NCBI GenBank assembly: GCA_000002445.1
Contig: CP000068.1
Span: 1,472,001 to 1,536,000 of the forward strand
Direction: 5' to 3'
From: Trypanosoma brucei
Lineage: Eukaryota
Length of the DNA stretch: 64,000 nucleotides
The number at the start of each line of letters is the position of its first letter. Position 1 is the first letter of the stretch. Of the stretch, positions 1-64,000 are shown one piece after another. The position numbers and the translations under genes are program-made. The notes under the pieces were generated by a model. The model had not been told where the DNA came from. It saw only the letters and a list, made by a program, of their open reading frames with translations, and searched no databases.

Positions 1-1242
1 AAATAAGCAACCTCAATGTATTTAAAAAAATTTGATTAGCAGTGGGTTGGTTTGCAAACATGTTATGTTGGACTGGCTTGTTTAAATTCAAACACTTGGA
101 ATTTAAAATTTTACAAACCAAATTTCTTGTCCACGTATCAAATTTCTCACCTACTTGTCAAGCGAACCAGCATTGTACAACTTTAAAAACCTTTAAAAAA
201 TATTACAATTATATATACAATTTTAATCTTTGCGTCCGATAGCCGCTTCTGTTTTATACAACTGCATACTTCTCAGTCGAAACTGTAACAAAGAAGTGGA
301 ACCACGCTTTTTCAAGAATAAAAACTGTCTTTTATTCCGTTCATCTTATTTCAGTTTACGTCTCTGGAATTTAAGAATTGGACATTTGCGTCCAGCAAGC
401 GTTTTTTATGCTTTGCTTTCGTCCATACGATTCTTTATGCCAGCATAAGGTTCAATATTCATGTGTATTGCTCGTTATTTAAATGATGTTTGCGGACGGC
501 GGTTCCACCAGCAGGTCTGTGTGGCACTGACGCTGCCAATTATCTATACTGTGTAAAGTTCCACCATTGCGTCATTTACGCATATTATAGGCAGTTTCAA
601 CATTTTTTTCTTCTTTTTACTATTCGCAATAATCTATTAGCAGTCCTCGTTACAAAAATTTCCCTCTCAAAAATGTTATATTGTTTCTCACAAATGTTAG
701 CCATTACTATAATTAATGAGAAAAAGACATTGACGACACCTCATTTTTACGCAATACCTCCTCTCTGTTTCTGCTTTTTCCTCTTCACAACTTGGAATTA
801 GAATCCGTCATAAGCCTATAAATCAAAGTCCATACCATCACAGCTGTTAAAACTATGCCCCTTTCTGCTAAATACACAACAGAATTAACTCATATGCTTC
901 ATTTGATGTATTATTTTCTTCTGCTTTGTGTTATAATTTCTTTTTACCAGGTATGTCTTTCCTTCTTGTCGTTTCATAGTTCTTGTTCTGTTACTGGGAG
1001 CAACGTAGAAATAAAACTTCCCACTGACACTGCTCTCACCGTTATCAAGTGCTTGTCCACAACGATCGCACTACTCGAGTTTGTGTTTCAAACTCCGGTT
1101 TTTCAATTTCCTTTTCCACTATCTTTGCCTGACGGTGATTTCTTTAATATGCCTCTTGTTGTCCCTTTCTTTCTTTCTTGTTCCTTACCTTAAAGTCATT
1201 TTCTATTACCGTTGCTTTATGTGTTTCTATTTCAACTGTGCG

Positions 1243-2045
1243 TTTAGTCTTTATTATTATCATTATTATCATTAATGTTATTACTGCTCTCATTATAATA
1301 TTCGTATATACACACTCACAACACTTTCCTATTATTATTATTACTATTTATACTATTACTGCTCTTATTATAATATTCGTATATACACACTCACAACACT
1401 TTCCTATTATCATTATTATCATTAATGTTATTACTGCTCTCATTATAATATTCGTATATACACACTCACAACACTTTCCTATTATCATTATTATCATTAA
1501 TGTTATTACTGCTCTCATTATAATATTCGTATATACACACTCACAACACTTTCCTATTATCATTATTATCATTAATGTTATTACTGCTCTCATTATAATA
1601 TTCGTATATACACACTCACAACACTTTCCTATTATTATTATTACTATTTATACTATTACTGCTCTTATTATAATATTCGTATATACACACTCACAACACT
1701 TTCCTATTATCATTATTATCATTAATGTTATTACTGCTCTCATTATAATATTCGTATATACACACTCACAACACTTTCCTATTATCATTATTATCATTAA
1801 TGTTATTACTGCTCTCATTATAATATTCGTATATACACACTCACAACACTTTCCTATTATTATTATTACTATTTATACTATTACTGCTCTCATTATAATA
1901 TTCGTATATACACACTCACAACACTTTCCTATTATTATTATTACTATTTATACTATTACTGCTCTTATTATAATATTCGTATATACATACTCACAACACT
2001 GTTCTATCATTATTACAATTATAACTATTATAACCCTAAACAATA
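1243..2045 (-). repeat. VSG-associated 70-bp repeat array, about 10.5 units of ~75 bp. Two unit variants occur in the order A B A A A B A A B B.
   Basis: Direct tandem units read 'tattat(c)attattat...gctctcattataatattcgtatatacacactcacaacactttcc'. The reverse complement matches the canonical T. brucei 70-bp repeat core GTGTTGTGAGTGTGTATATACGAATATTATAAT plus a TAA/TRR tract. Confidence 0.88.
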
Positions 2046-2254
2046 CCCATATATTAAAATTAATAAAATCAACCAAATTATAATACAGCTATATTTTTAT
2101 TCCCCATTACATTTTTTTGTACCTACAGGGCGCTATCATGACAATTTTTTAAATTTCACTAATTTAAACATTTCATCACATAAGTATTAAAATATATATA
2201 ATTTTATTCAAATAGCAAAGTTTTATAAAGTTTTATAAAATTGAGGAAAAATCT

Positions 2255-3420
2255 TTAAAATGATACTAAACTCACAAAATCAGCAGCCATCAGAGCAAAT
2301 TTCTTATTGAAGAGAAAACTCGATTTCTTGCACTTGCCTTCAATCCATCCGAAAGAGCTTTTTTATCTTTTGCAATATCACCTTTTACTGCAGCACATTC
2401 TTCAGCAGTTTTAGCAGCACAGCACTTCTCTGTTGGTGTTTTTTTGAGCTCCTGTCGTTTGAGGTGCTTGTTTTTCTAGCTTAACGGGTTAAATTTTGAA
2501 TTTTCTGTTTGCATCACTTTCAGATTGGTTCCACGCAAAGGGCCATTTGCAGGCTGTGTTAGTTTTATGCTTATTGCGGTCGGCTGCCGTTATGGTGGTT
2601 TGCGTAGGAATCGTGGGCACATTGGTTTGGGCAGGCTTCTTAGAGACAAAAAGCTTTCATCTGAGCCTCTACTGCTTTGACTTTTTAAAGAAGCGCCATC
2701 TCCCCCGCGCTTGCCGCTGCCAGTTTCTCGATTGCCGCTGCGGCTTTGCTTATCTCATTCGCCCACGCTATGCCCTTGCTGTCTTTTACCATGTCGTTGT
2801 AATCAATACAAATGCATGTAGATTGCGTAGTCTTGCCGGACGAAGCACTGGCACAGGACGGGGCCTGACCGTTTTTTATTATGTACCGCCCGATTATATT
2901 TTTCCTGTTTGCTTGAAGGCCCGTTCCGTCTAGGTTTCCAGCCGTTGCGCTGCCACAGTTTGAACTGCCGCTGGCGAAAAAGTTGCTGACTGCTTGTGTG
3001 AGGGTAGACGGTGAGAGCTCTAGCGGCCTCGGTGAGACCAGTTTTTCACACTGCGCTTTGATGCCGCTCCACAAAGTCCCTAGAGTCCCCTTGGATGTCG
3101 CGCCACTCAGGTTAGCCGTTCCTATGTTGCCGCTGCTTGCACAGGCGTCGTATGCTGCGCTTGCTGATTTGGTGCAAAGGCATATTGCGTCCGCTGCCAA
3201 TGCTCTGCTTGCACCGGTTAATGTTGTTGGTGGCTTCGCGCATTCGCTGTCTCGCATGTTGGTTCCCGTCCATGATAAAGTTGTTGACAGGTCGGATTGA
3301 AAGTCGGCGTCGGGGTCTGTTGTGTCTGCAAACCCCACCACGACAGTTTCACGATAAAGCGCTGTCACCATATGTTTTTTTTTTCTCGCCGCCGCAGCTT
3401 AGTTTCTTGTTGGTGAGCTA
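2255..3420 (-). pseudogene. VSG: VSG pseudogene. The C-terminal domain is frameshifted and the N-terminus is not intact.
   Basis: ORF 2685-3371 has VSG N-domain character ('ICLCTKSASAAYDAC...'). The reverse complement of 2255-2470 encodes 'KCCAAKTAEECAAVKGDIAKDKKA...SFLFNKKFALMAADFVSLVSF*' in a different frame. A 3'UTR with a 16-mer-like motif lies at about 2184. Confidence 0.75.
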
Positions 3421-4767
3421 CGTCAAAAGCGGTTCGTATGTCCTCTCATTTGTTTGCTAGTTTTGCCATCGGTTGCCGTAGGTGCTGTCGCGTCGTGGTT
3501 GGTGGTAGTGGAATATCATTCTCCTCTCTGAATTATTTTTTGTTTGTCCCATTAGGGTCTTGTAACTAGACTTCATATCGTCGAACTGCTTTTGGTCTTT
3601 GAAATGAGTTTTCTGTGGCGTTTTCTGGCTGACTTGTTCCCATTCACTCTCTGTTCCTGTGGCTGAAAGGATTGCTTCGACCTCGTCTGGGATTGTCGTT
3701 AGGCTTAAGAGAATAAAGTTCGATTGAACTGCTCCTGTCTGCTTCCGTGAACTGTTGGTTTCTTTTTTTGCACTTTTATGCTGTACCGGTTTGCTCGGCG
3801 CCCGTTGATAGATCACGCATATGTCCTTGAATTCTATGGAAATTTCACCTGCTACTCTTACCCAGATGCCGCGAAAACGGTAGAAAATGTCAGTTTAAAG
3901 AAAATAGTGTCGTTGTGGAAGTTGGACTGCTGATTAAAAGGAAAAGAAACAAGCCGCATAAAGTTAGAAATATAAAACTACTTAAATACTGAGGAAAAGA
4001 CCCGAAGCTTGTATAGGATTCGGCTTGATAGTTATTGTGGTCCTATAAAAACAGCTATCAGTAAAGACAAGTAATCTTCATATTAAAGCCCAATCTATAT
4101 CATTATATATATATATCTCAAGCATTTTCACTTATGGTTGTTTTTGGTGCCTAATGTTGCCTAACTCCCATTACTTGAAGTTGGTTTAAATGACGATATA
4201 ACGGTGAAGCTTCACCCTTGCGCACGACTTTGACCATTCGTTAACACATAGGCTTCCTGGAACTCATAGTAGTTTTTAATATGGATGTCTATGATTTTTT
4301 CGCCATTTTTGGTACTATCGATGCCGCACAAGTGTGCATTCTTGTATAAATGAGAAGTTCCCTGAATGGGATAAACGTTTTTCTATCGATTAAAAGAGGA
4401 TAAGACGAGTATCATTCGAAACATTTTGTACTTTAGAAAGCTCTTCTGTGTTTTCCAATGCGCGCTTTTCTAACTTCTGCTGTCCTTTTTCCTTGCAGTT
4501 TACTCAACAGCATCTCCCTTTGCTGTCTTTACATGGAACTTTGTAGCTGAACTTTCTCGTACTTTGCTGTGTGCTTATCCACTCTCGAAGTCTACAAATT
4601 TTTGCGCCTTTTTGTACCTTTTTTATCGTAGCGTTTGAAAGTGCATAAAATTAGTGCATCTCTCTGTATTTCTACTTATTCTGACTCAATTTTATTGCAC
4701 ATTTCCTTTACTCCGTACTTCTATTTTGTACATGTCCATGGTATCATATACAAATCCTTTAAAAATA

Positions 4768-4850
4768 TTAGCATGTATACTTTTACAACACATTCATATC
4801 AATATAATAATTACTGTTTCTGTTATAACCCTAACACTAATATCCACAGC
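4768..4850 (-). repeat. Degenerate single 70-bp repeat.
   Basis: 'gcatgtatacttttacaacacattcatatcaatataataattactg' is weakly similar to the 70-bp core. It is followed by the conserved cassette-boundary motif 'ataaccctaacactaatatcc...aaattataatagcactcattttt'. Confidence 0.45.
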
Positions 4851-5065
4851 ATAAACTAAATAAACAAATTAGAAAATTATAATAGCACTCATTTTTAATA
4901 CAATATCAGACAAATACTTTGAACCCATAGGTCACAGTTATGCATATTTCAAATTTCCATAATCTGCGCAACTTGAAAAGGTTTTACGAAAGGATTAAAA
5001 TATATCATATTTTAGAAAATATAATAAATTTCATAAAATTTAGCAAACATCTTTTAAAAATTTGA

Positions 5066-6568
5066 TTATAGAATCAAAAATGCAAGCAAAAGATGGGCCT
5101 TCATAAGAGCAGAAATGATAACAGTTCCCTCTTTAACTTTGCACTGTTTGTTTTCTGCGTTCCAATCGCACTTTTTCGTGTCACAATCTTTCTCTTCAGT
5201 GGCTGTGCAAACCTCGGCTTTATTTTGCTCTTCTTTCTTATTTTCTGCTTTATCTGCTGCATCTGTTTTGCCGTCTCCTTTGGGACTGTCCCCTCCTGAA
5301 CCAGCTGCTGTCTTTTTGAGGTTAAGCGCATAGTAATAAGCCATGGCTTCGTTGTAATGTTCTGCCGCAATCGTGGTTGTAGGCCCTGTTATTGGTTTGT
5401 CACTTGTTGGAATTGAATTGCTGTCACTTTCTAGAGGCTTTAAAAACTTTGTCCCTACATCCCCTGTGTCCTTTCCGAATATTAGTTGTGCTACTGTTTT
5501 TGCATCTGCTTGTTCTGTTGGCCGCTTAGTTGTGCCTTTGGTTAAAAAGTCGTAGGCGGCTCTAGCCGTTGGCGTCTGAGCTAAGTCTACTAGAGCTTCT
5601 TTATCTAGAGGCTTCGGTGGTACGCTATAGGCCTTTTGTGCTGCCCTGATTGCTTGTGCGAGCAACTTTTCGCTAATGATCCAGCACCGTTCGTCGGAGT
5701 TTGCTGGTTGAATGTCTGCATCTTCCGCGCCGTCGGCTGTTGTTTCTAAGTTTATTGTCTTTGGCGTTATCGCCGACGTGCTGTACGTGATGGCCGTGAG
5801 TGCCAGTCCCTTTGTTGCAGCTGACGCGGTTTGCGCTGAGCCGTTGTCGCTGCAGTGTGTTGGCGTTGTTCCAGTGATCATTCCTGCCGAGTGCGTTACG
5901 TCGCCTATGCCTTCGATTACGCCCGTGGCCTTTGCTAGTTTGAGCTGTTTTGAAGACACGACTTTTATGCTTTTGAGTGTTTTTAGCTCTGCCGCAACTT
6001 TTTGGGCGGCTCTAAAGTGTGGTTTTTGGCCGGCGCACGACGACTTCAGCGTCGCGCCTGGAGTTGCTGAGACTCCGCATCTAGCCGTGTTGGCTTGGTT
6101 TTGCGTCAGCACTGTGCCGCCTTGGGTTTGCGCGGCGTGCTGGTACTGCAGTGGTCCTGCCGGTACCGTTAGTTTCAGGATCGCCAGAGCGCTCGCTCTG
6201 CGCCCCGCGACAGCCGCCAGGGCTGTCGTTACTGCCGCCGCCCGCGTGCTTGCTACTTTCGCCGCTTATTTTGCTCGCTGTTCTACCTCAGCTACCAGCA
6301 CCTCGTAAGCGACTTCCTTACTCGTGCCGGCGGCTTTTGCTTTTTCTAGTCTTAGCAGCTGGTTTTGCTCTTCGAGGCGCTCGGTCACTGCCGCCGCAGC
6401 CGTCACCCATGCAGCTAGTTCCGTTTCGATCGCTTGGTAGTAAACGTCTAGTGTACAGGCTTCTGTTGCTGCTGCATTAGCTTCGGTTTCTCCAGATTTT
6501 ACTCCCTGTGCCCCACTGGGTGCGGGCAGCGCCGCAACTAATGTTATTAAAATTAGAGTTTGTTCCAT
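5066..6568 (-). pseudogene. VSG: VSG pseudogene, frameshifted between the N-terminal and C-terminal halves.
   Basis: ORF 5066-6112 ends '...CDTKKCDWNAENKQCKVKEGTVIISALMKAHLLLAFLIL' (C-terminal domain plus GPI signal). ORF 6266-6568 encodes a signal peptide and N-terminus 'MEQTLILITLVAALPAPSGAQG...' in another frame. A 16-mer-like 'ggattaaaatatatca' lies at 4991-5006. Confidence 0.8.
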
Positions 6569-8139
6569 TGGAGGAGATCTGGTGTAGCTGACCTCTTATT
6601 ATTAAATGTTTTTGCCGCCCTTCTGAAATCGAAGCTCGTGTTTTTACCTATCCTGTGTTAGTATCACTCAGAATTTAAGATATTTGAGAAAACAGTCTTT
6701 ATAAAGGCGCTTTTAGACCGCTACGGTTCTGCCCTTAAAAGAATACTTCGTTAGAGGACAGCCACAATGTGGCTATGGTTTCCCGATGAAAGAAAGGCCA
6801 GTTGTAGTTGCTTACGGTCGGCCATTATTAGAGTTAGTCTCAACACTTCTCACGTTTTGTAAAAATTACAAAAAAAATCAGTTTACATTTCTCTCTATTC
6901 CCCCTATCCTTTTTATTCTGTCTATTCCACATTCCACATTCCTCCAACTCCAACACTTCCATTTCAAAGCACTACAAAAAAGCTTCTACATCCACCATTT
7001 CCCTCAGCACAAGTTGAGCAGCTGATTTAGCTTCTTTTGTATCTAACTCTGACTAAAGTGCGGTTTTTTTCAGCTGTATGAGTTTCTGAACTCCTTTCCA
7101 CCTGGATTTTGGTCGATATGCGTAAAGCTATTGTCGCAGTTAGATTGGACTCTTAGATTGCTTGTTTTTTTAATTCGCTGTGACTTTATACGCTCTTGTT
7201 GTTGTCGGATACACTGCTGTTTGGTTTCGGCTTATATTGGCGTAATTTTGCCGTATAACTTATTATTGACAGGTAACGGTTTGTCGTGTAAGCCAATTAC
7301 CAAGTCAGCTCCATTTATAAATTTAAAACCCGTTTTTGTTGCTTTCTTTTAAATTACAATCTATTTCTCATCTATTTTATGAGCATTCACATCTCTGCCT
7401 CTATAAACAATTTAATAACTTTCCATAATTAAAGCGCCTATCATTTGTCCGTTGCACTTCGTTCCATTCTATCATCTTCTGCATCTTTTTCTTTGACTCA
7501 ATAACCAGCTAACAATGTCAGTTCTGACGCACACGACTGTTTTTTTCATTCTTTCTTGATCTCCTGGTCCGTTGTAGAACATTAACGCTTAACCCGTGGT
7601 AATGTGATACTATTCTCCAAATTTCTTATCTTTTGAGACTTATTTACTTTCTCTAGTGGGTGAAGATATTCCTTTTTCCTAATATAGAGCTTTGAATCAT
7701 TGAGTGCGGTTAGTGTTTTGCTTCTAGAACAGTATATAACTGTAGTCGTGCTCCTAAGCTACTCTTCGTATCTCATAACTGTCACCTAATGACTCATATA
7801 AACACTATTTAACAGTTTCCGCGTTTTTATTCTTTTTTAAAGGAAACAGTAATCTGTAAGTAGTCCTAATTTTATAACTCTCTTCACGATAAAATTATTT
7901 CGTTTTCCATAAAAATTGGTAATTGTTACTATAGCTGATAAGCAAATGACTTTGACGTTCCCTGACACGCACTTACACAATACACTTTATCTGTTTTTAC
8001 TTCTTATATTTTTTCTATACATCGAGACATTATAATTCACGATAATGTTTACAGCCACAGTCCCCTACGTCTTCGATGTTGTATCTATACATTTTTAGTG
8101 AAATACGTGGTATTGTCTCCTCCTGTACATCAGCTCTTT

Positions 8140-8485
8140 GCACATTTATTTTGCCTATCCAGCCGTTTCATTGCATAGGTTCCTCCTGTCGTGTTTCACC
8201 GCTTTGCCTACAGATAATATAGTGAGCCCATTTGGCCTCTACACTGAATTTTCTCCCTCCCTCATTGTTCCATTCAACATTCTCGTGTTTACCGCCTACC
8301 ATCTTCATGCTTGTGCACAAGCATCCACATATGCCATCTTTTACTCCCTCTGCTCCTTTCTCTCTGTTTTTTCTTTGAAAATATTCCCCGTGCTCATCCA
8401 CTCACTTTCACTTACTTAGTTGCCCCTACTGCATCCTTTCAATTGCCTTAAATGATTTAATTTCAATATTCCATTTAGTTTTCAC
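8140..8485. repeat. Conserved cassette element lying directly distal to the 70-bp repeats (one family member).
   Basis: It contains 'gcccatttggcctctacactgaatt' and ends near the 70-bp repeat. It is homologous to 15000-15250, 39830-40185, 44075-44400, 48180-48420 and 62040-62300 through the motifs 'CCATTTGGYT(Y)GYACACTGTAYT', 'ATAATGAYGACCAT' and 'TGTGCATTTAGTCTTCC'. Confidence 0.5.
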
Positions 8486-8489
8486 CGCT

Positions 8490-8590
8490 AGTATAATATT
8501 AGTATATTCACACTCACAAAGGACTAGTATCATTATTATTATTATTTTAATTGTTATCCTTATAATTATCATAACAATACCTAATATCCA
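8490..8590 (-). repeat. Degenerate single 70-bp repeat.
   Basis: 'tataatattagtatattcacactcacaaaggactagtatcattattattattatttt'. Confidence 0.6.
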
Positions 8591-8824
8591 TAAAATAGAT
8601 GGAAGACCCTAGATTATAATGGCACTAAATTTTTCATATCCTACCACTCCACTACTTTCAACCTATAGTGTACATTGATGTGCATTTCACGAAATATTCA
8701 AAATTCAAAATTCAACATTTTAACAATTTGCAAATGTTTGAAAAATGTGCTAACATATCTCAATTTTTAACAAAATTTTATAAATTTCCTGAAAAAAAAT
8801 ATTTATAATATTTTGTAACATTCT

Positions 8825-10270
8825 TTAAAAATTTAATGGTAGTAGCCGCAATGCCAGCAAAAGAGGTGCCTTGTTAATAATAAAAGAATTGTTTCCTGTG
8901 GTGTTTGTGGTTCCAGTTTTTCCATCTTTTTCTCCTGTTTCTTCTACTGCTTTAGGTTCGCACTTGCCTTTATCATCAGTGCCTTTCCATTCGCATTTTT
9001 TCGGGTCACAATTACCTTTGGGTTTATCTTCGCACTCATCTGTAGCCCTGGAGAGTTCTCCCTGTCCCTTGACAGGTCGCGACTGGCCTACTTGCGTGAT
9101 AAGTGCCTCCTCCCTTTCTACTGTTTCGTATACACGTTGTGCTTGTCTAAGGACTTTTTGAAGTTGGGTTCCCGTGGCCTTTTTTTCTCTTACAGCTCTT
9201 TCCCCTTCGGCGACCGTGTCAGCGGCGGCTAATAGCTTGTGCAGCCAGTTGTCTGTGCTTACTGATGCAGACGCTGTGGCCGCTGAAATGCCGGTAAAAT
9301 CAACACAACCCTCGTTGGCGACACTGCGGCAGTCGCCATTTGTTGGTTCGCTTCCGTAGTAAATCAGGGCCCCGCCGGCTTCGCCCTTCGTTTTGAGCTT
9401 TGCTTTGAACGCTGTCACTAGGCTGCGGATGTGTGATGCTGTAAGTCGCTGCTGTGGTGTCTGTGTGCACTTGTTGTGGATTGTTTCGTAAATAGTTCCT
9501 ACGTTGGTTGATCCATCGAACGTTAGCGCCGTCGTTGTCGTGGCTTTCCTGCATAGCTCACCGCTCGTTTGAGTTCCGTCTTTGGCGCAGAGGCAGACAG
9601 CTGTGCCACATACCGCCGCTGCGGCCGCCGTTACTTTGCACGCCGTCTGACGGTTGCTCGGCATCGCTACCTTGCATCTTTTGTTTTGCGCCGCTGGCTC
9701 TGCTCCTGCGCCAAAAATGGCTTCCTGTATTTGCGCTTTTTAGGCTGCTTTCGCTGCTGCGATAATCGGTTTAATTCTAGATTTGTATTGCTCGACTAGC
9801 GCCGACGCTTCCGCTAGAAGTGTGCTGAGCTGCATCCTGGCTGCCGCTCCGGCTGGGCTTACGAGCTTATCCGTGGGGATGAGAGTTTTTGTTGGCAGAG
9901 AGTCCGCTTTGGCTGCCGCTACAGCGGCCTTTTTCCAGGAGTTCCATTGGGTTATGCATTGCTCTTTCGGTTTTGCTTCTTTGCAATAATTAGGATCTTC
10001 TTCGTCTGGTATGATCTCTTTAGGGAACATCACCTGCCACATTGGTAAGCTTAGTGACATGTTGATCTTTTCTAGTTCTGTATGCTCCATTGTTTGAAGA
10101 TCGCTGTCGTCGAAAGCTGATGCGTCGTCGGTGTGAAGGTTGATTACGTGACAAAGAAGCTCCAAATCTGCTACGTTCTTGGCATTGGCCTCATCCGCCT
10201 GAGCATATTGATTATAACACACGCACGCTGCTGTCACTATGATGACAGCTGTTGTTATGCAGTGAAACAT
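8825..10270 (-). pseudogene. VSG: VSG pseudogene with an internal frameshift.
   Basis: ORF 8825-9664 ends '...KGNCDPKKCEWKGTDDKGKCEPK...NSFIINKAPLLLALRLLPLNF'. ORF 9740-10270 'MFHCITTAVIIVTAACVCYNQYAQADEANAKNVADLELLCHVINL...' is the signal peptide and A-type N-terminus. Confidence 0.8.
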
Positions 10271-12002
10271 CTAGGGTTACGTTGGTTCCTAAGTCGGGCA
10301 ATTTAATTTCTTGTAATGGCGTTGATATATGTTTGTTTCTAAGCAGGATTTCCTGGTGCTGAAATGGGTTTAGTGTGTTATAGAAGTTTTGTGTTCCAGT
10401 TATATGAAGTTCTGGTGCATATTATCTTAATTATCACCTGTGTGGCATAGTAATCTTTTACAGCGCCACCATTGCTGTTGTTAGTAAGTGTTGAATGTTC
10501 GATAAATTAATTCCATCATCAAATACTGATGTCTGTGTTGCGGAGAAGAATAACTTGTCGCCACAGCATGATTTTTCCTAGTTTCTTCAGTTTATTGTGT
10601 ATGCATTATTCTGTGATATTTTCATTTGTATGCTTCAGCAATGTTGTCTGGTTTATGCCGTAGGCGTCTTTCTATTGTCTGAACAGTTTTTTTTGCCCAA
10701 ATGCTAATTTATACCAATTTATGAAATTATAATATCTGTCAGCTTCAAATCTATTGAATTGCGTTTGTCCGGCTGAACGTCGAAGTGTGTTATTTCCTTT
10801 CATAAATTAAGGGGATACTTGTATTTACAAAGCCAGTTGCAATTCCGGTTGATTGCTTATATCTTTTGGAATGTTCCCTTTATTCAAAGATTTGTATTTT
10901 AACATATAAAATGCCTTGGCCACGAAACCTTTGGTGTTGGGCTGCTTGCACTCGGTTAACAGACTGCTAGAATTATGTCTGTACACACAAATTCTGCTTC
11001 GAGTTGTGCTGTAGATTTCGCCTATTCTTGTGTAAATACGCTTGGCACACCTTTTATGATCGCTGGTGATTTCTGGTTGCGCTAGAGTTCACAGTATAGC
11101 GTCGGCTGTTTCTTCGACGCTATGTTGTGCTAGAACATCGCTGTGTATTTTTATGTTAGTTTGTCGGCACATATGGATGGGCTACAAAAGAGTTTCTACC
11201 GATAAAGCGCTTGCGTTTCTTTTTGATGGCTAGTCGTTTTTAACCGCGTCCTCATTTCTTCTCAAATCTCTATTAAGTTTTCCAGCATTGCTTTTTGTCA
11301 CTTAAATAAACGGAACGCTGTAGGGGGATAAACTGTTTGTGGCACATGGCTGCATTTTCGTGTGCTCTGCATGTGAGGTTTGATCCACTTGAATTATTCT
11401 AAGTAATCTCATTTGTAATCTTATAAATTTGTTATTTTTTCTACATTTTCTGGGTTTCTTGCGGTTCAGTACCGAAAATACTAAAACTTCAGTTACAACT
11501 AACAGCACTTTCATTTTTCTTAAGTGAAATATGCACTAATAGTTACCGTCTCCACACTATTTTGCAATGCAATAACAACTTTATCGTTGCTTTTTATTTT
11601 ATACTTTGACGCACTTTTCCTCTTAGGGCCAGTATTTTTAAATTTGTTGTTAGTTCTTGTACTTTTCGCAGGATTGGGTTAGGTCACCTTCTGTTTGTTT
11701 GGGTACTTGTGTTTTTATCTAGTTTATACGGTGGCGGAAAGACTTTTAGACTATTTGTAAAGTTTTCCTCTTACAAATTAACTGCATATTTAGATACGTA
11801 TATTATTATTTTACTCCATATTATCTTTTATTCCTTTTTGTCTCCGATTCTGCTTCTTCTGATAACGGACCGACACCATTTGGAGATACGCTGGACTCCG
11901 TCTCTCCATTACAGTCTTCTTCATTATCTGTTTGTGCATAATGATTTAGATCATCATATTTTGATGTCTAAACTACGCATATGTTATTTCTCTCTTTTTT
12001 CT

Positions 12003-12092
12003 AACTTTATTATTATAATAAACGTATATACACACTCACAACACTCTCCTATTATTGTCATTATTATTATTATTAGACCACTATACATCAAA
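12003..12092 (-). repeat. Single 70-bp repeat.
   Basis: 'ataataaacgtatatacacactcacaacactctcctattattgtcattattattattatt'. Confidence 0.7.
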
Positions 12093-12271
12093 TATACAAA
12101 AAATAAACCAAATTATAATAGCACTCATTTTCCATATCTGACACTCTCTTACGTAGGATCTTTAGACTACTGTCATACTTATTTTGACCCAGAAGCGTTA
12201 TAATATATTAAATTTTCTCAAATTAGGAAAATTTTCAAATTTTTATAATTTTGAGAAAAATTCTTATAGTG

Positions 12272-13727
12272 TTATGCCAGAACCAAAACTGCAAGCAAAA
12301 GAGGGACCTTGTTAATCACAAAAGAATTGTTTACTGTGGTGTTTGTGTTTGTTTTTTCATCGTTTTCCGCTTTCACTGAGTCTTTAAGTTTGCATTTTCC
12401 GTCTTTGAAATCACACTTCTCATTGTCGCATTTAGCTTGGTCGCTTCCCTCGCATTTTATGTCAGACTTTGTGGCTGCGGCTATATTGTCGCATATCCTT
12501 GCTTTTGCTTCTAAAAATTGCTTTGAGACAGCTGTTAGTGCTACATTGTCTGGTGTAGCGAGATTCTCTAGCTTGTCTTTTAGCTCTTTGCCGCCGATCG
12601 TTAAGTCCATCATAGTTTCTTTAAGGGTTTTACAAAATCCATTTTCAAATGCATTTTTATCAGATCCAAATGTCTGGGTTATCAAACTGTCAATTTCTGC
12701 TTTTTGGGCGCTGTTTCCGGGGTCGTACTTGGTTGAAGCTCCGTGTGTTGCTGCTAGCATGACGCACCTGATTGTCTCGTCGCTTTTGCTTGTGGCGGTG
12801 GTCCCGAGATCAAGTTTGCTGAAGTCGCAGTATTTGTTCTTGAGGAAGTCATGTACTCTCCATTCAAGGTCGTGTTCGTGCCGTGCCAGAGATGTTTTGC
12901 CTTCGGTTTTTTTTTGGAGGCTCTGTTTGTGCTGATTTTCCTACTGCTTTCACCTGCAGTTGTTTGGGCGCCTTCTCCTTCAGCAGCTTTTTGTTGACTA
13001 CCTTGACCCGCCAGCTGCTTGGCGTGTTGCATCTGCCGCTGCAACCTGTGTTGCACAACTTGCGGTCGGTGTGCCCTGGGGTGCTGTATTGTTCCAGGCC
13101 GAAGACATTTAGGTTTTCTAGTCCTGGTAAGTTTACTTCCGTTTCTTTGGCTTCTAGGCTGCTGGCTTGTGCATCTGTGCAGCTGCTGCCGTCCGTGCCT
13201 GTGAGAGTTAGTTCGGCGTACTTCTCGGCTGCGCCGGCGCTGTCGGTAAGTGCTTCACCGCTGGCTGCACTGGCTGTTATTGCTGCCGCCTCCGCTATGG
13301 CCCAGTGCTTACCGGATTGTATCGCTAGGACAGTCGCGGTTTCGGCCGCCTTTGCTAAGCACTGCTCCGCTTTTCCAAGTAGTTCTGTTAGCTGTCTGTT
13401 GACTGCTGCTAGAAGTGCGATCGCGCCCCTGGATTTTGCCTTATCTGTCACACTGCTCGCTAGTTCGAGTAGCTCTCGAGCTTCCTGCATGGCCTTGATT
13501 TCGCTGAGCAGGAGTCGCGGTTGCTGTCGATTTGCTTTTTGTAGGCTTTGTATGTAGTTAGCTGATTTACATGCTGTCGACTGCTCGGCTGTCTCAGTGT
13601 CGGCGCCGTACGCGAGTATCGTTATTGCAAGAAACAGTGCTGATCCTGTGAAAGCCGCGTTTACTTTGCGCATTGTTGTGGCTAAATTCTGTTCTACCGT
13701 TAGAGTGGCTTTCTTGAGACGTAGCAC
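12272..13727 (-). pseudogene. VSG: VSG pseudogene with a frameshift between 12760 and 12864.
   Basis: ORF 12272-12760 ends '...KCEGSDQAKCDNEKCDFKDGKCKLKD...NSFVINKVPLLLAVLVLA'. ORF 12864-13727 carries a VSG N-terminal domain with a signal-like 'MRKVNAAFTGSALFLAITILAYG'. Confidence 0.8.
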
Positions 13728-14999
13728 CGGTGTTACAAACCTTTAGGGAGTTTCTGCCGCGAAGATATTGTTGTTTGTTTTTCTCCTTAGCTGCCGTGAG
13801 TTGCGTATATAGTGCAAGTAGGATTGAAAAAAAAATTGTCAGGACACTTAAGTGATTTGGCTTCCTGTGTCTTGGTGCCTGATTGCGCTAAAGTGTGAGA
13901 AAAATGAAGAGGTGATATCGCCCAGTTGGCACGCGCGTACTGCGATGGATGTTTCAGTTTCTAACCTTCTGCATTCCGTAAACATTCTATAACTACTAAT
14001 CAAAGGGTGGACTGTAACAGGAAAGGCCTTGTCAAAAGGCTTTATCGGTCTACTCCCTTTTATTTTAAGCTGAATGTGTGAATTCCAAATCTACTGAAAC
14101 TATACTAGGGATTGAGCAATTTGTGCCTTATTTTCAGCTGCCTTTCACCAGACTATGTGTGGGTGGTGCTCCACTCGCTCTGACGTTCCCGTGAAAAAGC
14201 ATACCGCTTAGCCAAAGGCCCTCATTCTTTCAAATCTAACCTATACCATTTATCCATATGTAAATCAATTAAAATTTATGTTTCTCCCTCCCTTCTATCA
14301 TCTTCTAATTTGAATGCCTCCCTTTTAACACGAAATAACGTGAAACTGTCGCTTCCTCTCGTAAATAAGATTGGCTTATTGTTTTTTATTTTGATTATCT
14401 GACTTCGTTTTGTGGAAATGGAGGTTCAAACTGGTATTTTTGGGCTCCAAAAGTACCTGACTCATTGCTGTTGTTCTAGTAATTCGTGCGGTCATCTGCG
14501 CCTCTGCGACAACTATTATATGAATTGTTCGTCCCTTCAAGGGTCTTGGTTTCTGGCGTCTATAACAATATGAAATAGGATGAGTATCATTAAAAACTTT
14601 CTGCAACGCGTAAATCTCCTCAAACAGGTAAAATACACTTAAAATAAAGCAGTTTCTGCTTCTTTTTTAATGTGTTATCCACCGTAATTAAACTGTAGTT
14701 AAAGCTTTAAAAATATCTTCTCACAAATATTACATTTTTTTACAGAAATGTTAGCAATTATTTCTACATCTGATGAGAATAATAATTTTACTTTTCCTCA
14801 TACTCATCCAAAACCTTCCTTCTTATGCTCATTCTCCTTCATTTTCACAGCTGGATGTTGGGATAGGCCATCAGAATAAAAAACTACAATCGCCGCTATT
14901 TCTCACTAGCATTTATACATTAAAAATTTATGCATAATCTTCAACTGTCATTTACTGTATTGTCACATTTTCTGGCATTTCATTCTGTATTTTTCAAAC

Positions 15000-15250
15000 G
15001 TTTTGCTTACTGCTTCTTCAGATGATGTAGCAGCTCCATGTGGCTTGTACACTGTATTTACTTTTTATCCAATAGCTCACCCTATCATCCCTTTGTGTAT
15101 TGGCTGCCCCATTTATCATATTCTTTTTCATCTCTCTTTCTCTTTCCCTCTTTCTCTTCCTCTTACAAACTCTCCCCCTTATTCACTTACTCCCATTGCA
15201 CACTCGCCATTGTTTTAATCTCTTCTATTTTGTTCAAAGAATTTGCTTAT
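15000..15250. repeat. Conserved cassette element distal to the 70-bp repeat.
   Basis: It has 'ccatgtggcttgtacactgtattt' and is polypyrimidine-rich on +. Confidence 0.5.
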
Positions 15251-15254
15251 CACA

Positions 15255-15342
15255 AACATTCGTATTATAACAATAGTATGTACATACTCACAATACTCTC
15301 CTATTATTATTATTATACATATTAACCTAACTAATATAAATA
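15255..15342 (-). repeat. Single 70-bp repeat.
   Basis: 'cgtattataacaatagtatgtacatactcacaatactctcctattattattattat'. Confidence 0.65.
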
Positions 15343-15545
15343 AAATAACAAAGTTAGAATATACTCTAAGTAAGCAAAATAAAACAAAAAATAGAAAGAT
15401 TTTAGCATGGCGCTCGTTTTTCATCACCATCACTATACTACGATGTATCTATAGGTCATTATCGCACACATTTGACCTATATTCGAAAAATACATATTTT
15501 TCATACTTTTCAAGAATTCAGCTCTTTTCACATTTTAACGATAAA

Positions 15546-15561
15546 GTATTAAAATATATCA
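15546..15561 (-). promoter_or_regulatory. VSG 3'UTR 16-mer with one mismatch. The ingi separates it from the nearest upstream VSG CDS.
   Basis: 'gtattaaaatatatca' is the reverse complement of TGATATATTTTAATAC. Confidence 0.55.
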
Positions 15562-15611
15562 AATTATCTGAGTAGAAGATTCCAAAATTTTTCTAAATTT
15601 CCTAATTTTTT

Positions 15612-18600
15612 TTTCATTGTGCATTTATTGTGCTCGTGCTTCGGTAGGGTCGTTACTGCTCCTGTGGCTCTGCAAACCAGAAAGGGACGTTGAGCGCAAC
15701 GGGGATCCCATCCTCGCTTTATTGAATGAAACTTTGAAGCTGATTGACTTATCCGCAGTTTCAGCTTCAAGGGGACGTTTCCTCATGGTTTCTGCAGTGC
15801 ACACCCATAACGACTTCGCTGCCGCAGAGGTGTGGTAGGCGAAATCCAACTCCGTGGGCGACCAGTGCCTCTTCACGGCTTGAGTGGGCCCAGATGTTGA
15901 CTCTAAGATTGGGGGGAGGGGGCAGATGGGCTCTCTAGGTTTAAGAGCTCCTTCAGGAAGCTGGCTAGTTGCACACTGAAGAACACTTCCTCGTCCTTCA
16001 GGGTTTCCAGACCGTGCTTTTCCCTTAGTGCTCGCAAGCTTGGGCACTGAAAGAGGTGCACTGCAGACTCCTTACACTTCACCTTCACTGAGTTATACTC
16101 AGCTTTCTTCTTCAGTTGGCCGTGCTTCGCGTGCAGGTGTATCGTGAGGCACTGCTTGACTGTGCACTTCATTTGGCAGTATGGACACTGGAGTGACCTT
16201 TGCAAAAGAGGTGTTACCGCTACCGTGCGGTCCTTCAGCTTCCGTTTCACTGCCGTGGCGTGCTCATGATGTGTGCGCGTGTGTCAAATCAGTGAGCACC
16301 ACTGCTTGTACGCCCTGCTGCGTCTATCATACACATAGTCCATTCCCTCTTTTCCTTCTGTGTGGCGGCCCACCCGAGGACGCTTCTGCGGTCTCTCCCC
16401 ATTTTCCCTTCCTGCTGACTCCAATGACCCACTCACCTTACTCTTTGCCTGAGCTTATGCTTTCACTACCTTTCGCTTTGCCTTCTCTTGTGGCTGAGGA
16501 CGCAATGACTCGTCGTGACCCGGGTGCTTTTCCAGCATGTGTCGCAGCAACCATCTGTAATGATATTGCTTTCTAAAAATGGAACACGCCACTGTAACCG
16601 ACTGCTCTGCCATGTTAGAGTCTTCCGAGTTCGTGTTCGAGGTTGGTTCGCACTTGTGCCTGGTGGGCCATGTCTTGCTTTTGAGGACGCGTTGGCACCT
16701 GTAGCATACAAATTCCTTTTTATCCTGCTCCTCCTGCTCTGCATCGCCATCACTGTCGGACGCGTCCTGTGACTCTATGGCGCTGCGCCTTAACTGCTTT
16801 TCCGGGTTTTTCTGCAGCCACGCGTGTACAGTGTACTTTTTCGCACACCAACGCCATTTGAGTGCGTTGCCATTATCGGCCCCATCTTACTCCACTGCTG
16901 GCACTCTATCCGGAGGGTGCTGTGCCATATACTCCACGAGTAGCCCACACCGCTCAAAGACATCACCGCACACATGACATCTGTAACCATTCTTATGCGT
17001 CTGCACCGCACCCTTAGCTTTCTTGGTCAGTGCTAATGCATAATTCCTCCCCAGACCATGAATCTTCACTAGGTGCACCACGTCAGGCTTTCTCCGCCCG
17101 CAAACCACGTTGAACAATCGGCAAGTGATCTGGTCGTTGCTCCTTGTCGCGATTCCAGGATATGGTGCGTTCGCATTGTCCGATGCTTACTCCGCCCCCC
17201 GGGCGCTCCTCTGCTGTGTCGCTGCGTGGTTCCTGCGTGTCGCACCGTATGCATCCAAGCTGGTCCGTCTTGCGTGTGAGCACCCTGTTAAGCGATCCAA
17301 AATGCTTCGAAGTGCCTGTTCTGAAGTGCGCCATCAGCGTCTCACCCAGACGTACCAGCCTTGTGTGCTTCGGTGCGGCCCGAACGTAGTCGAGTAGCGC
17401 ACTACGATGCGTACGCGGCATCCGGACCTCCTTGAAGGCCTTGTATACCGCATTCCCGACCTTCCTCTCCACACACGTCACTATGTCAGTGATCCATGCT
17501 GGATACGACTGCAGCTTTGTGTTTCCCTGCTCAACTGCCTTTTCAGCAGCTTCATCGCGCGGCACCCCGCAGTGTGAGAACACGAAATGGAAGTTGACGG
17601 ACACAAGAAGCCGCACAATACTCAAGATAAGATCCCAAATGCGTCCCAGAATCGAGCCCTCCACAACTTCAGGGCCAGTGCTCAGCGCCATCAACAGCGA
17701 AATTAAATCCGTGAGGGTCACCACTCTCGTTCTGTGCGTCTTGCTTAGCTCCATGAAATCCGCTAGCCTCTTCAACCCCGCCTCCATCGCCGCACATTCC
17801 GTGCGATAGCTGCAGGATGGCGACCCAACTCCCAGGGCAACCTTCTTCCGCTTCCTCTCTTTCGGGTACACAAGGGCACCTGCGCCTGAAGAGACGTCCA
17901 GCACCACGGACCCGTCCGTCCACACCTGGTTATCATAGTCCTTGAACAACTGTACCTGCCGCATGGTGTGCACCTTCTTGTCCCTCCCCGGCGCACCCGC
18001 TTTGAGGCCGCCTGGCTCGTTGGTGTTAAAGTGGACGCACGTGGCCATCCGCAACACCGTCGCATCGTGTGGATTCTCAGGGCCATCAATGGTGTTTTAC
18101 GGACGCTGTACCGTCGCAAGCATGACATGGGCTGGATGCTCAGGCGGGAATATGCTGTTCGTAATTTTTAATTGCGTTGGGCACTCTGCTTTCAGGCGTA
18201 GATAGCATGCCAAGGCTCTCAGGTGCGCCATATCATTTATAAACTTTAGCCGAGCTTCTCACACGGCATCCTCCCGATTGGCTGCCTTGGGAATACCCGT
18301 CATTATGTGTGCTGCCTGTGCCTGCACCCTCTCTAGCCTCTCATGATCCGACAGCGAGGAATCGGACCACCATGAAGCAATGCCGTAGAATATCTTAGCC
18401 CGGACCAGCACTAGGTAGAATGCTCGCAGTTTCTCCCTGTCTGGGCCCCATTCTGGCGACACCACTGCCCTAAGCTGCATGAGCCGCGTGTCTGCCGCTG
18501 CCTTCACGCTCCGTGCATGCTTGCTCAAACCCTTGTGCGGCTGCACGGTAATACCGAGCAGCTTCGGTGTGTACACTTCCTTCAACACAGTCTCTCCAAT

Positions 18601-20887
18601 CCTCAGGTAAAGCAGGTTTGTGTCCCGCGCACCGAACAGTGTGTACTCAGCTTTCCCCGCTGACCAATTTGTGACTCAACTCAGTCCTTGTTGAACGGTT
18701 CGCTGGATTGCATTCAGGTCAGAGCTCGTGCATACTATTGTGAGGTCGTTCGCAAAGAAAACGTGCTGCAACCCAGGGATGCAGTTCAGCCGCTTGCTCG
18801 GCGAATCCACCTTGACAATGAACAGCAGTGGACCATGCACCGAGCCCTGAGGGACCCAGCATGTGAGGTGTATGTTCTCAGACAGCATATTGCTCGCCCC
18901 CACCCGCGCGGTGCGACCCTGCAGGAAGCCCGCAATTCACGCCACCAGATGCTTCTCAACTCCAAATGTCTCTAGTGCCTTAACCATGCAGCCGTGATCA
19001 ACCGAATCAAAAGCGCGCGCATAGTCAATAAATACAGCTGCTGTCTTCTCACCGTCCCTCCTCCGCCGCACTGCGCTTGTCACCTGCATGAGCGTGTCCA
19101 GCGTCGACTGCGCCGGCATGAAGCCTGCTTGCTGTGGCTGCAGATTGTCTTCAATGCAGTTCCTAACACGACGTGCCACAATGTGCTCCATCACTTTGCA
19201 CAGCGTGCTGATGAGAGTGGCCGGCCGAAAGGACGCGGTACTGCTAGCTGGCTTGCTCGGCTTAAGCAGCGGGACTGTGATGCCGTGCCTCCACTTGGCT
19301 GGTACCCTCCCCGCGCGCAGACTGCAGATGAACAGTCGCAGCGCACACTTTTTGGCTACTCATCCTAGCTGCTTCAGCTCCTCTCAGTGGATTCCATCAT
19401 CGCGCGCCGCCGTGCCAGAATGCAGCTCACACAGCGCAACTTTCAGCTCTGACTCGGTGACCGGCCGGAACGCGCTCCGTCTGGTGCTGGGTATCTTCAT
19501 TTCTGGCGCATGTGGTGCCTTCGTTGACCTGGCCTTGTACATGTTGACCAAAGTTTGTGCTTACTGGCGCTTTGTCAACCGATGGCCATTCACCACCAGC
19601 ATTGGCGAAGTCAACGACCGCGGCGCATATACCGACTTCACCAGGTTCCAGTTCGCCGAATCCGTGGTCGCCGGCTTCGACACATTTTCCTTCCACCAAC
19701 CCAGCGCCGTTTCAGCCAGCGCTTTCTTCCTCCAGCGAGTCAGCCCGTCCAGATTCGTCAGCCCCTGTGTCCAGAACGGTAACGCTACGCCCTTGCCCTT
19801 GGGAATTGTCCTCTTTGCGGCCATTCGGATGCCTCATGTCACCGCCTCGTCGAGGGCATCCGCGCCCTTGTCCGGCCTCTTCATTCCTCTGAATATGAAC
19901 TCGTCACTCAATTTTCTAAACTCCTGTCACCTCGCTTTGTTCCGTGCATACAGTGTACGTGTGGGCTTGGGGGGGGGGGCAATCACGTCTAGGCAGGTGC
20001 CCCACGAACACATCGAACGTGATCTAATAATGATCACTGTGCGGGCTCAGTGTGTATGCCAAGTTAGAGATCTCGCGCAGCCTCCACACAACGTGATGTC
20101 CGGCGACGATAGTGCACCCGTTCCCGGCTGCCTCCTGGTGATCGATCCGGTATTCGCAACTTTCAGATCGCTCTGCACGCACCAGTTGACTACGCACTCT
20201 CCCTTGTCGTCGCTCGGACGAAACGGATCCCACAACACGTGGTGTGAGCTCACGTCCGCTTCTGCTACCAATGGCCCGCTTTCTACCGCTAATTGTTTCA
20301 ACTATGCTTTTGAATTCATCGATTTTCTAGGAAAATAAGCTGAAGCGCCTGCCAGGTTCACAGCAGCAGAAAATCGCAGCGTCGCTGTCACTTTTTCTGG
20401 CACTTCCTTGTCCATCTTTCACACCCCCACTCCCACCCCTGTGCGGTGTTTTTGCCACAACTACATGCTGCTATCCGCCTATTTGAAGCGCAGCACACTC
20501 CACCGACGCTAGGAGTGTCTCCTGCAAGAGACAAAATAAAACCATATCCTCATGAATCTTCCTCTTCATGACAACCCGCTTCGACTGGAAGAAACCCCTA
20601 AATTTCCACTGGTTTCCACGAATAACGGGAGCAAGATTCGTCTCAACATCTTCACTAAGTAGTAGTATAAGCCTTTTTATCCCAATCGAGGTAAGGTTGC
20701 ACGTGCAGAGGAGCAGTCTAATATATTGCTTCACCCTAGAGTGCCGATGCTGCTACATACTTCTTCTCTGGTCGCCGAAAGCCCCCTTTCCACCCCAATC
20801 ATGTTAAACAGGGCATAATGCGGGCGCTTGTCTTCCTCCTGGATAAAGTACTAGACCCCGGCACCACATTGAGGTGACCGGCATCAC
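15612..20887 (-). mobile_element. ingi: ingi non-LTR retrotransposon, about 5.3 kb. The copy is degenerate and its single ORF is broken into many frames.
   Basis: Minus-strand ORF fragments encode RT motifs ('AAVFIDYARAFDSVDH', 'WVPQGSVHGPLLF', 'FANDLTIVCTSS'), an RNase H ('VWTDGSVVLD...') and two C2H2 zinc fingers ('CPYCQMKCTVKQCLTIHLHAKH', 'YRCHVCGDVFERCGLLVEYMAQH'). A poly(A) tail shows as T9 at 15612-15620 on +. The 5' end near 20887 reads, on the minus strand, 'CCATGGTGATGCCGGTCACCTCAATGTGGTGCCGGGGTCTAGTAC...'. Boundaries are approximate. Confidence 0.8.
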
Positions 20888-20938
20888 CATGGAAATCTGC
20901 AAATTTTAGTAAAAAAAAGAGCAAGAATTCATAGAATT

Positions 20939-22540
20939 CTAAAATGCCACCAAACTCATAACAGCAGCAGCCATACTCAGGGCCATTTTCTTATTTACAA
21001 AAAAACTAGAATCATTGCACTTGTCTTCAATTCGACCACAGTTGGCTTTTTCTCCGGGTTTGTGACCCTCATTTTCCTTTTCACAGTCCTTTTTTTTGGT
21101 ATGTCTTGTGTACCTATTTGACTCACGTTTCCCATCATTCCACCATTTTTCTTGGTTTTCTTTTTCTACTTTCTTTTTGGCCTCTTCACTCAATGTGCAC
21201 TTTTTTCCTTCGCCTCCTTTGGGGTTAAAAACGCACCCCTTATCCTTTAAGTTTTCACATTCTTTCTGGTTGTCGTTTGCTGTTTTGCAAACTCGTTCTG
21301 CTTCCTTTGTGGCTCTTAGGTGGTCTGTTGCGGGTTGGTTGCCGCTACTTTGCCCCGTTGTTGCTGCTGCAAATAGTTTGCTCTCAGATGCCAGTCCTTC
21401 GGCTGCCTTTGAGAGGAGCGTTAGAGAAGCTGCTAAGGCATTGCTTGTGCTTGCTGCTGTTGCTCCTGCTCGCATTGCTGCTGCTGCAGTTTCAATTTTT
21501 GTTGCCCATGCTAGCTCCTGCATACCTTTTTTGCCTGTTTTATATTTGGGCATTTTGAAGCAAACGCCGTTTGTTCTTGTCCCGTCGCAGGTCGCTGCTC
21601 CGTCAGTGGTGCCGAAGTAAGCGTCCGTTTTGAAAATCTTGATGTGGCTTTCTAAGCTCCGCAGCGCTGTGAGCATCTTGTCCGGTGTTATTTCCTCCTC
21701 CGTATTGAAGTTACAGTCTTTTACCAAGGCGTCGTATTGGTTTTTGATATCGTTTTCCGCTGCCAGGTTATGTGCTTTTGGTGCATGGTTGCTGGCGTGA
21801 TCACTGCAGATCTTGTTTGCGCCCGTTGGGATGTCTGAGTTTCCTTGGGTGCATACACAAATTAAAATGTCCGCTAAGCAGTCGTCAGTGCCTGTTACCG
21901 TGCCTGCTCCGCAGAAAGCTGCCGAGGCCCTTGCCGCTGATGTTTTCCCGGCATCGGTGAACTCTTTTGCCGCTTCCCCTGTTCCGATCGCCGCCTCTGT
22001 GAGCAGTTTTTTAATCTTTGCTGGTTCGGCATTGTCGATGGCTGCCTGAAGACTCTTGATTTTGGTCTGTAGGGTTGAAGCTTGTTCTAGAATGAGGCTC
22101 ATTCTTGTTCGCGCAAGCTTTAGCTGTTGGTCTGTTATGGATAGTTTGGAGAAGTTGCTGGGTCTGCTGTCGGCGCCGTGCTTCTTGAAGACTCTTTCGG
22201 CGCTTGCTGCCCATTCCGCCCAGCTGGAAGCCCAGTGAGAATTTTCTTTGGCTGGCGACGTTTGCGGGTCCCATTGCTTCTGGGTTCCGTCTGGTTTTAG
22301 AAATTGATTTACCCACGCGGGTCCCCCTAAAGTCATGTTAACGTCGTTGATAGTCTCCATTGCGTTTTGCCATTCCTGTTCCTGGTCTGGAGCTTTGATC
22401 TTCCCTGCTTGTAGTTGTAATACACTGCACAGAGCTTTATAAACGCTGGCGTGCGCTGCGGTTGCAGTGTCGGCGTCACTGCTTTGTGGTACCATCATCA
22501 AAATGACTGACGCTGTTGCTGCGTAACCTGGCATTGCCAT
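20939..22540 (-). CDS. VSG: Variant surface glycoprotein, an intact 533-aa ORF with an A-type N-domain.
   Basis: The product has a signal peptide ('MAMPGYAATASVILMMVPQSS'), the N-domain motif 'VYKALCSVLQLQAG', a C-terminal cysteine-rich domain and the GPI signal '...CNDSSFFVNKKMALSMAAAVMSLVAF*'. Confidence 0.88.
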   Translation of the reverse strand: MAMPGYAATASVILMMVPQSSDADTATAAHASVYKALCSVLQLQAGKIKAPDQEQEWQNAMETINDVNMTLGGPAWVNQFLKPDGTQKQWDPQTSPAKENSHWASSWAEWAASAERVFKKHGADSRPSNFSKLSITDQQLKLARTRMSLILEQASTLQTKIKSLQAAIDNAEPAKIKKLLTEAAIGTGEAAKEFTDAGKTSAARASAAFCGAGTVTGTDDCLADILICVCTQGNSDIPTGANKICSDHASNHAPKAHNLAAENDIKNQYDALVKDCNFNTEEEITPDKMLTALRSLESHIKIFKTDAYFGTTDGAATCDGTRTNGVCFKMPKYKTGKKGMQELAWATKIETAAAAMRAGATAASTSNALAASLTLLSKAAEGLASESKLFAAATTGQSSGNQPATDHLRATKEAERVCKTANDNQKECENLKDKGCVFNPKGGEGKKCTLSEEAKKKVEKENQEKWWNDGKRESNRYTRHTKKKDCEKENEGHKPGEKANCGRIEDKCNDSSFFVNKKMALSMAAAVMSLVAF

Positions 22541-24099
22541 GGGATGTGCTGTCGACTATTCTTTAGTGTTTGGAAAAAGAAGGAAGTTGCTTCACGAAGA
22601 TGATTAGCTACGGAAATGCTTTACTTCTTTGTTTTCAGCTTGGTCTTATTGACAAGCACAGATTATGTTCACCGTGTCGTTTTAGCTACGTTCAGCGGCC
22701 GGAGTTGTTGTTCCCGCCAGCCTGCGCTGCTATAAGATTCCCGGTTTTTGTCCCTTTTAATTACCTTTAGGGGAACTTTAGATTCTTCCAAGACTTCACC
22801 CATTTTCAGCCCCCAGTTTCCTTGCCTTTCAATTGTGTTTATTGTTCTTTTGTTGTTCATCACAGCAGCCCTTTTCATACGTGCTAAACTTTTTATTGTT
22901 TCCCTTACCTGACATCTCAGTTGCTTACTCACAAGCATTGCCGCGTCTACGGTATGTTTCTGTGTACGCTAGAACTGATATTGGTGGTGCTGCTGTTTTT
23001 ATGATATTTTCGTGTGTAAATTCTGCTGTTTTAAATACCAGTTGTTTTGTTTCTCTACGGCTTTTTGCGAGGATTTTCATTATTTCATCTGCCATTCCTG
23101 GTACTAAACTAACTTTGCACATTGATTTCTGTACTGCTATTTTTTATTGTCCGCATACTACTTGTCCGTACAAGAGCAACTGCTGATACAAATCTTGTGT
23201 ATCTTTCTATACTTTTGGCGCTTTTTCGATGCAATCTGATAAATATTTCTTGTCGATTTTCTTTTTCTAGTACTGCTTGCTTATAAACTTACCATGACGA
23301 AAAAAACTGTAAGGAGGAAAAAAATGCTTATGGGAAATGGGTATTTCTCTGAACTGCCGACCTTGTCAGAAGAAATAAGTTCTACTCTCAAAAATGACTG
23401 CACTTTTATTTAACTTAATCTGCTGTTAGAGTTGTACTTTTAACCTTTCCATAGATTCATTCTAGAAACTAAAAAATATTCATTCTGGCTAATAAATTTT
23501 CTAATTTGCTTGTGTTTGTGTTCCGCTAAGGCTCACTATTTGTCAGCTACATGTCGAAGCACTACCACTTTTAGTGGTGGTTTCGGTTTCTATCTCGGTG
23601 CATGTTTCCGTATACTTTCAGTCTTTCTAAATTTGGCGTTGTTTTTTCTAGTTGATTCAAGATTAGTTGTGATCACTAGCTTCGTGCTTTGTTTCTGGAT
23701 GTTCTTTGGTCTTGCGTCCTGCAATAGTCGGATCTTCAGACGAATTATACACCTCTTGCTAGTGCTTCCTCTAATATGTCGGTGGTTCACACTCAGATAT
23801 TTTATTCCGTATGTTTTTTCTTCCCCTTCTATTTTGCCGCTGTTTCATCGTAAAGGTAACGATTCCGTTTTGCATGTACAATGCACTTGGTCTCTCTGCC
23901 ACTACCCGTGTGTAATCCCCGTGTGTATGATGGTGCCCATTTTCAGATTTGTATTCAAGCGTGCGCAAACTCTCTCCATTTTTCTCTATCTTCCTCTCGG
24001 TTAATGTGCCGCTGACACATTAATCACATTGCACTCTTTCCATTTTTTAAGTGCTTCTATTATCCCCACCCACTTCATCTTCATAAAAACTTTTATTTT

Positions 24100-24172
24100 A
24101 ATATTTGTATATACACAATCACAACACCATCCACTTATCATTTCTATTATAATACTAAATTATTCCTAATAC
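24100..24172 (-). repeat. Single degenerate 70-bp repeat.
   Basis: 'atatttgtatatacacaatcacaacaccatccacttatcatttctattataatact'. Confidence 0.6.
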
Positions 24173-24424
24173 CCACAAAATAAACAAAATAAAACAAATT
24201 AGAATACCATACGTTTTAAATGCTCTATAACCCTACTATTTTGCATAAATAAGCCACTATCATATACACTTTAAAAATTTTTATGCTTTCATTATTTTTA
24301 AAAATGAGAATTTTCACTTTTTCAACAAAAAATGTTATAAAATACCATATATTAATATGTTTCATAAATTTAATATAAAATTAGGCTAAAATCCTAAATT
24401 CTTTATTATAGAATAAAAAATGCA

Positions 24425-25870
24425 AGCAAAAGAGATGCGTTAATCACAACTGTATTTATTCCTGTTGTATTTGTATGTTTACAATCATTCTCTACTCTCT
24501 TTCCATCTTTTCCATCTTTAGCCTTGCACCTGCCACTTTTGTCTGTTCCTTTCCATTCGCACATGGCGCCGGTATCGCACTCGGTTTTACCCTTTTTATC
24601 ACAGCTTGGTGAATGTTTTGTGGCGTTTTTTCATGTATCTGTGATTTCATATTTCTTCAACGCTGCCAGTGATTGTTTTGCTAGGTAGAAACCTATGGCT
24701 TGCTCGAGTTTTTTGATATATCTTATCTCTTTTATCTGAATGTCTTTTTCTCCGGACATCGCTTCAGCTGCAATGGCTACACGGTCTACCTGTGAACATA
24801 GCTGTTTATTCAGTTTGTCGTCTGAATCTCCATAAATTTCACCAATGTTTTGTGTTAGTACTGTTTTGTGCTTATCCGCATCCTTTTGTTTCCATTCTTT
24901 GATCTACGTTAGGCCAACAGCTTCTCTTAACGGCGGATTTGCTGTTAGATGGTGCGTCTGTTGACTATTGAATGCTGTCCTTATAGTTTTAAGGTTGACT
25001 TCCAGCGTGTGGAGCTTGCTTATTAGTTCGGCTGCTTTGGCGACTGGAGGTATTGACTAGCTAATGGTTGCCGGTGTTGTACTGTAGGCGCTAGCGAAGG
25101 TTGTCGGAGCTTTGTAACTCACCGCAGTTTGTTTGTAAATTTTGCCGCCTTTGACCATCAGATCGGTGAGCAACGATTTTGTCGTGCAGGTGGTTGGTAG
25201 CGTTGCACCTGTCGATTTTCAGAAAAGGTTTTCTCCCGTTTTTTAGGTTTCCGGTGTCGTGGTTTGTAGATAATACAGCGTTATTGCGGCCTCTGTGTCG
25301 AATGTCCGCGGTACGACTGCCTTGTTCTCACGCGGTGGATCGGTTGGTTGGCACGCCCTGTGTGCCTTTGCACCTGTTTTAAATTTAAGTGCGTACATAC
25401 CGCCGTTGAAAAAGGTGCTTACATCCGTCCCTGCCGCGCTTTCAAGCATCTTCGCCAGAAAATCACTGGTTAGCCTCTGTTGTCCCGCTATCTGCGCACA
25501 CGCCGCAACGTTGTCTAGTGAAGTGCGCAAACCGTTCCTCAACTCCTCTGCTGCTGCTGCTACCTCATCGCTTGGACCTGTCACTATTGGTGCCACAAGT
25601 TTTTTGATTTCAGTGCTTCCAGCTAAGGCCGCTAATAAAACTTGTTTTGTCTCTACGTTGACAGCCGCTCCATATTCGGTTGCTGGTTGTACTTTGTTTT
25701 TTTAGTTGTGTCAACATGTTGCGTACATAGTCGGCTGCTTCGCCAGAGTCTTTCATCTCTATTGTGACATTGTGCACGGGGGATGGAGACGGTACCGCGC
25801 TGAATGCGGTGACTTTTATGAGTAGAGCCGTAGATACGAGATTGATCATGTGCCAACCTGCTTCTTGTTA
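24425..25870 (-). pseudogene. VSG: VSG pseudogene with multiple frameshifts.
   Basis: The 3' end 'aatgcaagcaaaagagatgcgttaatcac...' is a VSG C-terminus read on the reverse strand. ORF 25243-25596 is a VSG N-domain fragment. ORF 25610-25849 'MINLVSTALLIKVTAFSAVPSP...' is a signal peptide. Confidence 0.7.
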
Positions 25871-27777
25871 TTACTGAGTTGCTAGTGTCTGCTGTGCATT
25901 CCCGCGGCTCCAAAGGAGATGTGGTAAAGCTAGTGAAACTGTGGGTGTTAGCATCTCAGTTGTTGACCGTCCGCTGCTTTGTTAACTCAATGCTGCTGCT
26001 AATGCTTTGTATTTATCTCCTTTTCTGTTGCTGTTGTTCCGAATTTTTACCCGACGTCCAGCTGTGCAGGTACGTGCTTGAGAAAATTAGATGCGGCAAG
26101 CCGCTTTGGTTGCTAAAACACAGCAAAGGTGCATTGCTCATCGTCTGAATCCCATGTGAATGTTTGGCACCTTGGTATCCCTAGATGTAGCTATGTGTAA
26201 AACGTAGTAAGAAATTCTTTGGCCACAGTTTTTTACTATTGTTGATTGCTGCAAGAACTTTTCTCGCTTTTATCCTTGTTCCCTTTTTCAATACGCAAAG
26301 AAAAGCAAATAATTGCATATATTATTGTCTTATTTGGCTTCTTTTCTTCTATTTACTCTAGATTTTTACATAGGTTTTGAGGTCTGCATCGGCAATCTTA
26401 TTGAGTGCTGTATCTGGCCAAGTTGGCAACAGCTAAATTTTCATATTGTTCGCTCATTTGGGTCGAGCTCGTGTTTCACCGTTCCACAGTTAAAAAATTA
26501 CCTATTCATATCTCCACTACACTTTGTCGAGTGACTCTGAGGATTTCATTCTTTTTTGAGCCCGATAATCACGAAAGAATGCATTTGACGAGTTTTACCT
26601 GCCATATTACGAAGCTTCGAGCCACATTTAATAGTCATAATTTTTTTATCGTCGTGTGCAGATGGACGGGTCTTACCACTAACTTCACCGTCTCCCTTAC
26701 CCACTTTAAGGTTACTTTTATGGATATCGCTTCGCTCTCCTCTGTTTATCCTCGCTTTCTTGTGGGTTTATAAGTTATTGCTGCCTCCAACCTTGTTTGT
26801 AGAATATCTTCATATATTGTTGTTTGCCTTACTGGTCCTTTTTGGACCACCTAAGGTTTTTGCATACCAGATATTATGCTAACATGGATATTCTACCTCC
26901 TTCTCTCAGTAGTATAGCAGGATCCAAATACAATATAACTGCTGTTGTTGATTACGTCAAACTTTTATATTATTGATTTTTTAAACTCATCAGCACAGAA
27001 AGCTGTAGGTGGATGAATTAATTATGGGAAATTGGTTACCTTTCGCTGTTTATGTATGTTAAGAAGGATGTGATTACACTATTGTAAGCTAAGACGCTTT
27101 GAATCGACAAAATATTTCTCTGAAGTTGGATTTTAATAATTTTATATGGTTTATTATAAAAAAGAAGGACTCTGGTCTATCTAATAACGTTACTATTTTG
27201 GTTGCGTTTAGAAGACAATAAAAGCTACTATCTCTACACCACGTTTTTATTAAACAACACTTCTGTTGCTGTTTGGCTGTTTTCACGCGTTCTGTCGCTT
27301 ATTGTTGTGTCAAACGATAAGTCAAAGGTTTTGAAAAATTAGCCCGAAGAAACCTCCATACTCATTTTTCCATACCCCTCGCGTCTCATTATGTTAAACA
27401 CACACATGTTCCTACATTTTTCGGTTACAGCAGTACAGGAATATCCTTTCCAGACATTGTTTCTCACAGTCCCTAGTTTACAACTAATTTTTCCCTTTAC
27501 TTAACTCAACGATGACTAAGCTGCAGAAGCTTGCGTGTAAGTTCCATTGTACCCTTGATGTTGTTTTACGTGCCTCTGTTTTATGTTTCCATTTGGTATT
27601 TACACCCCACATTTCTTAATATTACTACAACTAAAACCATGAATTACTACTAAAATGCATAAAATAATCAAGAATAACCAAATTACAATATCACTAACTT
27701 TTTATGCCATATTAGCATGCTGCATTACACCCATATGCTAGCATTATACATATTTTACTAAAAATTTCAAAATATCA

Positions 27778-29357
27778 CTATTTTTTTACATTCTCATAAG
27801 TAGTGTTAGAAAATATCAGAATAAAAAATTCATGAAACCGAGAAAAAGTACTTAAAATGCTAAAATGCTGCCAAGCTCTGAAACCTGCAGCAATCCAAGA
27901 AAATTTCTTATTGAAAAGAAAACTGTAATCTTTGCATTTGTTTTCTATCCAATTTGCAGCTGGTGTCCTTCTTGCAGACATCCTCCAATTTCCCTTCGCA
28001 TTTCTCTGTTGTTTCTCCTCCTGTTTCTGTTGTTCTCCCTTCTCTTGCTTTAGCTTTGCATTTTTTCTCTTTTTGATCACATTCTCAGCTTTGTGATGGG
28101 CACTTTTTGGTTTCCATTGTATTTTTCACATGCTTTCTTCTCTTCTGCTGTTGGTTCTTTGTTTCCTTTTGGTGTTAGTGCCGGCGTTGTTCGTACATAC
28201 TCGATCTTTATTGCTTCGTACAATTTCCATGCGCTGCGTTTGAGTTGTTGTAGTTCTGTAGCGGTTTTTTTCTGTTTCGCTGCCTTCTGAACTCGCACTA
28301 AAAGTTTGCGTGCGGCCTGCTCGAGGCTTTTGTACCATTTTATTTTGTTGCTGGGCTCGCTTGGTCACTGCTTTATTGCTTTTGTGTAGTCTACGCAGGC
28401 TACTTGTGCTTGCCTTGGGCATTTGCCGCTGGTATGCGGATGTCCCAAGATAACAGTGCCGTCGGTTCCTTGGGTGTCACTCTTCAGTGCGGCTCTGAAC
28501 GTGGCTAGTGCCGCTGTGATTTCGTGCGCCGTGAGTTTTTCCGTAAACGGCGGGCATTTGCTTTCCACTGTCCTCCAGTCCGTTTTGGGGACGAATGTCG
28601 GCCCCCAGGTGTTTCCGTGGGTAGCTACCGTGTGCCCGCAGAGCTCGACGGCGGTAGTTGTTCTATCTGGAGCGCACAAGCAGATCATGTCGCCAATCAG
28701 AGATTTGCCGGCGGCGGGCAACGCGCAGTCCACACTGCGTGTCCCGCTGTGTGACATTGTTGCTGTGTCGCTGCCGTCTTTTTTGAACGTGCCTGTTCCG
28801 AATAGGGCGTTCTCAAGATCGGTTTTGATGTCCGGAGCGTCGGCAGCTAAACTTGGCTTAATGTTCCTTTCGTATTCGGCGTAGATTGTATTGGCGCGCT
28901 CCGCTATTAGTGAAAGTTGTTTTTGGATTCGCCTGCCTGTGACAGTTTCCTGTGGCCCTCTTTTGAGTTTGAGTTTATCATTAGTTATCTAAACCGCTAC
29001 GAACGCCGCTTTTGCGGCCTGCCATTTGGGGTAGAGTGTTTTGCAGTTCTCCCTGTCGTGTGCCATTATCTTGGAGCATGTCTTTTCTGCTTTGTCTGCC
29101 TGTGCGTCTTTTACCTCGTCTTCGAATGCATTGTACCATGAAGCTGCACTGGCTGACATGTTTAGGTGTTCTATTTCGCTGACATCGTTTCTGGTGAGCT
29201 CTACTACATTTAACTTAGTCGGATCGCTGTGTGCTAATGAAATAAGTGTACACATCACGTGGAATTCCTTGCCTTTGGACATGTCGCCTGCACCCCTTGC
29301 GTGTCGTACCAATGCCGGCAATAGCACCTAAAGAAAAGCTAATATGACGTGTGGATT
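27778..29357 (-). pseudogene. VSG: VSG pseudogene with a stop after the signal peptide, several frameshifts and a lost natural stop.
   Basis: ORF 28365-28757 has '...DMICLCAPDRTTTAVELC...' (A-type). ORF 28989-29327 is N-terminal. The C-terminal ORF 27778-28080 has '...CKDYSFLFNKKFSWIAAGF' reading through. The 5' end encodes 'MNPHVILAFL*'. Confidence 0.75.
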
Positions 29358-30627
29358 CATCTGGTAGTCTGCTTTGCCTATAAAGTTAAAAGTGTAGTCA
29401 AAACGTAGTTACTGACACATCTGGATAGTTATTAGGTGCTTTTGGTTTGTATTTTTGGCGGTCTAACTAGATTTCGTTTTTAATTTTGATTGTAATTTAG
29501 ATGTAGTCTTCTACTTCCGCTATTCTGATCTATATCGTTCTATTCCTATATCTAAAACCATTAAAATTTATGGTTTCTTTGAGTCAGTCTATTTCAGTTC
29601 AACTTTTCTGGCAGGATGTATCGGCTACAATGATTTATCGCTAATTATTTGGCAGTACGCATGATTGTAAGCATTTCGCACTGTAGTGACATCCTATTAT
29701 CGGTTTCTTTAGTCTTTTACACGGCAACTGCGTTACCTCGCGCACTTTTTTTTCTATTGAATCTTCTTGTTACACTTCTTCAATACCGCGTCACCGTGTA
29801 TTTTTATGCTAATTAGCCACTCTTTAAACAGTCGTAGTGTTTGGCCGTTGAACCAATATGGTAGTGGTGGTGTATCATTACAAACTTTTAACACCCCACA
29901 CCAACCTCCTATAACGGCTGATGCACGCACCATTTTAAGAAGTTTTCGCATCTTCACCCTTCCTCTTCTCGCCAAAGAAATTCATTATTAGTCTTGGTTT
30001 TATACTTACTCTCCCCATAATATTACATTGCTTTCCACAATGTTTGACTATTACCACTATTTCTTATTGGAAGAAGGCCCCACATTACCTCGTATTTATC
30101 TAATTTCTTCTTTCTGCTGTTGGTGTTCCTATTTTTTAAAAGCTGGATATTAGAATTCACCATTAAATTAAAAACCACGTTTGCTACTATTGTTTCTTCA
30201 ATGGCACATATATCAAATTTTAGTAAAATACGTGGGGTTATCGGTTACTGTTTCGTGTGCTTTTTTGTTACGAAGTCTTGTAGTGTATCGTTTTATGCCA
30301 TATTTTATTATCTTCTTTTCCTTTTTTCTTCTCTAAATACTTCTGTAGATGACTTAGAAATTTCATTTGGATACTAAAGAGGACTCTTTCTTTTCCTCAT
30401 TGCCCCTTTCATCATTCCCTTGCGCATAATGATGACCATGTGCCTGTCTCTGATTGACACCTGGAATCTTCAAAATTTCTTCCCTTTATGTTTCTCTTTC
30501 TGCTTTCCATTTTATAATACAACGTGTGCTTGACGTTTCGTTTAATTAAACCCCCACTTTCTTACTTCAATTTTACCCTTTTTGTTGCCTTCAGTTTTTC
30601 CATTTGTCTACTCATTCAGTAATTAAA

Positions 30628-30715
30628 ATTTTGTTCTTATAATATTCGTATATACACACTCACAACATATTCCAATCACTATCATCATCATTATCATTAT
30701 TCCCTACTTAATATC
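30628..30715 (-). repeat. Single 70-bp repeat.
   Basis: 'ttataatattcgtatatacacactcacaacatattccaatcactatcatcatcattatcattatt'. Confidence 0.7.
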
Positions 30716-30994
30716 CATAAATAAACTAAATTAGAATATCACTTATTTTCCACACCCTATTGCCATACTACTTTGAACCTGTAGTTCACTGTCATACACA
30801 TTATACAAAATTTCATATTTATCAAATTCTCAAAGGTTTCGAAGGTTATACAAAAGTTTTAAAATGCATCAAATTTTAGTAAGTTTTAGAAATTATCTCA
30901 AGATATAAAATTTCATAAATTTCATAATATTGAGCAGAAAATCCTAAATATTTTTCATTATAGAAACAAAGCTACAAGCAAAAGAGGGGCCTTG

Positions 30995-32444
30995 TTAATG
31001 ACAAATGAATTGCTTCCTGTGGTGTTTGTGGTTCCAGTTTTTCCTTCCGTTTCTTGGTTTGCTTTTTCTGCTGCTTGTTTGCCTTCCTCACTCAATCTGC
31101 ACTTTTTGTTTTCCTCGCCATCGTTGTTGAAAACACACCCCTTATTCTTTAGCTTTTCGCAGGCTTTTTGGTCGTCTTTGGCTGCATTGCAAATTTTTCC
31201 TTGTTTTCTGCTGATTCTGTTTCCTGTTTTTTGCTCACAGCGTCTAGATTTTTCTTGAGAGTTACCACATTTTGTGCGGCTATCATCTCGTAATTGCTAA
31301 GGATGTCTCCTAACTCCACTGTATCGTGAATTTTTGCTAGGGGTGTTTCAGTGGTTCTACCTGCAATACCAGCTGGTATTATCTCGGCATTCACCATATC
31401 GAGGTATGTTTTTGTTTTGTCTGCTGCTAGGCCACCGAAAAGTGCTTCCAGCTTTGTTTTCTCTGCGTTGGGCTCAGTGCTGCCCTTTGGCAGCAACAGT
31501 GTTTTTACTAGCGCTTTGAGTGTCGGCCGTGTATCCAGGTTTCCAGTTTCGTTTGTGTAGGCTATGTCTGTTGCCTTTGATTCGCTGTTTCGTGCTTCCC
31601 ATGCTTCGTGCCACGCCGGGGCGGTTGCTTTGTGACCAGCTCCCATGGCTTGCATGTTTGCTAGCGTTGCTTCCACCGCTGTCGTCGGTATTGTCATGTA
31701 CCCTCTGAGCACCCGCGGTGCGCTGTCCAGGGCCGAAGTGGCCGGGTAACCATTTGTGTTGTGGCCGCTCAGCAATTTGCATGTTCCAGTGCTTTCTGCT
31801 GGCTGGAAGGTGTTATCCGTCTTTCCACCGCCGTGTCGTAGATTTGGATATCCAGCTGCCGTTAGTTCAGTTCGAGTTCCTGGTCCTGCTGTTGCTGGTG
31901 GCATGTTGAGGTCGCATTCTTCGGAGTCTAGCGTGGTTCCCGCTCGGGTTGCGGGTGTGTCAGCATCAGTTGTTACTAGGCACATGTTTTGTGTTCCGCC
32001 TTTTAGTGACTCCAGAAGGTTAAGAAACTCATCGATTCCGCCCTTAAGATACGCAGCAGCTCTAGCGGATCGGATTTGCGTGCCTAGCCCCATGGTCTTG
32101 TAGGTCTCGAGTCCAGCGTTGCTTTTCCGCGCGAAAAATCCTCGCAGCAGCGTTAACTGCTGCAGAGCTTGCGTTTCTGGATTTTTGGCTAGGTAAATGC
32201 TGACCTTATACTCTGCCGCTTTTATTTTCTGAATGTTACTGATCACTTCTTGTCCCTCGCTCAGCATCTCGCCGCTAACCTTAGAAAGCTCGGTTGTGAG
32301 TTTGCACAAAGGTTTCCAGGCTGTCGCCTTCAGACCGGTGCGCTCTGCGGCCATTGTTGTAGTTGGAAGTGTTGCGACGATTATTAAGCCGGCTGTTGAC
32401 AGCCACCGTGCCCACTTGGCGTTTTTTGGCCGTCGCGTCGCCAT
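30995..32444 (-). pseudogene. VSG: VSG, near-intact, with a single frameshift at about 31150-31190 at the start of the C-terminal domain. This may be a homopolymer indel.
   Basis: The 431-aa ORF 31149-32444 has a B-type N-terminus ('...TAWKPLCKLTTELSKV...'). The downstream frame encodes '...NAAKDDQKACEKLKNKGCVFNNDGEENKKCRLSEE...TTNTTGSNSFVINKAPLLLVALFL*'. Confidence 0.8.
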
Positions 32445-34849
32445 TAGTTACTGTGCCCTAGTGTTCAGTGTGTTGCTGTGCACAAAATAAAATGTGCTAT
32501 ATTATATGATGTTGTTTTTAGGTTATAATGCGCAGTGAGGACTGGAGTCAGTACGTTTCTGCAGTTTGTGATACAAAAGGCGCAAATGAAATAAGTTTTG
32601 GTGCTAAATACGAAGGGGGATTGCCCCCTGCTACAGCTTTGTCGTAGTGCATGTAAAAACCATGGCTGTGCATCTTGCCAACACACTCTGGGGCGCCTTT
32701 AACGATCTGGAAAAGGCATTTATGTAGACAAGTTCGAACTATACCTTATTCAAAAACATCTTTGCATGCTTTTCTGTGGAGTATCGTAAGACCAAAAGAG
32801 TTATTTTAGCGACAGGTACAACTTTCAGCCTCTTTTTCTTATTTATTTGATTCTTTAAACTTGTCTGAATTGGCCGATATCATTTCTGAAATATCCTCTG
32901 CTCCCATCGATACTTCCTGGAATCTACTAGTTTCTGGTTAATCTATCGCCAGTCTTGTAATATAGCACTAACACTCGAAGTACAACCACAGGCTGGATCA
33001 GAGTCAACTGCGCGCACAGTGAACGCTCACTATATACTGGCTTCCACTGTCCTATGCACACCATCCGTTACTAAATGTGATGTAGCTCTTACACACTTTT
33101 TCGTAAATGTGGCCCTCATTCCTAGAAGCTGCGGTACTTTTGCTCAAAAAAAGAAGTGTATGATACACCTCGGAGTATGTGCTTGCTTTTGACTTTAAAT
33201 GAAATGACACTCGGCTTTGGTATGATCTTGTCTCCCTCTTACAACGTTCTCTTTAATACTCTTCACGACTTCCAAAATGTTCACTCAAAGAAAAATACTT
33301 CCTTTCCCTTTCTATTCCTCTACTCCCTCTTTCTCTACATTTTTAAAGACTATCAACCTTCTACAGCCTCGCTTCAGAGCACTGTGGAAATATCTTCGCC
33401 GGTGATCATAACTTTCAGTGCTTGTTTCACAACTATTTTGGCGGGTTTCTTCATCTATCGCTGACTGAATTGCTGCTGTTTCCAAGTTAGCTCCTTTTCT
33501 GTTTTCCTTTCCACTTCACATTAATGTTCTGTTAGAGGAACCAAACACGCAGTTAGCTGGGCTTTATAGATAATTTTGTGTTTTTTAGAGGGTGAATGTA
33601 TATTTCCTAGGGCCTCTTATGTATTTACTGCCAGGCTTCTTTTTACATGGCGCGTTCTTTTAGCGTACAACCAATTGTTGATGGGTGATAACTAATTTTC
33701 TATTTTAAACCTCACGATACATCTAGTTATAAAAATCCAACACATCTTCATCCCTCATTTATCATATTTTTATGTATCCTGCGGCTTGCCATCTTCCTAT
33801 CGCTTTAAATTATTAAAAAACTTCCTATATCTTATATTTCGACATTTATGGCTGTTAATTGGTTTTATTTTCTACAGTTTCCGCCATGCTCAACACTGGT
33901 GGAGTAACAAGGTATCGGTGATCATTTTCACGGAAGCGATTCTTTTCCTTTGTAAGATTCAGATTGCGCTGCTATTTAGGTCGATAACGTTTAGAAGTGT
34001 GTAATTATAATCCAGAAAGTGCATTGACCACTGTTTTCCTTTTGTTAATTCGATTCTTTAGTTTTGCATCCACGGCATCTCTTACTTTTATTTCTCGCTC
34101 CCTAAAAGGAATTGTCGGCTGTTCAGTAAACAAATACGGTATTGAAGGAGTATCGCTTCTAATTGTCTCCACTTCATACAACTACTACAATGATCTATAT
34201 ATGCGCTACTTGGAGCAGTTTTCGCTTTTGGATTCTGCCTTTACTACCCACGGTAATCCATTAGTAGTCTTACTTTTAAAATCCCCCTCTACAAAATGTT
34301 ATATGGTTTTACACAAATTTTAGAGCTTGTTACTGCATTTGGTGAGAAAAAGACTTCGAAATTACCTCATACTTACTCAATTCCTTCTATATGCTTTTTT
34401 CAAAACTGAGCTTCAGAATTCAGCATCACGTTATAAATACACAGTCATCAACATCACATCTGGAGTATCATATGCTCAATTCTGTGTAAGATGCTGGGCA
34501 TCATATCCTCTTTTTGCTTTATTTACTTCTGTAACGTGTGCTTAGGCATCCATTTGTTTCATTCCTTATTTCTTCAACGTTCATTTCTTCATTTCTAGCT
34601 CTACAAATAAAGTAGCGACTTCATTTAGTTTGTACACTGGACTCTTTCTCTTTCTCTGTTGCATTTTCCGGTCCTTTGTCTCCTTGCCTGTGGCGCCACC
34701 GTCTGTAATATTTGTGTTTGAAACTTTTTATATTTTCTCTCCTTACTCTCTATCTCATTTTCTTACCCGCTATCCCACTTGTTCCAACTATAACCTTTCG
34801 ATTGTCTTAAAAGATCTATTTTTTCTACCGTCCATTCTGTTACAAAATT

Positions 34850-34922
34850 ATTTTTATAATATTCGTATATACACATTCACAACACTCTCCTATCACTATT
34901 ATTAATATCGTAATAACATCCT
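34850..34922 (-). repeat. Single 70-bp repeat.
   Basis: 'tataatattcgtatatacacattcacaacactctcctatcactattattaatatcg'. Confidence 0.7.
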
Positions 34923-35306
34923 TAAGTAAATTCACTACTTTTAATTTTGATTGTAAACCTAAATTATTTATAATATTCATAAAATATACAGTGTAAAATT
35001 ATTCATAATAGCACTCATTTTTCATATCCTATTATCTTCCTACTTTACACCTATATGTCACTTTCACATCAAATTATTTTTAATAATTTTTTAACAATTT
35101 CACTTAATTGAACATTTTCATCAGAAAATATTAAAATATATCACAATTTATCGGTTTTATTAACTTCTTTCGAAATATAAAAAGTATTTAAAATACCAAA
35201 ATACTATCAAATCTACAAAAGTAGCAGCAATCAGGGCAAATTTCTTATTTAAGAGTAAATTGGAATATTTTCACTCTGTCCCCTAAAATTCGCAACCATA
35301 TTTGCA

Positions 35307-36724
35307 CTATTCTTCCGTTTTGTCTTTGCATTTCTCTGTCTTTGCTGCACCTCCCTCTGTTTCTGCTGTGTTTTTCTTTTCTTCTTCCTCTTTAGGCTTG
35401 CATTTTCCTTCTGTTTCAGTTTTTTCTTCCCATTTGAAGTTAACTTTGGGGCATGTTGTATTTCTGTTGTAATGGTCGCAAGCTACGCTGTTGGGTGCGG
35501 ATTTATCTACTGCAGTTGTTGAATGGGTAGCGCCGCTTACACCTGTCCATTGGATTGCCTTTTCTGTTTTGATTTCATGTTTGGCTTCGTTTGCTAAATC
35601 GCCTAGTATTTTGTTGCTCCGATTCCCTGCCTCGAGTTGGGGCTGCCTCTCCTCCATGTGATCCGCTAGGTTAGAGAACGCCGACACCCATGTTATTTTG
35701 TCCAGACCCGCTGGCCTCGCAGCTTCGTAGCCGGTGATTTTTATGCAAACCCCGCCGTTTTTTTTTCCATCGCAGGCTCCTCCAATTTTCGCGCCTAGGT
35801 AGCCGATCCCGTTAGCGGTATGGAATAGGGCACTGAGTTCTTTTATCGCGTTCCTTATGTCTCTGAATATGTAGGGTTTTTTTTTCTTGGCTGAGGGCAG
35901 GTTTTTACTATCTTTACTAGGTCGTCGTCCGGAGCTTTGTTTGCGGCGGTTCTCCACCCGGTTGTTCCTTCAGCTTCCTTCGTGCAGGCGCCGTCGGTTA
36001 CCTCTGTCGAGTCGGGTTTCTCGCACAGGCATGTTAGCGTTGCTAGTACAGTTTTGGCTCTTTTATTGCTGTCCGCCGCTTCACAGACTGTTTCCCTTGC
36101 TGTGTTTTGCGTGTCTTCGCCGAATGCGGCGTTGGATGTCTCCGCTCGTCTTTCGCTCACGTCGGCCCCATAGACTGCCATTTTAAGCGTCTTGCTAGCC
36201 TCTGCTTGTGTGCGTTCCAGCGCCGCAGCTGAAAGCTGCGGAAACGTCGACTTGATTCGGCGCGCCTTGTTACCAATCTTGCTTATGAACGCATGAGCGG
36301 CCGCCTTTTGTTCCTGTGTCAGCGCTCCCACCTTCAGTTCTTTCACATCCTGTGGTCCGCCGTCTTCGAGTACATCAAGGGCGGCTTTCTGCCAATCTGA
36401 CCAGCAATTGTCGTATCCGAACTTGTCTTTTCCGGCCGCTTTGGCATCGGCGTGCACGCTTTTGGCCGTTTTGTCTTCGTACATCATGTTTTGCCATTTG
36501 TAAGTTGAAGTTGATAGATTGAGCGCCTGAATAAGTTCATAGTCGTTTGAGCTTAGCGAGCTTGGCTGTGGTAAGTCGAAGGGGCTCTCCGCTATCGTCA
36601 CAAACTTGCACAATACCGCATACTCGTGGCGATTATCACCGGTGTTTATTGCTGCTGTTGTCTTATTAACGACAATTCAGGCTGAGAAAAAGCTTAGTAG
36701 CACTAGTGTAGCCTTGGTCATAGC
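35307..36724 (-). pseudogene. VSG: VSG pseudogene with a stop after the signal peptide and a frameshift near 35900.
   Basis: ORF 35307-35957 is the C-terminal half ('...CPKVNFKWEEKTETEGKCKPKEEE...'). ORF 35855-36613 is the N-terminal domain. The upstream frame encodes 'MTKATLVLLSFFSA*'. A 16-mer-like 'atattaaaatatatca' lies at 35128-35143. Confidence 0.78.
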
Positions 36725-37602
36725 TTTTTCTGATCGTGTCTGGCTTTGGATGCAGCAAAAAATGCTTGTTTGTGAGTGTACAGTTTTAAGAAAGTGTTGT
36801 TGTCGTCTTCTTGTGACACAGATCTCGGCTCGCTATCGGTTCTTCACCTTGCACTTGTGTTAAAACGGTATTTGATTAAGGTAATGTTTATTTTATGATG
36901 TATCAGGCGTTTTCACGCTGAATATACTTGGTTCAAATTGGCTATACAGCCACCGCCGCTCATGTCCTTCTAGCTAGTTCTGTGACTTTTTTAATGGTTT
37001 AATGCTAATGTTCAGTCACTTCTACAAAGTAAACATATGTTTGCTGCTCACTTATTAAATGCTTTTCTATTCCCCAATAACCTACTAAAGTAAACATATG
37101 TTTAAACACTCTATGAATACCTTGTCCCTGGGAGCGTAACATAAAGGCAGCCGTCCGCTCCGTAATAAAAAACAGAGCTGTTTACATCTCTGGTGCTTAA
37201 CCTATCAATTTCTGTCTGAAATGCGAAGAACAATTTCCCACATAATTTTATTTGGTACTGTGTTGAAGCGAATAATGTTTTCGTTCGGTATTTTCGTTCC
37301 TCTTTTTCGTCTACTGTTTCTGCTTTTACGGACGACGCAGTAGCTCTATTATGCCTGTATACATTAGATTCTGTCGCACCATTGTTGTTCTCTTCATCAT
37401 CTACTTTCGAATAATGATTCCCTTCGTTATATTACTTATGAGAATACGGATATACAATCTTTCTCTCTTTCTCTTTCTCTTTTTTAACAACATTCTTTTA
37501 CTCTATTCATTTATTTTAATTAATGTCTCACTTTTCTACTCATATCGCACAACAAAAATTGTTTTAAGTGCTTCTTTTTTACTTTTCAATTTATTCTTAG
37601 GA

Positions 37603-37680
37603 ATGACTCTTAAAATAATATATTCATACATACACACTTACAACACTCTTCTATCATTATTATAATTATATTTATTGTAG
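37603..37680 (-). repeat. Single 70-bp repeat.
   Basis: 'taatatattcatacatacacacttacaacactcttctatcattattataattat'. Confidence 0.65.
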
Positions 37681-37934
37681 CCCTGGCTAATATTTGTATA
37701 ATAAAAAAGAGGTAACCAAAATATCAAAAATTGTTATATCGCTCATTTTTCATACCATATCTCTAATCTTACTAATATACACCAACATGATACTATTACG
37801 AACATTTTATAAATTTCCAAATTTTAAAATTATTAAATTTTTTTTAAAAATATTAAAATGTATTAATTTTTTCCAGTAATTCTTAAAAGTGTTATGCTAT
37901 AATAAAAAATGCAAGCAAAAAAGTGGCATTATTA

Positions 37935-39386
37935 ATTTTAAAAATTGCTTGCTGTGGTGTTTGTTTTTCTATCTTTATCTTCTTGTTTTGCTTTTTCTAG
38001 TTTCTTTTACCTCCTTTTTCAACTCGCACTCTTTTCTTGTTCGTTAAAAGTGCATCCCTTGGCTTCTAGAGCTTTACATTTATCTTCGCTGTTCCCTGCT
38101 TCATTGCATTCTTTTTCCTTGTCTTGCACGCTTGTAACTTTGCGCTGAGAATTTTCCATTGCCTTTTGTAATTCCTTTTCCTTTGCGGCTAGTGCCAGAA
38201 CTCTTTGTCCTTGATAGTACGTCAACATCTTTCGTAAGTGATTAATGTCCTTTATCTGGCTTAGTTTTTCGTTCTGACTGAGGCTGGGTTTGTATGTGTT
38301 TCTATCAATTGTAACAGTGTTCATGTTCTCCCGCACTTTATATGAATCCAGATGTTTGCCTGCTGCATACAGTTCTTCTGCTTTCTGGTTGACTTTGGTA
38401 TCATCAGCTGGCATGTATTTGGAGGTGTCTTTTAGTACATAAGTTTTTGTCGCTTGTTTGGCCGCCTCGCTCGCCAGTATTGTCTCTTTTGTCGGTTTGG
38501 CCCTTTCCGTCGTTTGCATCAAAGCATTGGCTTCCGCTGCCGCCACTGCATTTCGCGCTTTGATCCAGGGATCGATGTTGACGTCAGCCTGGTTTGCAGC
38601 ATAGGTAGGTATCGCTCGCCCGCCGAGGTTGGCGCCACCAGCGGGTAGGTAGAAATAGCCTCCAGCATCGGGTTTGTCGGCTGCTGTGCTGCCAGTGTCT
38701 AGGATGCCGTTGCCTGTGTGTCCCTTCGTTAGCGCGCACGAAACGCTGCCACCGGCTTTTGTTAGTCCGGTTGCTTCTGCTGTTGTCTTTGTAGTCCCAA
38801 AGAGTTTGTCTTTCTTGTAATTGAAGCCGGTATCCGGCGGTGTTGTTTCGCTTGCCAAGTCTAATCCGCATTGCCCAATGGTTGCAGCTCCTTGCTGTGC
38901 TGCAGTCGCTGCGTTGTGTAGACAGCCGTCAGTTCCGGTCGCCGCGTAAGAGGATGCCGCAACTTTTAAAAACTATGCGACATATCCGCTTAAGAATGCC
39001 ACCCGAGTTGCTGCCGAAACTGCTGATTTGACTGCGGTCTCTATCTCATCGCCGGCCAGATCTGGTTGTTCGCTGACGGCCACCAGTATGGGATAAACCT
39101 TTGCTGCATCGTGTGGTTGTGACCTTTCTATTAAGATTCTAAGCTGGTATTCTTGAACTTGGTTTTTGGCCGCTGTTGCTGCCCCGGTTGCTAGTTTGCC
39201 TTCAAAGTGCTTGGGGTAGCCGGCCTGGTTCTTTCCGATCTTACAAAGTGGTGTCCAGGCCGCGTTGTCTATTGCATTCCCAGCGTCTGCATCGCTGTAT
39301 AGCACAATTAGATGCATAGCTGCTATTTGAATTATAGTTTTGGTTATAGTTGGAATGCTGTGCTGACGGTGCTGGTTGCCTATCAT
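37935..39386 (-). pseudogene. VSG: VSG pseudogene with a C-terminal-domain frameshift and a second break between 38858 and 38973.
   Basis: ORF 38973-39386 has a B-type N-terminus ('...AAWTPLCKIGKNQAG...'). ORF 38019-38858 ends '...CKALEAKGCTFNEQEKSAS*' inside the C-terminal domain. The remaining C-terminus and GPI signal are out of frame at 37935-38020. Confidence 0.78.
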
Positions 39387-39829
39387 TTGAAATGAAAGCA
39401 GGATGCAGTTTGGGTTTTGATTTTTTTTGAGGAAAAAAGAGCCAGCTGAATTTATGGGGCGCTTTTAGGCTTCACTTTTTCCTGCTGTTATGTCTTCAAA
39501 GCCTAGTTATACTGCAGTTTTATTAAATCACCAACAGACCTCTCTGTTTTTTCCTGCTTCTTATACAGATTATCTTTGGTGTAACTCTTACGCTTTCTTT
39601 TTTTTTAAGTTCTCACTACAACATCCAACCTTTTAAAACATTCCAGTCCATCTTTACTCTATTTACATAAAAAAACCTTTTTACCCAGCCTATTTCACCA
39701 TGGAAAAACTCCACGTTCATTTTACGAACGGTTGCAGTTGCAAGTCAGACTTTAACATAATTTTCCGCCATAAGATTAATAAACAAAGCCCAACCTACAA
39801 ACTCTTTAGCATCGTTTATTAATCTTTGT

Positions 39830-40185
39830 ATGAAATATGGGGTATCATCTAAACCTTATCCTGATGTATTCTCTTCCTTTACGGCTTTTCCAGATGCTTC
39901 TGCGTATAACGTGGCGAAGCCATTTGGTTTTTACACTAGACTATTTCATTTCATGACTGCCCCTTCTATTATCTCCTTGTTTATGATAATGACCATCTTC
40001 ATATTTGAGGTAGAAGCTGTGTACATTTCACTTCTATCTCTTCCCTTTTATCTTTCAAAGTCTCTTTGCGTAATATTCCTCCTGTTCCACAACACACTCA
40101 TACCACCTTACTTACTCCACTGTGCTCTTATCGGCGTTTCGGTGCTTATATTTTCTTTTCCATCCATTTACTCTTCACAACCCTT
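39830..40185. repeat. Conserved cassette element distal to the 70-bp repeat.
   Basis: It has 'gccatttggtttttacactagact' and 'ttatgataatgaccatc'. Confidence 0.5.
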
Positions 40186-40187
40186 AT

Positions 40188-40262
40188 TATAATATTTGTA
40201 TATGCACACTTACAACACTCTCCTATCATTAACGTTACAACAGTAATTAATATTAACAAACC
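40188..40262 (-). repeat. Single 70-bp repeat.
   Basis: 'tataatatttgtatatgcacacttacaacactctcctatcattaacgttacaacagtaattaatat'. Confidence 0.65.
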
Positions 40263-40402
40263 AAATTATAAAATTTCATGATAGCACTAGCTGTTCATGC
40301 CTTACTACAATACTACTTTACACCCATAGGTCACTTTCAAACAAAAATTCGTATTTTCTAGTGTGCTAAGGTCTGCATATTTTTAAATGTTTTTATCATA
40401 AA

Positions 40403-40418
40403 GTGTTAAAATATATCA
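40403..40418 (-). promoter_or_regulatory. VSG 3'UTR 16-mer, a perfect match.
   Basis: 'gtgttaaaatatatca' is the reverse complement of TGATATATTTTAACAC, the element known to be required for VSG mRNA stability. Confidence 0.7.
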
Positions 40419-40504
40419 AATGTTAAAAAGTTTCTCTAAAAAGAAAGTTTTCATAAGATTAACAAAACATTTTTAAAATTCACAAATTACAACCAACTCA
40501 CAGA

Positions 40505-42000
40505 AGAAGCAGCATACTCAGAACCAAGTTCTTATTGACCAGAAAACTGAAAGATCGGCAGTCGGACTTGAGAAGTTTGCCTGTACCATCAACAAAATCA
40601 ATCCATCCGCATACTGCTTACTTAACCGGTTTTACACCCTTGTTTTTAGCTTCACAGGCTTGCTGGGTTTGGTGTTTACCGCAACCTACATCTGTACTTG
40701 TCTCCCCTGTTCCTGCTGCTGTATTTTCTGTTCCTGGTTTAGGTGTGCATCCCTTTTCTTTGTCATAGTCGCAGTGAGCTTCTGGGCATTCTTCTGCAGT
40801 TGTGTTTGTCGTTTTGCATTTAGTCTGTTCCTATACTGACTTTGCCTGGCTTGGGTCTTGGCCTTGATGTATGCTTATCGCCAGGGCTGAGGTCGATGCA
40901 TGTTTGATGCTAGCCTTTGCTTTTTGTACTGTTTCTTTAATTTGAGTTAGTATTCCTCCGCCGCTGTTTTCTCGTTTTCCATGTCTTCTAGCGTCACCGC
41001 CATATCTGTCAAGTCGTGAACCCACTTGACTTTTTTGTAGGACTTGTTCCGCGTTCGTGCTGAAATTTGGAAATTTCACGCAGACACCGCTGCCACTGCT
41101 GCCGTTGCAGTCACTGCTGACGAAGGTGCCGAGGTAACCGTCGCTTGATTCGACGTGAGTTAATTTTGTGACTGCTTCAACGCGGCTTGAAAGTTCATGG
41201 TGGGTTATTTTTGTTCATTTCACGTCGGAGCAGCTTCCTGCGATCGTTTTGAGTTTGCCGTCGGTGGGGTTAGTGTTCTGGCCGGCGGCCCCTGCTTCCC
41301 ATGCCGTCCCGCCGTTAGTCCCTTTGTTGCATAGCCATGCCAGCTTTTCCAGGGATGCGGCTGCTTTTGATTGTCCATCTCCCGCTGTACAGAGGGCTTC
41401 GCGGTTGCCTGTGCTTGCGCCGCCAAAAACAGCGTTGCGCGCCGGGTTAGGTGAGTGTTTTGTGGCTGAACTGTGGATCGCAGTGTTTAGCGTCTTCGCC
41501 AATTCCTGATTTTTTATGGTTTTAGTTGGCCTAGTGTCTGTTGAGTACAGTTTCCATAGGACTTGGATCTCTGACGCTGCATCACTTAGAGCTTTTCGAC
41601 CAATTATGAGCCGTTGCTCGCTTAGTTCCATCGCACCACTTGCTTTAACTTTCTCCTTCATTGGATCGGTTGTTACTGCTTGTATGGCTTTCTTCCAGTC
41701 GTTCCAAAAGCCCTCATAGCCTAGAATTGTTTTCTGTGCTTCTTTTGGGGAGTCTTAAGCTGCTTAACTGTCTGTTCCCTTGTAAAATATTGATTGCCAT
41801 GCAGGTGTTGACACTGAGAAATTCAAGGCTTGTATGAACTGGTAGTCGTCGTCTGTTAGTAGTAGTATCACTGGTATCTCGATCTCTGAGTCTGTTAGCG
41901 CGATAATGTTACAAATGGCCGCCTTCCCTGCTCGGTTCGCGCCTCCGACTATGTCTGCTGCTTGCTTCGATCTCAGACAGCAATTCATCAGCCCCATTCG
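40505..42000 (-). pseudogene. VSG: VSG pseudogene with multiple frameshifts.
   Basis: ORFs 41764-41997 (N-terminus '...AAICNIIALTDSE...'), 41215-41661 and 40831-41079 are VSG fragments in different frames. A C-terminal 'SFLVNKNLVLSMLLLL'-type tail is encoded at about 40505-40560. Confidence 0.75.
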
Positions 42001-42129
42001 GTTATTTTCGACTTTATTGCTTTCTATGGTTATGAGATGAGAAGAAAAGTAAGCGTTGTCGCGGGTCGTTCTTTCTCTAGAAGGAAATAGTTTGGAGTGG
42101 TTAAAATATCGCGCTTACTGTGTGAAATA

Positions 42130-43260
42130 TCAACAGTTGTATTCGTACAGAAAGGTTTTTCGGGGCTGCGTAGTCGGCTTAGTGGTGAGTGGTGTTGGCG
42201 GTCTGTTGATAGTCATGTTCAACCACGCGCACTCCTCCTCTGTAACGTGGTGAAAAACAATAACGTTAGGATTTTTTTCTACAAATTTGTCGAGCGGCCT
42301 TTTTACATGCATCACATAATGACAATCTTGCATATCCACTGTCAACAAACCATCAATTTTCATTTTATGCCTTAATACCTCCCCCACCATAATATTCTCG
42401 TTCAATACGGCATATTCAATATATTTCTCAAAGTTTAGAAAACTCACTCTGCCGGATAAAAGTTTGGAAATTTCCGAGAAGCCAGCTATTTCTTTTACAA
42501 CATCCCTTGAAATTGTATTTGCATACCCAACAACATACCACGTCAGTTTTCCAATATACTCGCCAAATTTACCCAACGCTCTTCCCATATTCAATTTCTC
42601 TCTTGGAAAAACCTCCAGATATTTTATATGCAGCGCCACCCTCATAAAAATATTATCATCTGCCTTCATAATATAAGGATTAGTTGGATTAAATATTTTA
42701 ACTGCGAATTTGAACCACAGATATGTTTTTCTACTCATCGTGAGTTCTGCTTCCCATCCCCAATTGCCCGCATCTCCAACTTTTTAATTTGTTGTTAGAT
42801 TCACATCGCAAACAGGTAAAATAATAATATCCTTATTTAACTCTGCCTCTTCTTCAGCGATTACTCTGAGCTCGCAATTGTTATTTGTATGAGGTAAAAG
42901 GGTATATACTACAGACAACTTCCCAGTAAAATTATTTACCTTCCTTGCCACTTTATGGAGACTCCAACAAGCTTCTTTCTGCAAGTTTCTCCTTATAAAT
43001 CTTTCATCATTATCTATTGAGGGTATTCCAGCTATAACCAAATAATCTTCAGTTTTCCAAATCCCCCTTACATCCTTAGAAACAAATTTCATATACTCAT
43101 CCTCAACAATTTCTAGTGAAATAGATTCACCATCACTAGACAAGCTGTATAGTGATCCACACAAACTGATGCCCATAACAATAAAAGATAAATAACCTAC
43201 TGTTGCATAAATACATATTTTATACCTTATAACTTACCATTATCATACTAATGAAAACTT
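42130..43260 (-). pseudogene. Glycosyltransferase pseudogene (UDP-Gal/UDP-GlcNAc-dependent, GT31/GT67-like family). It is frameshifted and its N-terminus is disrupted.
   Basis: ORF 42784-43176 has '...LVIAGIPSIDNDERFIRRNLQKEACW...', which resembles the galactosyltransferase N-terminal motif. ORF 42130-42738 has 'YLWFKFAVKIF...YIMKADDNIFMRV...', a DxD-type motif region. The two are in different frames. A TM-like 'YLSFIVMGISLCGSLYSL' follows a stop. Confidence 0.55.
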
Positions 43261-44074
43261 CGAACATCGTATGAAATCATAGAAGATATTAATATAATAT
43301 GTGAGCTTCATCATGACCTGAAATTGTTTGCGTCAACTTTCCAGTTTTAATTGTAATATATTTTGCTATTTGTCTACTTTTATTGCATATATCGTTTATG
43401 ATTGTTGTGTTATTCTAATGCAGCCCAGCTCCAGCTGCATGAATGCATCATAAGCAAAGATGTAACTCTAACTTTTCACCAGGAGTAATAACCTTGATTT
43501 CTTTTCACGTTATCATGCTTTATATTAGGCCGTTTTATCTTATTGCTCAAACTGTTTGACCCTCAAATAACTCTTTTGTTCTGTATTTTTTCGCTGCGCT
43601 TCGCAAGTATCGGGTCAGTGACCACTCTCTATATGAACTATTTGCTCCTTGAGAGGTCTTAGTGTGTGGAAAGTATACCAGTATGGAATTGGAGGAGTAT
43701 CGGCATTGATTCTATTCACTCCAGAGAGGTTTCACATCGGTTCATGTGCGTACTATTTCAAGTAGTTTCCGTGTTTTTCATCTTTTTTTTCCACAGTAAT
43801 ATATTAGTTGTCCTAGTTTTAAGATCTTTTTCTTGCATATTGTTTTATTTTTTCGCACAGATGTTGACCATATTTAATACATCTGATAAAAAAACGACTT
43901 CGACATCACTTCTCATTTAACCAATTTATTACTGCTTTTTTTCTTCAAAGATAAACAATAAGATTCTCCATAAGATTAAAAACCACAATAAGTTCCATTT
44001 TCGCAGTAGAAAGAATTAGAGTTTACTGCGAAATACGTGGAATTATCTCCTCTCGTATCATTTTCTTTTTTACC

Positions 44075-44400
44075 ATGCGTTTTTATATCCAGTTGCTACA
44101 CTATATTTTCTTTGCTTCTTTTTCGTGTTATGTACCTGTTTCTGTGCCTGAAATGGTAATTCCATTTGGTTCGCACACTGTACTTTGTCTTTCCCTCATA
44201 TGCTCCTCCATCATCTCCTTCGCATACGTTGATGATTCCCATTGTTGTGTTTGTGTTAGAAACTTAGTATATTCCATATTTCTCTCTGTGTTACCTCTAG
44301 AGACGCATTTAACACTTTTATCTTACCTGTTTGCTACTATTAAGCTTTTTCCATTGTGACAATTGTCTCTATGTTGTCCCTCAATTGATTCTTTACCACT
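44075..44400. repeat. Conserved cassette element distal to the 70-bp repeat.
   Basis: It has 'tccatttggttcgcacactgtacttt'. Confidence 0.5.
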
Positions 44401-44497
44401 TGTCTCATTATAATATTCGTATACACACTCACAACACTCTCCTATCATTATTATTATCATCATCATCAATATTTACTATTACTATATTATAATTTCC
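44400..44497 (-). repeat. Single 70-bp repeat.
   Basis: 'cattataatattcgtatacacactcacaacactctcctatcattattattatcatcatcatc'. Confidence 0.75.
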
Positions 44498-44718
44498 TAC
44501 AGCATCTGTAAAATCAACAAAATAGCAAAATATTTCAAAATATATTTAATTTGGACACCATATTACCAGCTCCTTTTCACTAATAGGCTACTTCCGTTAA
44601 AAAATTAAGAATTTCCAAAATCTTAAACATTTCGCAAAAGTTGAACAAAAACTGTCAAATTTCATAAATTTCACAAATTTTATGAATTTTACAAATATTC
44701 TTAGAATTCTCACAGTCC

Positions 44719-44875
44719 CTATAATTTTCTGAAATTCACAAAAGCAGAAACAATAAGAGCCAATTTCTTATTGACGAGGAAACTGAAATCTTTGCATTCT
44801 GTTCCTTCCCATTTGCAGTTTCCATTCTTTCTCCAATCAGCTGCTTTTTTAAATCCTTCGCATTCTTTGTTGGGG
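44719..44875 (-). pseudogene. VSG: VSG 3' stub, the last ~50 codons of the C-terminal domain plus the GPI signal.
   Basis: It encodes '...PNKECEGFKKAADWRKNGNCKWEGTECKDFSFLVNKKLALIVSAFVNF'. Unrelated GC-rich/A-rich sequence abuts its 5' side. Confidence 0.75.
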
Positions 44876-44884
44876 GATCGTGGC

Positions 44885-45740
44885 TGAAGCTGCATAAGCT
44901 TTGCCGGCTCTATAATGGTGCTCGCCACATCGGCGATGCTCCGGCGGGTGGAGTAAAAAATCTTTTATATCCGCCGTAGCGGAGCCTCCGGCTGATGCAA
45001 CCGAAAAAAAGAACAAAAAATGAATTCCAAAAATTTCAAAGGTTAAAAAAGGCCATAAAATGGGGAAAAACGCGGAAGCGAAAAAAAAACGGTAAAAAAC
45101 AAAAAATGATTTAAAGTAACGAAAAAAAATGTCGCCGTGGGGGCTAATAAAAAAATTACAAAACTCAAAAAAATTTTAAATTGAATGTGTAACAAAAAAA
45201 TGATTAAAAAATGGTGAAGTAAAAAACATTGAAATTCAAATTAAAAAACTCGAAATGTTTTTTAAAAATCAAGAATGTTAAAAAATTTTAACACTAAAAA
45301 AAATAAAATCAATAACAAAATTGAAAGCCGCTTGTAGAAAAGCCAAGACAAAAAACAAAAAAAACTCGATGACACAAGATATAAACAGCCAAAAAAACCG
45401 TAGAAATTTGTCAAAAAGAGGGGGGAATTGAGTCGGTGGCGTTGGTGAAAAAAAATGTCAAAAGTGTAAAAATCAAAAATTTCTCGAAAAGGAACACAAA
45501 AAAGAAAAATTAAACGCCGCTGCTAAGCTGCAGACTCATAGGGGTTAGGGTGCGCATAACAAAGCAGCCGTCGCTTCATTAAAATTTTGAAAAAGATCTA
45601 AAGCCGCGCTGTTTCGCTGCTAGAAAAAAAAATATTAGTATCAGGGGAAATAAACATAACCCTAAGCCTGGAAACCCTCCCTAATCTACCTACCAACTTC
45701 GTACCTCCCTACCCACCTCCTCTCCTGCCTCGCTGCACAA
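44885..45740. repeat. A-rich low-complexity block with GC-rich islands, ending in a degenerate telomere-hexamer tract (CCCTAA-like on +, about 45655-45735). It is paralogous to 54235-55325.
   Basis: Long A runs are interrupted by short GC words. It shares 'ggggttagggtgcgcataacaaagcagccg' with 'gggttagggtccgcataacaaaagagccgg' at 54950. The tract 'aaccctaagcctggaaaccctccctaatctacctacc...' lies immediately downstream (VSG sense) of the 3'UTR of VSG 45925-47543. Confidence 0.6.
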
Positions 45741-45841
45741 AAAATTCAAAAAGAAAAAAATGGAAAATATTCTTTTATTTGTTAGAAAAAAATTTACAGA
45801 ATCAGAAACTTACTACCAGCTAACACATACAATATCCTCGA

Positions 45842-45857
45842 CTGATTTTAGGTGTTA
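45842..45857 (-). promoter_or_regulatory. VSG 3'UTR 16-mer, a perfect match.
   Basis: 'gtgttaaaatatatca'. Confidence 0.7.
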
Positions 45858-45924
45858 AAATATATCAAATAGCAAGAATTTATCAAAAATTTTTTTAATA
45901 AAAAGAGAGGGGAAAAATTTGTTT

Positions 45925-47543
45925 TAGAAAAGCAAGGCCACAAAGGCAGCAGAAACCACGCTGAGGACGAATTGATTGTTTACTAGAAAACTGTAATCAT
46001 GGCATTTATAACCTGATTTGTCAGATCCATCAGTATTTTCTCCTTTCCAGCCACAAACTTTGGTAGTCTTACCTTCATTGGCCTTCTCACAGGTCGCCTG
46101 GTCTTTATGATCGGAGCATTTTACACCCTCGTCAGTTGATCCTGCAGTTTGAGTTTAGGTTACAGGGACGCCGTTTTTAGTGGCTTTGGTGGCATTGTAT
46201 TTCCACTTCTTATCTGTACTCTCTGTTTCATCATAAGTACAGAAATCCTTGGAATCGCAGGCATTTTTGTCCGCGTGGTGTGCTGCACACTCTTTCTGAG
46301 TCTGTGAGATTCTGTCGTCGGTTACTGACTTTGTTGCAAAATTTTTAATTTTGTCTTGCTGTTCAAGTAGCTCAAATGCCGCTTTTGCTTGGTAGTGAAG
46401 GAGTATTAACTCCAATTGCTTGGTATTAGTCTGAGAAATTAGCTTTGGGTCTTCTTGAGCTGTTGGGCTTACCAGCTCTTTGGGAATCGTCGCTGCTTGC
46501 ATCTCCTTCCATACTTTTTTGAGGCTGAGGTCTTTGTCGGTGGCGTAATGGTCTTTGATGGCGGCGTCTACCGTTGTTTGGTCTGTTTTCGCGTCGTAAT
46601 GTCCTGCTTGTTTTAAGAAAAAAATTTTGACGGCTCTTTTGAACTCTGTGGATGTCGTTATATCGGCGCTGTCTGGGTCGATCTTTTTTGCGGCAGTTAA
46701 AAGGCCGCTTGTTCTCCAGTTGTTCTGCGCGACCTGCGCTGCGTGCATGTCTTTTGGTGTCGTCCCTGCGTCTGCGGCGTCGAACGTCCCGAAGGGTGCG
46801 TGTTTGATCGAGTCGTCGCTTTGTATTAGTGTCAGGTACCCGGCTGCCATGGTTATATCCTTGTGGTTGCCGGCTGTTTCTACGAGACTGCCTGCCGCGG
46901 TTTTAAAGATGTTGCATGTGGGCGTGCCGGCCATCCGGGCCGCTGCTGAATGGTCGCTTGTGCTTGGTTTAAATAGCTTGTCTGGGTCGCCGCTATATGT
47001 TTTTGGATGTACTTTGCCTGTTGTGTCGGTTGCTAGTGCACATTGCGCCAGTGTGGTTGCCCCTTCTACTGTTGTTGTGCCTGCGATTTTCTCCAGGCAG
47101 CCGTGTGTGCCTGAGGTTGAGTAGCTGTCCGCTGCGATCGAGATGAATTCGGCTAGGCGTCCCCTTACGAAAGAAGTAGCTTGCGCTGCTGCCGGTGCCA
47201 TTTTAACGCCTTGAGTGGTTGTGTCAGTTGGCATTGCCGTTTTGGCCGCTATGCCCGCTATTAGTGGTAAAAGCTTCAGCCTCTTGGCCGGTTCCGCCTG
47301 GGAGGCGTAAATGCTTAGTTGAAGAGCGAGCTTTCGATTGTCTTCACTGTTTTCTAAGCTCTGCGCTAGGCTCTGTGACTGTTCGTTGAAGACCGCTGCT
47401 AGATTCGTTGTCATCTCACATATGGGCGTCCAAGTGCCGTGCGTTAACGCCTTGCCCGCGTTTCCGGTCGCCAGCGCTGATTGCACGAGCACGGATAACG
47501 CCATAAGGCCTAGCCGTAAGGTGAACTCTTGCTTACTTAGCAT
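45925..47543 (-). pseudogene. VSG: VSG, full length and co-linear, but with one in-frame TAA (at 46155-46157) about 66 codons before the natural stop.
   Basis: The 462-aa ORF has a B-type N-terminus 'HGTWTPICEMTTNLAAV'. After the TAA the same frame continues '*TQTAGSTDEGVKCSDHKDQATCEKANEGKTTKVCGWKGENTDGSDKSGYKCHDYSFLVNNQFVLSVVSAAFVALLF*'. Confidence 0.8.
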
Positions 47544-48179
47544 CGTTTGTATCTAGATGTTATACACTTGAAGTATTGTTGGGTCTGTCTGAATGGGTTG
47601 TAAGCTTCCACTTGCTTGGCAGTAGCCTTTTGGTCTCGCGTGTATTAAAGGATTCGAAGTTATGGTGCACACCTTTGGTTTGCACCGTTACTTCTGCTGT
47701 TTGATGATTTCCTTTTGGTTTTGCTGTGCCGAAAGAAACTCAATTCTTTTTTCAATGGAAACACCTTCAAAGCCGCTATTACCCTTACGCCTCCACTAGC
47801 TCCTTTGCCAAAAACCTCTCTACAATGCATATCATAACATTAAGGAAAAAATATAAAAAGAACCTGCTTCCAACACCACATCCCGCATTTCTGCCTTGGA
47901 ACCTATGTTTGCCTACTGCCATAACATTCAAAATGGAACGTTGATTCTATAAAACTACGCCCGTGGCCTTACGTTTTGTTAGCTGGATCAGACACCACAT
48001 TAAAACCACAAATGGTTCTATATCCGCTATTATATTTACCAATTATAAAGTAAAACAAGAAAATAATTATAGTATTTTCCTCTACTATTGAATTATTTTC
48101 ATTTGCATTGTCTGGTATTCTGTTATTTTACTCCGTATTTTTTTCTTTTTGTGTTTCCTCAACTGCAGATAGAATAGCG

Positions 48180-48395
48180 ACTGAATTTGGCTTACACACT
48201 GGGCTCTTTATCTACCTTATATTTCCTTTAAAACCATTTTGTATGGTGATGTAGATTCATTTATTTTCGAAACTGCACACATAACATACCCATCTCTCTC
48301 GCTGTCCCTACTCCTTTCCCTCGTTTACTCCTATTGCGTCTTTGATATTCTGTCAACTGCTTCTCCTTTAGCTGTGCATTTAGTCTTCCACACAA
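48180..48395. repeat. Conserved cassette element distal to the 70-bp repeat.
   Basis: It has 'tttggcttacacactgggctcttt' and 'ttagctgtgcatttagtcttcc'. Confidence 0.5.
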
Positions 48396-48548
48396 TTTTA
48401 GTATACACACTCACAACACTCTCTTATCATTATCATGATTATTATTATTATTTGTGTTGTTATTACAGCTCTCATTAATATATTAGTATATACACACGCG
48501 CAACACACTCCTATAATTTTTATAATATTTATTCACTGATATTGTTGT
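48395..48548 (-). repeat. 70-bp repeats, about two divergent units.
   Basis: 'tatacacactcacaacactctcttatcattatcatgattattattattatt...attaatatattagtatatacacacgcgcaacacactcc'. Confidence 0.7.
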
Positions 48549-48763
48549 TATAACCGTAATTAATATTCATAAAATAAGTTAAGTTAGTTTTTTTATAATA
48601 TCATTCATTTTTAATACCCTGTCACTTTACTTCTACTTTGGAACCGTAGGCTATTACCATACACAATTTAAAAATTTCATTTTTTTTAAAAATTTGTACA
48701 TTTTCATCGAAAAGTTTTAAAGTGTATTTTAAATTATACAAAATTTTATAGGTTTCATGGATT

Positions 48764-50365
48764 TTATAAAATTAAGCAAAAATCCTTATAATTCTCAAAT
48801 GCTACCAAACCCACAAAAGCAGCAGAAACCACGCTGAAAGCGATTTTCTTATCGGGGAGAAAACTGGAATCATGGCACATTTCTTTTTCGGGCTCAGGTT
48901 CACCACCATTACCCTTCCTCCATGCACAATTTTGCTTGTCGCCTGTTTTGTCATTTTCACAAGCGAGTTTATCTTTGTGCGCTGTACACCTATTTGTAGC
49001 TGCTGCTTCCCCTGCTTGGTTTCCTGTTGTTTCTGCTGTGTTTTCCTTTACTGGTTTAGGTTTGCAACTGTTACCATCTGTGGCCTTCTCATCATACTCG
49101 CAGTGCTCGGTTGGGCATTCGGTGGGGGTTGTATTTTGCGGTTTGCATTTCCCCTCTTCTGCTTGCTGGGTTCTGCGGTCGAGTGTAGGGGGTGCTGGAG
49201 GAAATTCTGTTAGTGCCGGCTGGCGCCCAAGAACTTTCAGAGCTGCTATTTGTTGCCGCGCCTCTGCCTGCAGTAGGTGCACTGCCCTGTTGTGTTTGTT
49301 GACCTTGCCGATGTCATTGCTGAGGTTGATGATCTTGCTTACCCATGGAAGCTGCTTGAATTTAGTGTCATCATCTGATGTCAGACCGCTTATTTTTACA
49401 CAGAAACCGTTTGCGTTGTGGCCTTGGCAGTTCCCTGTCTTGAATGTTCTTAGGTAGCCGTTGCCGCTGTTTATGCTGATAGTTGAGTAAATGTCTCTTA
49501 GTGTATTTACCAGCAATTCGGGTGTGACCGTTGTGTCTTGCATCGCTGGACAGCCGTCGATTAGTGCCTTTACGTCTGTCATCTGTGGGCCGCCGGTTGC
49601 CGCTTCCCATTGGATTGCTGCGCCCGAGTGGTCGCAAATCTGATCGCCTGTTTGACCGTTACCTTTGATACACAGGCAGGCAAAGACGGCGCCTATAGTC
49701 GCCGCACCATTTGTGTTGTCTTTCGCTTCGCATGTTGTTTGCATGTTGGCTGCGGCCGCTGTTGCAAATAGGTTGTCTTTTATCGGTAACGTCAGGACAC
49801 CGTCCGCTGCTCCCGTTATCGCTGCTACTAGCTCTTTCTTTATGTCTTCCTTCGTGACCTGTTTGGTGTTTGTGATGTCATCCGCCAGTGCTGCTGCTTT
49901 TGCGTTCACTATCACTAGTGCTCGTTCGACAAATGTTTTGATGTACTTGGCGTTCGCTGGTGCTGCTGTTTGCAGATTAAACCTTTTCATTGTGCTCTTA
50001 TCTGTGTCTGCTTTTGCTAGTTTTGCTGCTTGCAGCCATCTGCCCCAGTTGTCTGACCATCCCGGGTTCGATTTCAGCTGGGTGGGTATCTCCGCTATGT
50101 CGTCTTTGTCGTTGCCGTCTTTGAAGAAGAGGTCCAACCACGTGGGATCGGAAAGCGTGGCGTTTATAGTTTCTAGGTCCGTCAGCTCCTGCGGCGTTAC
50201 TGGTAGTTGTGCTTCTGGTGCCGTCGGATTTCTTGCTAACCCTACAAATGTGCACAGTTTCTTGTAAACATAGCTGTTGTCAGCCGAACCTACATTGCCC
50301 TGGACGTTAGAAACTACGACCATCAGCTCGAAAAAAGCTAATTTGGCGGCGCTGTTTTGTTTCAT
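48764..50365 (-). CDS. VSG: Variant surface glycoprotein, an intact 533-aa ORF with an A-type N-domain and an atypical C-terminal extension.
   Basis: It has a signal peptide and 'SYVYKKLCTFVGLARN'. The C-terminus reads '...CHDSSFLPDKKIAFSVVSAAFVGLVAFENYKDFCLIL*', about 10 residues longer than the usual tail ending in ...LLF or ...VAF. The 16-mer region is degenerate ('agtgtattttaaattata'). Confidence 0.82.
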   Translation of the reverse strand: MKQNSAAKLAFFELMVVVSNVQGNVGSADNSYVYKKLCTFVGLARNPTAPEAQLPVTPQELTDLETINATLSDPTWLDLFFKDGNDKDDIAEIPTQLKSNPGWSDNWGRWLQAAKLAKADTDKSTMKRFNLQTAAPANAKYIKTFVERALVIVNAKAAALADDITNTKQVTKEDIKKELVAAITGAADGVLTLPIKDNLFATAAAANMQTTCEAKDNTNGAATIGAVFACLCIKGNGQTGDQICDHSGAAIQWEAATGGPQMTDVKALIDGCPAMQDTTVTPELLVNTLRDIYSTISINSGNGYLRTFKTGNCQGHNANGFCVKISGLTSDDDTKFKQLPWVSKIINLSNDIGKVNKHNRAVHLLQAEARQQIAALKVLGRQPALTEFPPAPPTLDRRTQQAEEGKCKPQNTTPTECPTEHCEYDEKATDGNSCKPKPVKENTAETTGNQAGEAAATNRCTAHKDKLACENDKTGDKQNCAWRKGNGGEPEPEKEMCHDSSFLPDKKIAFSVVSAAFVGLVAFENYKDFCLIL

Positions 50366-51124
50366 CGCTTGGCTGCGACGGTGTTTTTATTCGGGAGTTG
50401 CAGGTCCAACGGCTGAATTTGTTGAGTTTTGCTAGTTGTGTGTCGGCTCCAGCGCTGCTCTTAATATCTGGGGTTTTGTGCTAGCTTGCCTGCTGCAGTT
50501 GCTTTTTTTCTAATTATAATATGCCTTTTTTTCTGTTTGTACCTTGCTGTGTTGGTGCTGTAAGGTCGTGCGGCAGCCTCTTTGGATGGTCTTTATTATT
50601 CTTTTTGCCATTTTGTAGTTTTTGAAAAGTTAACTAGCCTATATGCCGAGCGTAAAGGGTGCTTGATCGTGGATTTGACGTCGTGCTGTGCAACCACGTG
50701 GTAATCAAATAAAAGCGCGGTCAGCTGAGCAGTCTTAGAAGCTTTTCATGGTTTGAAAACCGCTGCTTAGTCTAGTTTTTCTAGAATTGGGTATAAATGT
50801 CTTACAGTAAGCATCTTCTACTTTAGACGAGTCAAATTGAAGCTATAACGTCACTAAAAGGGCCGCAACTAGTTACTGATCTATCAGCGTTTACGGACAC
50901 ATTTTTTTTCTGATGCTTTATTACACAGTACGACAAAGACGTGCCGCCGCTTTTGCGGTCAGTTGCTCAGTCGTACTTTTCTCCTGCTTGTGTCTGTAGA
51001 CAATAGCGGAAATAAATATGTTAAATACAGGAACTTTAAACATGGCTTGTCTACATATCGCTCACTTTAACTGTATAAACATATGGCTACCATGACTTAA
51101 ACTCTTTTTTTACAATTTTCCATT

Positions 51125-52156
51125 TTAAATTCTAACATATATATATATATATATATATGTCTGTTGTATATATAATATGTGGCTCCGTTTTATCGTCATC
51201 CCGTTGTACCTGCTCCTGCGATAGTGCCGAGTACATAGTCGTGGTTGGTCTGGGTACAGTCTTTGTGCGTGAGCGGCGCTGCTATGATAGTTGGCTCCGG
51301 CGCCAGCGATGCTTAGTTTACTGTTGGCGCTATTGCTCCTTGAGAACAAGCTGCCTTTAGTTTGTTGCACTATTATTTAAAGTTAACCGCTCCTGCACTG
51401 ATAGATTTGCCGGAGTTTCCGGTTTCCGCATAGTCGCCGCAGCAAGCTTTGCCACCACTTGTATCGGGTACACCTTTGTTGACGCATAGAAAAATCGCAT
51501 CCTGTAGCAAGTTGCTGCCAGGTTTGGTTTCCGTCGTGCGTGAGGTCTGCAAGCACAATTTGGTTCTGTCCCTCCAGCACCCTCCGAAGGTTAGGTGGAA
51601 ACTTTTTGAGCTTGCTGCTGTGTTTCCATGGACTGCTTTGTTCAGCACTGCAGTTACTGCTGTTGGTTCTAACTGAGCTTTAAGCCCTTGAATTTCGTCG
51701 TTTAAGCTAAGTACTTGCTGCGCTAGTTGCGCTACCCGAGCTTGCGCTACCGACATCCCCTTGTGCTTTAGACATGGTGCGCACACAGCCTTGTTAGCAC
51801 CTGAAAGTTCCTGTTTCCTCTTTACCCAGGTGTCATGGAAGTTGTCCCATCCTTTACTGTTGCTTTGCAATCAGTATTCGCTGAATCTCACGGTTTCGTG
51901 ACTTCTATTCTATTGGTGAACGCATTGTCACTTACTTTCAGATTGATTGCTGAAACTGTCCTCAAGATAGAGTCCACTTCGGCCGATTGCTGTAATTGCC
52001 TAGGTCTAACGGTTGCAAGCCTGATGACTTCACACAGGGCGCAAATGCTGCATTGTTCTCGCTTGCTGCCGAGTTAGCTGTGGTTTTGCCTACGCTAGCA
52101 ATGATTACTGCCGCACAAAATTTCGCTTGCATATTGTTTACTGTGGAAGAACACAA
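51125..52156 (-). pseudogene. VSG: VSG N-terminal-domain-only fragment (A-type), frameshifted and lacking the C-terminal half.
   Basis: ORF 51962-52156 has the signal 'MQAKFCAAVIIASVGKTTA...AAFAPCVKSSGLQP'. ORF 51373-51870 has '...GWDNFHDTWVKRKQEL...LSLNDEIQGLKAQLE...AIFLCVNKG...GKACCGDYAE', which parallels the A-type VSG N-domain layout (compare VSG 20939-22540). Confidence 0.55.
51137..51160. repeat. (AT)12 microsatellite.
   Basis: 'atatatatatatatatatatatat'. Confidence 0.9.
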
Positions 52157-53496
52157 AGAACTTATTCAAGAGTAATTTAAGGTCGAGCTATAAAACAATG
52201 AGGTATTTATTTTTACAAATTTAGGTTTTTATAGCCTTTTCGACATCAATTTAAAAAATGTATTTTTTGTAAACAGAGACTGCCAAATAATGTTGTTTCT
52301 GAAGGATTTAGTGTAAATGGAGATAAATGCCTGACACATTAAAATGTGCAAATTACGATAATAAATCATTGTATTTTTCATATGTTAAAATTGTGAAAAT
52401 ATTGGTTTTACACACATTGATCAATGAATATCATTACATAAATTTTGTTTTTCGAGAAATTTATACTTTTACTTACAATTTAAATTGGTCTATTTATACA
52501 CAATCTATGTTCTTCATTTATACCTTCAGTCCGTTAGCTCTAGAAAATAACGTGCATATTTCTAGAACTGAAAATTTTAAGGTTATGCTTTTAAGTGCTT
52601 TTTTTTCGTGATAATTATTCAACATGTACTGGTGAAATAACCATTTAGCACCGCTATTTCGTCACGGTGGCTGTTAGGCTCCTGTTTATTATCTTTATTC
52701 TGGCTTTTTGGTGGCTGCTTTCGCTATCCTTGTACGCTGCAATTTTTTTAATTATCCCTATTAAATAAGGTTTGCTCTGGGTATTAATATTTATCCCTGG
52801 ATCAGTGAATTTCGTTAATTTCTCACCTGTATTCCAGTGTTAAACTGATACATTTTTAATGTTAATTATAAACTTCATTGAGGGTCTCTAAAACTTTATA
52901 TATGTGTTATTTTACGAAGATTACACGTTCTTGTTTTTTTGTTGTTCACAGTAATCCATTAGTTGTCCTTGATTTAAAATAATTCTTCCAATAATATTAT
53001 ATTGTTTCCAACAAATACTGTCCGTTATTGCTTGATATAATGAGAATATTACTTACATATTACCTTATCCATTCCTACTGTTGTCCTTCTGGTTTCTCTT
53101 GTTCACAGCTGGACATTAGGATCCTCCAATAAATTAAAAGCCGCAATAGTTATAACATCTGGAGTAAAATCAATTCATTTTTTTGAGAAAAATATCTGTC
53201 TCTCCAGTGTAAACAGTAGAAGCCTCCGTTTCTTCTGAAAATCCTCTGCTATTCCAGCCTTCAACAACTTTTCTGCTATATCAGGTACAAACATTGCTGT
53301 TTGTCTTTCTGACCCTTTTCTCCCACGTATTTCTTCTCTGTCCAGAGCTGCTGTAGATACAGTGCTTTTATTTCCTTTTATACGTTTAGTGATTTCTACA
53401 TGCATCCTTATAGTTTATGTCGCCACAATTTCAACTCTCGTTTCAGGACAGCTATCACTGTCCATTCAAAAGGCTATATGCACTCACAACGCACTT

Positions 53497-53795
<299 letters not shown>

Positions 53796-54094
53796 ATGGG
53801 AAATAAAAATAAATTAATATATTACTCATTTTAATATACAATCACCCCACTGGTGTACACACATGCCTCTGTCATACCAAAGTTTTACAAGTGAAGTTTT
53901 TCAAAATTTTCAATGAATTGCACAACTTGCAAAGGGTTGACAAAAAGTGTTATAATATATCATATTTAAAAAACATTTAAATTTTTTTTCAAAATAGCAA
54001 TTTTTATAAATTTTTATAAGTCTCATAAACTTGAGAAAAAGCTTTTACAAATGATTCGTAAAACTTTTATGCTAGAAGAAAAATTACAAGCAAA

Positions 54095-54235
54095 AAAGAG
54101 GTCTTAATTAGAACAGAATTTATTCTTGAGTTTTTGTAGGGTTTCTATCATTTCCACCAGTTTGCGCTTCTTTTCCTACTTCCTTCTTGATTTCCTCACT
54201 TAATGTGCACATTTTTCCCTAGACGGCTTTTAGGT
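54095..54235 (-). pseudogene. VSG: VSG 3' stub, about 45 C-terminal codons, degenerate.
   Basis: The reverse complement encodes '...GKMCTLSEEIKKEVGKEAQTGGNDRNPTKTQE*'. A VSG-type 3'UTR with the near-perfect 16-mer 'gtgttataatatatca' lies at 53937-53952. Confidence 0.6.
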
Positions 54236-55325
54236 TAAAAACGTACCTCCGGAAGTTGAGCACCCTTGGCCGGGGTGTGCCAGCGTCAGATGGCGCTGCC
54301 GAAGTTTAATTGCTAATTATAATTATCAGCTGTTCCCCAATATGAGTATTTTTAAATTTATTTCCTCTTTAAAAGCAAATCGTTTCCCGCAGCGAAAGTG
54401 CCACGCGGCAGCGTTTTTGAAAAAAAAAAATTTGCTAGCCGCGTGCACCGCAAAACGCAAAGCTGAAATTCACGAAAGTAAAATAAACATAGGCGTAACG
54501 ATGTGAAGCTGAAAATAAAAAGAAAAAAGAAGCGCGGATAGCTCCAGTGGAAATAAGTGCCAGCCTTGTGCTTAAATAAAAAAAAAGAGCTGCATCACTA
54601 AAAAAATACAAATTTTTTTAGTGATATGAAGCAATCCAGGACGGAGGTGTGGAAAAAAAATTAATTAGCAGTCAGAGGAAAATTAACCCGATAACCCGAA
54701 ACACTCTAACCCTAACCCTGACCCTGACCCGAACCCGCTAACCCGAAACAGCCTGACCCGAAACACCCGCGCAAAAATGGGCAAAGAAAAAGTTGAGTGC
54801 TAAAACAAAAAAATTTAAAAAATCAAATCGCAAAAAAAAAATAAAAAAATCAAAATAAAAAACCAAAAACCGCGCAAAAACCGAAAATTAAAAGAAAAGA
54901 TTAAAAAAAATTTAAAAAATTGGAGCTTCGCGGGGTCGTGGGGGGGGGGAGGAGGGTTAGGGTCCGCATAACAAAAGAGCCGGTGCACGACTAAAGAAAA
55001 AAAAATTTAAAAAAACACAAAAAAATAAATTAAAAGCCAGCGCAACACAAAACTGCCGCTGCATCACTAATATGAAAAAAAGAAATTAAACGTCAGTGAA
55101 AAAAAGGAGGATCTGCTGCATCACTAAAAGAAAAAACTAAAACAATCCGCGATGGAGGTGTGAGTTGAAAAAAAAATTAATTAGCAGGAAGAGAGAAAAA
55201 TTAACCCTAACCGAGTAACCCTAAGCCTAATCCTAATCCTAACCCTAACCCTAACCCTAACTAACTAACCTAACCTAATTAACCACCCCCCCCATTCCTA
55301 CCTACCCCCCCCCCCACTTCCACAA
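54235..55325. repeat. A-rich low-complexity block containing an internal ~520-bp tandem duplication and two degenerate telomere-hexamer tracts (CCCTAA/CCCTGA on +, about 54700-54775 and 55205-55320). It is paralogous to 44885-45740.
   Basis: 'gctgcatcacta' occurs three times (54588, 55058, 55116). Each copy is followed by '...ggaggtgtg(g/a)...aaaaattaattagcag...aaaattaaccc' and then by 'taaccctaaccctgaccctgacccgaacccgctaacccg' in the first unit or 'taaccctaagcctaatcctaatcctaaccctaaccctaaccctaactaac' in the second. G-runs lie at 54930 and C-runs at 55290-55315. Confidence 0.65.
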
Positions 55326-55435
55326 AAAAAAACGGGAAAAGAAGGGAAAAAATTTTAAGTTATCAGAAAAAATTTCTAGACAATCAGACAGTCAACTTAC
55401 AAAAAACAGCTCAATTTTTTCGGCGGAATTTAAAA

Positions 55436-55451
55436 GTGTTAAAATATATCA
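55436..55451 (-). promoter_or_regulatory. VSG 3'UTR 16-mer, a perfect match.
   Basis: 'gtgttaaaatatatca'. Confidence 0.7.
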
Positions 55452-55508
55452 GAAAGTTTTTCAAGGAGCAAATTTTTAGCAAATTTCTTTTAAAAAGAGG
55501 GGAGGGAT

Positions 55509-56969
55509 TTAAAAAAGCAAAAATGCAAGCAAAAGAGGGGCCTTGTTAATGACAAAAGAATTGCTTCCTGTGGTGTTTGTGTTTCCAGTTTTGCTATCTT
55601 TCTCTCCTCCCTCTTTCTGAGCTGCTTCTTTCTCTTCATCACTCAATGTGCACTTTTTGCCATCCTCTTTCGTTTTATCATAAGTGCATCTGTTATTCGT
55701 GTCACAATCACTTTTTTCTTTCAAGTCGTTACAAGTTTGTTCTGCGGATTTTACATCCTGTTGCTTTTCAGTTGCTTGTGCTTGTAACTTAGCAACTTGG
55801 TCCGCCATTTGTTGCTTGTGTTTCACCTCCAGTATTTTGTAAAAAGCCAAAGTTACTTGTAAGATGCCAGCATCGTTTATTTCTTTGATTTTCGTATTGG
55901 TAGTGGCGCTTGGATCGACGTTGATCGCGTCTGCCTCATCTAGCTTGTTCAAAAAGCTTTTCACCTTTTCACCAGCCTCTCCAAAGTTCTCCTTGATTAG
56001 CACTTCGGCTTTGTCCTCCGCTTGTTTGCCGGCTTGTTTGCCGTACAGCTTGTGAAGTAGTTTCGTTAGGTGTCCTTTGAGTTTGCCCGTTGTTACTGCT
56101 GCTTTGATTATCGCTTCTGGTTCATGTGCGAGCTGCTGCGTTATGGCCGCCCTTATCGTGTCTGCGTCATTGAAAGCGAGCGTTAGGAGGTCGTCTGCAT
56201 CTCTGTTGGTTTGCTTTTTCAGGTTCTGCTGGCTCGTCCGTGTCACCCGGTTTGTTGTGGCTATTTTGAATAGCCCATATCCAAAGTTTACGGCCGTGGC
56301 TCCGGTTACGAAGGCTCCTGTGCCTGCACCTGCGAAGTTGACTAGCCCGCACTTGGTTGACACACTGGTTGCCATCCCGTTAGTTCCGGTGATTTCGTCG
56401 ATAGTCTTGAATCCAGTCGCGCTGATTATATCGGCGTCTAACGTTTCGCTTGGGGTTTTCTTCATAGTTTTTGGTCTCTGCTCGCAGCCAGCTGTTGCTA
56501 TGTCGGCTGTCTTGTCCTCGTCGGTGTCGGTGTCTGCTAGACAGTATCCTCCGCTGTGCTTCGCGCTTTTGAATACCTGGAGGCTTGCTTCAATGCCGCC
56601 GGTTAGCTCCTGAGTCGTCGCAGTTGCTTCGAGTGCTGTCTTGATGAAGTTGCTTCTCTGCCGTTCGCTTGCGTCCGCTTCTTCGTAAATGGCTGCGGCT
56701 GCTGCTGATAGCAGTGCCGTCGTTTCGACGTCGGACTGCGTAGTTGCCGCGTACAGGTTTAACTTCGCCGCTGTTCGCTCTGCTGCTGTTATCGCGTCCT
56801 GCAGGTTGCTTTCGTGTGTGTACGCCATTACTGGGACTTTCCGCAGTTCTTTGGCTATCGCACACGGTGGTTTCCACGTTTTGCCAAGCAATGGTTCGCC
56901 GGTCGCTGAGGCCGTGTTGGCTGCCCACTTCGTCATTAGTATCATTAGAGCTGTCGTGGCAACGGACAT
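55509..56969 (-). CDS. VSG: Variant surface glycoprotein, an intact 486-aa ORF with a B-type N-domain.
   Basis: It has a signal peptide, 'GKTWKPPCAIAKELRKV', and the C-terminus '...CNDLKEKSDCDTNNRCTYDKTKEDGKKCTLSDEE...TGNTNTTGSNSFVINKAPLLLAFLLF*'. Confidence 0.88.
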   Translation of the reverse strand: MSVATTALMILMTKWAANTASATGEPLLGKTWKPPCAIAKELRKVPVMAYTHESNLQDAITAAERTAAKLNLYAATTQSDVETTALLSAAAAAIYEEADASERQRSNFIKTALEATATTQELTGGIEASLQVFKSAKHSGGYCLADTDTDEDKTADIATAGCEQRPKTMKKTPSETLDADIISATGFKTIDEITGTNGMATSVSTKCGLVNFAGAGTGAFVTGATAVNFGYGLFKIATTNRVTRTSQQNLKKQTNRDADDLLTLAFNDADTIRAAITQQLAHEPEAIIKAAVTTGKLKGHLTKLLHKLYGKQAGKQAEDKAEVLIKENFGEAGEKVKSFLNKLDEADAINVDPSATTNTKIKEINDAGILQVTLAFYKILEVKHKQQMADQVAKLQAQATEKQQDVKSAEQTCNDLKEKSDCDTNNRCTYDKTKEDGKKCTLSDEEKEAAQKEGGEKDSKTGNTNTTGSNSFVINKAPLLLAFLLF

Positions 56970-58537
56970 ATTGCCTTAGTTTTTTTAACCTGCAGCCGTT
57001 TTGTCCTCTTTACTGTCTCAGATGTGCCAACCTTATTGTAACACGATATAAATTTGGATTTTAGGAAGACCGTCACAACTGATGCCGATTTGTTTGGTAA
57101 TCAAGGTGTTTTTTTGCCAAAGCGGAACAGTTTCTTACAACGCCTTGCATTGCAGAAATACTTTATGCTGTTAAACAGTTAACGCCTGTACGAAAAAAAC
57201 TATGATATAGTATTTTCTTCGGTAAGCTGTCGAGGAAGCTGTTTCATCAGATAAATGTCAAAACGCCAAAAAAATATTAACAAGAAAGGAGCTTATTAGA
57301 AACAGCAAATTTAACGCTTGAAAAGGTTGTGCTGAAAGTGAATCGAGCCTTACAGGAGGAAAAAACACTATTTTGTTATTTAAAAAAAGTAGATCAACAA
57401 TATTTTTAGTTGTGTACTGTAAAACCCTTTTTGACGTATTTTCTTCCAATCGAGGTGTCGCGAACCTGCATGGCATCAGTATCTAAAAAAAAAATGTATT
57501 TTTGACTTCTCAAAAAATACCAATATATTTTGTCGTTGAATGAATTCGTTTCAATGGAGAAAAACAACAGGATCATTAGATCATGTAAATTATCACTATA
57601 AATGATTTTTTTAATTTGTTCAACCTACGAAAAGGTTGGTTTCCCCATATAATCCCATGGCAACCATGACGAATTTCGACCTTAAATTTTTTGACGAAAC
57701 ACAGTTTACTTTCAATTCTAATATCTTTCTGTGTTCATATCTGTTGCACCTCTTCTCCACCTTAGAAACTTCGCCACGGGCCGTCTTGAAGACTCTTTTT
57801 ATATTTATATATATGAAACACCTAAGGTTTTCGTTCCTCGGCGGTTTCTATCGTTTCCCAATTTGCAGCAGGTGGCTCGGTTTAGAATCCCAAGAAAAAG
57901 ATACTTCTGTATTTTTCCATGTGGCTTACCTTTTGCTTTTTGTTTCTATGATATTTATGCGTTTTGAGATTACGGCGTTTAAGGGCTCATACCTTGGTTC
58001 CTTAAAGCTCTGTCTTCTCTGATCTTTTTTTGTTAAAGCGTCATGTTAGACACGAATAAGAAACACCTCTTCTGTTAATTACTCGTTTCTTGAAGGGCCT
58101 TAATGACAGAATAGCATACCAAAACTTGAGTCTAAGAATATCGCTAGTGGTTCTTGCTACCCCAAAGATACATTTAAATTTTTCATACACGCGGTTTCTT
58201 ATTCTTTTCTTCTTGCCTTCTACTTGCACTTTAGTTAGCACAATCTCGTGTTGTTGTCGGTGTAGAAAGCGTAGAAGTTACATTTTTTCCCGGTGTCCTT
58301 GTGCACCTTGTTATGATCGCAACTTAAGACTCTTTGGTATTATGACGCCTAGCTTTTACTAAGGTTCACAATGAGTATATATTTCATCTCCACCGCTTTT
58401 TATATTACAGTGGCCCATTTAATAACAATAAAACCGTACTCAGTGTCACACTTACTCACTACTACAGAGCCATTTCCACTGTTTTAAGAGCTTATAGCGC
58501 CTGTAAACTCACTTTTGACAACCACTCCTGTTATAAT

Positions 58538-58672
58538 ATTCGTATATACACACACTCTCAACAACTTTCCTATCATTATCATCATCATCATTATCATTAT
58601 TACTGCTCTTATTATAATATTCGTATATACACACTCACAACACTCTCCTATTATTTTTTCATAACACCAACT
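58538..58672 (-). repeat. 70-bp repeats, about two units.
   Basis: 'ttataatattcgtatatacacacactctcaacaactttcctatcattatcatcatcatcattatcattattactgctcttattataatattcgtatatacacactcacaacactctcc'. Confidence 0.8.
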
Positions 58673-58959
58673 AATATACATAACATTAACAAAATGAACA
58701 GAATTAGAGTAGCATTCATTTTTTATACCCTATAACGTTACTATGTACCTATGTAGGTCATTATACACACTTTTCAATAATATCATTATTTTCATTAAGT
58801 TGCAATTTTTATCAAAAAGTGTTAAAACATATCAAATTTTAGTAAATTTAAAAATTCATCTAGATAGAAAACTTTTATAATTTTCAAATTTTCATAAATT
58901 TCATGATATTGAACGAGTATTTTTTAAATTATATCAAAATCACAAGGGTGGCAGTGGCA

Positions 58960-60409
58960 GTCCGAGTTAATTTCTTATTTGAAAGAAAACTAAAGACTTT
59001 GCACTTTTTTCTATCTCATTTGCAACCATCTTTGCACTCGGACCCAGTTTTTTTTCCGGAGCACTTTTTACCCTCTTTCGGTGCTTGTCCTGCTTCTACT
59101 GCTGTGTTTTCTGTCCTTCTCCATCTTTAGGTTTGCAGTGGTTTCCTGTTGTTTTTGTAGTGCTATCCCATTTGGACTTATTTTCTGTGCAGTTTGAGTT
59201 TGTTGTGTGGATATTACAGTGCTGTTGTTGTGCAACTGCTGGGTAGTTTTCAGATGCAGGAGGTTTTTCCAGTAGAAAGCGTTTGATTATCGCCATGGCT
59301 CTTTTTGGGTAGGAGCTCAGGACTGCGTTAGTTTTTTTCTGTATATTCGCTGTTTCATCGGCTTTCTTTAGTTTAGCTGCCGCCTGTCTAAGGTTCACCT
59401 CCCATGCTATTGCTTCTGGCATATCGCCGTTTTTGAATGGCGAGGATTTGGTGAAGTCCGCGCATGCGGTGTTCTCGATGTTCCTGCAATGATGTGTACC
59501 GGTGGTGCTGCCGACTACCATGGCCATGGCTCCGCCGTTCCCTGTTGTTTTGAACATGCCTTTTAGTGCCGCAATTTTTCTTTCTATTAGCTCCTCTGTC
59601 AGTTTTTCCGGTGGGTACTTGGCGCACACGCTGTGGATGGTGTCGTAGCCTGTTTTGTGCGACGTCGCGTCGTTTGCGGTTAGTTGCGGCGTCGCGCCAA
59701 TCCCACAGACATCAGTGTTTTGTGTCGCACCGAACTTGGAGCACACGCATGTCACAGTCGCGCAGAGCGCCTCCCCGACTGCTGGCAACGCGCAAAGGTC
59801 TTCTGTGTTGCCGGTCTTCGTTATTTTACACCTTTTGCTAGCGCTGTCATCGAGTGTCGGTGAGTTGTACGCTGCTTGGTTGAGGTCGGTTCTGATTTGC
59901 GCTTCCAAATTTTCTAAATTAGGTTTGTATTGTGTGTTGAATTCCTCTTGTAGCGCCGTTTTCTCTGCTATTAGTGTTTGTACTGTCAGCCGCACCGCTG
60001 ATGCTGCTGGTGTGTTTAGCAATCCGGTGGGTATTCTACTTTCTGGGCTAGTGGTCTCCTTTGTGGTGGCCTGGATGTTTAGATGCGCCCACTTTTTGAA
60101 CTCAGCTTCGCACTGTGGTTGATTGGTCTGCTCTTGACAGGCCGCTTTCTCTCCCATGTCCGCTTTTCCTTTGTTCGGGTATTTAGCACACCATTGACTT
60201 TCAGCTAATGCCATGTTTAATACTTCTAGCGCTTCAAGTGCTGCGGCGGTGGTTTCCAGCTTAGGAAGCGCCGACATGTCGGCGTCTGTGAGTTTGATTA
60301 GTTGACAGAGAGCTGAAAGCTCCGCTAGGTTCTGCGCCTGGTCGTCGGTTGCGTGGCTGCTTTGAGCCATCACGCATATTACTACGACGGAAAATATCCC
60401 TCGCTGCAT
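58960..60409 (-). pseudogene. VSG: VSG with a C-terminal-domain frameshift near 59096. The N-terminal 437 aa are intact.
   Basis: ORF 59096-60409 has the A-type 'LAELSALCQLIKLTDAD' and ends '...NHCKPKDGEGQKTQQ*'. The remaining C-terminal-domain coding sequence (58960-59100) is out of frame. The near-perfect 16-mer 'gtgttaaaacatatca' lies at 58819-58834. Confidence 0.78.
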
Positions 60410-62039
60410 TGGTATATTTTCTAATCTTCGACCATATCTTAAAATTTTGTTAGTTTACACTGCTACAGTCTTCACAGTTATTTCACACAATTTTGAAGTT
60501 ATGGATGAAGTTCAAAGAAAATTGCCAATGTCGGTTTGCAGGAGAAGTTTTTAAAGGTGTTTTCGTTTCTGTTTCTAATCATAGTTGTAGCCATTCTGTT
60601 CTTCGTCTGAATAACCTGTTGTAGTTATTCACTACCTTGGTTCTGACAGAATTTGGTTGTGGTTTTCTACGGCCGAGGAAGCTAGATTACCGTTTTGCTG
60701 CCTTTCCACGACGGACAAATAATAATCGTCACTAAATATCGATCTTTGATATGCAGATATCTGGCTGCTTTTTTTTGCTTGTCATGGACGGTGCTATTAA
60801 CATGGTAATAAACACAGCTGTATCCGCTGCTTCCTCCTTGCCAGAAGATTCTGCCGTCAGGCAGTGTTCCGTCTGAACATGCGCCTCCTTTACTTTTTAA
60901 CATGTTGGGGTTCCGCGAAACGATGAGTTTAGCGCAGTTTCCACCGACTTTTGTGCCTAACCTTTAGTTCCTTTTAAATTAGCTTCAGTAAAATTGATTA
61001 TTAGAATTTGTATTGCGCATCAGAATCTTCTTCGCTTGTGCACAAATCATCTTCTTTTGTGTTTTTATGTTTAAAGGCAGTTTTATCGTTGGATTAAGGT
61101 GTGTAGTTAAGTCGCTTTGTTAGTATTTTTTCTCCATACTCTTATTAAAAGCCGTTTACAATAATCTAACCCACTCTCATATTAAATATATCAAAATTCC
61201 CCATAGTTCTATAAACAACTAAAGAAATTTTAATATAGAAAACATTTATAAATAATGGTTATCACTAGATTCTATCGTCTGATCATTTATATGTTACGCT
61301 CTATCATGGAATAACCATGTAAGAGTGTTTCTTCTCAAGGACACTATTGGCGTTTTGTTTTTGGCCTGGCGTCTGCGCGCCTGAGCAGCTTTGTATTTTA
61401 AGAATGGGTAACTTAGGGCTATAAGGTGCTTTTATCTCCACTTCAGTTTTATTGATTTGTGCCTGCAATGGCGGTATTTCGATTCCTTTTATGTGGATCT
61501 CCCGTTCCTTGAAAAATCTTAATATATGTTCTGTACACCAATATGAGATTTGAATAGAATCACTAAAAAGTTTATATAACACATAAATTTCGTCCACATC
61601 TGTCGTTGTATTCTATATTAAGCTCTTTCCGAGTTTTTTATTCCTCTTTTTTTGGCACAGTAATTCATTAGTATTATTAGTTTTAAAATATATTTCCATA
61701 ATATTATAGTGTTTTCTAATAATGTTAGCAGTTATTTCTACACATCATATAAATAATTTGAAATTACTTCACACTTACCCAATCCCTTTTATAAGTTACT
61801 CTTGCTTTTGCCTATTCTTCCTGACATCTGTATATTACAATCTACCACCACATCAAAAAACTGTGGCCTCCACTACCTTTCCAATAGAGTCTACTCATTT
61901 GTGAGTGATATGCAGGGCATCATTGTTGACTCGTTCTCCTATATGTAACATTGTCTTCTGTGCTGCATTGTGTACTATTTAATTCTGTTCTTTTATCTTT
62001 TCTTTTTGTCTTCTGTTGCTGGTTTTGTGGATTATGTAG

Positions 62040-62318
62040 CAATTCCATCTGGGTTGCATACTGTATCATGACTGCCCTTTTACAATTCCTTCATTCCATT
62101 GTTTAAAATGGTGGCCATCACTTTTTTAGTGCTGAAAACTGCGAATCTTGAAGTCTTCTTTACATCCATTTGTCATTCTTCATCTTCTTTAATAATAATA
62201 TTCTTCGCCGCCTCTCACTTACTCTCTATCCACTAAGATACTCCAATTTCACTCTTTCCATTGTCTTCAGTTCTCCTATTGCAGTTGTGCATTTCTTTTT
62301 AGGAACTGACTCTTATTA
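62040..62318. repeat. Conserved cassette element distal to the 70-bp repeat.
   Basis: It has 'ttccatctgggttgcatactgtatc', 'aaatggtggccatcac' and 'gcagttgtgcatttcttttt'. Confidence 0.5.
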
Positions 62319-62400
62319 TTATAATATTAGTATATACAAACTCACAACATGTTTCTTTCATTTCCATTATTTTTTTCTATTATAACCCTAACAAATGTCG
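62318..62400 (-). repeat. Single 70-bp repeat.
   Basis: 'ttattataatattagtatatacaaactcacaacatgtttc...ttataaccctaacaaatg'. Confidence 0.6.
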
Positions 62401-62670
62401 ATAAAATAAAATAAAAGAACTAAAATATACCAAGTTATAATAGCAATCATTTTTCGCACCCTATCACAATAATATTTTGAAGCCACAGTCCAGCTTCATA
62501 CCGAAATTTTTAAAAAGTGAATAATTTTCAAAACTTTTACAAAAGTGTTAAAACATGACTAATATTAGAAAATTGTCTCAAAATAACACAATTTCACAAA
62601 TTTTATAAAGTTCATAAATTTGAGCGAAAATCCTCTAAAAATAATTGTAGAAACAAAAGAGGGACTTTAG

Positions 62671-64000
62671 TTACAGCAGAAATAACAACCGCAATCTACT
62701 TGACTTTGCACTCATTTTTCTCTTTGTCCCAATCGCATTTGTTTTTGTCACATTTGCCTTCTTCAGTGGCTTTGCACTCAGCTGCGGTTGTTTTGTTGTC
62801 CCCGTCTTTCTTTTCTTCTGTTTTGTCTGTTGCATCTGACTTGCTTGGGTAGTTTGCATTTTTGTTGTTTTTAGTTGTTTGTGATACCTTCGAGTTAGCT
62901 TCGTCCATCTGCCATGCCGGGGCTTCAGTGAGCTGGCCAAGAGGTGTGTTTTCTTTAATGTCCAGTTCGGCTCGCTCTTTGTTCTTTGTTATCGGTGGTT
63001 TAAGGATTTCTATGACGTTCCACAGTTTAGCTTTGTACTACTTTCCGCCTTCTCCGTAAGCTGCCGTTATTGCAGAGGTTAGCTTGTCTGGGGGGCTTGT
63101 GGAATCCTGTTCGTTGTTCGGCTGGTTAAGCAAACTGCGGATTGCCTGCCGCTTGAACAAAGGCGATGTGGAAACTGTTGCGTACTCAGTCAGCTGCCTG
63201 TCGCAAGCCGTGTTTGCTGCCGCGGCTTTGAGGTCCTTCAGAGCTTCTTGGGCCGCTTGCTGCGTCCCTTGCGTTATATTAACTTCGCCTTGTACGATCA
63301 CGTCTTTGCTGGCCGCTGAAGATCCCCACCTGCTTTTTGGCTTGTTAGTGACCTTTTCTATTTTTCTTGTTAGTTCGAATTGTAGGAAACCTGAGCCTGC
63401 AGCCGGGGCTGAACTGTGGCAGTTGTTCGAGCCGTCGCTGTCGCATGTTACAGTTATTGTGTGGTATTCTGTCGGTTGTAGTATTTCATTTTTTTCGTCA
63501 TCTTGGTTGTCGTCAAAGTCGGTTTGCTCGTCCTCCTTTTCGTCTCCGAAGTTGTCGGCTGTCTTGATGTTTACTGGTGTGGCGTCGAAGGCGGTGTCTT
63601 TGTAGTAGCTGCTGGTCTCTCGTGGCGTTAGTTTGACTTTTGTGCTTTTGCTTTGCCGCATCGCTAGGCCGCAACTTTTGCAGAGGCGTTTTCTAATGTT
63701 GGTAGACCTTTTTTCAGAGCACCTATCTGGTCGGTGACAGCTTCCTGGCATTCTTGAAGCACTTTTCCCGCCGCAGCCAGTGGTGCTAGCGCTTTGTGCT
63801 GTTGCTACGCCGGTTGTCGTCGCAGCTATGAGCAGTCTTGTCAAGTCTCTCTGCATCTTTACAAGGTTGTGGACGTTGATTTCAAGCTTCTGTGCATAGA
63901 ATGTCGATGCTTTGGCGAGTCGTTTGCTGCATTTACAAGGCGTTGGGCAGACAGCGTATGTTTCTTGCGCAGGTGCGGTCCCTGTCACCAAAGTTCAGAC
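62671..64000 (-). pseudogene. VSG: VSG pseudogene, partial. It runs off the window end and has internal frameshifts.
   Basis: ORF 62696-62908 has '...CKATEEGKCDKNKCDWDKEKNECKVK' (C-terminal domain). ORF 63038-63991 contains VSG N-domain segments ('...QAAQEALKDLKAAAANTACDRQLTEYATVS...') and out-of-frame stretches. Confidence 0.7.

What the first reader, a model, noticed from the sequence alone, without database searches (positions are those of the whole stretch)
15340..20939. Degenerate ingi retroelement inserted in the 3' region of an intact VSG, separating the CDS from its 16-mer
The intact 533-aa VSG (20939-22540) has only ~55 bp of 3'UTR before the ingi 5' end. A VSG-type 3'UTR remainder with a one-mismatch 16-mer (15546-15561) and the conserved cassette-end motif lies on the other side of the ingi poly(A) (T9 at 15612-15620 on +). 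The ingi therefore appears to have inserted into the VSG 3'UTR. I could not find a clean 12-bp target-site duplication by eye. The candidates flanking the element are 'ttaggaaatttag' and 'tttgcagatttcc' on the minus strand. The ingi ORF is broken in at least 10 places. Ingi elements are known mainly in RHS pseudogenes and elsewhere in subtelomeres, so an insertion disrupting a VSG 3'UTR is worth noting. Any gene conversion using this VSG as donor with a 3' boundary in the UTR would co-transfer or be blocked by the ingi.
Basis: partly seen in the sequence, partly recalled or inferred. Interest (0 to 1): 0.55.

Follow-up and report, generated by a model that had tools for sequence, protein, structure and literature searches.

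The report
Dead retroelement splitting a VSG 3'UTR
A long-dead, 5.3-kb ingi-type jumping gene sits in the 3' untranslated region of a silent trypanosome surface-coat (VSG) gene in the T. brucei reference genome, and it is an ordinary relic of a described retroelement family rather than a new kind of feature.

Summary
The window is T. b. brucei TREU927. The 533-aa ORF (20939-22540, minus strand) is 100% identical to XP_845139.1, annotated "VSG, atypical".

Forty-six bases after its stop codon lies a 5,286-bp non-LTR retroposon (20892-15607, minus strand). It has a Pr77-type 5' signature, remnants of 2A, endonuclease, RT and RNase H, and an A9 tail at 15606-15614.

It is not canonical Tbingi:
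- Its first 76 nt match the Tcoingi consensus at 88% without gaps, against 77% with gaps for Tbingi.
- Its reading frame is 65-78% identical to T. vivax and T. congolense ingi proteins.
- It is preceded by the ingi6 target signature TTTTNNNNNA^A (6/6). The Tbingi (ingi4) signature scores 5/10.

So it is a TbDIRE of the Tvingi/Tcoingi-like subclade, which is extinct in T. brucei.

It matches 9/12 in exactly the expected register (P about 0.003-0.009). The rejoined UTR aligns colinearly with the other VSG UTRs in the window.

The element carries about 18 in-frame stops and at least 4 frameshifts, implying roughly 10% decay. The VSG ORF has none, so it was either kept by selection or renewed later.

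This is a known kind of element in an annotated genome, so interest is low.

The parts
24112..24130 (-). Core of the 70-bp repeat upstream of the VSG, marking the 5' edge of the cassette
   Evidence: the DNA search for the 70-bp-repeat core, 3 mismatches. It lies 1.57 kb upstream of the ATG at 22540.
20939..22540 (-). VSG CDS, 533 aa, b-type N-terminal domain plus C-terminal domain plus GPI signal. Identical to TREU927 XP_845139.1 'VSG, atypical, putative'.
   Evidence: Pfam VSG_B and Trypan_glycop_C. 100% identity to P0211. Tyr aligned to the conserved Cys in 'NRYT' versus 'NRCT'.
20893..20938 (-). 46-nt 3'UTR stub that remains attached to the CDS
   Evidence: Sequence read directly. It aligns with the proximal part of other VSG 3'UTRs.
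20905..20914 (-). ingi6-type endonuclease target signature TTTTACTAAA (TTTTNNNNNA, followed by the first-strand nick and then A)
   Evidence: 6/6 fixed positions match the published ingi6 signature (PMC3820030). The motif occurs at about 1% of positions in other VSG UTRs and 0.16% window-wide. The ingi4 (Tbingi) signature scores only 5/10.
20893..20904 (-). 5' copy of the 12-bp target-site duplication, ATTTGCAGATTT
   Evidence: 9/12 identical to the 3' copy in the expected register. P = 0.0025-0.0086. Adjacent 12-mers in intact UTRs reach 9/12 at 0.6% of positions.
15607..20892 (-). Degenerate ingi-related retroposon (TbDIRE, Tvingi/Tcoingi-like ingi6 subclade), full length, 5,286 bp
   Evidence: tblastn of T. 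vivax and T. congolense ingi proteins covers 16250-20758 at 65-78% identity. About 18 in-frame stops and at least 4 frameshifts.
20817..20892 (-). Pr77 / '76-79 bp signature' at the 5' end of the element. The DPE motif CGTG is mutated to TGTG.
   Evidence: 88% (67/76, no gaps) to the Tcoingi consensus, 84% to Tvingi, 82% to two TbDIRE2 copies, 77% with gaps to Tbingi. Consensus sequences come from the PMC4748587 supplement.
20627..20650 (-). Degenerate 2A-like peptide remnant, DVETNLAP (the canonical motif is D(V/I)ExNPGP)
   Evidence: Aligns to 'GDVERNPGP' of Tvingi protein P0141. 2A-like sequences are a feature of the ingi clade (PMC3708506).
18679..19248 (-). Reverse-transcriptase domain remnant
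   Evidence: Pfam RVT_1, 83 bits, E=3e-23, on the stitched translation.
17524..17925 (-). RNase H-like region, inside the longest surviving ORF (17083-18057)
   Evidence: The closest homologues carry PF00075 and are named 'putative RNase H'. No direct Pfam hit on this copy.
15606..15614 (-). Poly(A) tail remnant, A9. The last A is shared with the TSD.
   Evidence: Sequence read directly.
15595..15606 (-). 3' copy of the target-site duplication, ATTAGGAAATTT
15546..15561 (-). VSG 16-mer with one mismatch (TGATATATTTTAATAC), now 5.3 kb from the stop codon
15300..15545 (-). Conserved distal cassette-end sequence, followed by the next cassette's 70-bp-repeat core at 15281-15299
   Evidence: Alignment with seven other cassette ends. 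70-bp core map.

Best explanation
An autonomous retroposon of the Tvingi/Tcoingi-like (ingi6) subclade, a lineage now extinct in T. brucei, inserted by target-primed reverse transcription into the AT-rich 3'UTR of a silent array VSG cassette.

**Steps shown by the sequence**
- Its endonuclease nicked at a TTTTNNNNNA^A site 34 nt after the stop codon.
- A full-length copy was made, running from the Pr77 signature to the poly(A) tail.
- Twelve bases of target were duplicated.

**Steps inferred**
- The element then decayed neutrally by roughly 10%. It acquired about 18 stops and at least 4 frameshifts, and its TSD now matches 9/12. It is now a DIRE with no coding capacity.
- The VSG ORF upstream stayed open, but its distal C-terminal domain is atypical (7 rather than 8 cysteines).
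- The cassette now has its CDS and 46 nt of UTR on one side. The remaining 33 nt of UTR, the 16-mer and the cassette end lie 5.3 kb away.
- As a donor, this gene can probably contribute only through conversions whose 3' boundary lies in the C-terminal coding region or the short UTR stub ('3' donation'). In that case the expression site keeps its own 16-mer.
For: **Identity of the locus**
- The VSG is 100% identical to TREU927 'VSG, atypical'.

**Nature of the element**
- RT at 83 bits.
- 65-78% identity over more than 1,400 codons to T. vivax and T. congolense ingi-type proteins.
- A 2A remnant at the homologous position.

**Subclade**
- The 5' 76 nt match Tcoingi at 88% without gaps, against 77% for Tbingi.
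- The ingi6 target signature scores 6/6, against 5/10 for ingi4.
- The literature states that T. brucei has only degenerate ingi6 elements and that all of them are preceded by this signature (PMC3820030).

**Insertion at this exact site**
- The TSD matches 9/12 in the predicted register, P = 0.0025-0.0086.
- Only 0.6% of adjacent 12-mer pairs in intact UTRs are that similar.
- The rejoined UTR is colinear with seven other cassette ends, and the cassette-end spacing to the next 70-bp repeat is normal.

**Age**
- 16 stops in 1,519 stitched codons fits d = 0.08-0.12.
- This agrees with 12% divergence of the 5' signature from the Tcoingi consensus and 3/12 TSD differences.

**3' donation**
- It is frequent in expressed VSGs (PMC3708902).
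- A T. evansi relative (87% identity) shares this VSG up to about residue 464 and then carries a different C-terminus.
Against: - No canonical Tbingi protein or full-length DNA was available. The 'not Tbingi' call rests on the 76-nt 5' signature, the target signature and the database hit list, not on a full alignment or an RT tree.
- VSG UTRs are low-complexity and contain short internal repeats of the ATGAAATTT type. Part of the TSD similarity could therefore be native, although the adjacency control argues against this.
- No empty site from another strain was available.
- The functional consequence for gene conversion is inferred, not shown.
- Whether the T. evansi protein is an expressed, converted copy of an orthologous gene is unknown.
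Confidence: 0.85

Rival explanations
1. The element is a decayed copy of the canonical T. brucei ingi (Tbingi, ingi4 subclade).
For: Its size (5,286 bp) is close to the Tbingi consensus of 5,250 bp. The first 40 nt or so of the Pr77 signature are shared by all ingi-clade elements.
Against: - The 5' signature is 77% identical to Tbingi with gaps, against 88% to Tcoingi without gaps. It carries the ...GTCTAGTACT..TCCAGGAGGAAG.CAAGCGCCCGCATT block typical of Tcoingi, Tvingi and TbDIRE2.
- The Tbingi target signature scores only 5/10, while the ingi6 signature scores 6/6.
- All of the best protein hits are T. vivax and T. congolense ingi proteins.
Confidence: 0.04
2. The two flanks were never one UTR. 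The DIRE with its 3' flank (the 16-mer and cassette end) belongs to another, truncated cassette, and recombination joined it to this VSG.
For: VSG arrays recombine often. All UTRs here are AT-rich and alike, so colinearity is weak evidence on its own. The element looks older than the open VSG ORF.
Against: - The 12 nt immediately 5' of the element match the 12 nt immediately 3' of the poly(A) at 9/12 in the expected register.
- The 10 nt before them carry the ingi6 nick signature. At least 22 nt of the 5' flank therefore belong to the original target.
- No VSG coding remnant lies between the element and the 16-mer.
- Any junction would have to lie within the 24 nt between the stop codon and the signature, or inside the CDS.
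Confidence: 0.07
3. The insertion is original to this cassette, but the present VSG coding sequence is younger than the insertion. A later intra-archive gene conversion brought it in, with a 3' boundary upstream of the element. This differs from the main explanation only in history, not in the nature of the element.
For: - At the divergence implied by the element's stops (d about 0.08-0.12), a neutrally evolving 533-codon VSG ORF would stay stop-free with P <= 0.01, and P = 0.035 at d = 0.06.
- The distal C-terminal domain, the 16-mer and the UTR look decayed, while the N-terminal domain is clean.
Against: Purifying selection on the ORF explains the same data. The stop-count clock is crude. 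No donor or conversion tract was identified.
Confidence: 0.3

Closest known systems
TbDIRE of the ingi6 subclade ('TbDIRE2'; Bringaud et al. 2006, 2009, 2011)
   Same: - About 5 kb long, full length and heavily degenerate.
- A Pr77 signature of the Tcoingi/Tvingi type.
- Preceded by TTTTNNNNNA^A and flanked by a mutated 12-bp TSD.
- Located in T. brucei, where this lineage is extinct (PMC3820030).
   Different: Nothing substantive. I could not confirm that this copy is one of the eight listed in that paper, because its Fig. S1 is not held as text.
Tcoingi (T. congolense) and Tvingi (T. vivax) autonomous retroposons
   Same: - The same domain order: 2A, APE, RT, RNase H, zinc-finger region.
- 65-78% protein identity.
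- 84-88% identity of the 5' signature.
- The same target signature.
   Different: Those families are potentially active, with intact ORFs of 1,751-1,752 aa and sizes of 5,404-5,419 bp. This copy is 5,286 bp with about 22 disruptions.
Tbingi / RIME (ingi4), the retroposons usually meant by 'ingi' in T. brucei
   Same: The same clade and mechanism (TPRT, 12-bp TSD, Pr77, poly(A)), and a similar size.
   Different: The second half of the 5' signature differs, the target signature differs (AxxxxxxxTxxxGTxGGxTxxx^xTxTxxTxxxxx), and Tbingi copies are far less decayed.
'Atypical' array VSGs used through 3' donation (Marcello & Barry classification; Hall et al. 2013)
   Same: An open ORF with a defective C-terminal domain. 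Such genes are expected to contribute their N-terminal domain while the expression site keeps its own C-terminus and UTR.
   Different: Here the 3' homology block is also physically split by 5.3 kb of retroelement.

Membership tests
ingi-clade non-LTR retroposon | Conserved 76-79-bp 5' signature (Pr77) | tested here: met
   71-88% identity to every published consensus. Best is Tcoingi at 67/76 with no gaps.
ingi-clade non-LTR retroposon | 3' poly(A) tail and a 12-bp target-site duplication | tested here: met
   A9 at 15606-15614. TSD matches 9/12 in register, P about 0.003-0.009. Adjacency control 0.6%.
ingi-clade non-LTR retroposon | Single long ORF with N-terminal 2A-like peptide, APE endonuclease, RT, RNase H and a C-terminal zinc-finger region | tested here: met
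   All are present as remnants. 2A is DVETNLAP. Exo_endo_phos_2 scores 22.7 bits, below the cut-off. RVT_1 scores 83 bits. The RNase H and C2H2 assignments are only by homology to proteins carrying PF00075 and PF00096.
Tbingi (ingi4 subclade) | Tbingi/RIME-type 5' signature | tested here: not met
   77% with gaps, against 88% ungapped to Tcoingi.
Tbingi (ingi4 subclade) | Upstream target signature AxxxxxxxTxxxGTxGGxTxxx^xTxTxxTxxxxx | tested here: not met
   5 of 10 fixed positions.
Tbingi (ingi4 subclade) | RT-domain phylogeny groups it with Tbingi | not tested
   No Tbingi protein or DNA was retrievable with these tools. None appeared among the listed hits: all 102, and the best 120 of 194.
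TbDIRE, ingi6 subclade | Preceded by TTTTxxxxxA^A followed by a 12-bp TSD | tested here: met
   6/6 fixed positions. About 1% of UTR positions match by chance.
TbDIRE, ingi6 subclade | Closest active relatives are Tvingi and Tcoingi | tested here: met
   Top hits are 65-78% identical T. vivax and T. congolense proteins. The 5' signature agrees.
TbDIRE, ingi6 subclade | Degenerate, with no coding capacity | tested here: met
   About 18 in-frame stops and at least 4 frameshifts. No protein from it is in the collection.
Functional ('intact') VSG cassette | Open ORF with signal peptide, N-terminal domain, C-terminal domain and GPI signal | tested here: met
   Pfam VSG_B and Trypan_glycop_C. A 23-aa hydrophobic tail follows 'ND'. 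The signal peptide was judged by eye only.
Functional ('intact') VSG cassette | Full complement of conserved C-terminal-domain cysteines | tested here: not met
   The count is 4 + 3 cysteines, with Tyr aligned to the conserved Cys. The gene is annotated 'atypical', and VSGdb uses that term for C-terminal domains lacking the conserved cysteines (PMC1868767).
Functional ('intact') VSG cassette | Contiguous 3'UTR carrying the 16-mer | tested here: not met
   The 16-mer has one mismatch and lies 5.3 kb from the stop codon.

The most novel reading that the evidence does not exclude
The retroelement is older than the coding sequence it now follows.
- The VSG body was renewed by intra-archive gene conversion, or held open by selection. 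The distal C-terminal domain, the UTR and the DIRE decayed together.
- On this reading the DIRE acts as a fixed 3' limit for conversion tracts in this cassette.
- The gene could then be used only through 3' donation. The T. evansi relative with a swapped C-terminus hints at this.
- Dated retroelement relics inside cassettes could then serve as clocks for turnover of the VSG archive.
Probability: 0.25. Interest if true: 0.35.

Novelty: already known. Interest (0 to 1): 0.15.

Why it matters
Mostly it does not. This is a relic of a described retroelement family, in the annotated reference genome, next to a VSG already flagged as atypical.

Two modest points have some value.
- The AT-rich VSG 3'UTR is a natural target for the ingi6-type endonuclease. 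Its motif is about six times enriched there.
- The contrast between a roughly 10%-decayed element and an open VSG ORF gives a rough internal clock. It suggests that array VSG bodies are maintained or replaced faster than their 3' flanks decay.

Tried and rejected
- **Encoding contigs.** The look-up of encoding contigs for the VSG, run twice, returned nothing. No orthologous or empty-site locus could be fetched.
- **Papers not held.** Bringaud 2009 (PMC2756862) and Marcello & Barry 2007 are not in the library. The figure listing TbDIRE2 flanks in PMC3820030 is not held as text.
- **Second 533-aa VSG.** The ORF at 48764-50365 was tested as a possible paralogue that might supply an empty site. 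It is only 27% identical.
- **Tandem repeats.** Tandem Repeats Finder found nothing in 13500-26000.
- **ORFs inside the element.** Exact look-up of the 416-aa antisense ORF and of two start-codon versions of the sense ORF (324 and 293 aa) found no database entry. I treat the 416-aa antisense ORF (19088-20338, plus strand) as a chance ORF in GC-rich DNA.
- **Pfam on single ORF fragments.** This gave little. The stitched translation was needed.
- **Native-repeat explanation for the TSD.** I considered that the TSD similarity might be a native tandem motif of VSG UTRs. I rejected this because only 4 of 688 adjacent 12-mer pairs in intact UTRs reach 9/12.


Full report
**Source and context**

The window is a tandem VSG array with everything on the minus strand.
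- There are nine 16-mers, against 0.09 expected by chance.
- There are 22 70-bp-repeat cores, against 0.02 expected.
- The 533-aa ORF at 20939-22540 has a VSG_B domain (E=3.7e-66) and a VSG C-terminal domain (E=1.3e-21).
- It is 100% identical to XP_845139.1/AAZ11580.1, 'variant surface glycoprotein (VSG, atypical), putative', of T. b. brucei TREU927, on a 1,608,198-bp record.
- A 99% identical copy is known from another strain as 'VSG 1125.200'.

**The observation**

Forty-six nucleotides after the stop codon the sequence becomes CCATGGTGATGCCGGTCACCTCAATGTGGTGCC....

About 5.3 kb further on there is an A9 run at 15606-15614. It is followed by AT-rich sequence, a one-mismatch 16-mer at 15546-15561 and the conserved cassette-end block. 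The next cassette's 70-bp-repeat core follows at 15281-15299.

The 247-bp spacing between the 16-mer and the next 70-bp core is typical of the other cassettes in the window, which range from about 180 to 245 bp.

Its coordinates for the 5' end and the T9 run are off by about 5-6 bases.

**What the element is**

Conceptual translation gives one main frame from about 20445 to 17083 and a second from about 17120 to 15925.
- Pfam finds RVT_1 at 83 bits and a sub-threshold endonuclease match.
- Database searches with the RNase H-region ORF and with the stitched RT region return almost only T. vivax and T. congolense ingi-type proteins, at 65-78% identity. A few T. equiperdum fragments also appear. 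None of the listed hits is a T. brucei ingi protein: all 102, and the best 120 of 194.
- tblastn of all retrieved proteins covers 16250-20758 and nothing else in the 64 kb.
- The N-terminus aligns to a Tvingi protein, including its 2A peptide: LLLLISGDVERNPGP against LILLLSEDVETNLAP here. A 2A-like sequence is a hallmark of the ingi clade (PMC3708506).

**Subclade**

The supplement of PMC4748587 prints the consensus 5' signatures. The first 76 nt of this element compare as follows:

| Reference | Identity | Gaps |
|---|---|---|
| Tcoingi consensus | 88% (67/76) | none |
| Tvingi consensus | 84% | one 1-nt gap |
| Two TbDIRE2 copies | 82% | none or one 1-nt gap |
| Tbingi consensus | 77% | yes |

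PMC3820030 gives the endonuclease target signatures.
- For ingi6 (Tvingi, Tcoingi and the degenerate T. brucei members) it is TTTTxxxxxA^A followed by 11 more bases of TSD.
- For ingi4 (Tbingi/RIME) it is AxxxxxxxTxxxGTxGGxTxxx^xTxTxxTxxxxx.

The sequence before the element reads TTTT-ACTAA-A^A-TTTGCAGATTT|CCATGG. That is 6/6 for ingi6 and 5/10 for ingi4.

The same paper says that T. brucei has no active ingi6 element, only eight degenerate ones, and that all eight are preceded by this signature. I therefore file the element as a TbDIRE of the ingi6 subclade. 'Degenerate ingi' is a fair lay description, but it is not the canonical Tbingi.

**The junctions**

Taking the 5' end from the Pr77 alignment (20892), the 12 nt before it are ATTTGCAGATTT (20904-20893). 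The 12 nt that start at the last A of the tail are ATTAGGAAATTT (15606-15595). They match at 9/12.
- For random 12-mer pairs drawn from other VSG UTRs, P(>=9) = 0.0086. For composition-matched shuffles of the two flanks it is 0.0025.
- VSG UTRs contain short internal repeats, so I also compared adjacent 12-mers in eight intact UTRs. Only 4 of 688 pairs reach 9/12.
- The ingi6 signature occurs at about 1% of UTR positions.
- Removing the element and one TSD copy gives an 80-nt stretch from stop codon to 16-mer. This aligns colinearly with seven other cassette ends.

The insertion into this 3'UTR is thus well supported.

**Decay and age**

I count 16 stops in 1,519 stitched codons. One of these lies in a wrongly framed stretch, and three more stops lie in the N-terminal part. 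Frameshifts occur near 20450, 20080, 20000 and 17100. That makes about 22 disruptions in total.

Simulated neutral substitution reproduces 16 stops at d = 0.08-0.12. Two other estimates agree: 12% divergence of the 5' signature from the Tcoingi consensus, and 3/12 differences between the TSD copies.

Under the same d, the 533-codon VSG ORF would remain stop-free with P <= 0.01, and P = 0.035 at d = 0.06. This is an inference from a crude clock. It suggests that the VSG body was either under selection or replaced after the insertion.

**State of the VSG**

The ORF is open, but the second C-terminal subdomain has three cysteines. A Tyr ('NRYT') aligns to the conserved Cys ('NRCT') of a neighbouring VSG. 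This fits the 'atypical' label, which VSGdb defines as C-terminal domains lacking the conserved cysteines (PMC1868767).

A T. evansi VSG is 87% identical up to about residue 464. It then carries an unrelated short C-terminus (...TNTTGSNSFVINK...). That is the pattern called 3' donation.

**Consequence**

The 16-mer is the element through which CFB2 stabilises VSG mRNA (PMC8051951), and here it is 5.3 kb from the CDS. For a silent array donor this matters only if conversion tracts need to reach it.

3' donation was seen in 57% of unique expressed VSG sequences (PMC3708902). This gene can therefore plausibly still donate its N-terminal domain. Blockage or co-transfer of the element remains untested.

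**Verdict**

This is a correctly spotted but ordinary feature. It belongs to a known family in an annotated reference genome, and its mechanism (TPRT with a 12-bp TSD at a family-specific target motif) can be read directly from the sequence. The only mildly interesting residue is the age contrast between the element and the ORF.

Noticed in passing
window 1309-2002 (minus strand): Ten 70-bp-repeat cores spaced exactly 75 bp apart form a long tandem 70-bp-repeat array. Most other cassettes in the window have a single core; one has two (48404 and 48491).
   Followed up: no
window 48764-50365 and 48590-48860 (minus strand): A second 533-aa VSG, only 27% identical to the first. The canonical stop position reads GAG instead of TAG, which extends the ORF by 10 codons into the UTR. 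Its 16-mer is too degenerate to be found with 2 mismatches.
   Followed up: partly
P0212 (T. evansi VSG, UniProt A0A4P8JJ86) against window 20939-22540: The T. evansi relative is 87% identical through the N-terminal domain and the first C-terminal subdomain. From about residue 464 it switches to an unrelated short C-terminus and GPI signal. This looks like a 3'-donation product or a differently terminated paralogue.
   Followed up: partly
window 19088-20338 (plus strand): The longest ORF inside the element (416 aa, ATG start) is antisense to the endonuclease/RT region. It is not in the protein collection and is probably a chance ORF in 54.5% GC DNA.
   Followed up: partly
window 15925-20445 (minus strand, stitched frame): 11 of the 16 in-frame stops in the element are TGA. 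This points to a biased mutation spectrum, for example TGG or CGA changing to TGA. The Pr77 DPE motif CGTG has likewise become TGTG.
   Followed up: no
window 4992-58834 (nine 16-mers): Only three of the nine 16-mers are perfect. The distance from ORF stop codon to 16-mer ranges from about 58 to 288 nt across the five cassettes measured, which reflects how many cassettes in this array are pseudogenic at their 3' ends.
   Followed up: no

What the first reader, a model, noticed from the sequence alone, without database searches (positions are those of the whole stretch)
30995..32444. Recurrent pattern: the N-terminal domain ORF is intact and the only lesion lies at the start of the C-terminal domain (VSGs at 30995, 37935, 45925, 58960)
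In four cassettes the 400-460-aa N-terminal-domain ORF with signal peptide is uninterrupted. The sole visible defect is a frameshift or a single in-frame stop 55-66 codons before the natural stop, at 31150-31190, about 38020, 46155 and about 59096. During VSG switching by segmental gene conversion, the 3' boundary commonly falls within the C-terminal coding region or 3'UTR, and the expression-site resident supplies the C-terminal domain and 16-mer. Lesions there should therefore be tolerated, and these genes are plausibly still usable N-domain donors rather than dead pseudogenes. The 31150 lesion lies beside A homopolymers and could be a sequencing indel.
Basis: inference. Interest (0 to 1): 0.5.

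Follow-up and report, generated by a model that had tools for sequence, protein, structure and literature searches.

The report
VSG pseudogenes damaged only at C-terminus
Three of the four flagged silent trypanosome coat-protein (VSG) genes have an intact antigenic N-terminal domain and damage only in the buried C-terminal part; this class of gene, and its rescue by copying only the front part into the expression site, is already described for this same strain, so the finding is real but ordinary.

Summary
The window is a silent VSG array on chromosome 5 of Trypanosoma brucei brucei TREU927, with the genes on the minus strand.

- **Cassette 30958-32444** has one lesion: a 1-nt deletion in an A-run (31194-31198) at the hinge.
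- **Cassette 45922-47543** has one CAA>TAA stop (46155-46157) between the two C-terminal sub-domains. Two EATRO 1125 VSG entries end at the same codon, so it is real and old.
- **Cassette 58929-60409** has an intact N-domain ORF but a C-terminal domain (CTD) with several defects: a frameshift, a TGG>TGA stop, a lost Cys and a degenerate GPI signal.
- **Cassette 37892-39386** fails. It has an in-frame TAG inside the N-domain (38973-38975) and three CTD frameshifts.

Across 13 full-length cassettes, the CTD holds about 15 of 27 lesions in 19% of the coding length. CTD DNA also has 2.8x more homopolymer runs and 1.3x more stop-prone codons, so the excess is only marginal after correction.

The interpretation, rescue by "3' donation", was shown experimentally in TREU927 by Hall et al. 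2013. No expressed clone with these N-domains was found. Verdict: already known, low interest.

The parts
30958..32444 (-). C1: silent A-type VSG of the MITat 1.1 family. The start ATG is at 32442-32444 and the natural TAA at 30958-30960.
   Evidence: It is 83-91% identical to MITat 1.1, VSG 504, VSG 1125.225 and VSG 1125.274. Pfam PF00913 matches at 3-367/367.
31194..31198 (-). C1 lesion: an A5 run where paralogues need A6 (GAA AAA ATT TGC = E-K-I-C). This is a -1 frameshift at codon 416/417, one codon before the first CTD cysteine. It leads to the premature TAA at 31149-31151.
   Evidence: The solved MITat 1.1 NTD (5LY9) maps to residues 33-400 and the CTD construct (5M4T) to residues 404-478.
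30856..30871 (-). C1 3'UTR 16-mer, degenerate (TGATGCATTTTAAAAC, 13/16 matches).
   Evidence: The 16-mer is essential for VSG mRNA stability (PMC5698767).
34854..34893 (-). Partial 70-bp repeat upstream of C1, the usual 5' conversion boundary.
37892..39386 (-). C2: A-type VSG pseudogene damaged in both domains. It has an NTD TAG at 38973-38975 and three CTD frameshifts within about 37925-38042. The natural TAA is at 37892-37894, and no 16-mer is found within 3 mismatches.
45922..47543 (-). C3: A-type VSG with a two-sub-domain CTD. The ORF of 462 codons ends at TAA 46155-46157 (CAA in paralogues). The remaining 76 codons are open to the natural stop. There is a perfect 16-mer at 45852-45867.
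46155..46157 (-). C3 lesion: a Gln>stop change (TAA) in the linker between the two CTD sub-domains. It is shared with EATRO 1125 VSG 1125.1188 (99.4% identical) and VSG 1125.4755 (94.4% identical).
58929..60409 (-). C4: B-type VSG with an intact NTD ORF of 437 codons (59096-60409). The CTD has a frameshift at the A-run 59107-59110, a TGG>TGA stop at 59016-59018, a Cys>Ser change (SKWD) and a degenerate GPI signal. The natural TAA is at 58929-58931. A 16-mer with 1 mismatch lies at 58819-58834.
48402..48506 (-). 70-bp repeat element upstream of C3.
62318..62349 (-). 70-bp repeat element upstream of C4.
40186..40226 (-). 70-bp repeat element upstream of C2.

Best explanation
The region 30958-32444 is a silent, array-located VSG gene of T. 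b. brucei TREU927 (chromosome 5 subtelomere). With the cassettes at 45922-47543 and 58929-60409, it belongs to the already described class of VSG pseudogenes whose only damage lies in the CTD-encoding part.

Shown here:
- The complete N-terminal domain, signal peptide and conserved cysteines are intact in C1, C3 and C4.
- The lesions are a 1-nt A-run deletion (C1), a CAA>TAA stop (C3), and an A-run frameshift plus a TGG>TGA stop (C4).
- Every cassette has a 70-bp repeat upstream.

Inferred from published work in the same strain: such genes can be used by duplicative gene conversion. The conversion starts in the 70-bp repeat and ends by a short-homology crossover in the hinge or CTD-coding region upstream of the lesion. 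[quoted passage not shown]

Why lesions pile up in the CTD is partly shown and partly inferred. CTD-coding DNA is A-rich, with 2.8x more homopolymer runs of 5 or more bases and 1.3x more codons one substitution from a stop. It is therefore intrinsically more prone to slippage frameshifts and nonsense changes. The residual excess fits relaxed constraint on a part that is replaced on activation.

The fourth cassette (37892-39386) is an ordinary pseudogene damaged in both domains. It could contribute only through mosaic formation.
For: - Identity of the window: three intact ORFs are exact matches to TREU927 proteins XP_845139-845141 on a contig of 1,608,198 bp.
- Family: Pfam N-domain profiles are matched over essentially their full length (3-367/367, 5-367/367, 1-348/352) inside the ORFs of C1, C3 and C4. 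Close VSG relatives were found.
- C1: a single inserted A restores a 495-aa VSG that aligns to MITat 1.1-family members without gaps in the N-terminal domain. The frameshift lies outside the crystallised NTD.
- C3: there is no gap and no lost NTD cysteine against VSG 726 and VSG 1125.4040. The stop is shared with two 462-aa EATRO 1125 entries.
- C4: NTD cysteines are conserved against distant full-length B-type VSGs, and the CTD lesions are mapped.
- 70-bp repeats lie upstream of every cassette.
- Mutability of CTD DNA and lesion statistics.
- Literature: Hall 2013 text and Table S1, Smith 2026, VSGdb paper.
Against: - No expressed VSG with the C1, C3 or C4 N-domain was found among public protein entries, so use of these particular genes is not shown.
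- C1's lesion sits at the very 5' edge of the CTD. Only about 88 nt of hinge, with 10-11-nt low-complexity matches to other VSG 3' regions in the window, is available for a rescuing crossover.
- The excess of CTD lesions is small once mutability is allowed for. The counts come from 13 genes read by eye.
- The C1 frameshift cannot be told from a homopolymer sequencing error with the tools at hand.
Confidence: 0.8

Rival explanations
1. The C1 frameshift, and possibly the C4 frameshift, is a homopolymer sequencing or assembly error. C1 would then simply be an intact VSG.
For: - The lesion is a single base missing from an A-run.
- After the shift, the CTD is 71/71 aa identical to the intact VSG 1125.225.
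- No other ORF lesion exists.
Against: - The window is the finished TREU927 reference, which was Sanger-sequenced from clones (own knowledge).
- The same kind of A-run or T-run indel occurs in C2 (three times) and C4, next to independent substitution lesions such as the TGA stop and Cys losses, so real slippage mutations are common here.
- C1's own 16-mer is already degenerate (13/16), which shows decay of the cassette's 3' end.
- The repaired 495-aa protein is not in the public collection.
- For C3 this rival is excluded by the shared stop in EATRO 1125.
Confidence: 0.12
2. The pattern is purely mutational and carries no functional meaning. CTD-coding DNA is a hotspot for slippage and nonsense changes, and these are ordinary decaying pseudogenes that happen to have been hit there first.
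For: - CTD DNA has 12.7 homopolymer runs of 5 or more bases per kb against 4.5 in NTD DNA, and a nonsense target of 0.050 against 0.039.
- 7 of about 9 frameshifts lie in CTDs.
- After correction, gene-level p is 0.07-0.22.
- The window also holds three cassettes with NTD-only lesions and intact CTDs (5069-6595, 8828-10270, 12275-13742).
Against: - Lesion-level tests remain nominally significant after correction (stops p=0.04, frameshifts p=0.02).
- C4 keeps a 437-codon NTD ORF while its roughly 100-codon CTD carries at least four defects.
- C3's stop is shared by copies that differ at 26-27 of 462 residues, and all keep the NTD ORF open.
- Experimental use of this class is documented.
Confidence: 0.3
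3. The recurrence arises because damaged CTD modules are copied between silent paralogues by gene conversion within the archive. One lesion is then seen in many genes.
For: - Four-gamete pattern in the C3 family at two CTD sites 16 codons apart: Cys/Trp crossed with Gln/stop, with all four combinations present.
- C1's CTD is 100% identical to VSG 1125.225 while the NTD is 89% identical.
- C4's relatives VSG 1541 (Lister 427) and VSG 1125.4980 end at the same '...CTANNCK'.
Against: - The four lesions in this window differ from one another and lie in unrelated CTD types, so within the window they are independent events.
- Recurrent mutation (TGC>TGG, CAA>TAA) cannot be excluded for the four-gamete pattern.
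- Only protein sequences of the relatives were available.
Confidence: 0.2

Closest known systems
Class 'C' VSG pseudogene donors rescued by 3' donation (Hall, Wang & Barry 2013, PLoS Pathog, PMC3708902)
   Same: Same strain (TREU927) and same kind of array genes: an intact NTD-encoding part, frameshift or stop only in the CTD-encoding part, and a 70-bp repeat upstream.
   Different: The four genes of this window are not among the listed donors. Chromosome 5 donors in Table S1 are Tb927.5.5080.4840.4670.4930, Tb05.5K5.320 and Tb05.5K5.330, and I could not map these IDs to window coordinates. No expressed clone with the C1, C3 or C4 N-domain was found. C2 would be class 'N C'.
VSG MITat 1.1 (P26331; structures 5LY9 for the NTD and 5M4T for the CTD)
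   Same: C1 is 82-83% identical over the N-domain ORF. It has the same signal peptide, cysteine pattern, one-sub-domain CTD and GPI signal type.
   Different: C1 carries a -1 frameshift at the hinge and a degenerate 3'UTR 16-mer. It is a silent array copy in another strain.
EATRO 1125 VSG 1125.1188 and VSG 1125.4755; intact relative VSG 1125.4040
   Same: VSG 1125.1188 is 99.4% identical to the C3 ORF and ends at the same codon. VSG 1125.4755 (94.4%) also ends there. VSG 1125.4040 (539 aa) shows what the intact gene looks like, with Gln at the stop position.
   Different: These come from a different strain. Only ORF translations are available, so the stop codons themselves are inferred from the identical ORF ends.
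Mosaic VSG formation by segmental gene conversion (Hall 2013; Keneskhanova et al. 2025, PMC12137147; Smith et al. 2026, PMC13233330)
   Same: This is the route by which C2, with its N-domain stop, could still contribute sequence.
   Different: Mosaicism needs highly similar donors and acts inside the N-domain. It is not needed for C1, C3 or C4.

Membership tests
T. brucei VSG, A-type N-terminal domain (Pfam PF00913) | Full-length match to the A-type NTD profile above the gathering score, inside one ORF | tested here: met
   C1 scores 250 bits over profile 3-367/367 and C3 scores 126 bits over 5-367/367. C2 matches only in two pieces split by the TAG (profile 12-117 and 121-367), so C2 does not meet the 'inside one ORF' part.
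T. brucei VSG, B-type N-terminal domain (Pfam PF13206) | Full-length match to the VSG_B profile inside one ORF | tested here: met
   C4 scores 157 bits over profile 1-348/352. Cysteines are conserved against VSG 761 and VSG 1125.4764.
Functional VSG gene | CTD with the full set of 4 or 8 cysteines, followed by a GPI-anchor signal, in frame with the NTD | tested here: not met
   - C1: the CTD is intact but out of frame.
- C3: interrupted by TAA, and one Cys is changed to Trp.
- C4: frameshift, TGA stop, Cys>Ser and a degenerate GPI signal.
- C2: three frameshifts.
. The cysteine criterion is taken from the VSGdb paper.
Functional VSG gene | Conserved 3'UTR 16-mer TGATATATTTTAACAC | tested here: inconclusive
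   C3 is perfect (45852-45867). C4 has 1 mismatch (58819-58834). C1 matches 13/16 (30856-30871). C2 has none within 3 mismatches. How many mismatches are tolerated is not known to me; Ridewood 2017 tested scrambled versions.
Array VSG cassette usable as a conversion donor | 70-bp repeat upstream of the gene | tested here: met
   Partial 70-bp repeats lie 0.8-2.4 kb upstream of C1-C4 and of the other cassettes.
Class 'C' pseudogene (CTD-encoding pseudogenicity only; Hall 2013 Table S1) | No frameshift or in-frame stop in the NTD-encoding part, and at least one in the CTD-encoding part | tested here: met
   Met for C1, C3 and C4. Not met for C2, which has a TAG at codon 138.
Donor actually used by 3' donation | An expressed VSG whose NTD matches the gene and whose CTD comes from elsewhere | tested here: not met
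   Protein searches with the three NTD ORFs returned only Lister 427 and EATRO 1125 VSGnome entries and MITat 1.1. The clusters hold no expressed-clone accessions. This is absence in one public collection only; raw VSG-seq data could not be searched.

The most novel reading that the evidence does not exclude
N-terminal-domain reading frames of CTD-damaged silent VSGs are actively preserved, by selection on the archive or by conversion from intact copies, while CTD modules decay freely and circulate with their lesions among paralogues. Three observations point this way: the CTD lesion excess that survives mutability correction; the C3 stop shared by copies 5-6% diverged that all keep an open NTD; and the four-gamete pattern inside 48 nt of CTD-coding DNA. 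If true genome-wide, the 'functional' VSG repertoire should be counted by intact N-domains, and the archive would show domain-specific selection.
Probability: 0.25. Interest if true: 0.35.

Novelty: already known. Interest (0 to 1): 0.15.

Why it matters
It matters little beyond confirmation. The size of the usable VSG repertoire depends on whether genes with CTD-only damage count as usable. That point was made and shown experimentally for this strain in 2013.

The useful additions here are three:
- One of the four genes is misdescribed and one has multiple CTD defects.
- The C3 stop is a real, old allele shared with another strain.
- A good part of the apparent clustering of lesions in the CTD is explained by the homopolymer-rich, stop-prone composition of CTD-coding DNA. 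Any genome-wide claim of 'tolerated' CTD lesions must correct for that.

Tried and rejected
- **Exact-product look-ups:** I looked up the C1 and C3 ORFs and the intact neighbour in the assembly index, hoping to find independent assemblies or reads. None was on record.
- **Repaired C1 protein:** an exact look-up of the repaired C1 protein found nothing in the collection.
- **Papers not held:** Marcello & Barry 2007 and Cross et al. 2014, which would give genome-wide numbers of CTD-only pseudogenes, are not in the library.
- **Selection on the C3 N-domain:** I considered using the C3 family divergence to prove it. With about 26 aa differences, the expected number of neutral stops is only about 1-2, so the test has no power, and no paralogue DNA is available.
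- **Microhomology scan:** I scanned upstream of each lesion against other VSG 3' regions in the window. It finds 10-16-nt matches, but these are too short and low-complexity to say more than that a crossover is feasible.
- **Lesion type by domain:** a Fisher test of lesion type (stop or frameshift) against domain was not significant (p=0.22).
- **Unused tools:** I did not use the structure-prediction, RNA or prokaryote-oriented tools. They do not bear on the question.

Full report
**What the window is**

All long VSG-like ORFs lie on the minus strand. Three intact ORFs are exact matches to T. brucei brucei TREU927 proteins on a contig of 1,608,198 bp. They are 20939-22540 (XP_845139), 48764-50365 (XP_845140) and 55509-56969 (XP_845141). 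By its size I take this contig to be chromosome 5.

tblastn with VSG proteins and the window's own ORFs marks about 18 VSG-like cassettes or fragments. Most cassettes are followed by a match to the 3'UTR 16-mer: 17 matches within 3 mismatches, 15 of them on the gene strand, against 1.2 expected. Partial 70-bp repeats lie between the cassettes, and a 10-copy array lies at 1255-2015. This is a silent subtelomeric VSG array.

**Cassette 1 (30958-32444), the coordinates of the finding**

- The ATG ORF of 431 codons (31149-32444) covers the whole A-type N-domain profile (PF00913 3-367/367, 250 bits).
- It is 83-91% identical to MITat 1.1, VSG 504, VSG 1125.225 and VSG 1125.274.
- The reading frame changes between '...AENKEK' and 'ICNAAKDD...'. 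The DNA reads GAA AAA TTT GCA where the paralogues' E-K-I-C requires GAA AAA ATT TGC. One A is therefore missing from the run at 31194-31198.
- Putting it back gives a 495-aa protein that aligns to four family members without gaps in the N-terminal domain and with every cysteine kept.
- After the shift, the CTD and GPI signal are 71/71 identical to VSG 1125.225.
- Mapped on the solved MITat 1.1 fragments, the NTD (5LY9) covers residues 33-400 and the CTD construct (5M4T) covers 404-478. The frameshift is at codon 416/417, one codon before the first CTD cysteine.
- The cassette's own 16-mer is degenerate, 13/16. Since the 16-mer is essential for VSG mRNA stability (PMC5698767), C1 would probably need a donated 3' end even if the frameshift were an error.

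**Cassette 2 (37892-39386)**

The description fails here. The signal-peptide ORF stops after 137 codons at TAG 38973-38975, inside the N-domain. The same frame continues, and the Pfam profile is split at positions 117/121. The CTD needs three frame changes to be read (f0>f2>f0>f1), and no 16-mer is detectable.

**Cassette 3 (45922-47543)**

- A single TAA (46155-46157) interrupts an otherwise open 539-codon frame.
- Relatives have Gln at that position: VPVTQAQ, VPVTQTQ and VPVTQPQ.
- The stop lies in the linker between the two 4-Cys sub-domains, 77 codons before the natural stop.
- The fourth cysteine of the first sub-domain is Trp (KKWKYN).
- Two EATRO 1125 VSGnome entries are exactly 462 aa and end at the same residue. 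They are VSG 1125.1188, with 3 differences in 462 residues, and VSG 1125.4755, with 26 differences. The stop is therefore real and predates the separation of these copies.
- The two variable CTD sites occur in all four combinations across the family. This implies conversion, or recurrent mutation, within 48 nt of CTD-coding DNA.

**Cassette 4 (58929-60409)**

- The B-type N-domain ORF is intact: 437 codons, PF13206 1-348/352, with cysteines conserved against distant full-length VSGs.
- The CTD is badly damaged. One A is missing from the run at 59107-59110 (CAG AAA ACA CAG instead of CAG AAA AAC ACA GCA). There is a TGG>TGA stop at 59016-59018 and a conserved Cys>Ser change (SKWD). The GPI signal has lost the DSS site and part of its hydrophobic tail.
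- All close relatives in the public collection are truncated. VSG 1541 (Lister 427) and VSG 1125.4980 end at the same '...CTANNCK', inside the CTD.

**Is the pattern more than chance?**

I read every cassette in three frames. Of 13 full-length cassettes:

| Class | Number | Cassettes |
|---|---|---|
| Intact ORF | 3 | 20939-22540, 48764-50365, 55509-56969 |
| CTD-only lesions | 3 | C1, C3, C4 |
| NTD-only lesions, CTD intact | 3 | 5069-6595, 8828-10270, 12275-13742 |
| Lesions in both domains | 4 | 27871-29345, 35172-36721, C2, 40501-42114 |

The lesion counts are about 10 stops and 2 frameshifts in N-domains, and about 8 stops and 7 frameshifts in CTDs. The CTD is about 19% of the coding length.

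- Against length alone the CTD excess is strong (p=2.5e-5; gene level p=0.002).
- CTD-coding DNA is different material. It has 12.7 homopolymer runs of 5 or more bases per kb against 4.5, and a per-codon nonsense target of 0.050 against 0.039.
- With these weights, the excess is p=0.04 for stops and p=0.02 for frameshifts, and p=0.07-0.22 at gene level.
- The frameshifts of C1 and C4 sit in A runs and those of C2 beside A or T runs.

So a real trend exists. Much of it is mutational. What remains is weak evidence for relaxed constraint on the CTD, or equivalently for preservation of the N-domain frame.

**Mechanism and what is known**

Hall, Wang & Barry 2013 (PMC3708902) infected mice with TREU927. 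They defined '3' donation' and found it in 358 of 629 unique expressed sequences. [quoted passage not shown] They report that 43 of 103 NTD donors were pseudogenes, including one repaired by 3' donation although its damage lay at the very 3' end of the NTD-encoding region. Their list includes array donors of class 'C'.

Smith et al. 2026 found a strong C-terminal bias of recombination in vivo, with about 12 bp of perfect identity at the junctions. The VSGdb paper already noted that the incoming copy sometimes inherits part of the CTD from the resident gene.

What can be added for these genes:
- C3 and C4 offer about 210-230 nt of hinge or CTD sequence upstream of their first lesion for a rescuing crossover.
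- C1 offers only about 88 nt, with weak matches.
- None of the three N-domains appears among expressed clones in the public protein collection. The neighbouring intact VSG (55509-56969) clusters with several expressed-clone entries.

**Verdict**

Everything fits a known kind, so interest is low.

Noticed in passing
window 55202-55290 and about 54690-54770 (minus strand): TTAGGG-like repeat tracts lie about 150-250 nt and about 700 nt downstream of the 16-mer of the intact VSG 55509-56969. This signature of telomere-proximal VSGs sits here inside an array. The same VSG clusters with several expressed-clone protein entries (AGQ49969 and others).
   Followed up: partly
C3 family: window 46155-46205 and proteins P0007, P0008, P0032, P0033, P0034: Two CTD sites 16 codons apart (Cys/Trp and Gln/stop) occur in all four combinations among paralogues of three strains. 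This implies gene conversion, or recurrent mutation, within 48 nt of CTD-coding DNA in the silent archive.
   Followed up: partly
window 30985-31197 compared with 31245-32444: C1's CTD is 71/71 aa identical to EATRO 1125 VSG 1125.225, while the N-domain is only 89% identical. The two domains therefore have different histories.
   Followed up: no
window 40403-40418 and 40501-42114: A heavily damaged cassette with about 5 in-frame stops keeps a perfect 16-mer, whereas the nearly intact C1 has a degenerate one. Decay of the ORF and of the 3'UTR element are uncoupled.
   Followed up: no
window about 16000-20400: A GC-rich block (0.55-0.56 against about 0.40 elsewhere) has long ORFs on both strands (17083-18057 on the minus strand, 19088-20338 on the plus strand) and no Pfam match. 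It is probably a retroelement or other non-VSG insertion in the array.
   Followed up: partly
window 42130-42738 (minus strand): A 202-aa ORF has a weak, sub-threshold match to Galactosyl_T (PF01762, 18 bits). It is probably a glycosyltransferase gene fragment between VSG cassettes.
   Followed up: partly
window 1255-2015 and 53498-53673: There is a ten-copy 75-bp (70-bp-type) repeat array at the left end and a perfect (TAT)58 tract next to a 70-bp repeat element. Both are much longer than the single partial repeats upstream of most cassettes.
   Followed up: no
window 44722-44913 (minus strand): An isolated CTD-only VSG fragment (64 codons, open, with a GPI signal) has no N-domain upstream.
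   Followed up: no
proteins P0009 (Lister 427 VSG 1541) and P0011 (VSG 1125.4980): Relatives of C4 from two other strains end at the same residue ('...CTANNCK'), inside the first CTD sub-domain. This is another CTD truncation shared across strains.
   Followed up: no

What the first reader, a model, noticed from the sequence alone, without database searches (positions are those of the whole stretch)
44719..45925. Stub / A-rich block / interstitial telomere hexamers / VSG architecture, first of two copies
Read in VSG sense, this region runs VSG (45925-47543), its 3'UTR with a perfect 16-mer, then about 15 degenerate TTAGGG-like hexamers (CCCTAA on +, 45655-45735), then ~750 bp of T-rich low-complexity sequence punctuated by short GC-rich islands, then only the last ~50 codons of another VSG (44719-44875) with its own 3'UTR and 70-bp repeat. 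Telomere repeats directly 3' of a VSG 3'UTR are the arrangement found at telomeric VSG loci. Here the locus is internal. It looks like a telomere-proximal VSG that was internalised (telomere healing or fusion), or a segmental conversion from a telomeric donor that ended inside the resident VSG's C-terminal coding region. The same architecture recurs at 54095-55509 with shared sequence words, so it is a repeat family or a duplicated event rather than chance. I do not recognise the A-rich filler as any described T. brucei element.
Basis: partly seen in the sequence, partly recalled or inferred. Interest (0 to 1): 0.72.

Follow-up and report, generated by a model that had tools for sequence, protein, structure and literature searches.

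The report
Telomere-type VSG flank inside array
Two surface-antigen (VSG) genes inside a silent Trypanosoma brucei gene array still carry the kind of downstream sequence normally found next to a chromosome end, each followed by the last 150 bases of an older VSG; they look like leftovers of telomeric gene cassettes copied into the array, which is a neat relic but not a new kind of element.

Summary
The architecture is real and occurs twice. It runs VSG, 3'UTR with a perfect 16-mer, TTAGGG-like tract in VSG sense, 0.8-1.0 kb T-rich spacer with GC islands, then about 150 nt of a VSG C-terminal stub with its own 3' flank and 70-bp repeat. The window is T. b. brucei TREU927 chromosome 5. Copy A's telomere-like tract is weak (2 exact hexamers, not about 15). 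Copy B has two tracts, one with 5 exact CCCTAA.

The A-rich filler itself does not align between copies. The copies do share a unique 22-mer (GGGTTAGGGTsCGCATAACAAA) and a distinct 3' flank class that leaves the ordinary array-type flank about 35 nt after the 16-mer. The stubs carry array-type flanks.

Published work places TTAGGG-like repeats and a 0.2-1.6 kb T/GT-rich spacer between telomeric VSGs and the true telomere. The filler is therefore most likely that known spacer.

Best reading: telomeric VSG cassettes were imported into array slots by ectopic conversion, homologous upstream in the 70-bp repeat and non-homologous downstream in the resident gene's C-terminal region. Telomere fusion, phased A-tract bending and recent duplication are not supported. 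Genome-wide copy number could not be tested.

This is a new member of a known kind, of modest interest.

The parts
45924..47543 (-). VSG_A, an A-type VSG pseudogene with a single in-frame TAA at 46155-46157
   Evidence: ORF 46155-47543 matches PF00913 at E=3.8e-36. The C-terminal domain continues in the same frame after the stop and ends ...SVVSAAFVALLF*.
45740..45923 (-). 3'UTR and downstream flank of VSG_A, with a perfect 16-mer at 45852-45867. About 35 nt past the 16-mer it switches to the 'telomere-type' flank class shared with copy B.
   Evidence: A-B flank score is 47, against 14-21 for either versus ordinary array flanks.
45655..45735 (-). Degenerate TTAGGG-like / G-rich tract in VSG sense. 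On + it has 2 exact CCCTAA, then a CCTACC-like C-rich run.
   Evidence: 22 of 60 positions near a telomere rotation; background 1.05 +/- 2.5. It aligns with copy B at 55234-55273 (z=4.8).
45542..45571 (+). Inverted telomere word with a conserved flank: GGGTTAGGGTGCGCATAACAAAGCAGCCG
   Evidence: The 22-mer GGGTTAGGGTsCGCATAACAAA occurs only here and at 54954. None were found in 100 shuffles. Identity is 26/29.
44876..45654 (-). T-rich spacer in VSG sense (A-rich on +) with short GC islands, including a GC-rich 125 bp next to the stub
   Evidence: No helical phasing of A tracts. No similarity to the rest of the window except copy B's island.
44719..44872 (-). Stub A: the last ~50 codons of a VSG C-terminal domain plus GPI signal
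   Evidence: Translation. Homology to other VSG 3' ends stops at 44872.
44400..44718 (-). Array-type 3' flank of stub A, followed by a 70-bp repeat (core at 44426)
55509..56969 (-). VSG_B, an intact A-type VSG of 486 aa, identical to XP_845141.1 (TREU927 chr 5)
   Evidence: Eight near-identical cDNA-derived proteins share its cluster.
55316..55508 (-). 3'UTR and telomere-type flank of VSG_B, with a perfect 16-mer at 55436-55451
55195..55315 (-). Main TTAGGG tract in VSG sense (5 exact CCCTAA on +, plus variants) and the adjoining G-rich run
   Evidence: 56 of 60 positions. G-quadruplex motif at 55286-55315.
54954..54983 (+). Inverted telomere word with a conserved flank, GGGTTAGGGTCCGCATAACAAAAGAGCCG, preceded by a G-run
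54685..54765 (-). Second, more degenerate telomere-like tract (TAACCCGA-type units)
   Evidence: 46 of 60 positions.
54589..54684 (-). Unit preceding tract 2 (GCTGCATCAC...GGAGGTGTG...AAAATTAATTAGCAG...AAAATTAACCC). It is duplicated at 55115-55194 before tract 1.
   Evidence: (z=24).
54248..55194 (-). Whole T-rich spacer of copy B in VSG sense, including the sub-parts listed above
54095..54247 (-). Stub B: a degenerate C-terminal remnant of a VSG (GKMCTLSEEIKKEVGKEAQTGG..., with stops)
   Evidence: Homology to other VSG 3' ends stops at 54247.
53481..54094 (-). Array-type 3' flank of stub B (16-mer with 1 mismatch at 53947-53962), then a 70-bp repeat with (TAT)58

Best explanation
Each block is the ordinary 3' flank of a telomere-proximal VSG. 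That flank consists of a short 3'UTR, a G-rich/TTAGGG-like tract about 200 bp past the stop codon, and a T-/GT-rich spacer that at a real chromosome end leads into the telomere. Here the flank sits inside a silent array.

The most likely history is as follows. A VSG cassette at a telomere (an expression site or a minichromosome) served as donor in an ectopic gene conversion into an array slot. The upstream junction was homologous, in the 70-bp repeat. Copying ran past the donor's 3'UTR into its telomere-type flank. The downstream end was then joined without register, probably by microhomology, to the resected resident gene. That left the resident's last ~150 nt of coding sequence, its array-type 3' flank and the next 70-bp repeat. 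This happened at least twice, independently and not recently.

Shown: the anatomy, the two flank classes, and the array-type nature of the stubs. Inferred: the telomeric origin, the direction of transfer and the type of junction.

Today the blocks are probably inert relics. They may still bind telomere-repeat proteins weakly.
For: - Anatomy and orientation of both copies.
- Both VSGs have a 70-bp repeat upstream (48408/48495; 58632). The stubs have none of their own.
- The 130 nt after the 16-mer form a class of their own. A vs B scores 47, and either vs seven ordinary array flanks scores 14-21. Stub B's flank groups with the ordinary ones, and stub A's 3' flank aligns to ordinary 3' ends.
- The stubs are no closer to their upstream VSG's own 3' end than to other VSGs. 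This argues against local slippage or duplication.
- Literature: GGGTTA-like sequence about 300 bp downstream of VSG2, with the true telomere further on (PMC11229358).
- Literature: VSG-to-telomere distance of 200-1590 nt in 17 expression-site clones (PMC2567434).
- Literature: ectopic conversions move VSGs between subtelomeres (PMC3467770).
- Protein accessions XP_845139/40/41 rise with window coordinate, so the window follows the record's orientation. If the array lies on the right arm, the G-strand points to the core. That fits an imported cassette better than a fossil of this chromosome's own end.
Against: - No bona fide telomeric T. brucei flank could be fetched, so homology of the spacer to real telomeric spacers is untested. 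Primer sequences from two Lister 427 expression-site spacers do not match, though these are locus- and strain-specific.
- The A-rich filler is not alignable between the two copies.
- A conversion would normally resolve in the homologous C-terminal/3'UTR region. An out-of-register join therefore has to be assumed twice, at a similar distance (~150 nt) from the stop.
- The right-arm location is my inference, not a tool result.
- Copy A's tract is only weakly telomere-like.
Confidence: 0.6

Rival explanations
1. Fossil chromosome ends. The array grew by terminal addition: a chromosome ending in VSG_B (later VSG_A) lost its telomere, and the eroded end invaded another array at microhomology in a C-terminal region. 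Break-induced replication then copied onward to that chromosome's end. The old telomere-type flank was left interstitial.
For: - It gives the same anatomy: flank, then a stub with no 70-bp repeat of its own.
- No long perfect telomere repeats remain at the spacer/stub junction, as expected after erosion.
- Break-induced replication to chromosome ends is the dominant repair outcome reported after a break in the active VSG (PMC12137147).
- All downstream cassettes have the same orientation.
Against: - It needs VSG sense to point toward the chromosome end. Accession order, together with my inference that the array is on the right arm of chr 5, puts VSG sense toward the core.
- The sequence distal to the telomere-like tract is conserved between copies and within copy B. 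That is not expected if unrelated DNA was added there.
Confidence: 0.2
2. An array-resident dispersed repeat: a spacer element that merely contains telomere-like words and spreads with neighbouring VSGs by block duplication. It would have no telomeric history.
For: - The two copies share a flank class, an internal order (island, spacer, tract, G-rich run, UTR) and a unique 22-mer.
- Copy B contains an internal duplication.
Against: - Only 2 of about 17 cassettes in 64 kb carry it.
- Position, orientation and size match the published telomeric VSG flank.
- The stub needs a separate explanation.
Confidence: 0.12
3. Telomerase-mediated break repair. Telomere repeats were added at an internal double-strand break, with read-through past the template boundary of telomerase RNA, as in vertebrate TERC-ITS. 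This would explain GGGTTAGGGT followed by the conserved sCGCATAACAAA.
For: [quoted passage not shown] - The vertebrate precedent appears as PMC8537989 in the results.
Against: - The telomerase RNA sequence flanking the template could not be obtained.
- Rfam gave no hit.
- The island is only 1.5 repeats long.
- It does not explain the main tract's fixed position about 200 bp after the stop codon.
Confidence: 0.05
4. Assembly or cloning artefact, or a chance low-complexity resemblance.
For: The region is homopolymer-rich and repeat-rich.
Against: - The window is the TREU927 reference chromosome 5. From my own knowledge this was assembled from Sanger-sequenced clones, not noisy long reads.
- The same ordered architecture occurs twice with diverged sequence.
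- Telomere-like density is far above background.
Confidence: 0.03

Closest known systems
[quoted passage not shown]
   Same: - It starts right after a VSG 3'UTR with the 16-mer.
- TTAGGG-like repeats in VSG sense lie about 200-300 bp past the gene.
- It has a T-/GT-rich spacer.
- Total length is 0.8-1.1 kb, within the published 200-1590 nt range.
   Different: - It does not end in a telomere. It ends in a VSG C-terminal stub inside an array.
- Sequence identity to real telomeric flanks is untested.
Interstitial telomeric sequences (ITS) of other eukaryotes
   Same: Telomere hexamers at a non-terminal site, degenerate, and probably a by-product of repair or recombination.
   Different: - They are not isolated. 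They come as part of a larger conserved flank attached to a gene.
- There is no head-to-head fusion signature.
- No orthologous empty site is available for comparison.
Standard array VSG cassette (70-bp repeat, VSG, conserved 3' end, next 70-bp repeat) and VSG C-terminal gene fragments in the TREU927 archive
   Same: - The 70-bp repeat upstream, the 16-mer, and head-to-tail orientation.
- C-terminal fragments are a known class of archive entries (my recollection of Marcello & Barry 2007; the paper was not readable here).
   Different: About 1 kb of telomere-type flank lies between the 3'UTR and the next cassette. The fragment lacks its own upstream repeat.
'Residual ES sequences from recombination' seen as weak RAP1 ChIP peaks in subtelomeres (PMC10686619)
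   Same: The same idea: pieces of telomeric expression-site sequence left inside subtelomeric arrays.
   Different: That paper gives no anatomy. Whether its peaks correspond to blocks like these is unknown.

Membership tests
Telomere-proximal VSG 3' flank | Lies directly downstream of a VSG with the conserved 3'UTR 16-mer | tested here: met
   Perfect 16-mers at 45852-45867 and 55436-55451, 58-60 nt after the stop codons.
Telomere-proximal VSG 3' flank | TTAGGG-like repeats in VSG-sense orientation a few hundred bp after the gene | tested here: met
   Tracts start about 190 nt (A) and about 195-225 nt (B) after the stop, G-strand in VSG sense. Copy A is weak.
Telomere-proximal VSG 3' flank | T-/GT-rich spacer of 0.2-1.6 kb | tested here: met
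   Spacers of 0.78 kb and 0.95 kb, 46-47% T in VSG sense. Published range, composition.
Telomere-proximal VSG 3' flank | Ends in a long perfect (TTAGGG)n telomere at a chromosome end | tested here: not met
   Both blocks end in a VSG stub followed by further cassettes. They are therefore relics, not functioning ends.
Telomere-proximal VSG 3' flank | Sequence homology to flanks of bona fide telomeric VSGs | not testable with these tools
   No T. brucei genomic DNA was reachable. Aline & Stuart 1989 is not held.
Interstitial telomeric sequence | Tandem telomere hexamers at an internal site, above chance | tested here: met
   Three tracts, the only ones in 64 kb. Whole-window CCCTAA count is not enriched (24 vs 22.7 expected), but the matches are clustered.
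Interstitial telomeric sequence | Fusion type: head-to-head TTAGGGn/CCCTAAn arrays | tested here: not met
   Only a 10-nt inverted word, 92-220 bp from the main tract.
Array VSG cassette | 70-bp repeat upstream and the next cassette's 70-bp repeat about 270-330 nt after the stop | tested here: not met
   The upstream repeat is present. Downstream, the block and stub are interposed, and the flank class differs from array flanks.
Telomerase-RNA-derived ITS (TERC-ITS-like) | Sequence next to the repeat matches telomerase RNA 5' of the template | not testable with these tools
   Only the 11-nt template could be retrieved. The flank sequence was not found.
Curved DNA from phased A tracts | A tracts spaced at about 10-11 bp | tested here: not met
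   Periodogram power is below that of token shuffles, and spacings are irregular at 6-120 nt.

The most novel reading that the evidence does not exclude
The interstitial telomere-type flank may still function. By offering TTAGGG-like sequence (and TRF/RAP1 binding) just downstream of an array VSG, it could let break-induced replication or conversion from the active expression site finish in telomere-like sequence. The array gene would then have a 'pseudo-telomeric', early activation probability.

VSG_B is intact and is represented by eight near-identical expressed cDNAs. It is probably Tb927.5.5080, recorded as an array gene already seen on day 10 of infection. That link is an inference, not verified.
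Probability: 0.12. Interest if true: 0.6.

Novelty: new member of a known kind. Interest (0 to 1): 0.3.

Why it matters
If the reading is right, these blocks are dated footprints of traffic from telomeres back into the silent archive. That direction of VSG flow is assumed but rarely documented at base level. The blocks also show that such transfers can end by a non-homologous join about 150 nt from the stop codon.

A genome-wide census of telomere-type flanks inside arrays would measure how often the archive is replenished from expression sites and minichromosomes.

A second, more speculative use concerns the order of VSG activation. Telomere adjacency is reported to dominate donor choice after a break in the active VSG (PMC12137147). 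Array genes that keep a telomere-type flank are therefore natural test cases for whether the flank or the chromosomal position matters.

Tried and rejected
- **Fetching T. brucei loci by exact protein look-up.** Three look-ups found nothing on record. A metagenome scan with the 22-mer gave 0 hits. Copy number outside the window is therefore unknown.
- **Whole-filler homology between copies.** Not above local-composition shuffles (z=0.8). MAFFT does not even pair the islands.
- **Phased A tracts / bent DNA.** No periodicity.
- **Cryptic tandem repeat in the filler.** TRF finds only short low-scoring runs.
- **GC-rich segments next to the stubs as decayed VSG or other coding sequence.** tblastx against the window gave nothing significant.
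- **Recent segmental duplication of one block.** None found.
- **Stub as a slipped copy of the upstream VSG's own 3' end.** It is not the closest relative.
- **Known RNA families.** 0 Rfam hits in the window.
- **Primers from Lister 427 expression-site spacers.** No match.
- **Telomerase RNA flank.** Not retrievable.
- **Literature.** Cross 2014, Marcello & Barry 2007, Wickstead 2004 and Aline & Stuart 1989 are not held. Full-text searches for interstitial or degenerate telomere repeats together with VSG found no T. brucei description of this arrangement.
Full report
**Context**

The window is a head-to-tail array of VSG genes and pseudogenes, all on the minus strand. Pfam finds PF00913, PF13206 and PF10659 in the long ORFs.

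Three intact proteins are identical to T. b. brucei TREU927 entries on a 1,608,198-bp contig, which is chromosome 5. They are XP_845139 (20939-22540), XP_845140 (48764-50365) and XP_845141 (55509-56969). The accession numbers rise with window coordinate, so the window follows the record's orientation.

70-bp repeat cores, all in the orientation that serves minus-strand VSGs, mark the cassette borders at 1313-1988 (ten copies), 12033, 15285, 30657, 34874, 37635, 40207, 44426, 48408/48495, 53481/53705 and 58632. An ordinary cassette runs from the 16-mer straight to the next 70-bp repeat within about 200 nt, for example 40403 to 40207 (for the stop-to-repeat span).

**Observation, copy A (read in VSG sense, descending coordinates)**

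- VSG_A runs 47543-45924. It is A-type (E=3.8e-36) with one in-frame TAA at 46155.
- A perfect 16-mer lies at 45867-45852.
- A G-rich, TTAGGG-like tract lies at 45735-45655. It has only two exact hexamers.
- A 0.78-kb spacer follows, 46% T in VSG sense, with short GC islands.
- The final ~50 codons of a VSG follow at 44872-44719...CKWEGTECKDFSFLVNKKLALIVSAFV*. Its similarity to other VSG 3' ends stops at 44872.
- An array-type 3' flank and the 70-bp repeat at 44426 complete the unit.

**Observation, copy B**

- VSG_B is intact at 56969-55509.
- A perfect 16-mer lies at 55451-55436.
- A G-run and a good TTAGGG tract lie at 55315-55195 (five exact hexamers).
- A 0.95-kb T-rich spacer follows. 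It contains a second degenerate tract at 54765-54685.
- A degenerate stub lies at 54247-54095, followed by an array-type flank with a one-mismatch 16-mer.
- A 70-bp repeat with (TAT)58 closes the unit.

**Above chance?**

Hexamers within one mismatch of a telomere-repeat rotation reach 22, 46 and 56 of 60 positions at these three tracts. They never reach 18 anywhere else in 64 kb, where background is 1.05 +/- 2.5. The architecture is real, recurs, and is not chance.

**How the two copies are related**

They are not recent duplicates. The window holds no long high-identity repeats apart from the 70-bp array.

The A-rich filler as a whole does not align better than shuffled sequence (z=0.8). Three things are nevertheless shared.

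1. The 130 nt downstream of the 16-mer form a class of their own. A vs B scores 47. Either vs seven ordinary array flanks scores 14-21. Ordinary flanks score up to 57 among themselves (alignment).
2. The telomere-like tract and the adjoining C-rich run align (z=4.8).
3. One non-low-complexity island, GGGTTAGGGTsCGCATAACAAA, lies inverted relative to the main tract and 92-220 bp from it. It occurs in both copies and nowhere else, with none in 100 shuffles.

The order island, spacer, tract, G-run, UTR is the same in both. Copy B additionally duplicated a unit of about 120-170 bp that precedes each of its tracts.

By contrast, the stubs and their flanks are of the ordinary array type. They are no closer to the 3' end of 'their' upstream VSG than to other VSGs.

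**What it is**

Published work describes this flank at chromosome ends.

- In expression site 1 a CCCTAA primer misprimes about 300 bp downstream of VSG2. [quoted passage not shown] The true telomere lies further on (PMC11229358).
- The VSG-to-telomere distance is 200-1590 nt in 17 expression-site clones (PMC2567434).

Position, orientation, size and composition of both blocks fit this description. I therefore read the 'unrecognised A-rich filler' as the known telomere-proximal spacer seen from the opposite strand. I could not test direct sequence homology to a real telomeric flank. No T. brucei DNA other than the window was reachable.

**How it got there**

The following are shown by the data:

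- Each block shares one slot with a VSG that has a normal upstream 70-bp repeat.
- Each stub lacks its own repeat and keeps an array-type flank.

The rest is inference. A telomeric cassette was copied into an array slot by ectopic conversion, a process known to move VSGs between subtelomeres (PMC3467770). Synthesis ran beyond the donor's 3'UTR into its telomere-type flank. The far end was sealed out of register to the resected resident gene, probably by microhomology.

Both stubs retain about 150 nt of coding sequence. From my own knowledge of the classic VSG conversion literature, this is the conserved 3' block where VSG conversions usually end. No tool result supports that point here.

**Rivals**

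- *Fossil chromosome end extended by break-induced replication.* It explains the same anatomy, and such replication is prominent in this organism (PMC12137147). It needs VSG sense to point to the chromosome end. The accession order, plus my unverified inference that this array is on the right arm, suggests the opposite. The conserved sequence distal to the tract is also unexpected under this model.
- *Array-resident repeat without telomeric history.* Not excluded.
- *Telomerase read-through origin of the island.* Not excluded.
- *Artefact.* Not excluded.

These last three are each less likely; see the rival list for the evidence.

**Rejected ideas**

- A-tract phasing.
- Hidden tandem repeats.
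- Coding remnants in the GC-rich segments.
- Rfam families.
- Telomere-telomere fusion. There are no head-to-head arrays.

**Novelty and interest**

The elements are known, and the idea that expression-site remnants lie in subtelomeres is in print. I found no base-level description of this particular arrangement, telomere-type flank plus C-terminal stub inside an array, in the searchable literature. Key older papers were not readable, so prior description cannot be excluded. I rate it a new member of a known kind, with interest about 0.3.

The most novel reading still open is that such flanks give array VSGs a telomere-like activation probability. VSG_B is intact and clusters with eight expressed cDNA products. 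It is probably the 'array' gene Tb927.5.5080, seen by day 10. That identification is an inference, and other early array genes exist.

Noticed in passing
window 15600-20500, minus strand: A GC-rich (53-58%) insert between VSG cassettes. It holds broken ORFs that look like a degenerate ingi-type non-LTR retroelement: a weak RNase H match (E=0.045), a C2H2-like CPYCQMKC...HLHAKHG motif, and an RT-tail-like YGIASWWSDSSLSDHERLERVQ.
   Followed up: partly
window 1249-2015: A tandem array of about ten 75-bp units of the 70-bp repeat (91-97% identical). All other cassettes in the window have only one or two copies.
   Followed up: no
window 53498-53673: A perfect (TAT)58 microsatellite inside the 70-bp repeat just downstream of stub B. 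This is the longest uninterrupted triplet run in the window.
   Followed up: no
window 55509-56969: VSG_B is identical to XP_845141.1. It clusters at >=90% identity with eight cDNA-derived VSG proteins (AGQ... 2013, ABQ52447 2007) that differ from it by 1-10 residues scattered along the protein. This silent array copy is therefore repeatedly expressed in infections.
   Followed up: partly
window 54687-54768, 55286-55315 (minus strand) and 54932-54962 (plus strand): G-quadruplex-type motifs (four G3+ runs) cluster in copy B. Only three other such motifs occur in the whole 64 kb, and copy A has none by the same rule.
   Followed up: partly
window 45575-45594 vs 53897-53917: A 21-nt stretch of filler A (TTCATTAAAATTTTGAAAAA) matches, in inverted orientation, a motif in stub B's 3'UTR (20/21, E=0.009). 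It could be chance in AT-rich sequence or a trace of an inverted 3'UTR fragment.
   Followed up: no
window 58600-59098 and 59096-60409: The B-type VSG ORF ending at 59096 stops at a TAG. Downstream of it the sequence still has C-terminal-domain character (Cys-rich, KCK-type motifs), so this gene looks like a pseudogene truncated by a premature stop.
   Followed up: no
window 44920-44961 vs 54631-54652 / 55146-55167: The GC-rich segment next to stub A contains GGCGATGCTCCGGCGGGTGGAGTAAAAAAT. This loosely resembles the CAATCCrsGAyGGAGGTGTG...AAAAAAAA unit that precedes both telomere-like tracts in copy B. It is too weak to call homology.
   Followed up: partly

What the first reader, a model, noticed from the sequence alone, without database searches (positions are those of the whole stretch)
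54095..55509. Second copy of the A-rich/telomere-like block, with an internal ~520-bp tandem duplication and oppositely oriented telomere hexamers
The block 54235-55325 contains two tandem units, each of the form 'gctgcatcacta...ggaggtgtg...aaaaattaattagcag...aaaattaaccc' followed by a CCCTAA/CCCTGA tract. It also has a G-rich word 'gggggggggaggagggttagggtccgcataacaaaagagccgg' in which the telomere hexamer is in the opposite (TTAGGG on +) orientation. The same 'gggttagggtgcgcataacaaagcagccg' word occurs in the first block at 45545. Inverted telomere-like words plus a tandem duplication suggest repeated breakage and healing or slippage at an internalised telomere. Like the first copy, it is flanked by an intact VSG (55509-56969) on one side and a VSG 3' stub (54095-54235) on the other.
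Basis: seen in the sequence. Interest (0 to 1): 0.68.

Follow-up and report, generated by a model that had tools for sequence, protein, structure and literature searches.

The report
Fossil telomere-side flank inside VSG array
This is a leftover of the DNA that normally lies between a chromosome-end surface-antigen (VSG) gene and the telomere of Trypanosoma brucei, now buried inside a silent VSG array; it records how the array was built but is not a new kind of element.

Summary
The window is a Trypanosoma brucei TREU927 VSG array; the VSG at 55509-56969(-) is 100% identical to XP_845141.1. The described features are present. Two ~170-bp modules (54578-54747 and 55099-55260) align at 71-76% identity (z=20). 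Each ends in a degenerate CCCTAA tract. The 22-mer GGGTTAGGGTSCGCATAACAAA occurs only at 54954 and 45542. The ~335 bp between the modules is not duplicated, so this is a two-copy module spaced 520 bp, not a 520-bp tandem unit. In gene sense the tracts read TTAGGG and begin about 190-220 nt after the VSG stop. That is the polarity and position of the 'TTAGGG-like repeats 3' of telomere-proximal VSGs' reported in the literature. The two block-bearing VSGs are unrelated, yet their 3' flanks are homologous (z=15) and share a variant-repeat 13-mer. Neither flank matches the seven ordinary array-type flanks in the window. Each block ends abruptly at a ~130-155-bp VSG C-terminal stub with an ordinary flank and 70-bp repeat. 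Best reading: an inherited, telomere-type VSG 3' flank that became internal. It does not look like scars of repeated local breakage and healing. No trypanosome DNA outside the window could be reached, so homology to real chromosome ends is untested. Interest is modest.

The parts
55509..56969 (-). Intact a-type VSG ('VSG-A', 486 aa), whose 3' flank is the block
   Evidence: ORF. Pfam PF00913 E=2.6e-83. 100% identical to XP_845141.1 of T. b. brucei TREU927 on a 1,608,198-bp contig.
55326..55508 (-). VSG-A 3'UTR and proximal flank, with the conserved VSG 16-mer TGATATATTTTAACAC at 55436-55451
   Evidence: 16-mer match. Distal to the 16-mer it is homologous only to the block-1 flank.
55285..55325 (-). 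G-run/TAGG-rich segment in gene sense (C-rich on +) that leads into the hexamer tract
   Evidence: Sequence. Aligned to the block-1 counterpart.
55197..55284 (-). Tract B: about 14 TTAGGG-like hexamers in gene sense (5 perfect; variants TTAGGA, TTAGGC, TTAGG, TTAG)
   Evidence: (period 6, 9.7 copies). The variant 13-mer is shared with block 1.
55099..55196 (.). Unit B, non-telomeric part (GCTGCATCACTAA ... GGAGGTGTG ... AAATTAATTAGCAG ... AAAATTAACCC)
55041..55098 (.). Extra partial copy of the unit head (CGCAACACAAAACTGCCGCTGCATCACTAA)
   Evidence: 23/30 match to 54965-54994 and 21/31 match to 55108-55138. Motif hits.
54925..54994 (.). ~70-bp GC island containing G10, AGGAGG and the inverted hexamer word GGGTTAGGGTCCGCATAACAAA (54954-54975)
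   Evidence: Homologous to 45542-45602 (z=4.6). Complementary to the C-run/tract at 55274-55317, but with no excess fold stability.
54776..54924 (.). A-rich spacer (53% A on +; T-rich in gene sense)
54680..54775 (-). Tract A: a more degenerate TTAGGG-like tract (variants TCAGGG, TTCGGG; 15-bp sub-repeat TAACCCGAAACAC/GCC, three copies)
   Evidence: (period 15).
54578..54679 (.). Unit A, non-telomeric part. It carries a perfect 14-bp-arm palindrome (54594-54625) that is absent from unit B.
   Evidence: I13.
54251..54577 (.). Distal unique segment ('Z'), moderately GC-rich. It has no similarity to VSG coding sequence, to the spacer or to the distal part of block 1.
54095..54250 (-). VSG C-terminal stub (degenerate ...GKMCTLSEEIKKE...), joined abruptly to the block
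   Evidence: Translation. Homology to other VSG 3' ends stops at ~54247-54250. tblastn 54162-54242.
53722..54094 (-). Ordinary array-type 3' flank of the stub, with the 16-mer variant at 53947-53962
   Evidence: Homologous to other array flanks (z up to 12.9) but not to the block flanks (z<=1.6).
53498..53721 (-). 70-bp-repeat region of the next cassette, including a pure (TAT)58 run
45650..45923 (-). Block 1: telomere-type 3' flank of an unrelated VSG pseudogene (16-mer at 45852; G-rich and TTAGGG-like tract at 45650-45744)
   Evidence: The two VSGs are unrelated.
45506..45649 (.). Block 1: third, shorter copy of the unit (45592-45649) and a ~73-bp GC island with GGGTTAGGGTGCGCATAACAAA (45542-45563)
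44875..45505 (.). Block 1: A-rich region and unique GC-rich distal end
44740..44874 (-). Block 1: VSG C-terminal stub (...CEGFKKAADWRKNGNCKWEGTECKDFSFLVNKKLALIVSAFVNF), followed by an array-type flank and a 70-bp repeat at 44403-44442

Best explanation
The block is a fossil 'telomere-type' VSG 3' flank. This is the spacer that separates a chromosome-end VSG from the (TTAGGG)n array in T. brucei. It begins with a G-rich run and TTAGGG-like degenerate repeats about 200 nt after the stop codon.

The flank was inherited together with VSG-A and now lies inside a silent array, because more VSG cassettes lie beyond it. The ~170-bp module (non-telomeric unit plus degenerate tract) and the GC island with the inverted hexamer are conserved building blocks of this flank family. 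There are three module copies in the window. Block 2 carries an old extra copy, most simply produced by unequal recombination or slippage between TTAGGG-like tracts.

The distal end of the flank is fused to the last ~150 bp of another VSG, which keeps its own ordinary array-type flank and 70-bp repeat. Two routes could give that join (inference):
- A former chromosome end was extended by break-induced copying that started inside another VSG's 3' end.
- A telomeric cassette, including its flank, was copied into the array and resolved in the resident VSG's 3' end.

Shown: the anatomy, the polarity, the distances, the two flank classes and the shared variants. Inferred: that this flank class is the one found at real telomeres, and the route of internalisation.
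For: 1. Organism and context. This is a T. brucei TREU927 VSG array. All VSG-like segments are on the minus strand.
2. Polarity and position. The tracts read TTAGGG in gene sense. The G-run starts ~187 nt (block 2) and ~180 nt (block 1) after the stop codon, and the hexamers at ~220-235 nt. Hertz-Fowler 2008 (PMC2567434) gives a VSG-to-telomere distance of 200-1590 nt in expression sites. [quoted passage not shown]
3. Two flank classes. For the 200 nt distal to the 16-mer, block 1 vs block 2 gives z=15. Against the 7 other flanks z<=2.5. Those 7 match each other with median z 7.4. The two VSGs themselves are unrelated.
4. Inheritance rather than local origin. The variant 13-mer TAACCCTAAGCCT, the conserved 22-mer and its island and a third unit copy in block 1 are all shared.
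5. Uniqueness. These are the only two A-rich regions (AT skew >0.3) in 64 kb. 14 of 15 double-hexamer matches lie in them.
6. Junctions. There are sharp junctions to VSG C-terminal stubs that carry array-type flanks and 70-bp repeats.
Against: - No bona fide telomeric VSG flank (expression-site, minichromosome or the Aline & Stuart sequences) could be compared. No trypanosome DNA outside the window was reachable. 'Telomere-type' therefore rests on polarity, distance and one literature sentence.
- Conserved non-telomeric sequence lies distal to each tract, so the tracts were never the start of a terminal array in their present form.
- No perfect TTAGGG array remains at the distal junctions (54251, 44875).
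- The direction of the present telomere relative to the window is unknown.
- The two distal segments are unrelated to each other.
Confidence: 0.6

Rival explanations
1. First reader's model. A true telomere became internal here. The inverted hexamer word and the duplicated units are scars of repeated local breakage, telomerase healing and slippage at this site.
For: Telomere-like hexamers occur in both orientations. A two-copy module is present. A perfect palindrome occurs only in unit A, which looks like a template-switch event. The G-rich island is complementary to the C-run/tract 312-356 nt away.
Against: The inverted word is embedded in non-telomeric sequence conserved between two loci 9.4 kb apart that sit behind unrelated VSGs. 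The tract variants are shared between loci. The units are only 71-76% identical, so any duplication is old. The inverted hexamer is only 1.5 repeats long and lies 90-225 bp from the tract, so it is not an abutting head-to-head array. There is no excess fold-back stability.
Confidence: 0.12
2. The blocks are just one more family of inter-VSG spacer in arrays and were never associated with chromosome ends. The hexamers are simple-sequence drift in an A/C-rich low-complexity region.
For: Both copies are internal. The sequence is low-complexity (53% A). No terminal array remains.
Against: Double-hexamer matches are concentrated 14 of 15 in the blocks, against 3.1 expected window-wide. There is a run of three perfect CCCTAA repeats, two further perfect ones and many one-off variants. 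Polarity and distance from the stop codon are correct in both copies. The literature places TTAGGG-like repeats 3' of telomere-proximal VSGs.
Confidence: 0.12
3. Assembly artefact: telomeric clone or read sequence was wrongly joined into the array assembly at the stub junctions.
For: There are abrupt junctions at ~54250 and ~44875. VSG arrays are hard to assemble.
Against: Two independent blocks share the same architecture. Both are followed by coherent stub, flank and 70-bp cassette structure. No terminal perfect repeat array is present, as a mis-joined telomere read would carry. Reads could not be examined.
Confidence: 0.03
4. The A-rich part is the remnant of a retroposon poly(A) tail or another mobile-element insertion behind the VSG.
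For: The + strand is strongly A-rich over ~0.7-1 kb.
Against: There are no ORF or coding similarities and no Rfam match. The A-rich DNA is interrupted by conserved GC islands and hexamer tracts rather than forming a 3' tail. The same arrangement lies directly after the 3'UTR in two places. Trypanosome retroelement sequences could not be searched.
Confidence: 0.04

Closest known systems
3' flank of telomere-proximal T. brucei VSGs (Aline & Stuart 1989, Exp Parasitol 68:57; quoted by Hall et al. [quoted passage not shown]
   Same: It lies directly after the VSG 3'UTR. The TTAGGG-like degenerate repeats have the G-strand in gene sense. Their distance from the VSG is at the short end of the 200-1590 nt measured in expression sites (PMC2567434). 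The organisation is conserved behind unrelated VSGs.
   Different: It does not run into a terminal (TTAGGG)n array. It ends at a VSG C-terminal stub and further array cassettes. Sequence identity to the published telomeric flanks could not be tested.
Interstitial telomeric sequences and subtelomeric patchworks (yeast X/Y' junction TG1-3 tracts; human subtelomeric block boundaries)
   Same: Short degenerate telomere tracts, in telomere polarity, mark the boundaries between duplicated subtelomeric modules. They are relics of past chromosome ends or of end-to-subtelomere recombination. (Comparison from general knowledge.)
   Different: Here the modules are VSG cassettes. The tract is part of a conserved gene flank rather than a bare healing scar.
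T. brucei minichromosome subtelomere (Weiden et al. 1991, Mol Cell Biol 11:3823). As I recall the abstract: telomere repeat, 29-bp telomere-derived repeat, then 74-bp G+C-rich repeats separated by ~155 bp of bent A+T-rich DNA.
   Same: ~70-73-bp GC islands (54925-54994; 45506-45578) sit next to ~150-bp A-rich stretches. A telomere-derived 15-bp sub-repeat (two copies = 30 bp) lies in tract A.
   Different: This is a resemblance from memory only, because the paper was not retrievable. No significant A-tract phasing was found. A VSG is present here, whereas those telomeres lacked genes.
Conserved non-coding elements CNE3/CNE4 downstream of telomeric VSGs in T. congolense (Abbas et al. 2018, PMC6152948)
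   Same: These are conserved non-coding elements, one with an AT-rich motif. They lie between a telomeric VSG and the telomere, in a fixed orientation.
   Different: Different species and unrelated sequence. Those elements are described at real chromosome ends.

Membership tests
Telomere-proximal VSG 3' flank (Aline & Stuart organisation) | Lies immediately 3' of a VSG, after a 3'UTR carrying the conserved 16-mer | tested here: met
   16-mer at 55436-55451 and 45852-45867. The VSGs are confirmed.
Telomere-proximal VSG 3' flank (Aline & Stuart organisation) | TTAGGG-like repeats with the G-strand in gene sense, a few hundred nt from the VSG | tested here: met
   Tracts at 55197-55284 and 45650-45700 read TTAGGG on the minus (gene) strand, 190-235 nt from the stop codon. 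The published range is 200-1590 nt.
Telomere-proximal VSG 3' flank (Aline & Stuart organisation) | Continues into the terminal (TTAGGG)n array at a chromosome end | tested here: not met
   The block ends at a VSG stub (54250; 44874), and further cassettes follow. It is therefore a relic, not a current telomeric flank.
Telomere-proximal VSG 3' flank (Aline & Stuart organisation) | Sequence homology to flanks of bona fide telomeric VSGs (expression sites, minichromosomes) | not testable with these tools
   No trypanosome DNA outside the window could be fetched.
Ordinary array-type VSG 3' flank | Homology distal to the 16-mer with other array flanks, leading into a 70-bp repeat | tested here: not met
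   Block flanks against 7 array flanks give z<=2.5. Array flanks against each other give median z 7.4. The stub's own flank does belong to this class.
Tandem duplication with a ~520-bp unit | The whole period, unit plus spacer, is present twice head-to-tail | tested here: not met
   Only ~170 bp is repeated (z=20). Spacer 54776-55109 against 54248-54588 gives z=1.0. TRF finds no such array.
De novo telomere healing scar / short inserted interstitial telomeric sequence | Repeats were added in situ at a break, so their variant pattern is private to the locus | tested here: not met
   The variant 13-mer TAACCCTAAGCCT is shared by tract B and block 1. A CCGA irregularity is shared by units A and B.
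Head-to-head telomere fusion | Inverted arrays (TTAGGG)n(CCCTAA)n abut each other | tested here: not met
   The inverted word is 1.5 repeats long. It lies 90-225 bp from the tract, separated by conserved non-telomeric sequence.
Minichromosome-type subtelomere (Weiden 1991) | ~74-bp GC-rich repeats separated by ~155 bp of bent A+T-rich DNA | tested here: inconclusive
   The sizes resemble this (70-73-bp islands; a 149-bp A-rich spacer). A-tract phasing is not significant (p=0.15-0.88).
Known structured RNA | Match to an Rfam family | tested here: not met
   No match with E<=0.1 in 43000-58000.

The most novel reading that the evidence does not exclude
The telomere-type 3' flank may still work as a recombination handle. 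It would give this array VSG downstream homology to the region behind the VSG in active expression sites. With the upstream 70-bp repeat, the whole gene could then be copied in without borrowing the resident 3' end, and it would be activated unusually early for an array gene.

Circumstantial support comes from the expressed-VSG clones. The gene is 99% identical to eight expressed-VSG cDNA clones. By elimination it is probably Tb927.5.5080, the only intact, non-mosaic, A-type chromosome-5 donor in Hall 2013 Table S1. That table lists it as Set_19, with a day-10 ('d10') label in a 3'-donor row, and as one of only 3 of 18 array sets with no 3' donation.

A related structural reading is that each flank-plus-stub junction marks a former chromosome end. 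In that case VSG arrays would grow by terminal capture of further cassettes.
Probability: 0.15. Interest if true: 0.6.

Novelty: new member of a known kind. Interest (0 to 1): 0.33.

Why it matters
VSG arrays are the archive behind trypanosome antigenic variation, and how they are assembled and used is only partly understood.

- Internal copies of the telomere-type flank, each fused to a VSG 3' stub, are datable footprints of exchanges between chromosome ends and arrays.
- A genome-wide census of such footprints would show how often telomeric cassettes become internal, or how often arrays grow from their ends.
- The same census could test whether flank type helps set the order in which silent VSGs are activated.

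On its own, this locus is an expected kind of subtelomeric relic.

Tried and rejected
- **Fetching related loci.** Exact-protein look-ups found no contig for VSG-A, its 99% relative, the TREU927 RefSeq protein or a second VSG. Pattern scans of metagenome and prokaryote genome collections for the 22-mer gave 0 hits. Those collections are not expected to hold trypanosome DNA, so this does not test whether the word marks a family.
- **Literature.** Marcello & Barry 2007 and Weiden 1991 are not held. Searches for interstitial or telomere-like repeats in VSG arrays found nothing specific to T. brucei.
- **Full 520-bp tandem unit.** Rejected.
- **VSG-coding origin of the distal segments.** No tblastx support.
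- **Homology between the two distal segments.** None.
- **Structured RNA.** No Rfam match.
- **Fold-back structure between the inverted hexamer island and the tract.** The MFE pairs them, but z is 0.0 and 0.6.
- **Intrinsic bending by phased A-tracts.** Not significant.
- **Other telomere-like sites.** The single CCCTAA near 4829 sits in AT-rich sequence ~240 nt beyond the VSG at 5066-6112 and is read as chance.
- **A possible third stub at 24439-24876.** It is part of a longer degenerate VSG pseudogene.
Full report
**Context**

The window is a silent VSG array of Trypanosoma brucei brucei TREU927. The ORF at 55509-56969(-) is an a-type VSG (Pfam PF00913, E=2.6e-83). It is 100% identical to XP_845141.1/AAZ11582.1, which sits on a 1,608,198-bp contig. 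By size this is chromosome 5; that assignment is my inference.

All VSG-like segments are on the minus strand. Cassettes are punctuated by 70-bp repeats, including ten 75-bp copies at 1255-2015. They also carry the conserved VSG 3'UTR 16-mer TGATATATTTTAACAC (9 sites, 0.09 expected). The finding therefore lies downstream, in gene sense, of an intact VSG. Everything below is easiest to read on the minus strand.

**Checking the observation**

The described words are all present.
- GCTGCATCACTAA is at 54589, 55058 and 55115.
- GGAGGTGTG is at 54643 and 55154.
- AAATTAATTAGCAG is at 54658 and 55174.
- Each unit is followed by a CCCTAA-like tract.

The two units align 54578-54747 against 55099-55260.
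- Identity is 71.4% over 182 columns, and the same value outside homopolymers.
- The score is 58.5 against 13.9+-2.2 for dinucleotide-preserving shuffles, z=20.
- The ungapped-rich core is 76% over 126 columns.

The ~335 bp between the units (54776-55109) has no counterpart in the ~340 bp before unit A (z=1.0). What exists is therefore a two-copy ~170-bp module at a 520-bp offset. It is not a 520-bp tandem unit.

Other checks on the observation:
- The 22-mer GGGTTAGGGTSCGCATAACAAA occurs only at 45542 and 54954 (0 expected).
- Telomere-like double hexamers are concentrated in the two blocks, 14 of 15 matches against 3.1 expected for the whole window.
- These are the only two regions in 64 kb with AT skew above 0.3.

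**Anatomy in gene sense (block 2)**

| Coordinates | Feature |
|---|---|
| 56969->55509 | VSG-A |
| to ~55326 | 3'UTR, with the 16-mer at 55451-55436 |
| 55325->55285 | G-run and TAGG-rich segment |
| 55284->55197 | Tract B, about 14 TTAGGG-like hexamers |
| 55196->55099 | Unit B |
| 55098->55041 | Partial extra unit head |
| 55040->54995 | Short T-rich stretch |
| 54994->54925 | ~70-bp GC island; in this sense it reads ...TTTGTTATGCGGACCCTAACCCTCCTCCCCCCCCCC |
| 54924->54776 | 149-bp T-rich spacer |
| 54775->54680 | Tract A, more degenerate, with TCAGGG/TTCGGG variants and a 15-bp sub-repeat |
| 54679->54578 | Unit A |
| 54577->54251 | Unique segment Z |
| 54250->54095 | VSG C-terminal stub (...GKMCTLSEEIKKE...) |
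| to 53722 | The stub's own 3' flank, with a 16-mer variant at 53962-53947 |
| 53721->53498 | 70-bp repeat region of the next cassette |

Supporting calls are 1, 12, 27, 35, 36, 51 and 59.

Block 1 has the same order in a shorter form. It runs VSG pseudogene (stop at 45924), 3'UTR, G-rich segment and tract (45744-45650), and a short unit copy (45649-45592). These are followed by a ~73-bp GC island with the 22-mer, T-rich DNA, a unique GC-rich end, and a stub (44874-44740). Last come an array-type flank and a 70-bp repeat at 44442-44403.

**What kind of DNA it is**

Three results bear on this.

1. Polarity and position. The tracts read TTAGGG on the VSG sense strand, which is the polarity of a telomere lying beyond a telomeric VSG. 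The G-run begins about 180-187 nt after the stop codon and the hexamers at about 220-235 nt, in both blocks. In Lister 427 expression sites the VSG-to-telomere distance is 200-1590 nt (PMC2567434). Hall et al. [quoted passage not shown]

2. Two flank classes. The two block-bearing VSGs are unrelated (26% over 92 aa). Even so, their flanks align from the stop codon through the tract (alignment A3). For the 200 nt distal to the 16-mer the local alignment z is 15. Neither flank resembles any of the seven other 16-mer-bearing flanks (z<=2.5). Those seven, including the flank of stub 2, resemble one another (median z 7.4). The array therefore holds two discrete classes of VSG 3' flank.

3. Descent of the degenerate tracts. 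The variant 13-mer TAACCCTAAGCCT is found only in tract B and in block 1. Units A and B share a CCGA irregularity at the start of their tracts. The inverted-hexamer word sits in a ~60-bp island conserved between blocks (z=4.6). Block 1 holds a third copy of the unit (z=5-6).

**Interpretation**

These facts fit an inherited telomere-type flank family, whose TTAGGG-like zone lies proximal to the true telomere. They fit less well with a telomere that decayed in place, or with repeated local breakage and healing. Conserved non-telomeric sequence lies distal to each tract, so in their present form the tracts were never the start of a terminal array.

The extra module in block 2 is old, at 71-76% identity. 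It is most simply explained by unequal recombination or slippage between TTAGGG-like tracts. It could also have been present already in the donor flank.

Unit A alone carries a perfect palindrome, ATCACTAAAAAAAT/ATTTTTTTAGTGAT, at 54594-54625. This looks like a later template-switch event.

**How it became internal (inference)**

Each block ends abruptly at the last ~130-155 bp of another VSG, which keeps an ordinary array-type flank and 70-bp repeat. Two routes would give this.
- VSG-A once sat at a chromosome end. The end lost its terminal repeats and was extended by break-induced copying that began inside another VSG's 3' end, adding cassettes distally.
- A telomeric cassette, including its flank, was copied into the array and resolved in the resident VSG's 3' end.

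I cannot separate these routes. The parental sequences, the direction of the present telomere and other strains were all out of reach. The distal segments (Z, and 44875-45140) are unrelated to each other, to VSG coding sequence and to the rest of the block.

**What the block is not**

- No Rfam family matches.
- There is no excess single-strand fold stability, although the island and the tract are trivially complementary.
- There is no significant A-tract phasing.
- It has no coding potential.
- It is not a head-to-head fusion. The inverted word is only 1.5 repeats long and lies 90-225 bp from the tract.

**Limits**

No trypanosome DNA outside the window could be retrieved. The key primary papers are not held. 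The central claim is that this flank class is the one found at real chromosome ends. It rests on polarity, distance, the two-class result and one literature statement.

The resemblance to the minichromosome subtelomere of Weiden et al. 1991 (~74-bp GC-rich repeats, ~155-bp A+T-rich spacers, telomere-derived repeats) comes from my memory of the abstract. It is a lead, not a test.

**A lead worth following**

The eight 99%-identical sequences in the VSG-A cluster are expressed-VSG clones (AGQ49972 and others). By elimination the gene is probably Tb927.5.5080. That is the only intact, non-mosaic, A-type chromosome-5 donor in Hall 2013 Table S1.

The table lists it as Set_19. A 3'-donor row labels Set_19 'd10', which I read as day 10. 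Set_19 is one of only 3 of 18 array sets with no 3' donation. That is what one would expect if the telomere-type flank supplies downstream homology to the expression site. This is circumstantial and untested.

**Verdict**

It is wrong that the inverted word and the repeat point to repeated local healing. The object is a new example of a known kind of sequence in an unusual, internal position, and its interest is modest.

Noticed in passing
window 54594-54625: A perfect 14-bp-arm palindrome (ATCACTAAAAAAAT ACAA ATTTTTTTAGTGAT) is present in unit A. It is absent from unit B and from the 55058 copy. It looks like a template-switch or hairpin insertion that arose after the module was duplicated.
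   Followed up: partly
window 55509-56969: This intact VSG is 99% identical to eight expressed-VSG clones (AGQ49972 and others) and to ABQ52447.1. By elimination it is probably Tb927.5.5080, which is Set_19 in Hall 2013 Table S1. That entry is an array donor with a day-10 ('d10') label and no 3' donation.
   Followed up: partly
window 53498-53673: A pure (TAT)58 run of 176 bp at 100% identity lies within the 70-bp-repeat region of the next cassette. This is unusually long and perfect for the triplet part of a 70-bp repeat.
   Followed up: no
window 1255-2015: Ten tandem 75-bp '70-bp repeats' (94% matches) lie here. Every other cassette in the window has only a fraction of one repeat to about two.
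   Followed up: no
window 19088-20338 (+): A 416-aa ATG ORF lies on the strand opposite to all VSGs and has no Pfam match. It may be spurious or an unannotated non-VSG gene.
   Followed up: partly
window 45924-47543: The VSG upstream of block 1 has its C-terminal domain (45924-46157) in a different frame from the 462-aa N-terminal ORF. It is therefore a frameshifted pseudogene, not an intact gene.
   Followed up: partly
window 54692-54768: Tract A contains a 15-bp sub-repeat, TAACCCGAAACA(C/G)(C/T)C, three times. Two copies make 30 bp, which recalls the '29-bp telomere-derived repeat' described for T. brucei subtelomeres. The comparison is from memory and is untested.
   Followed up: no
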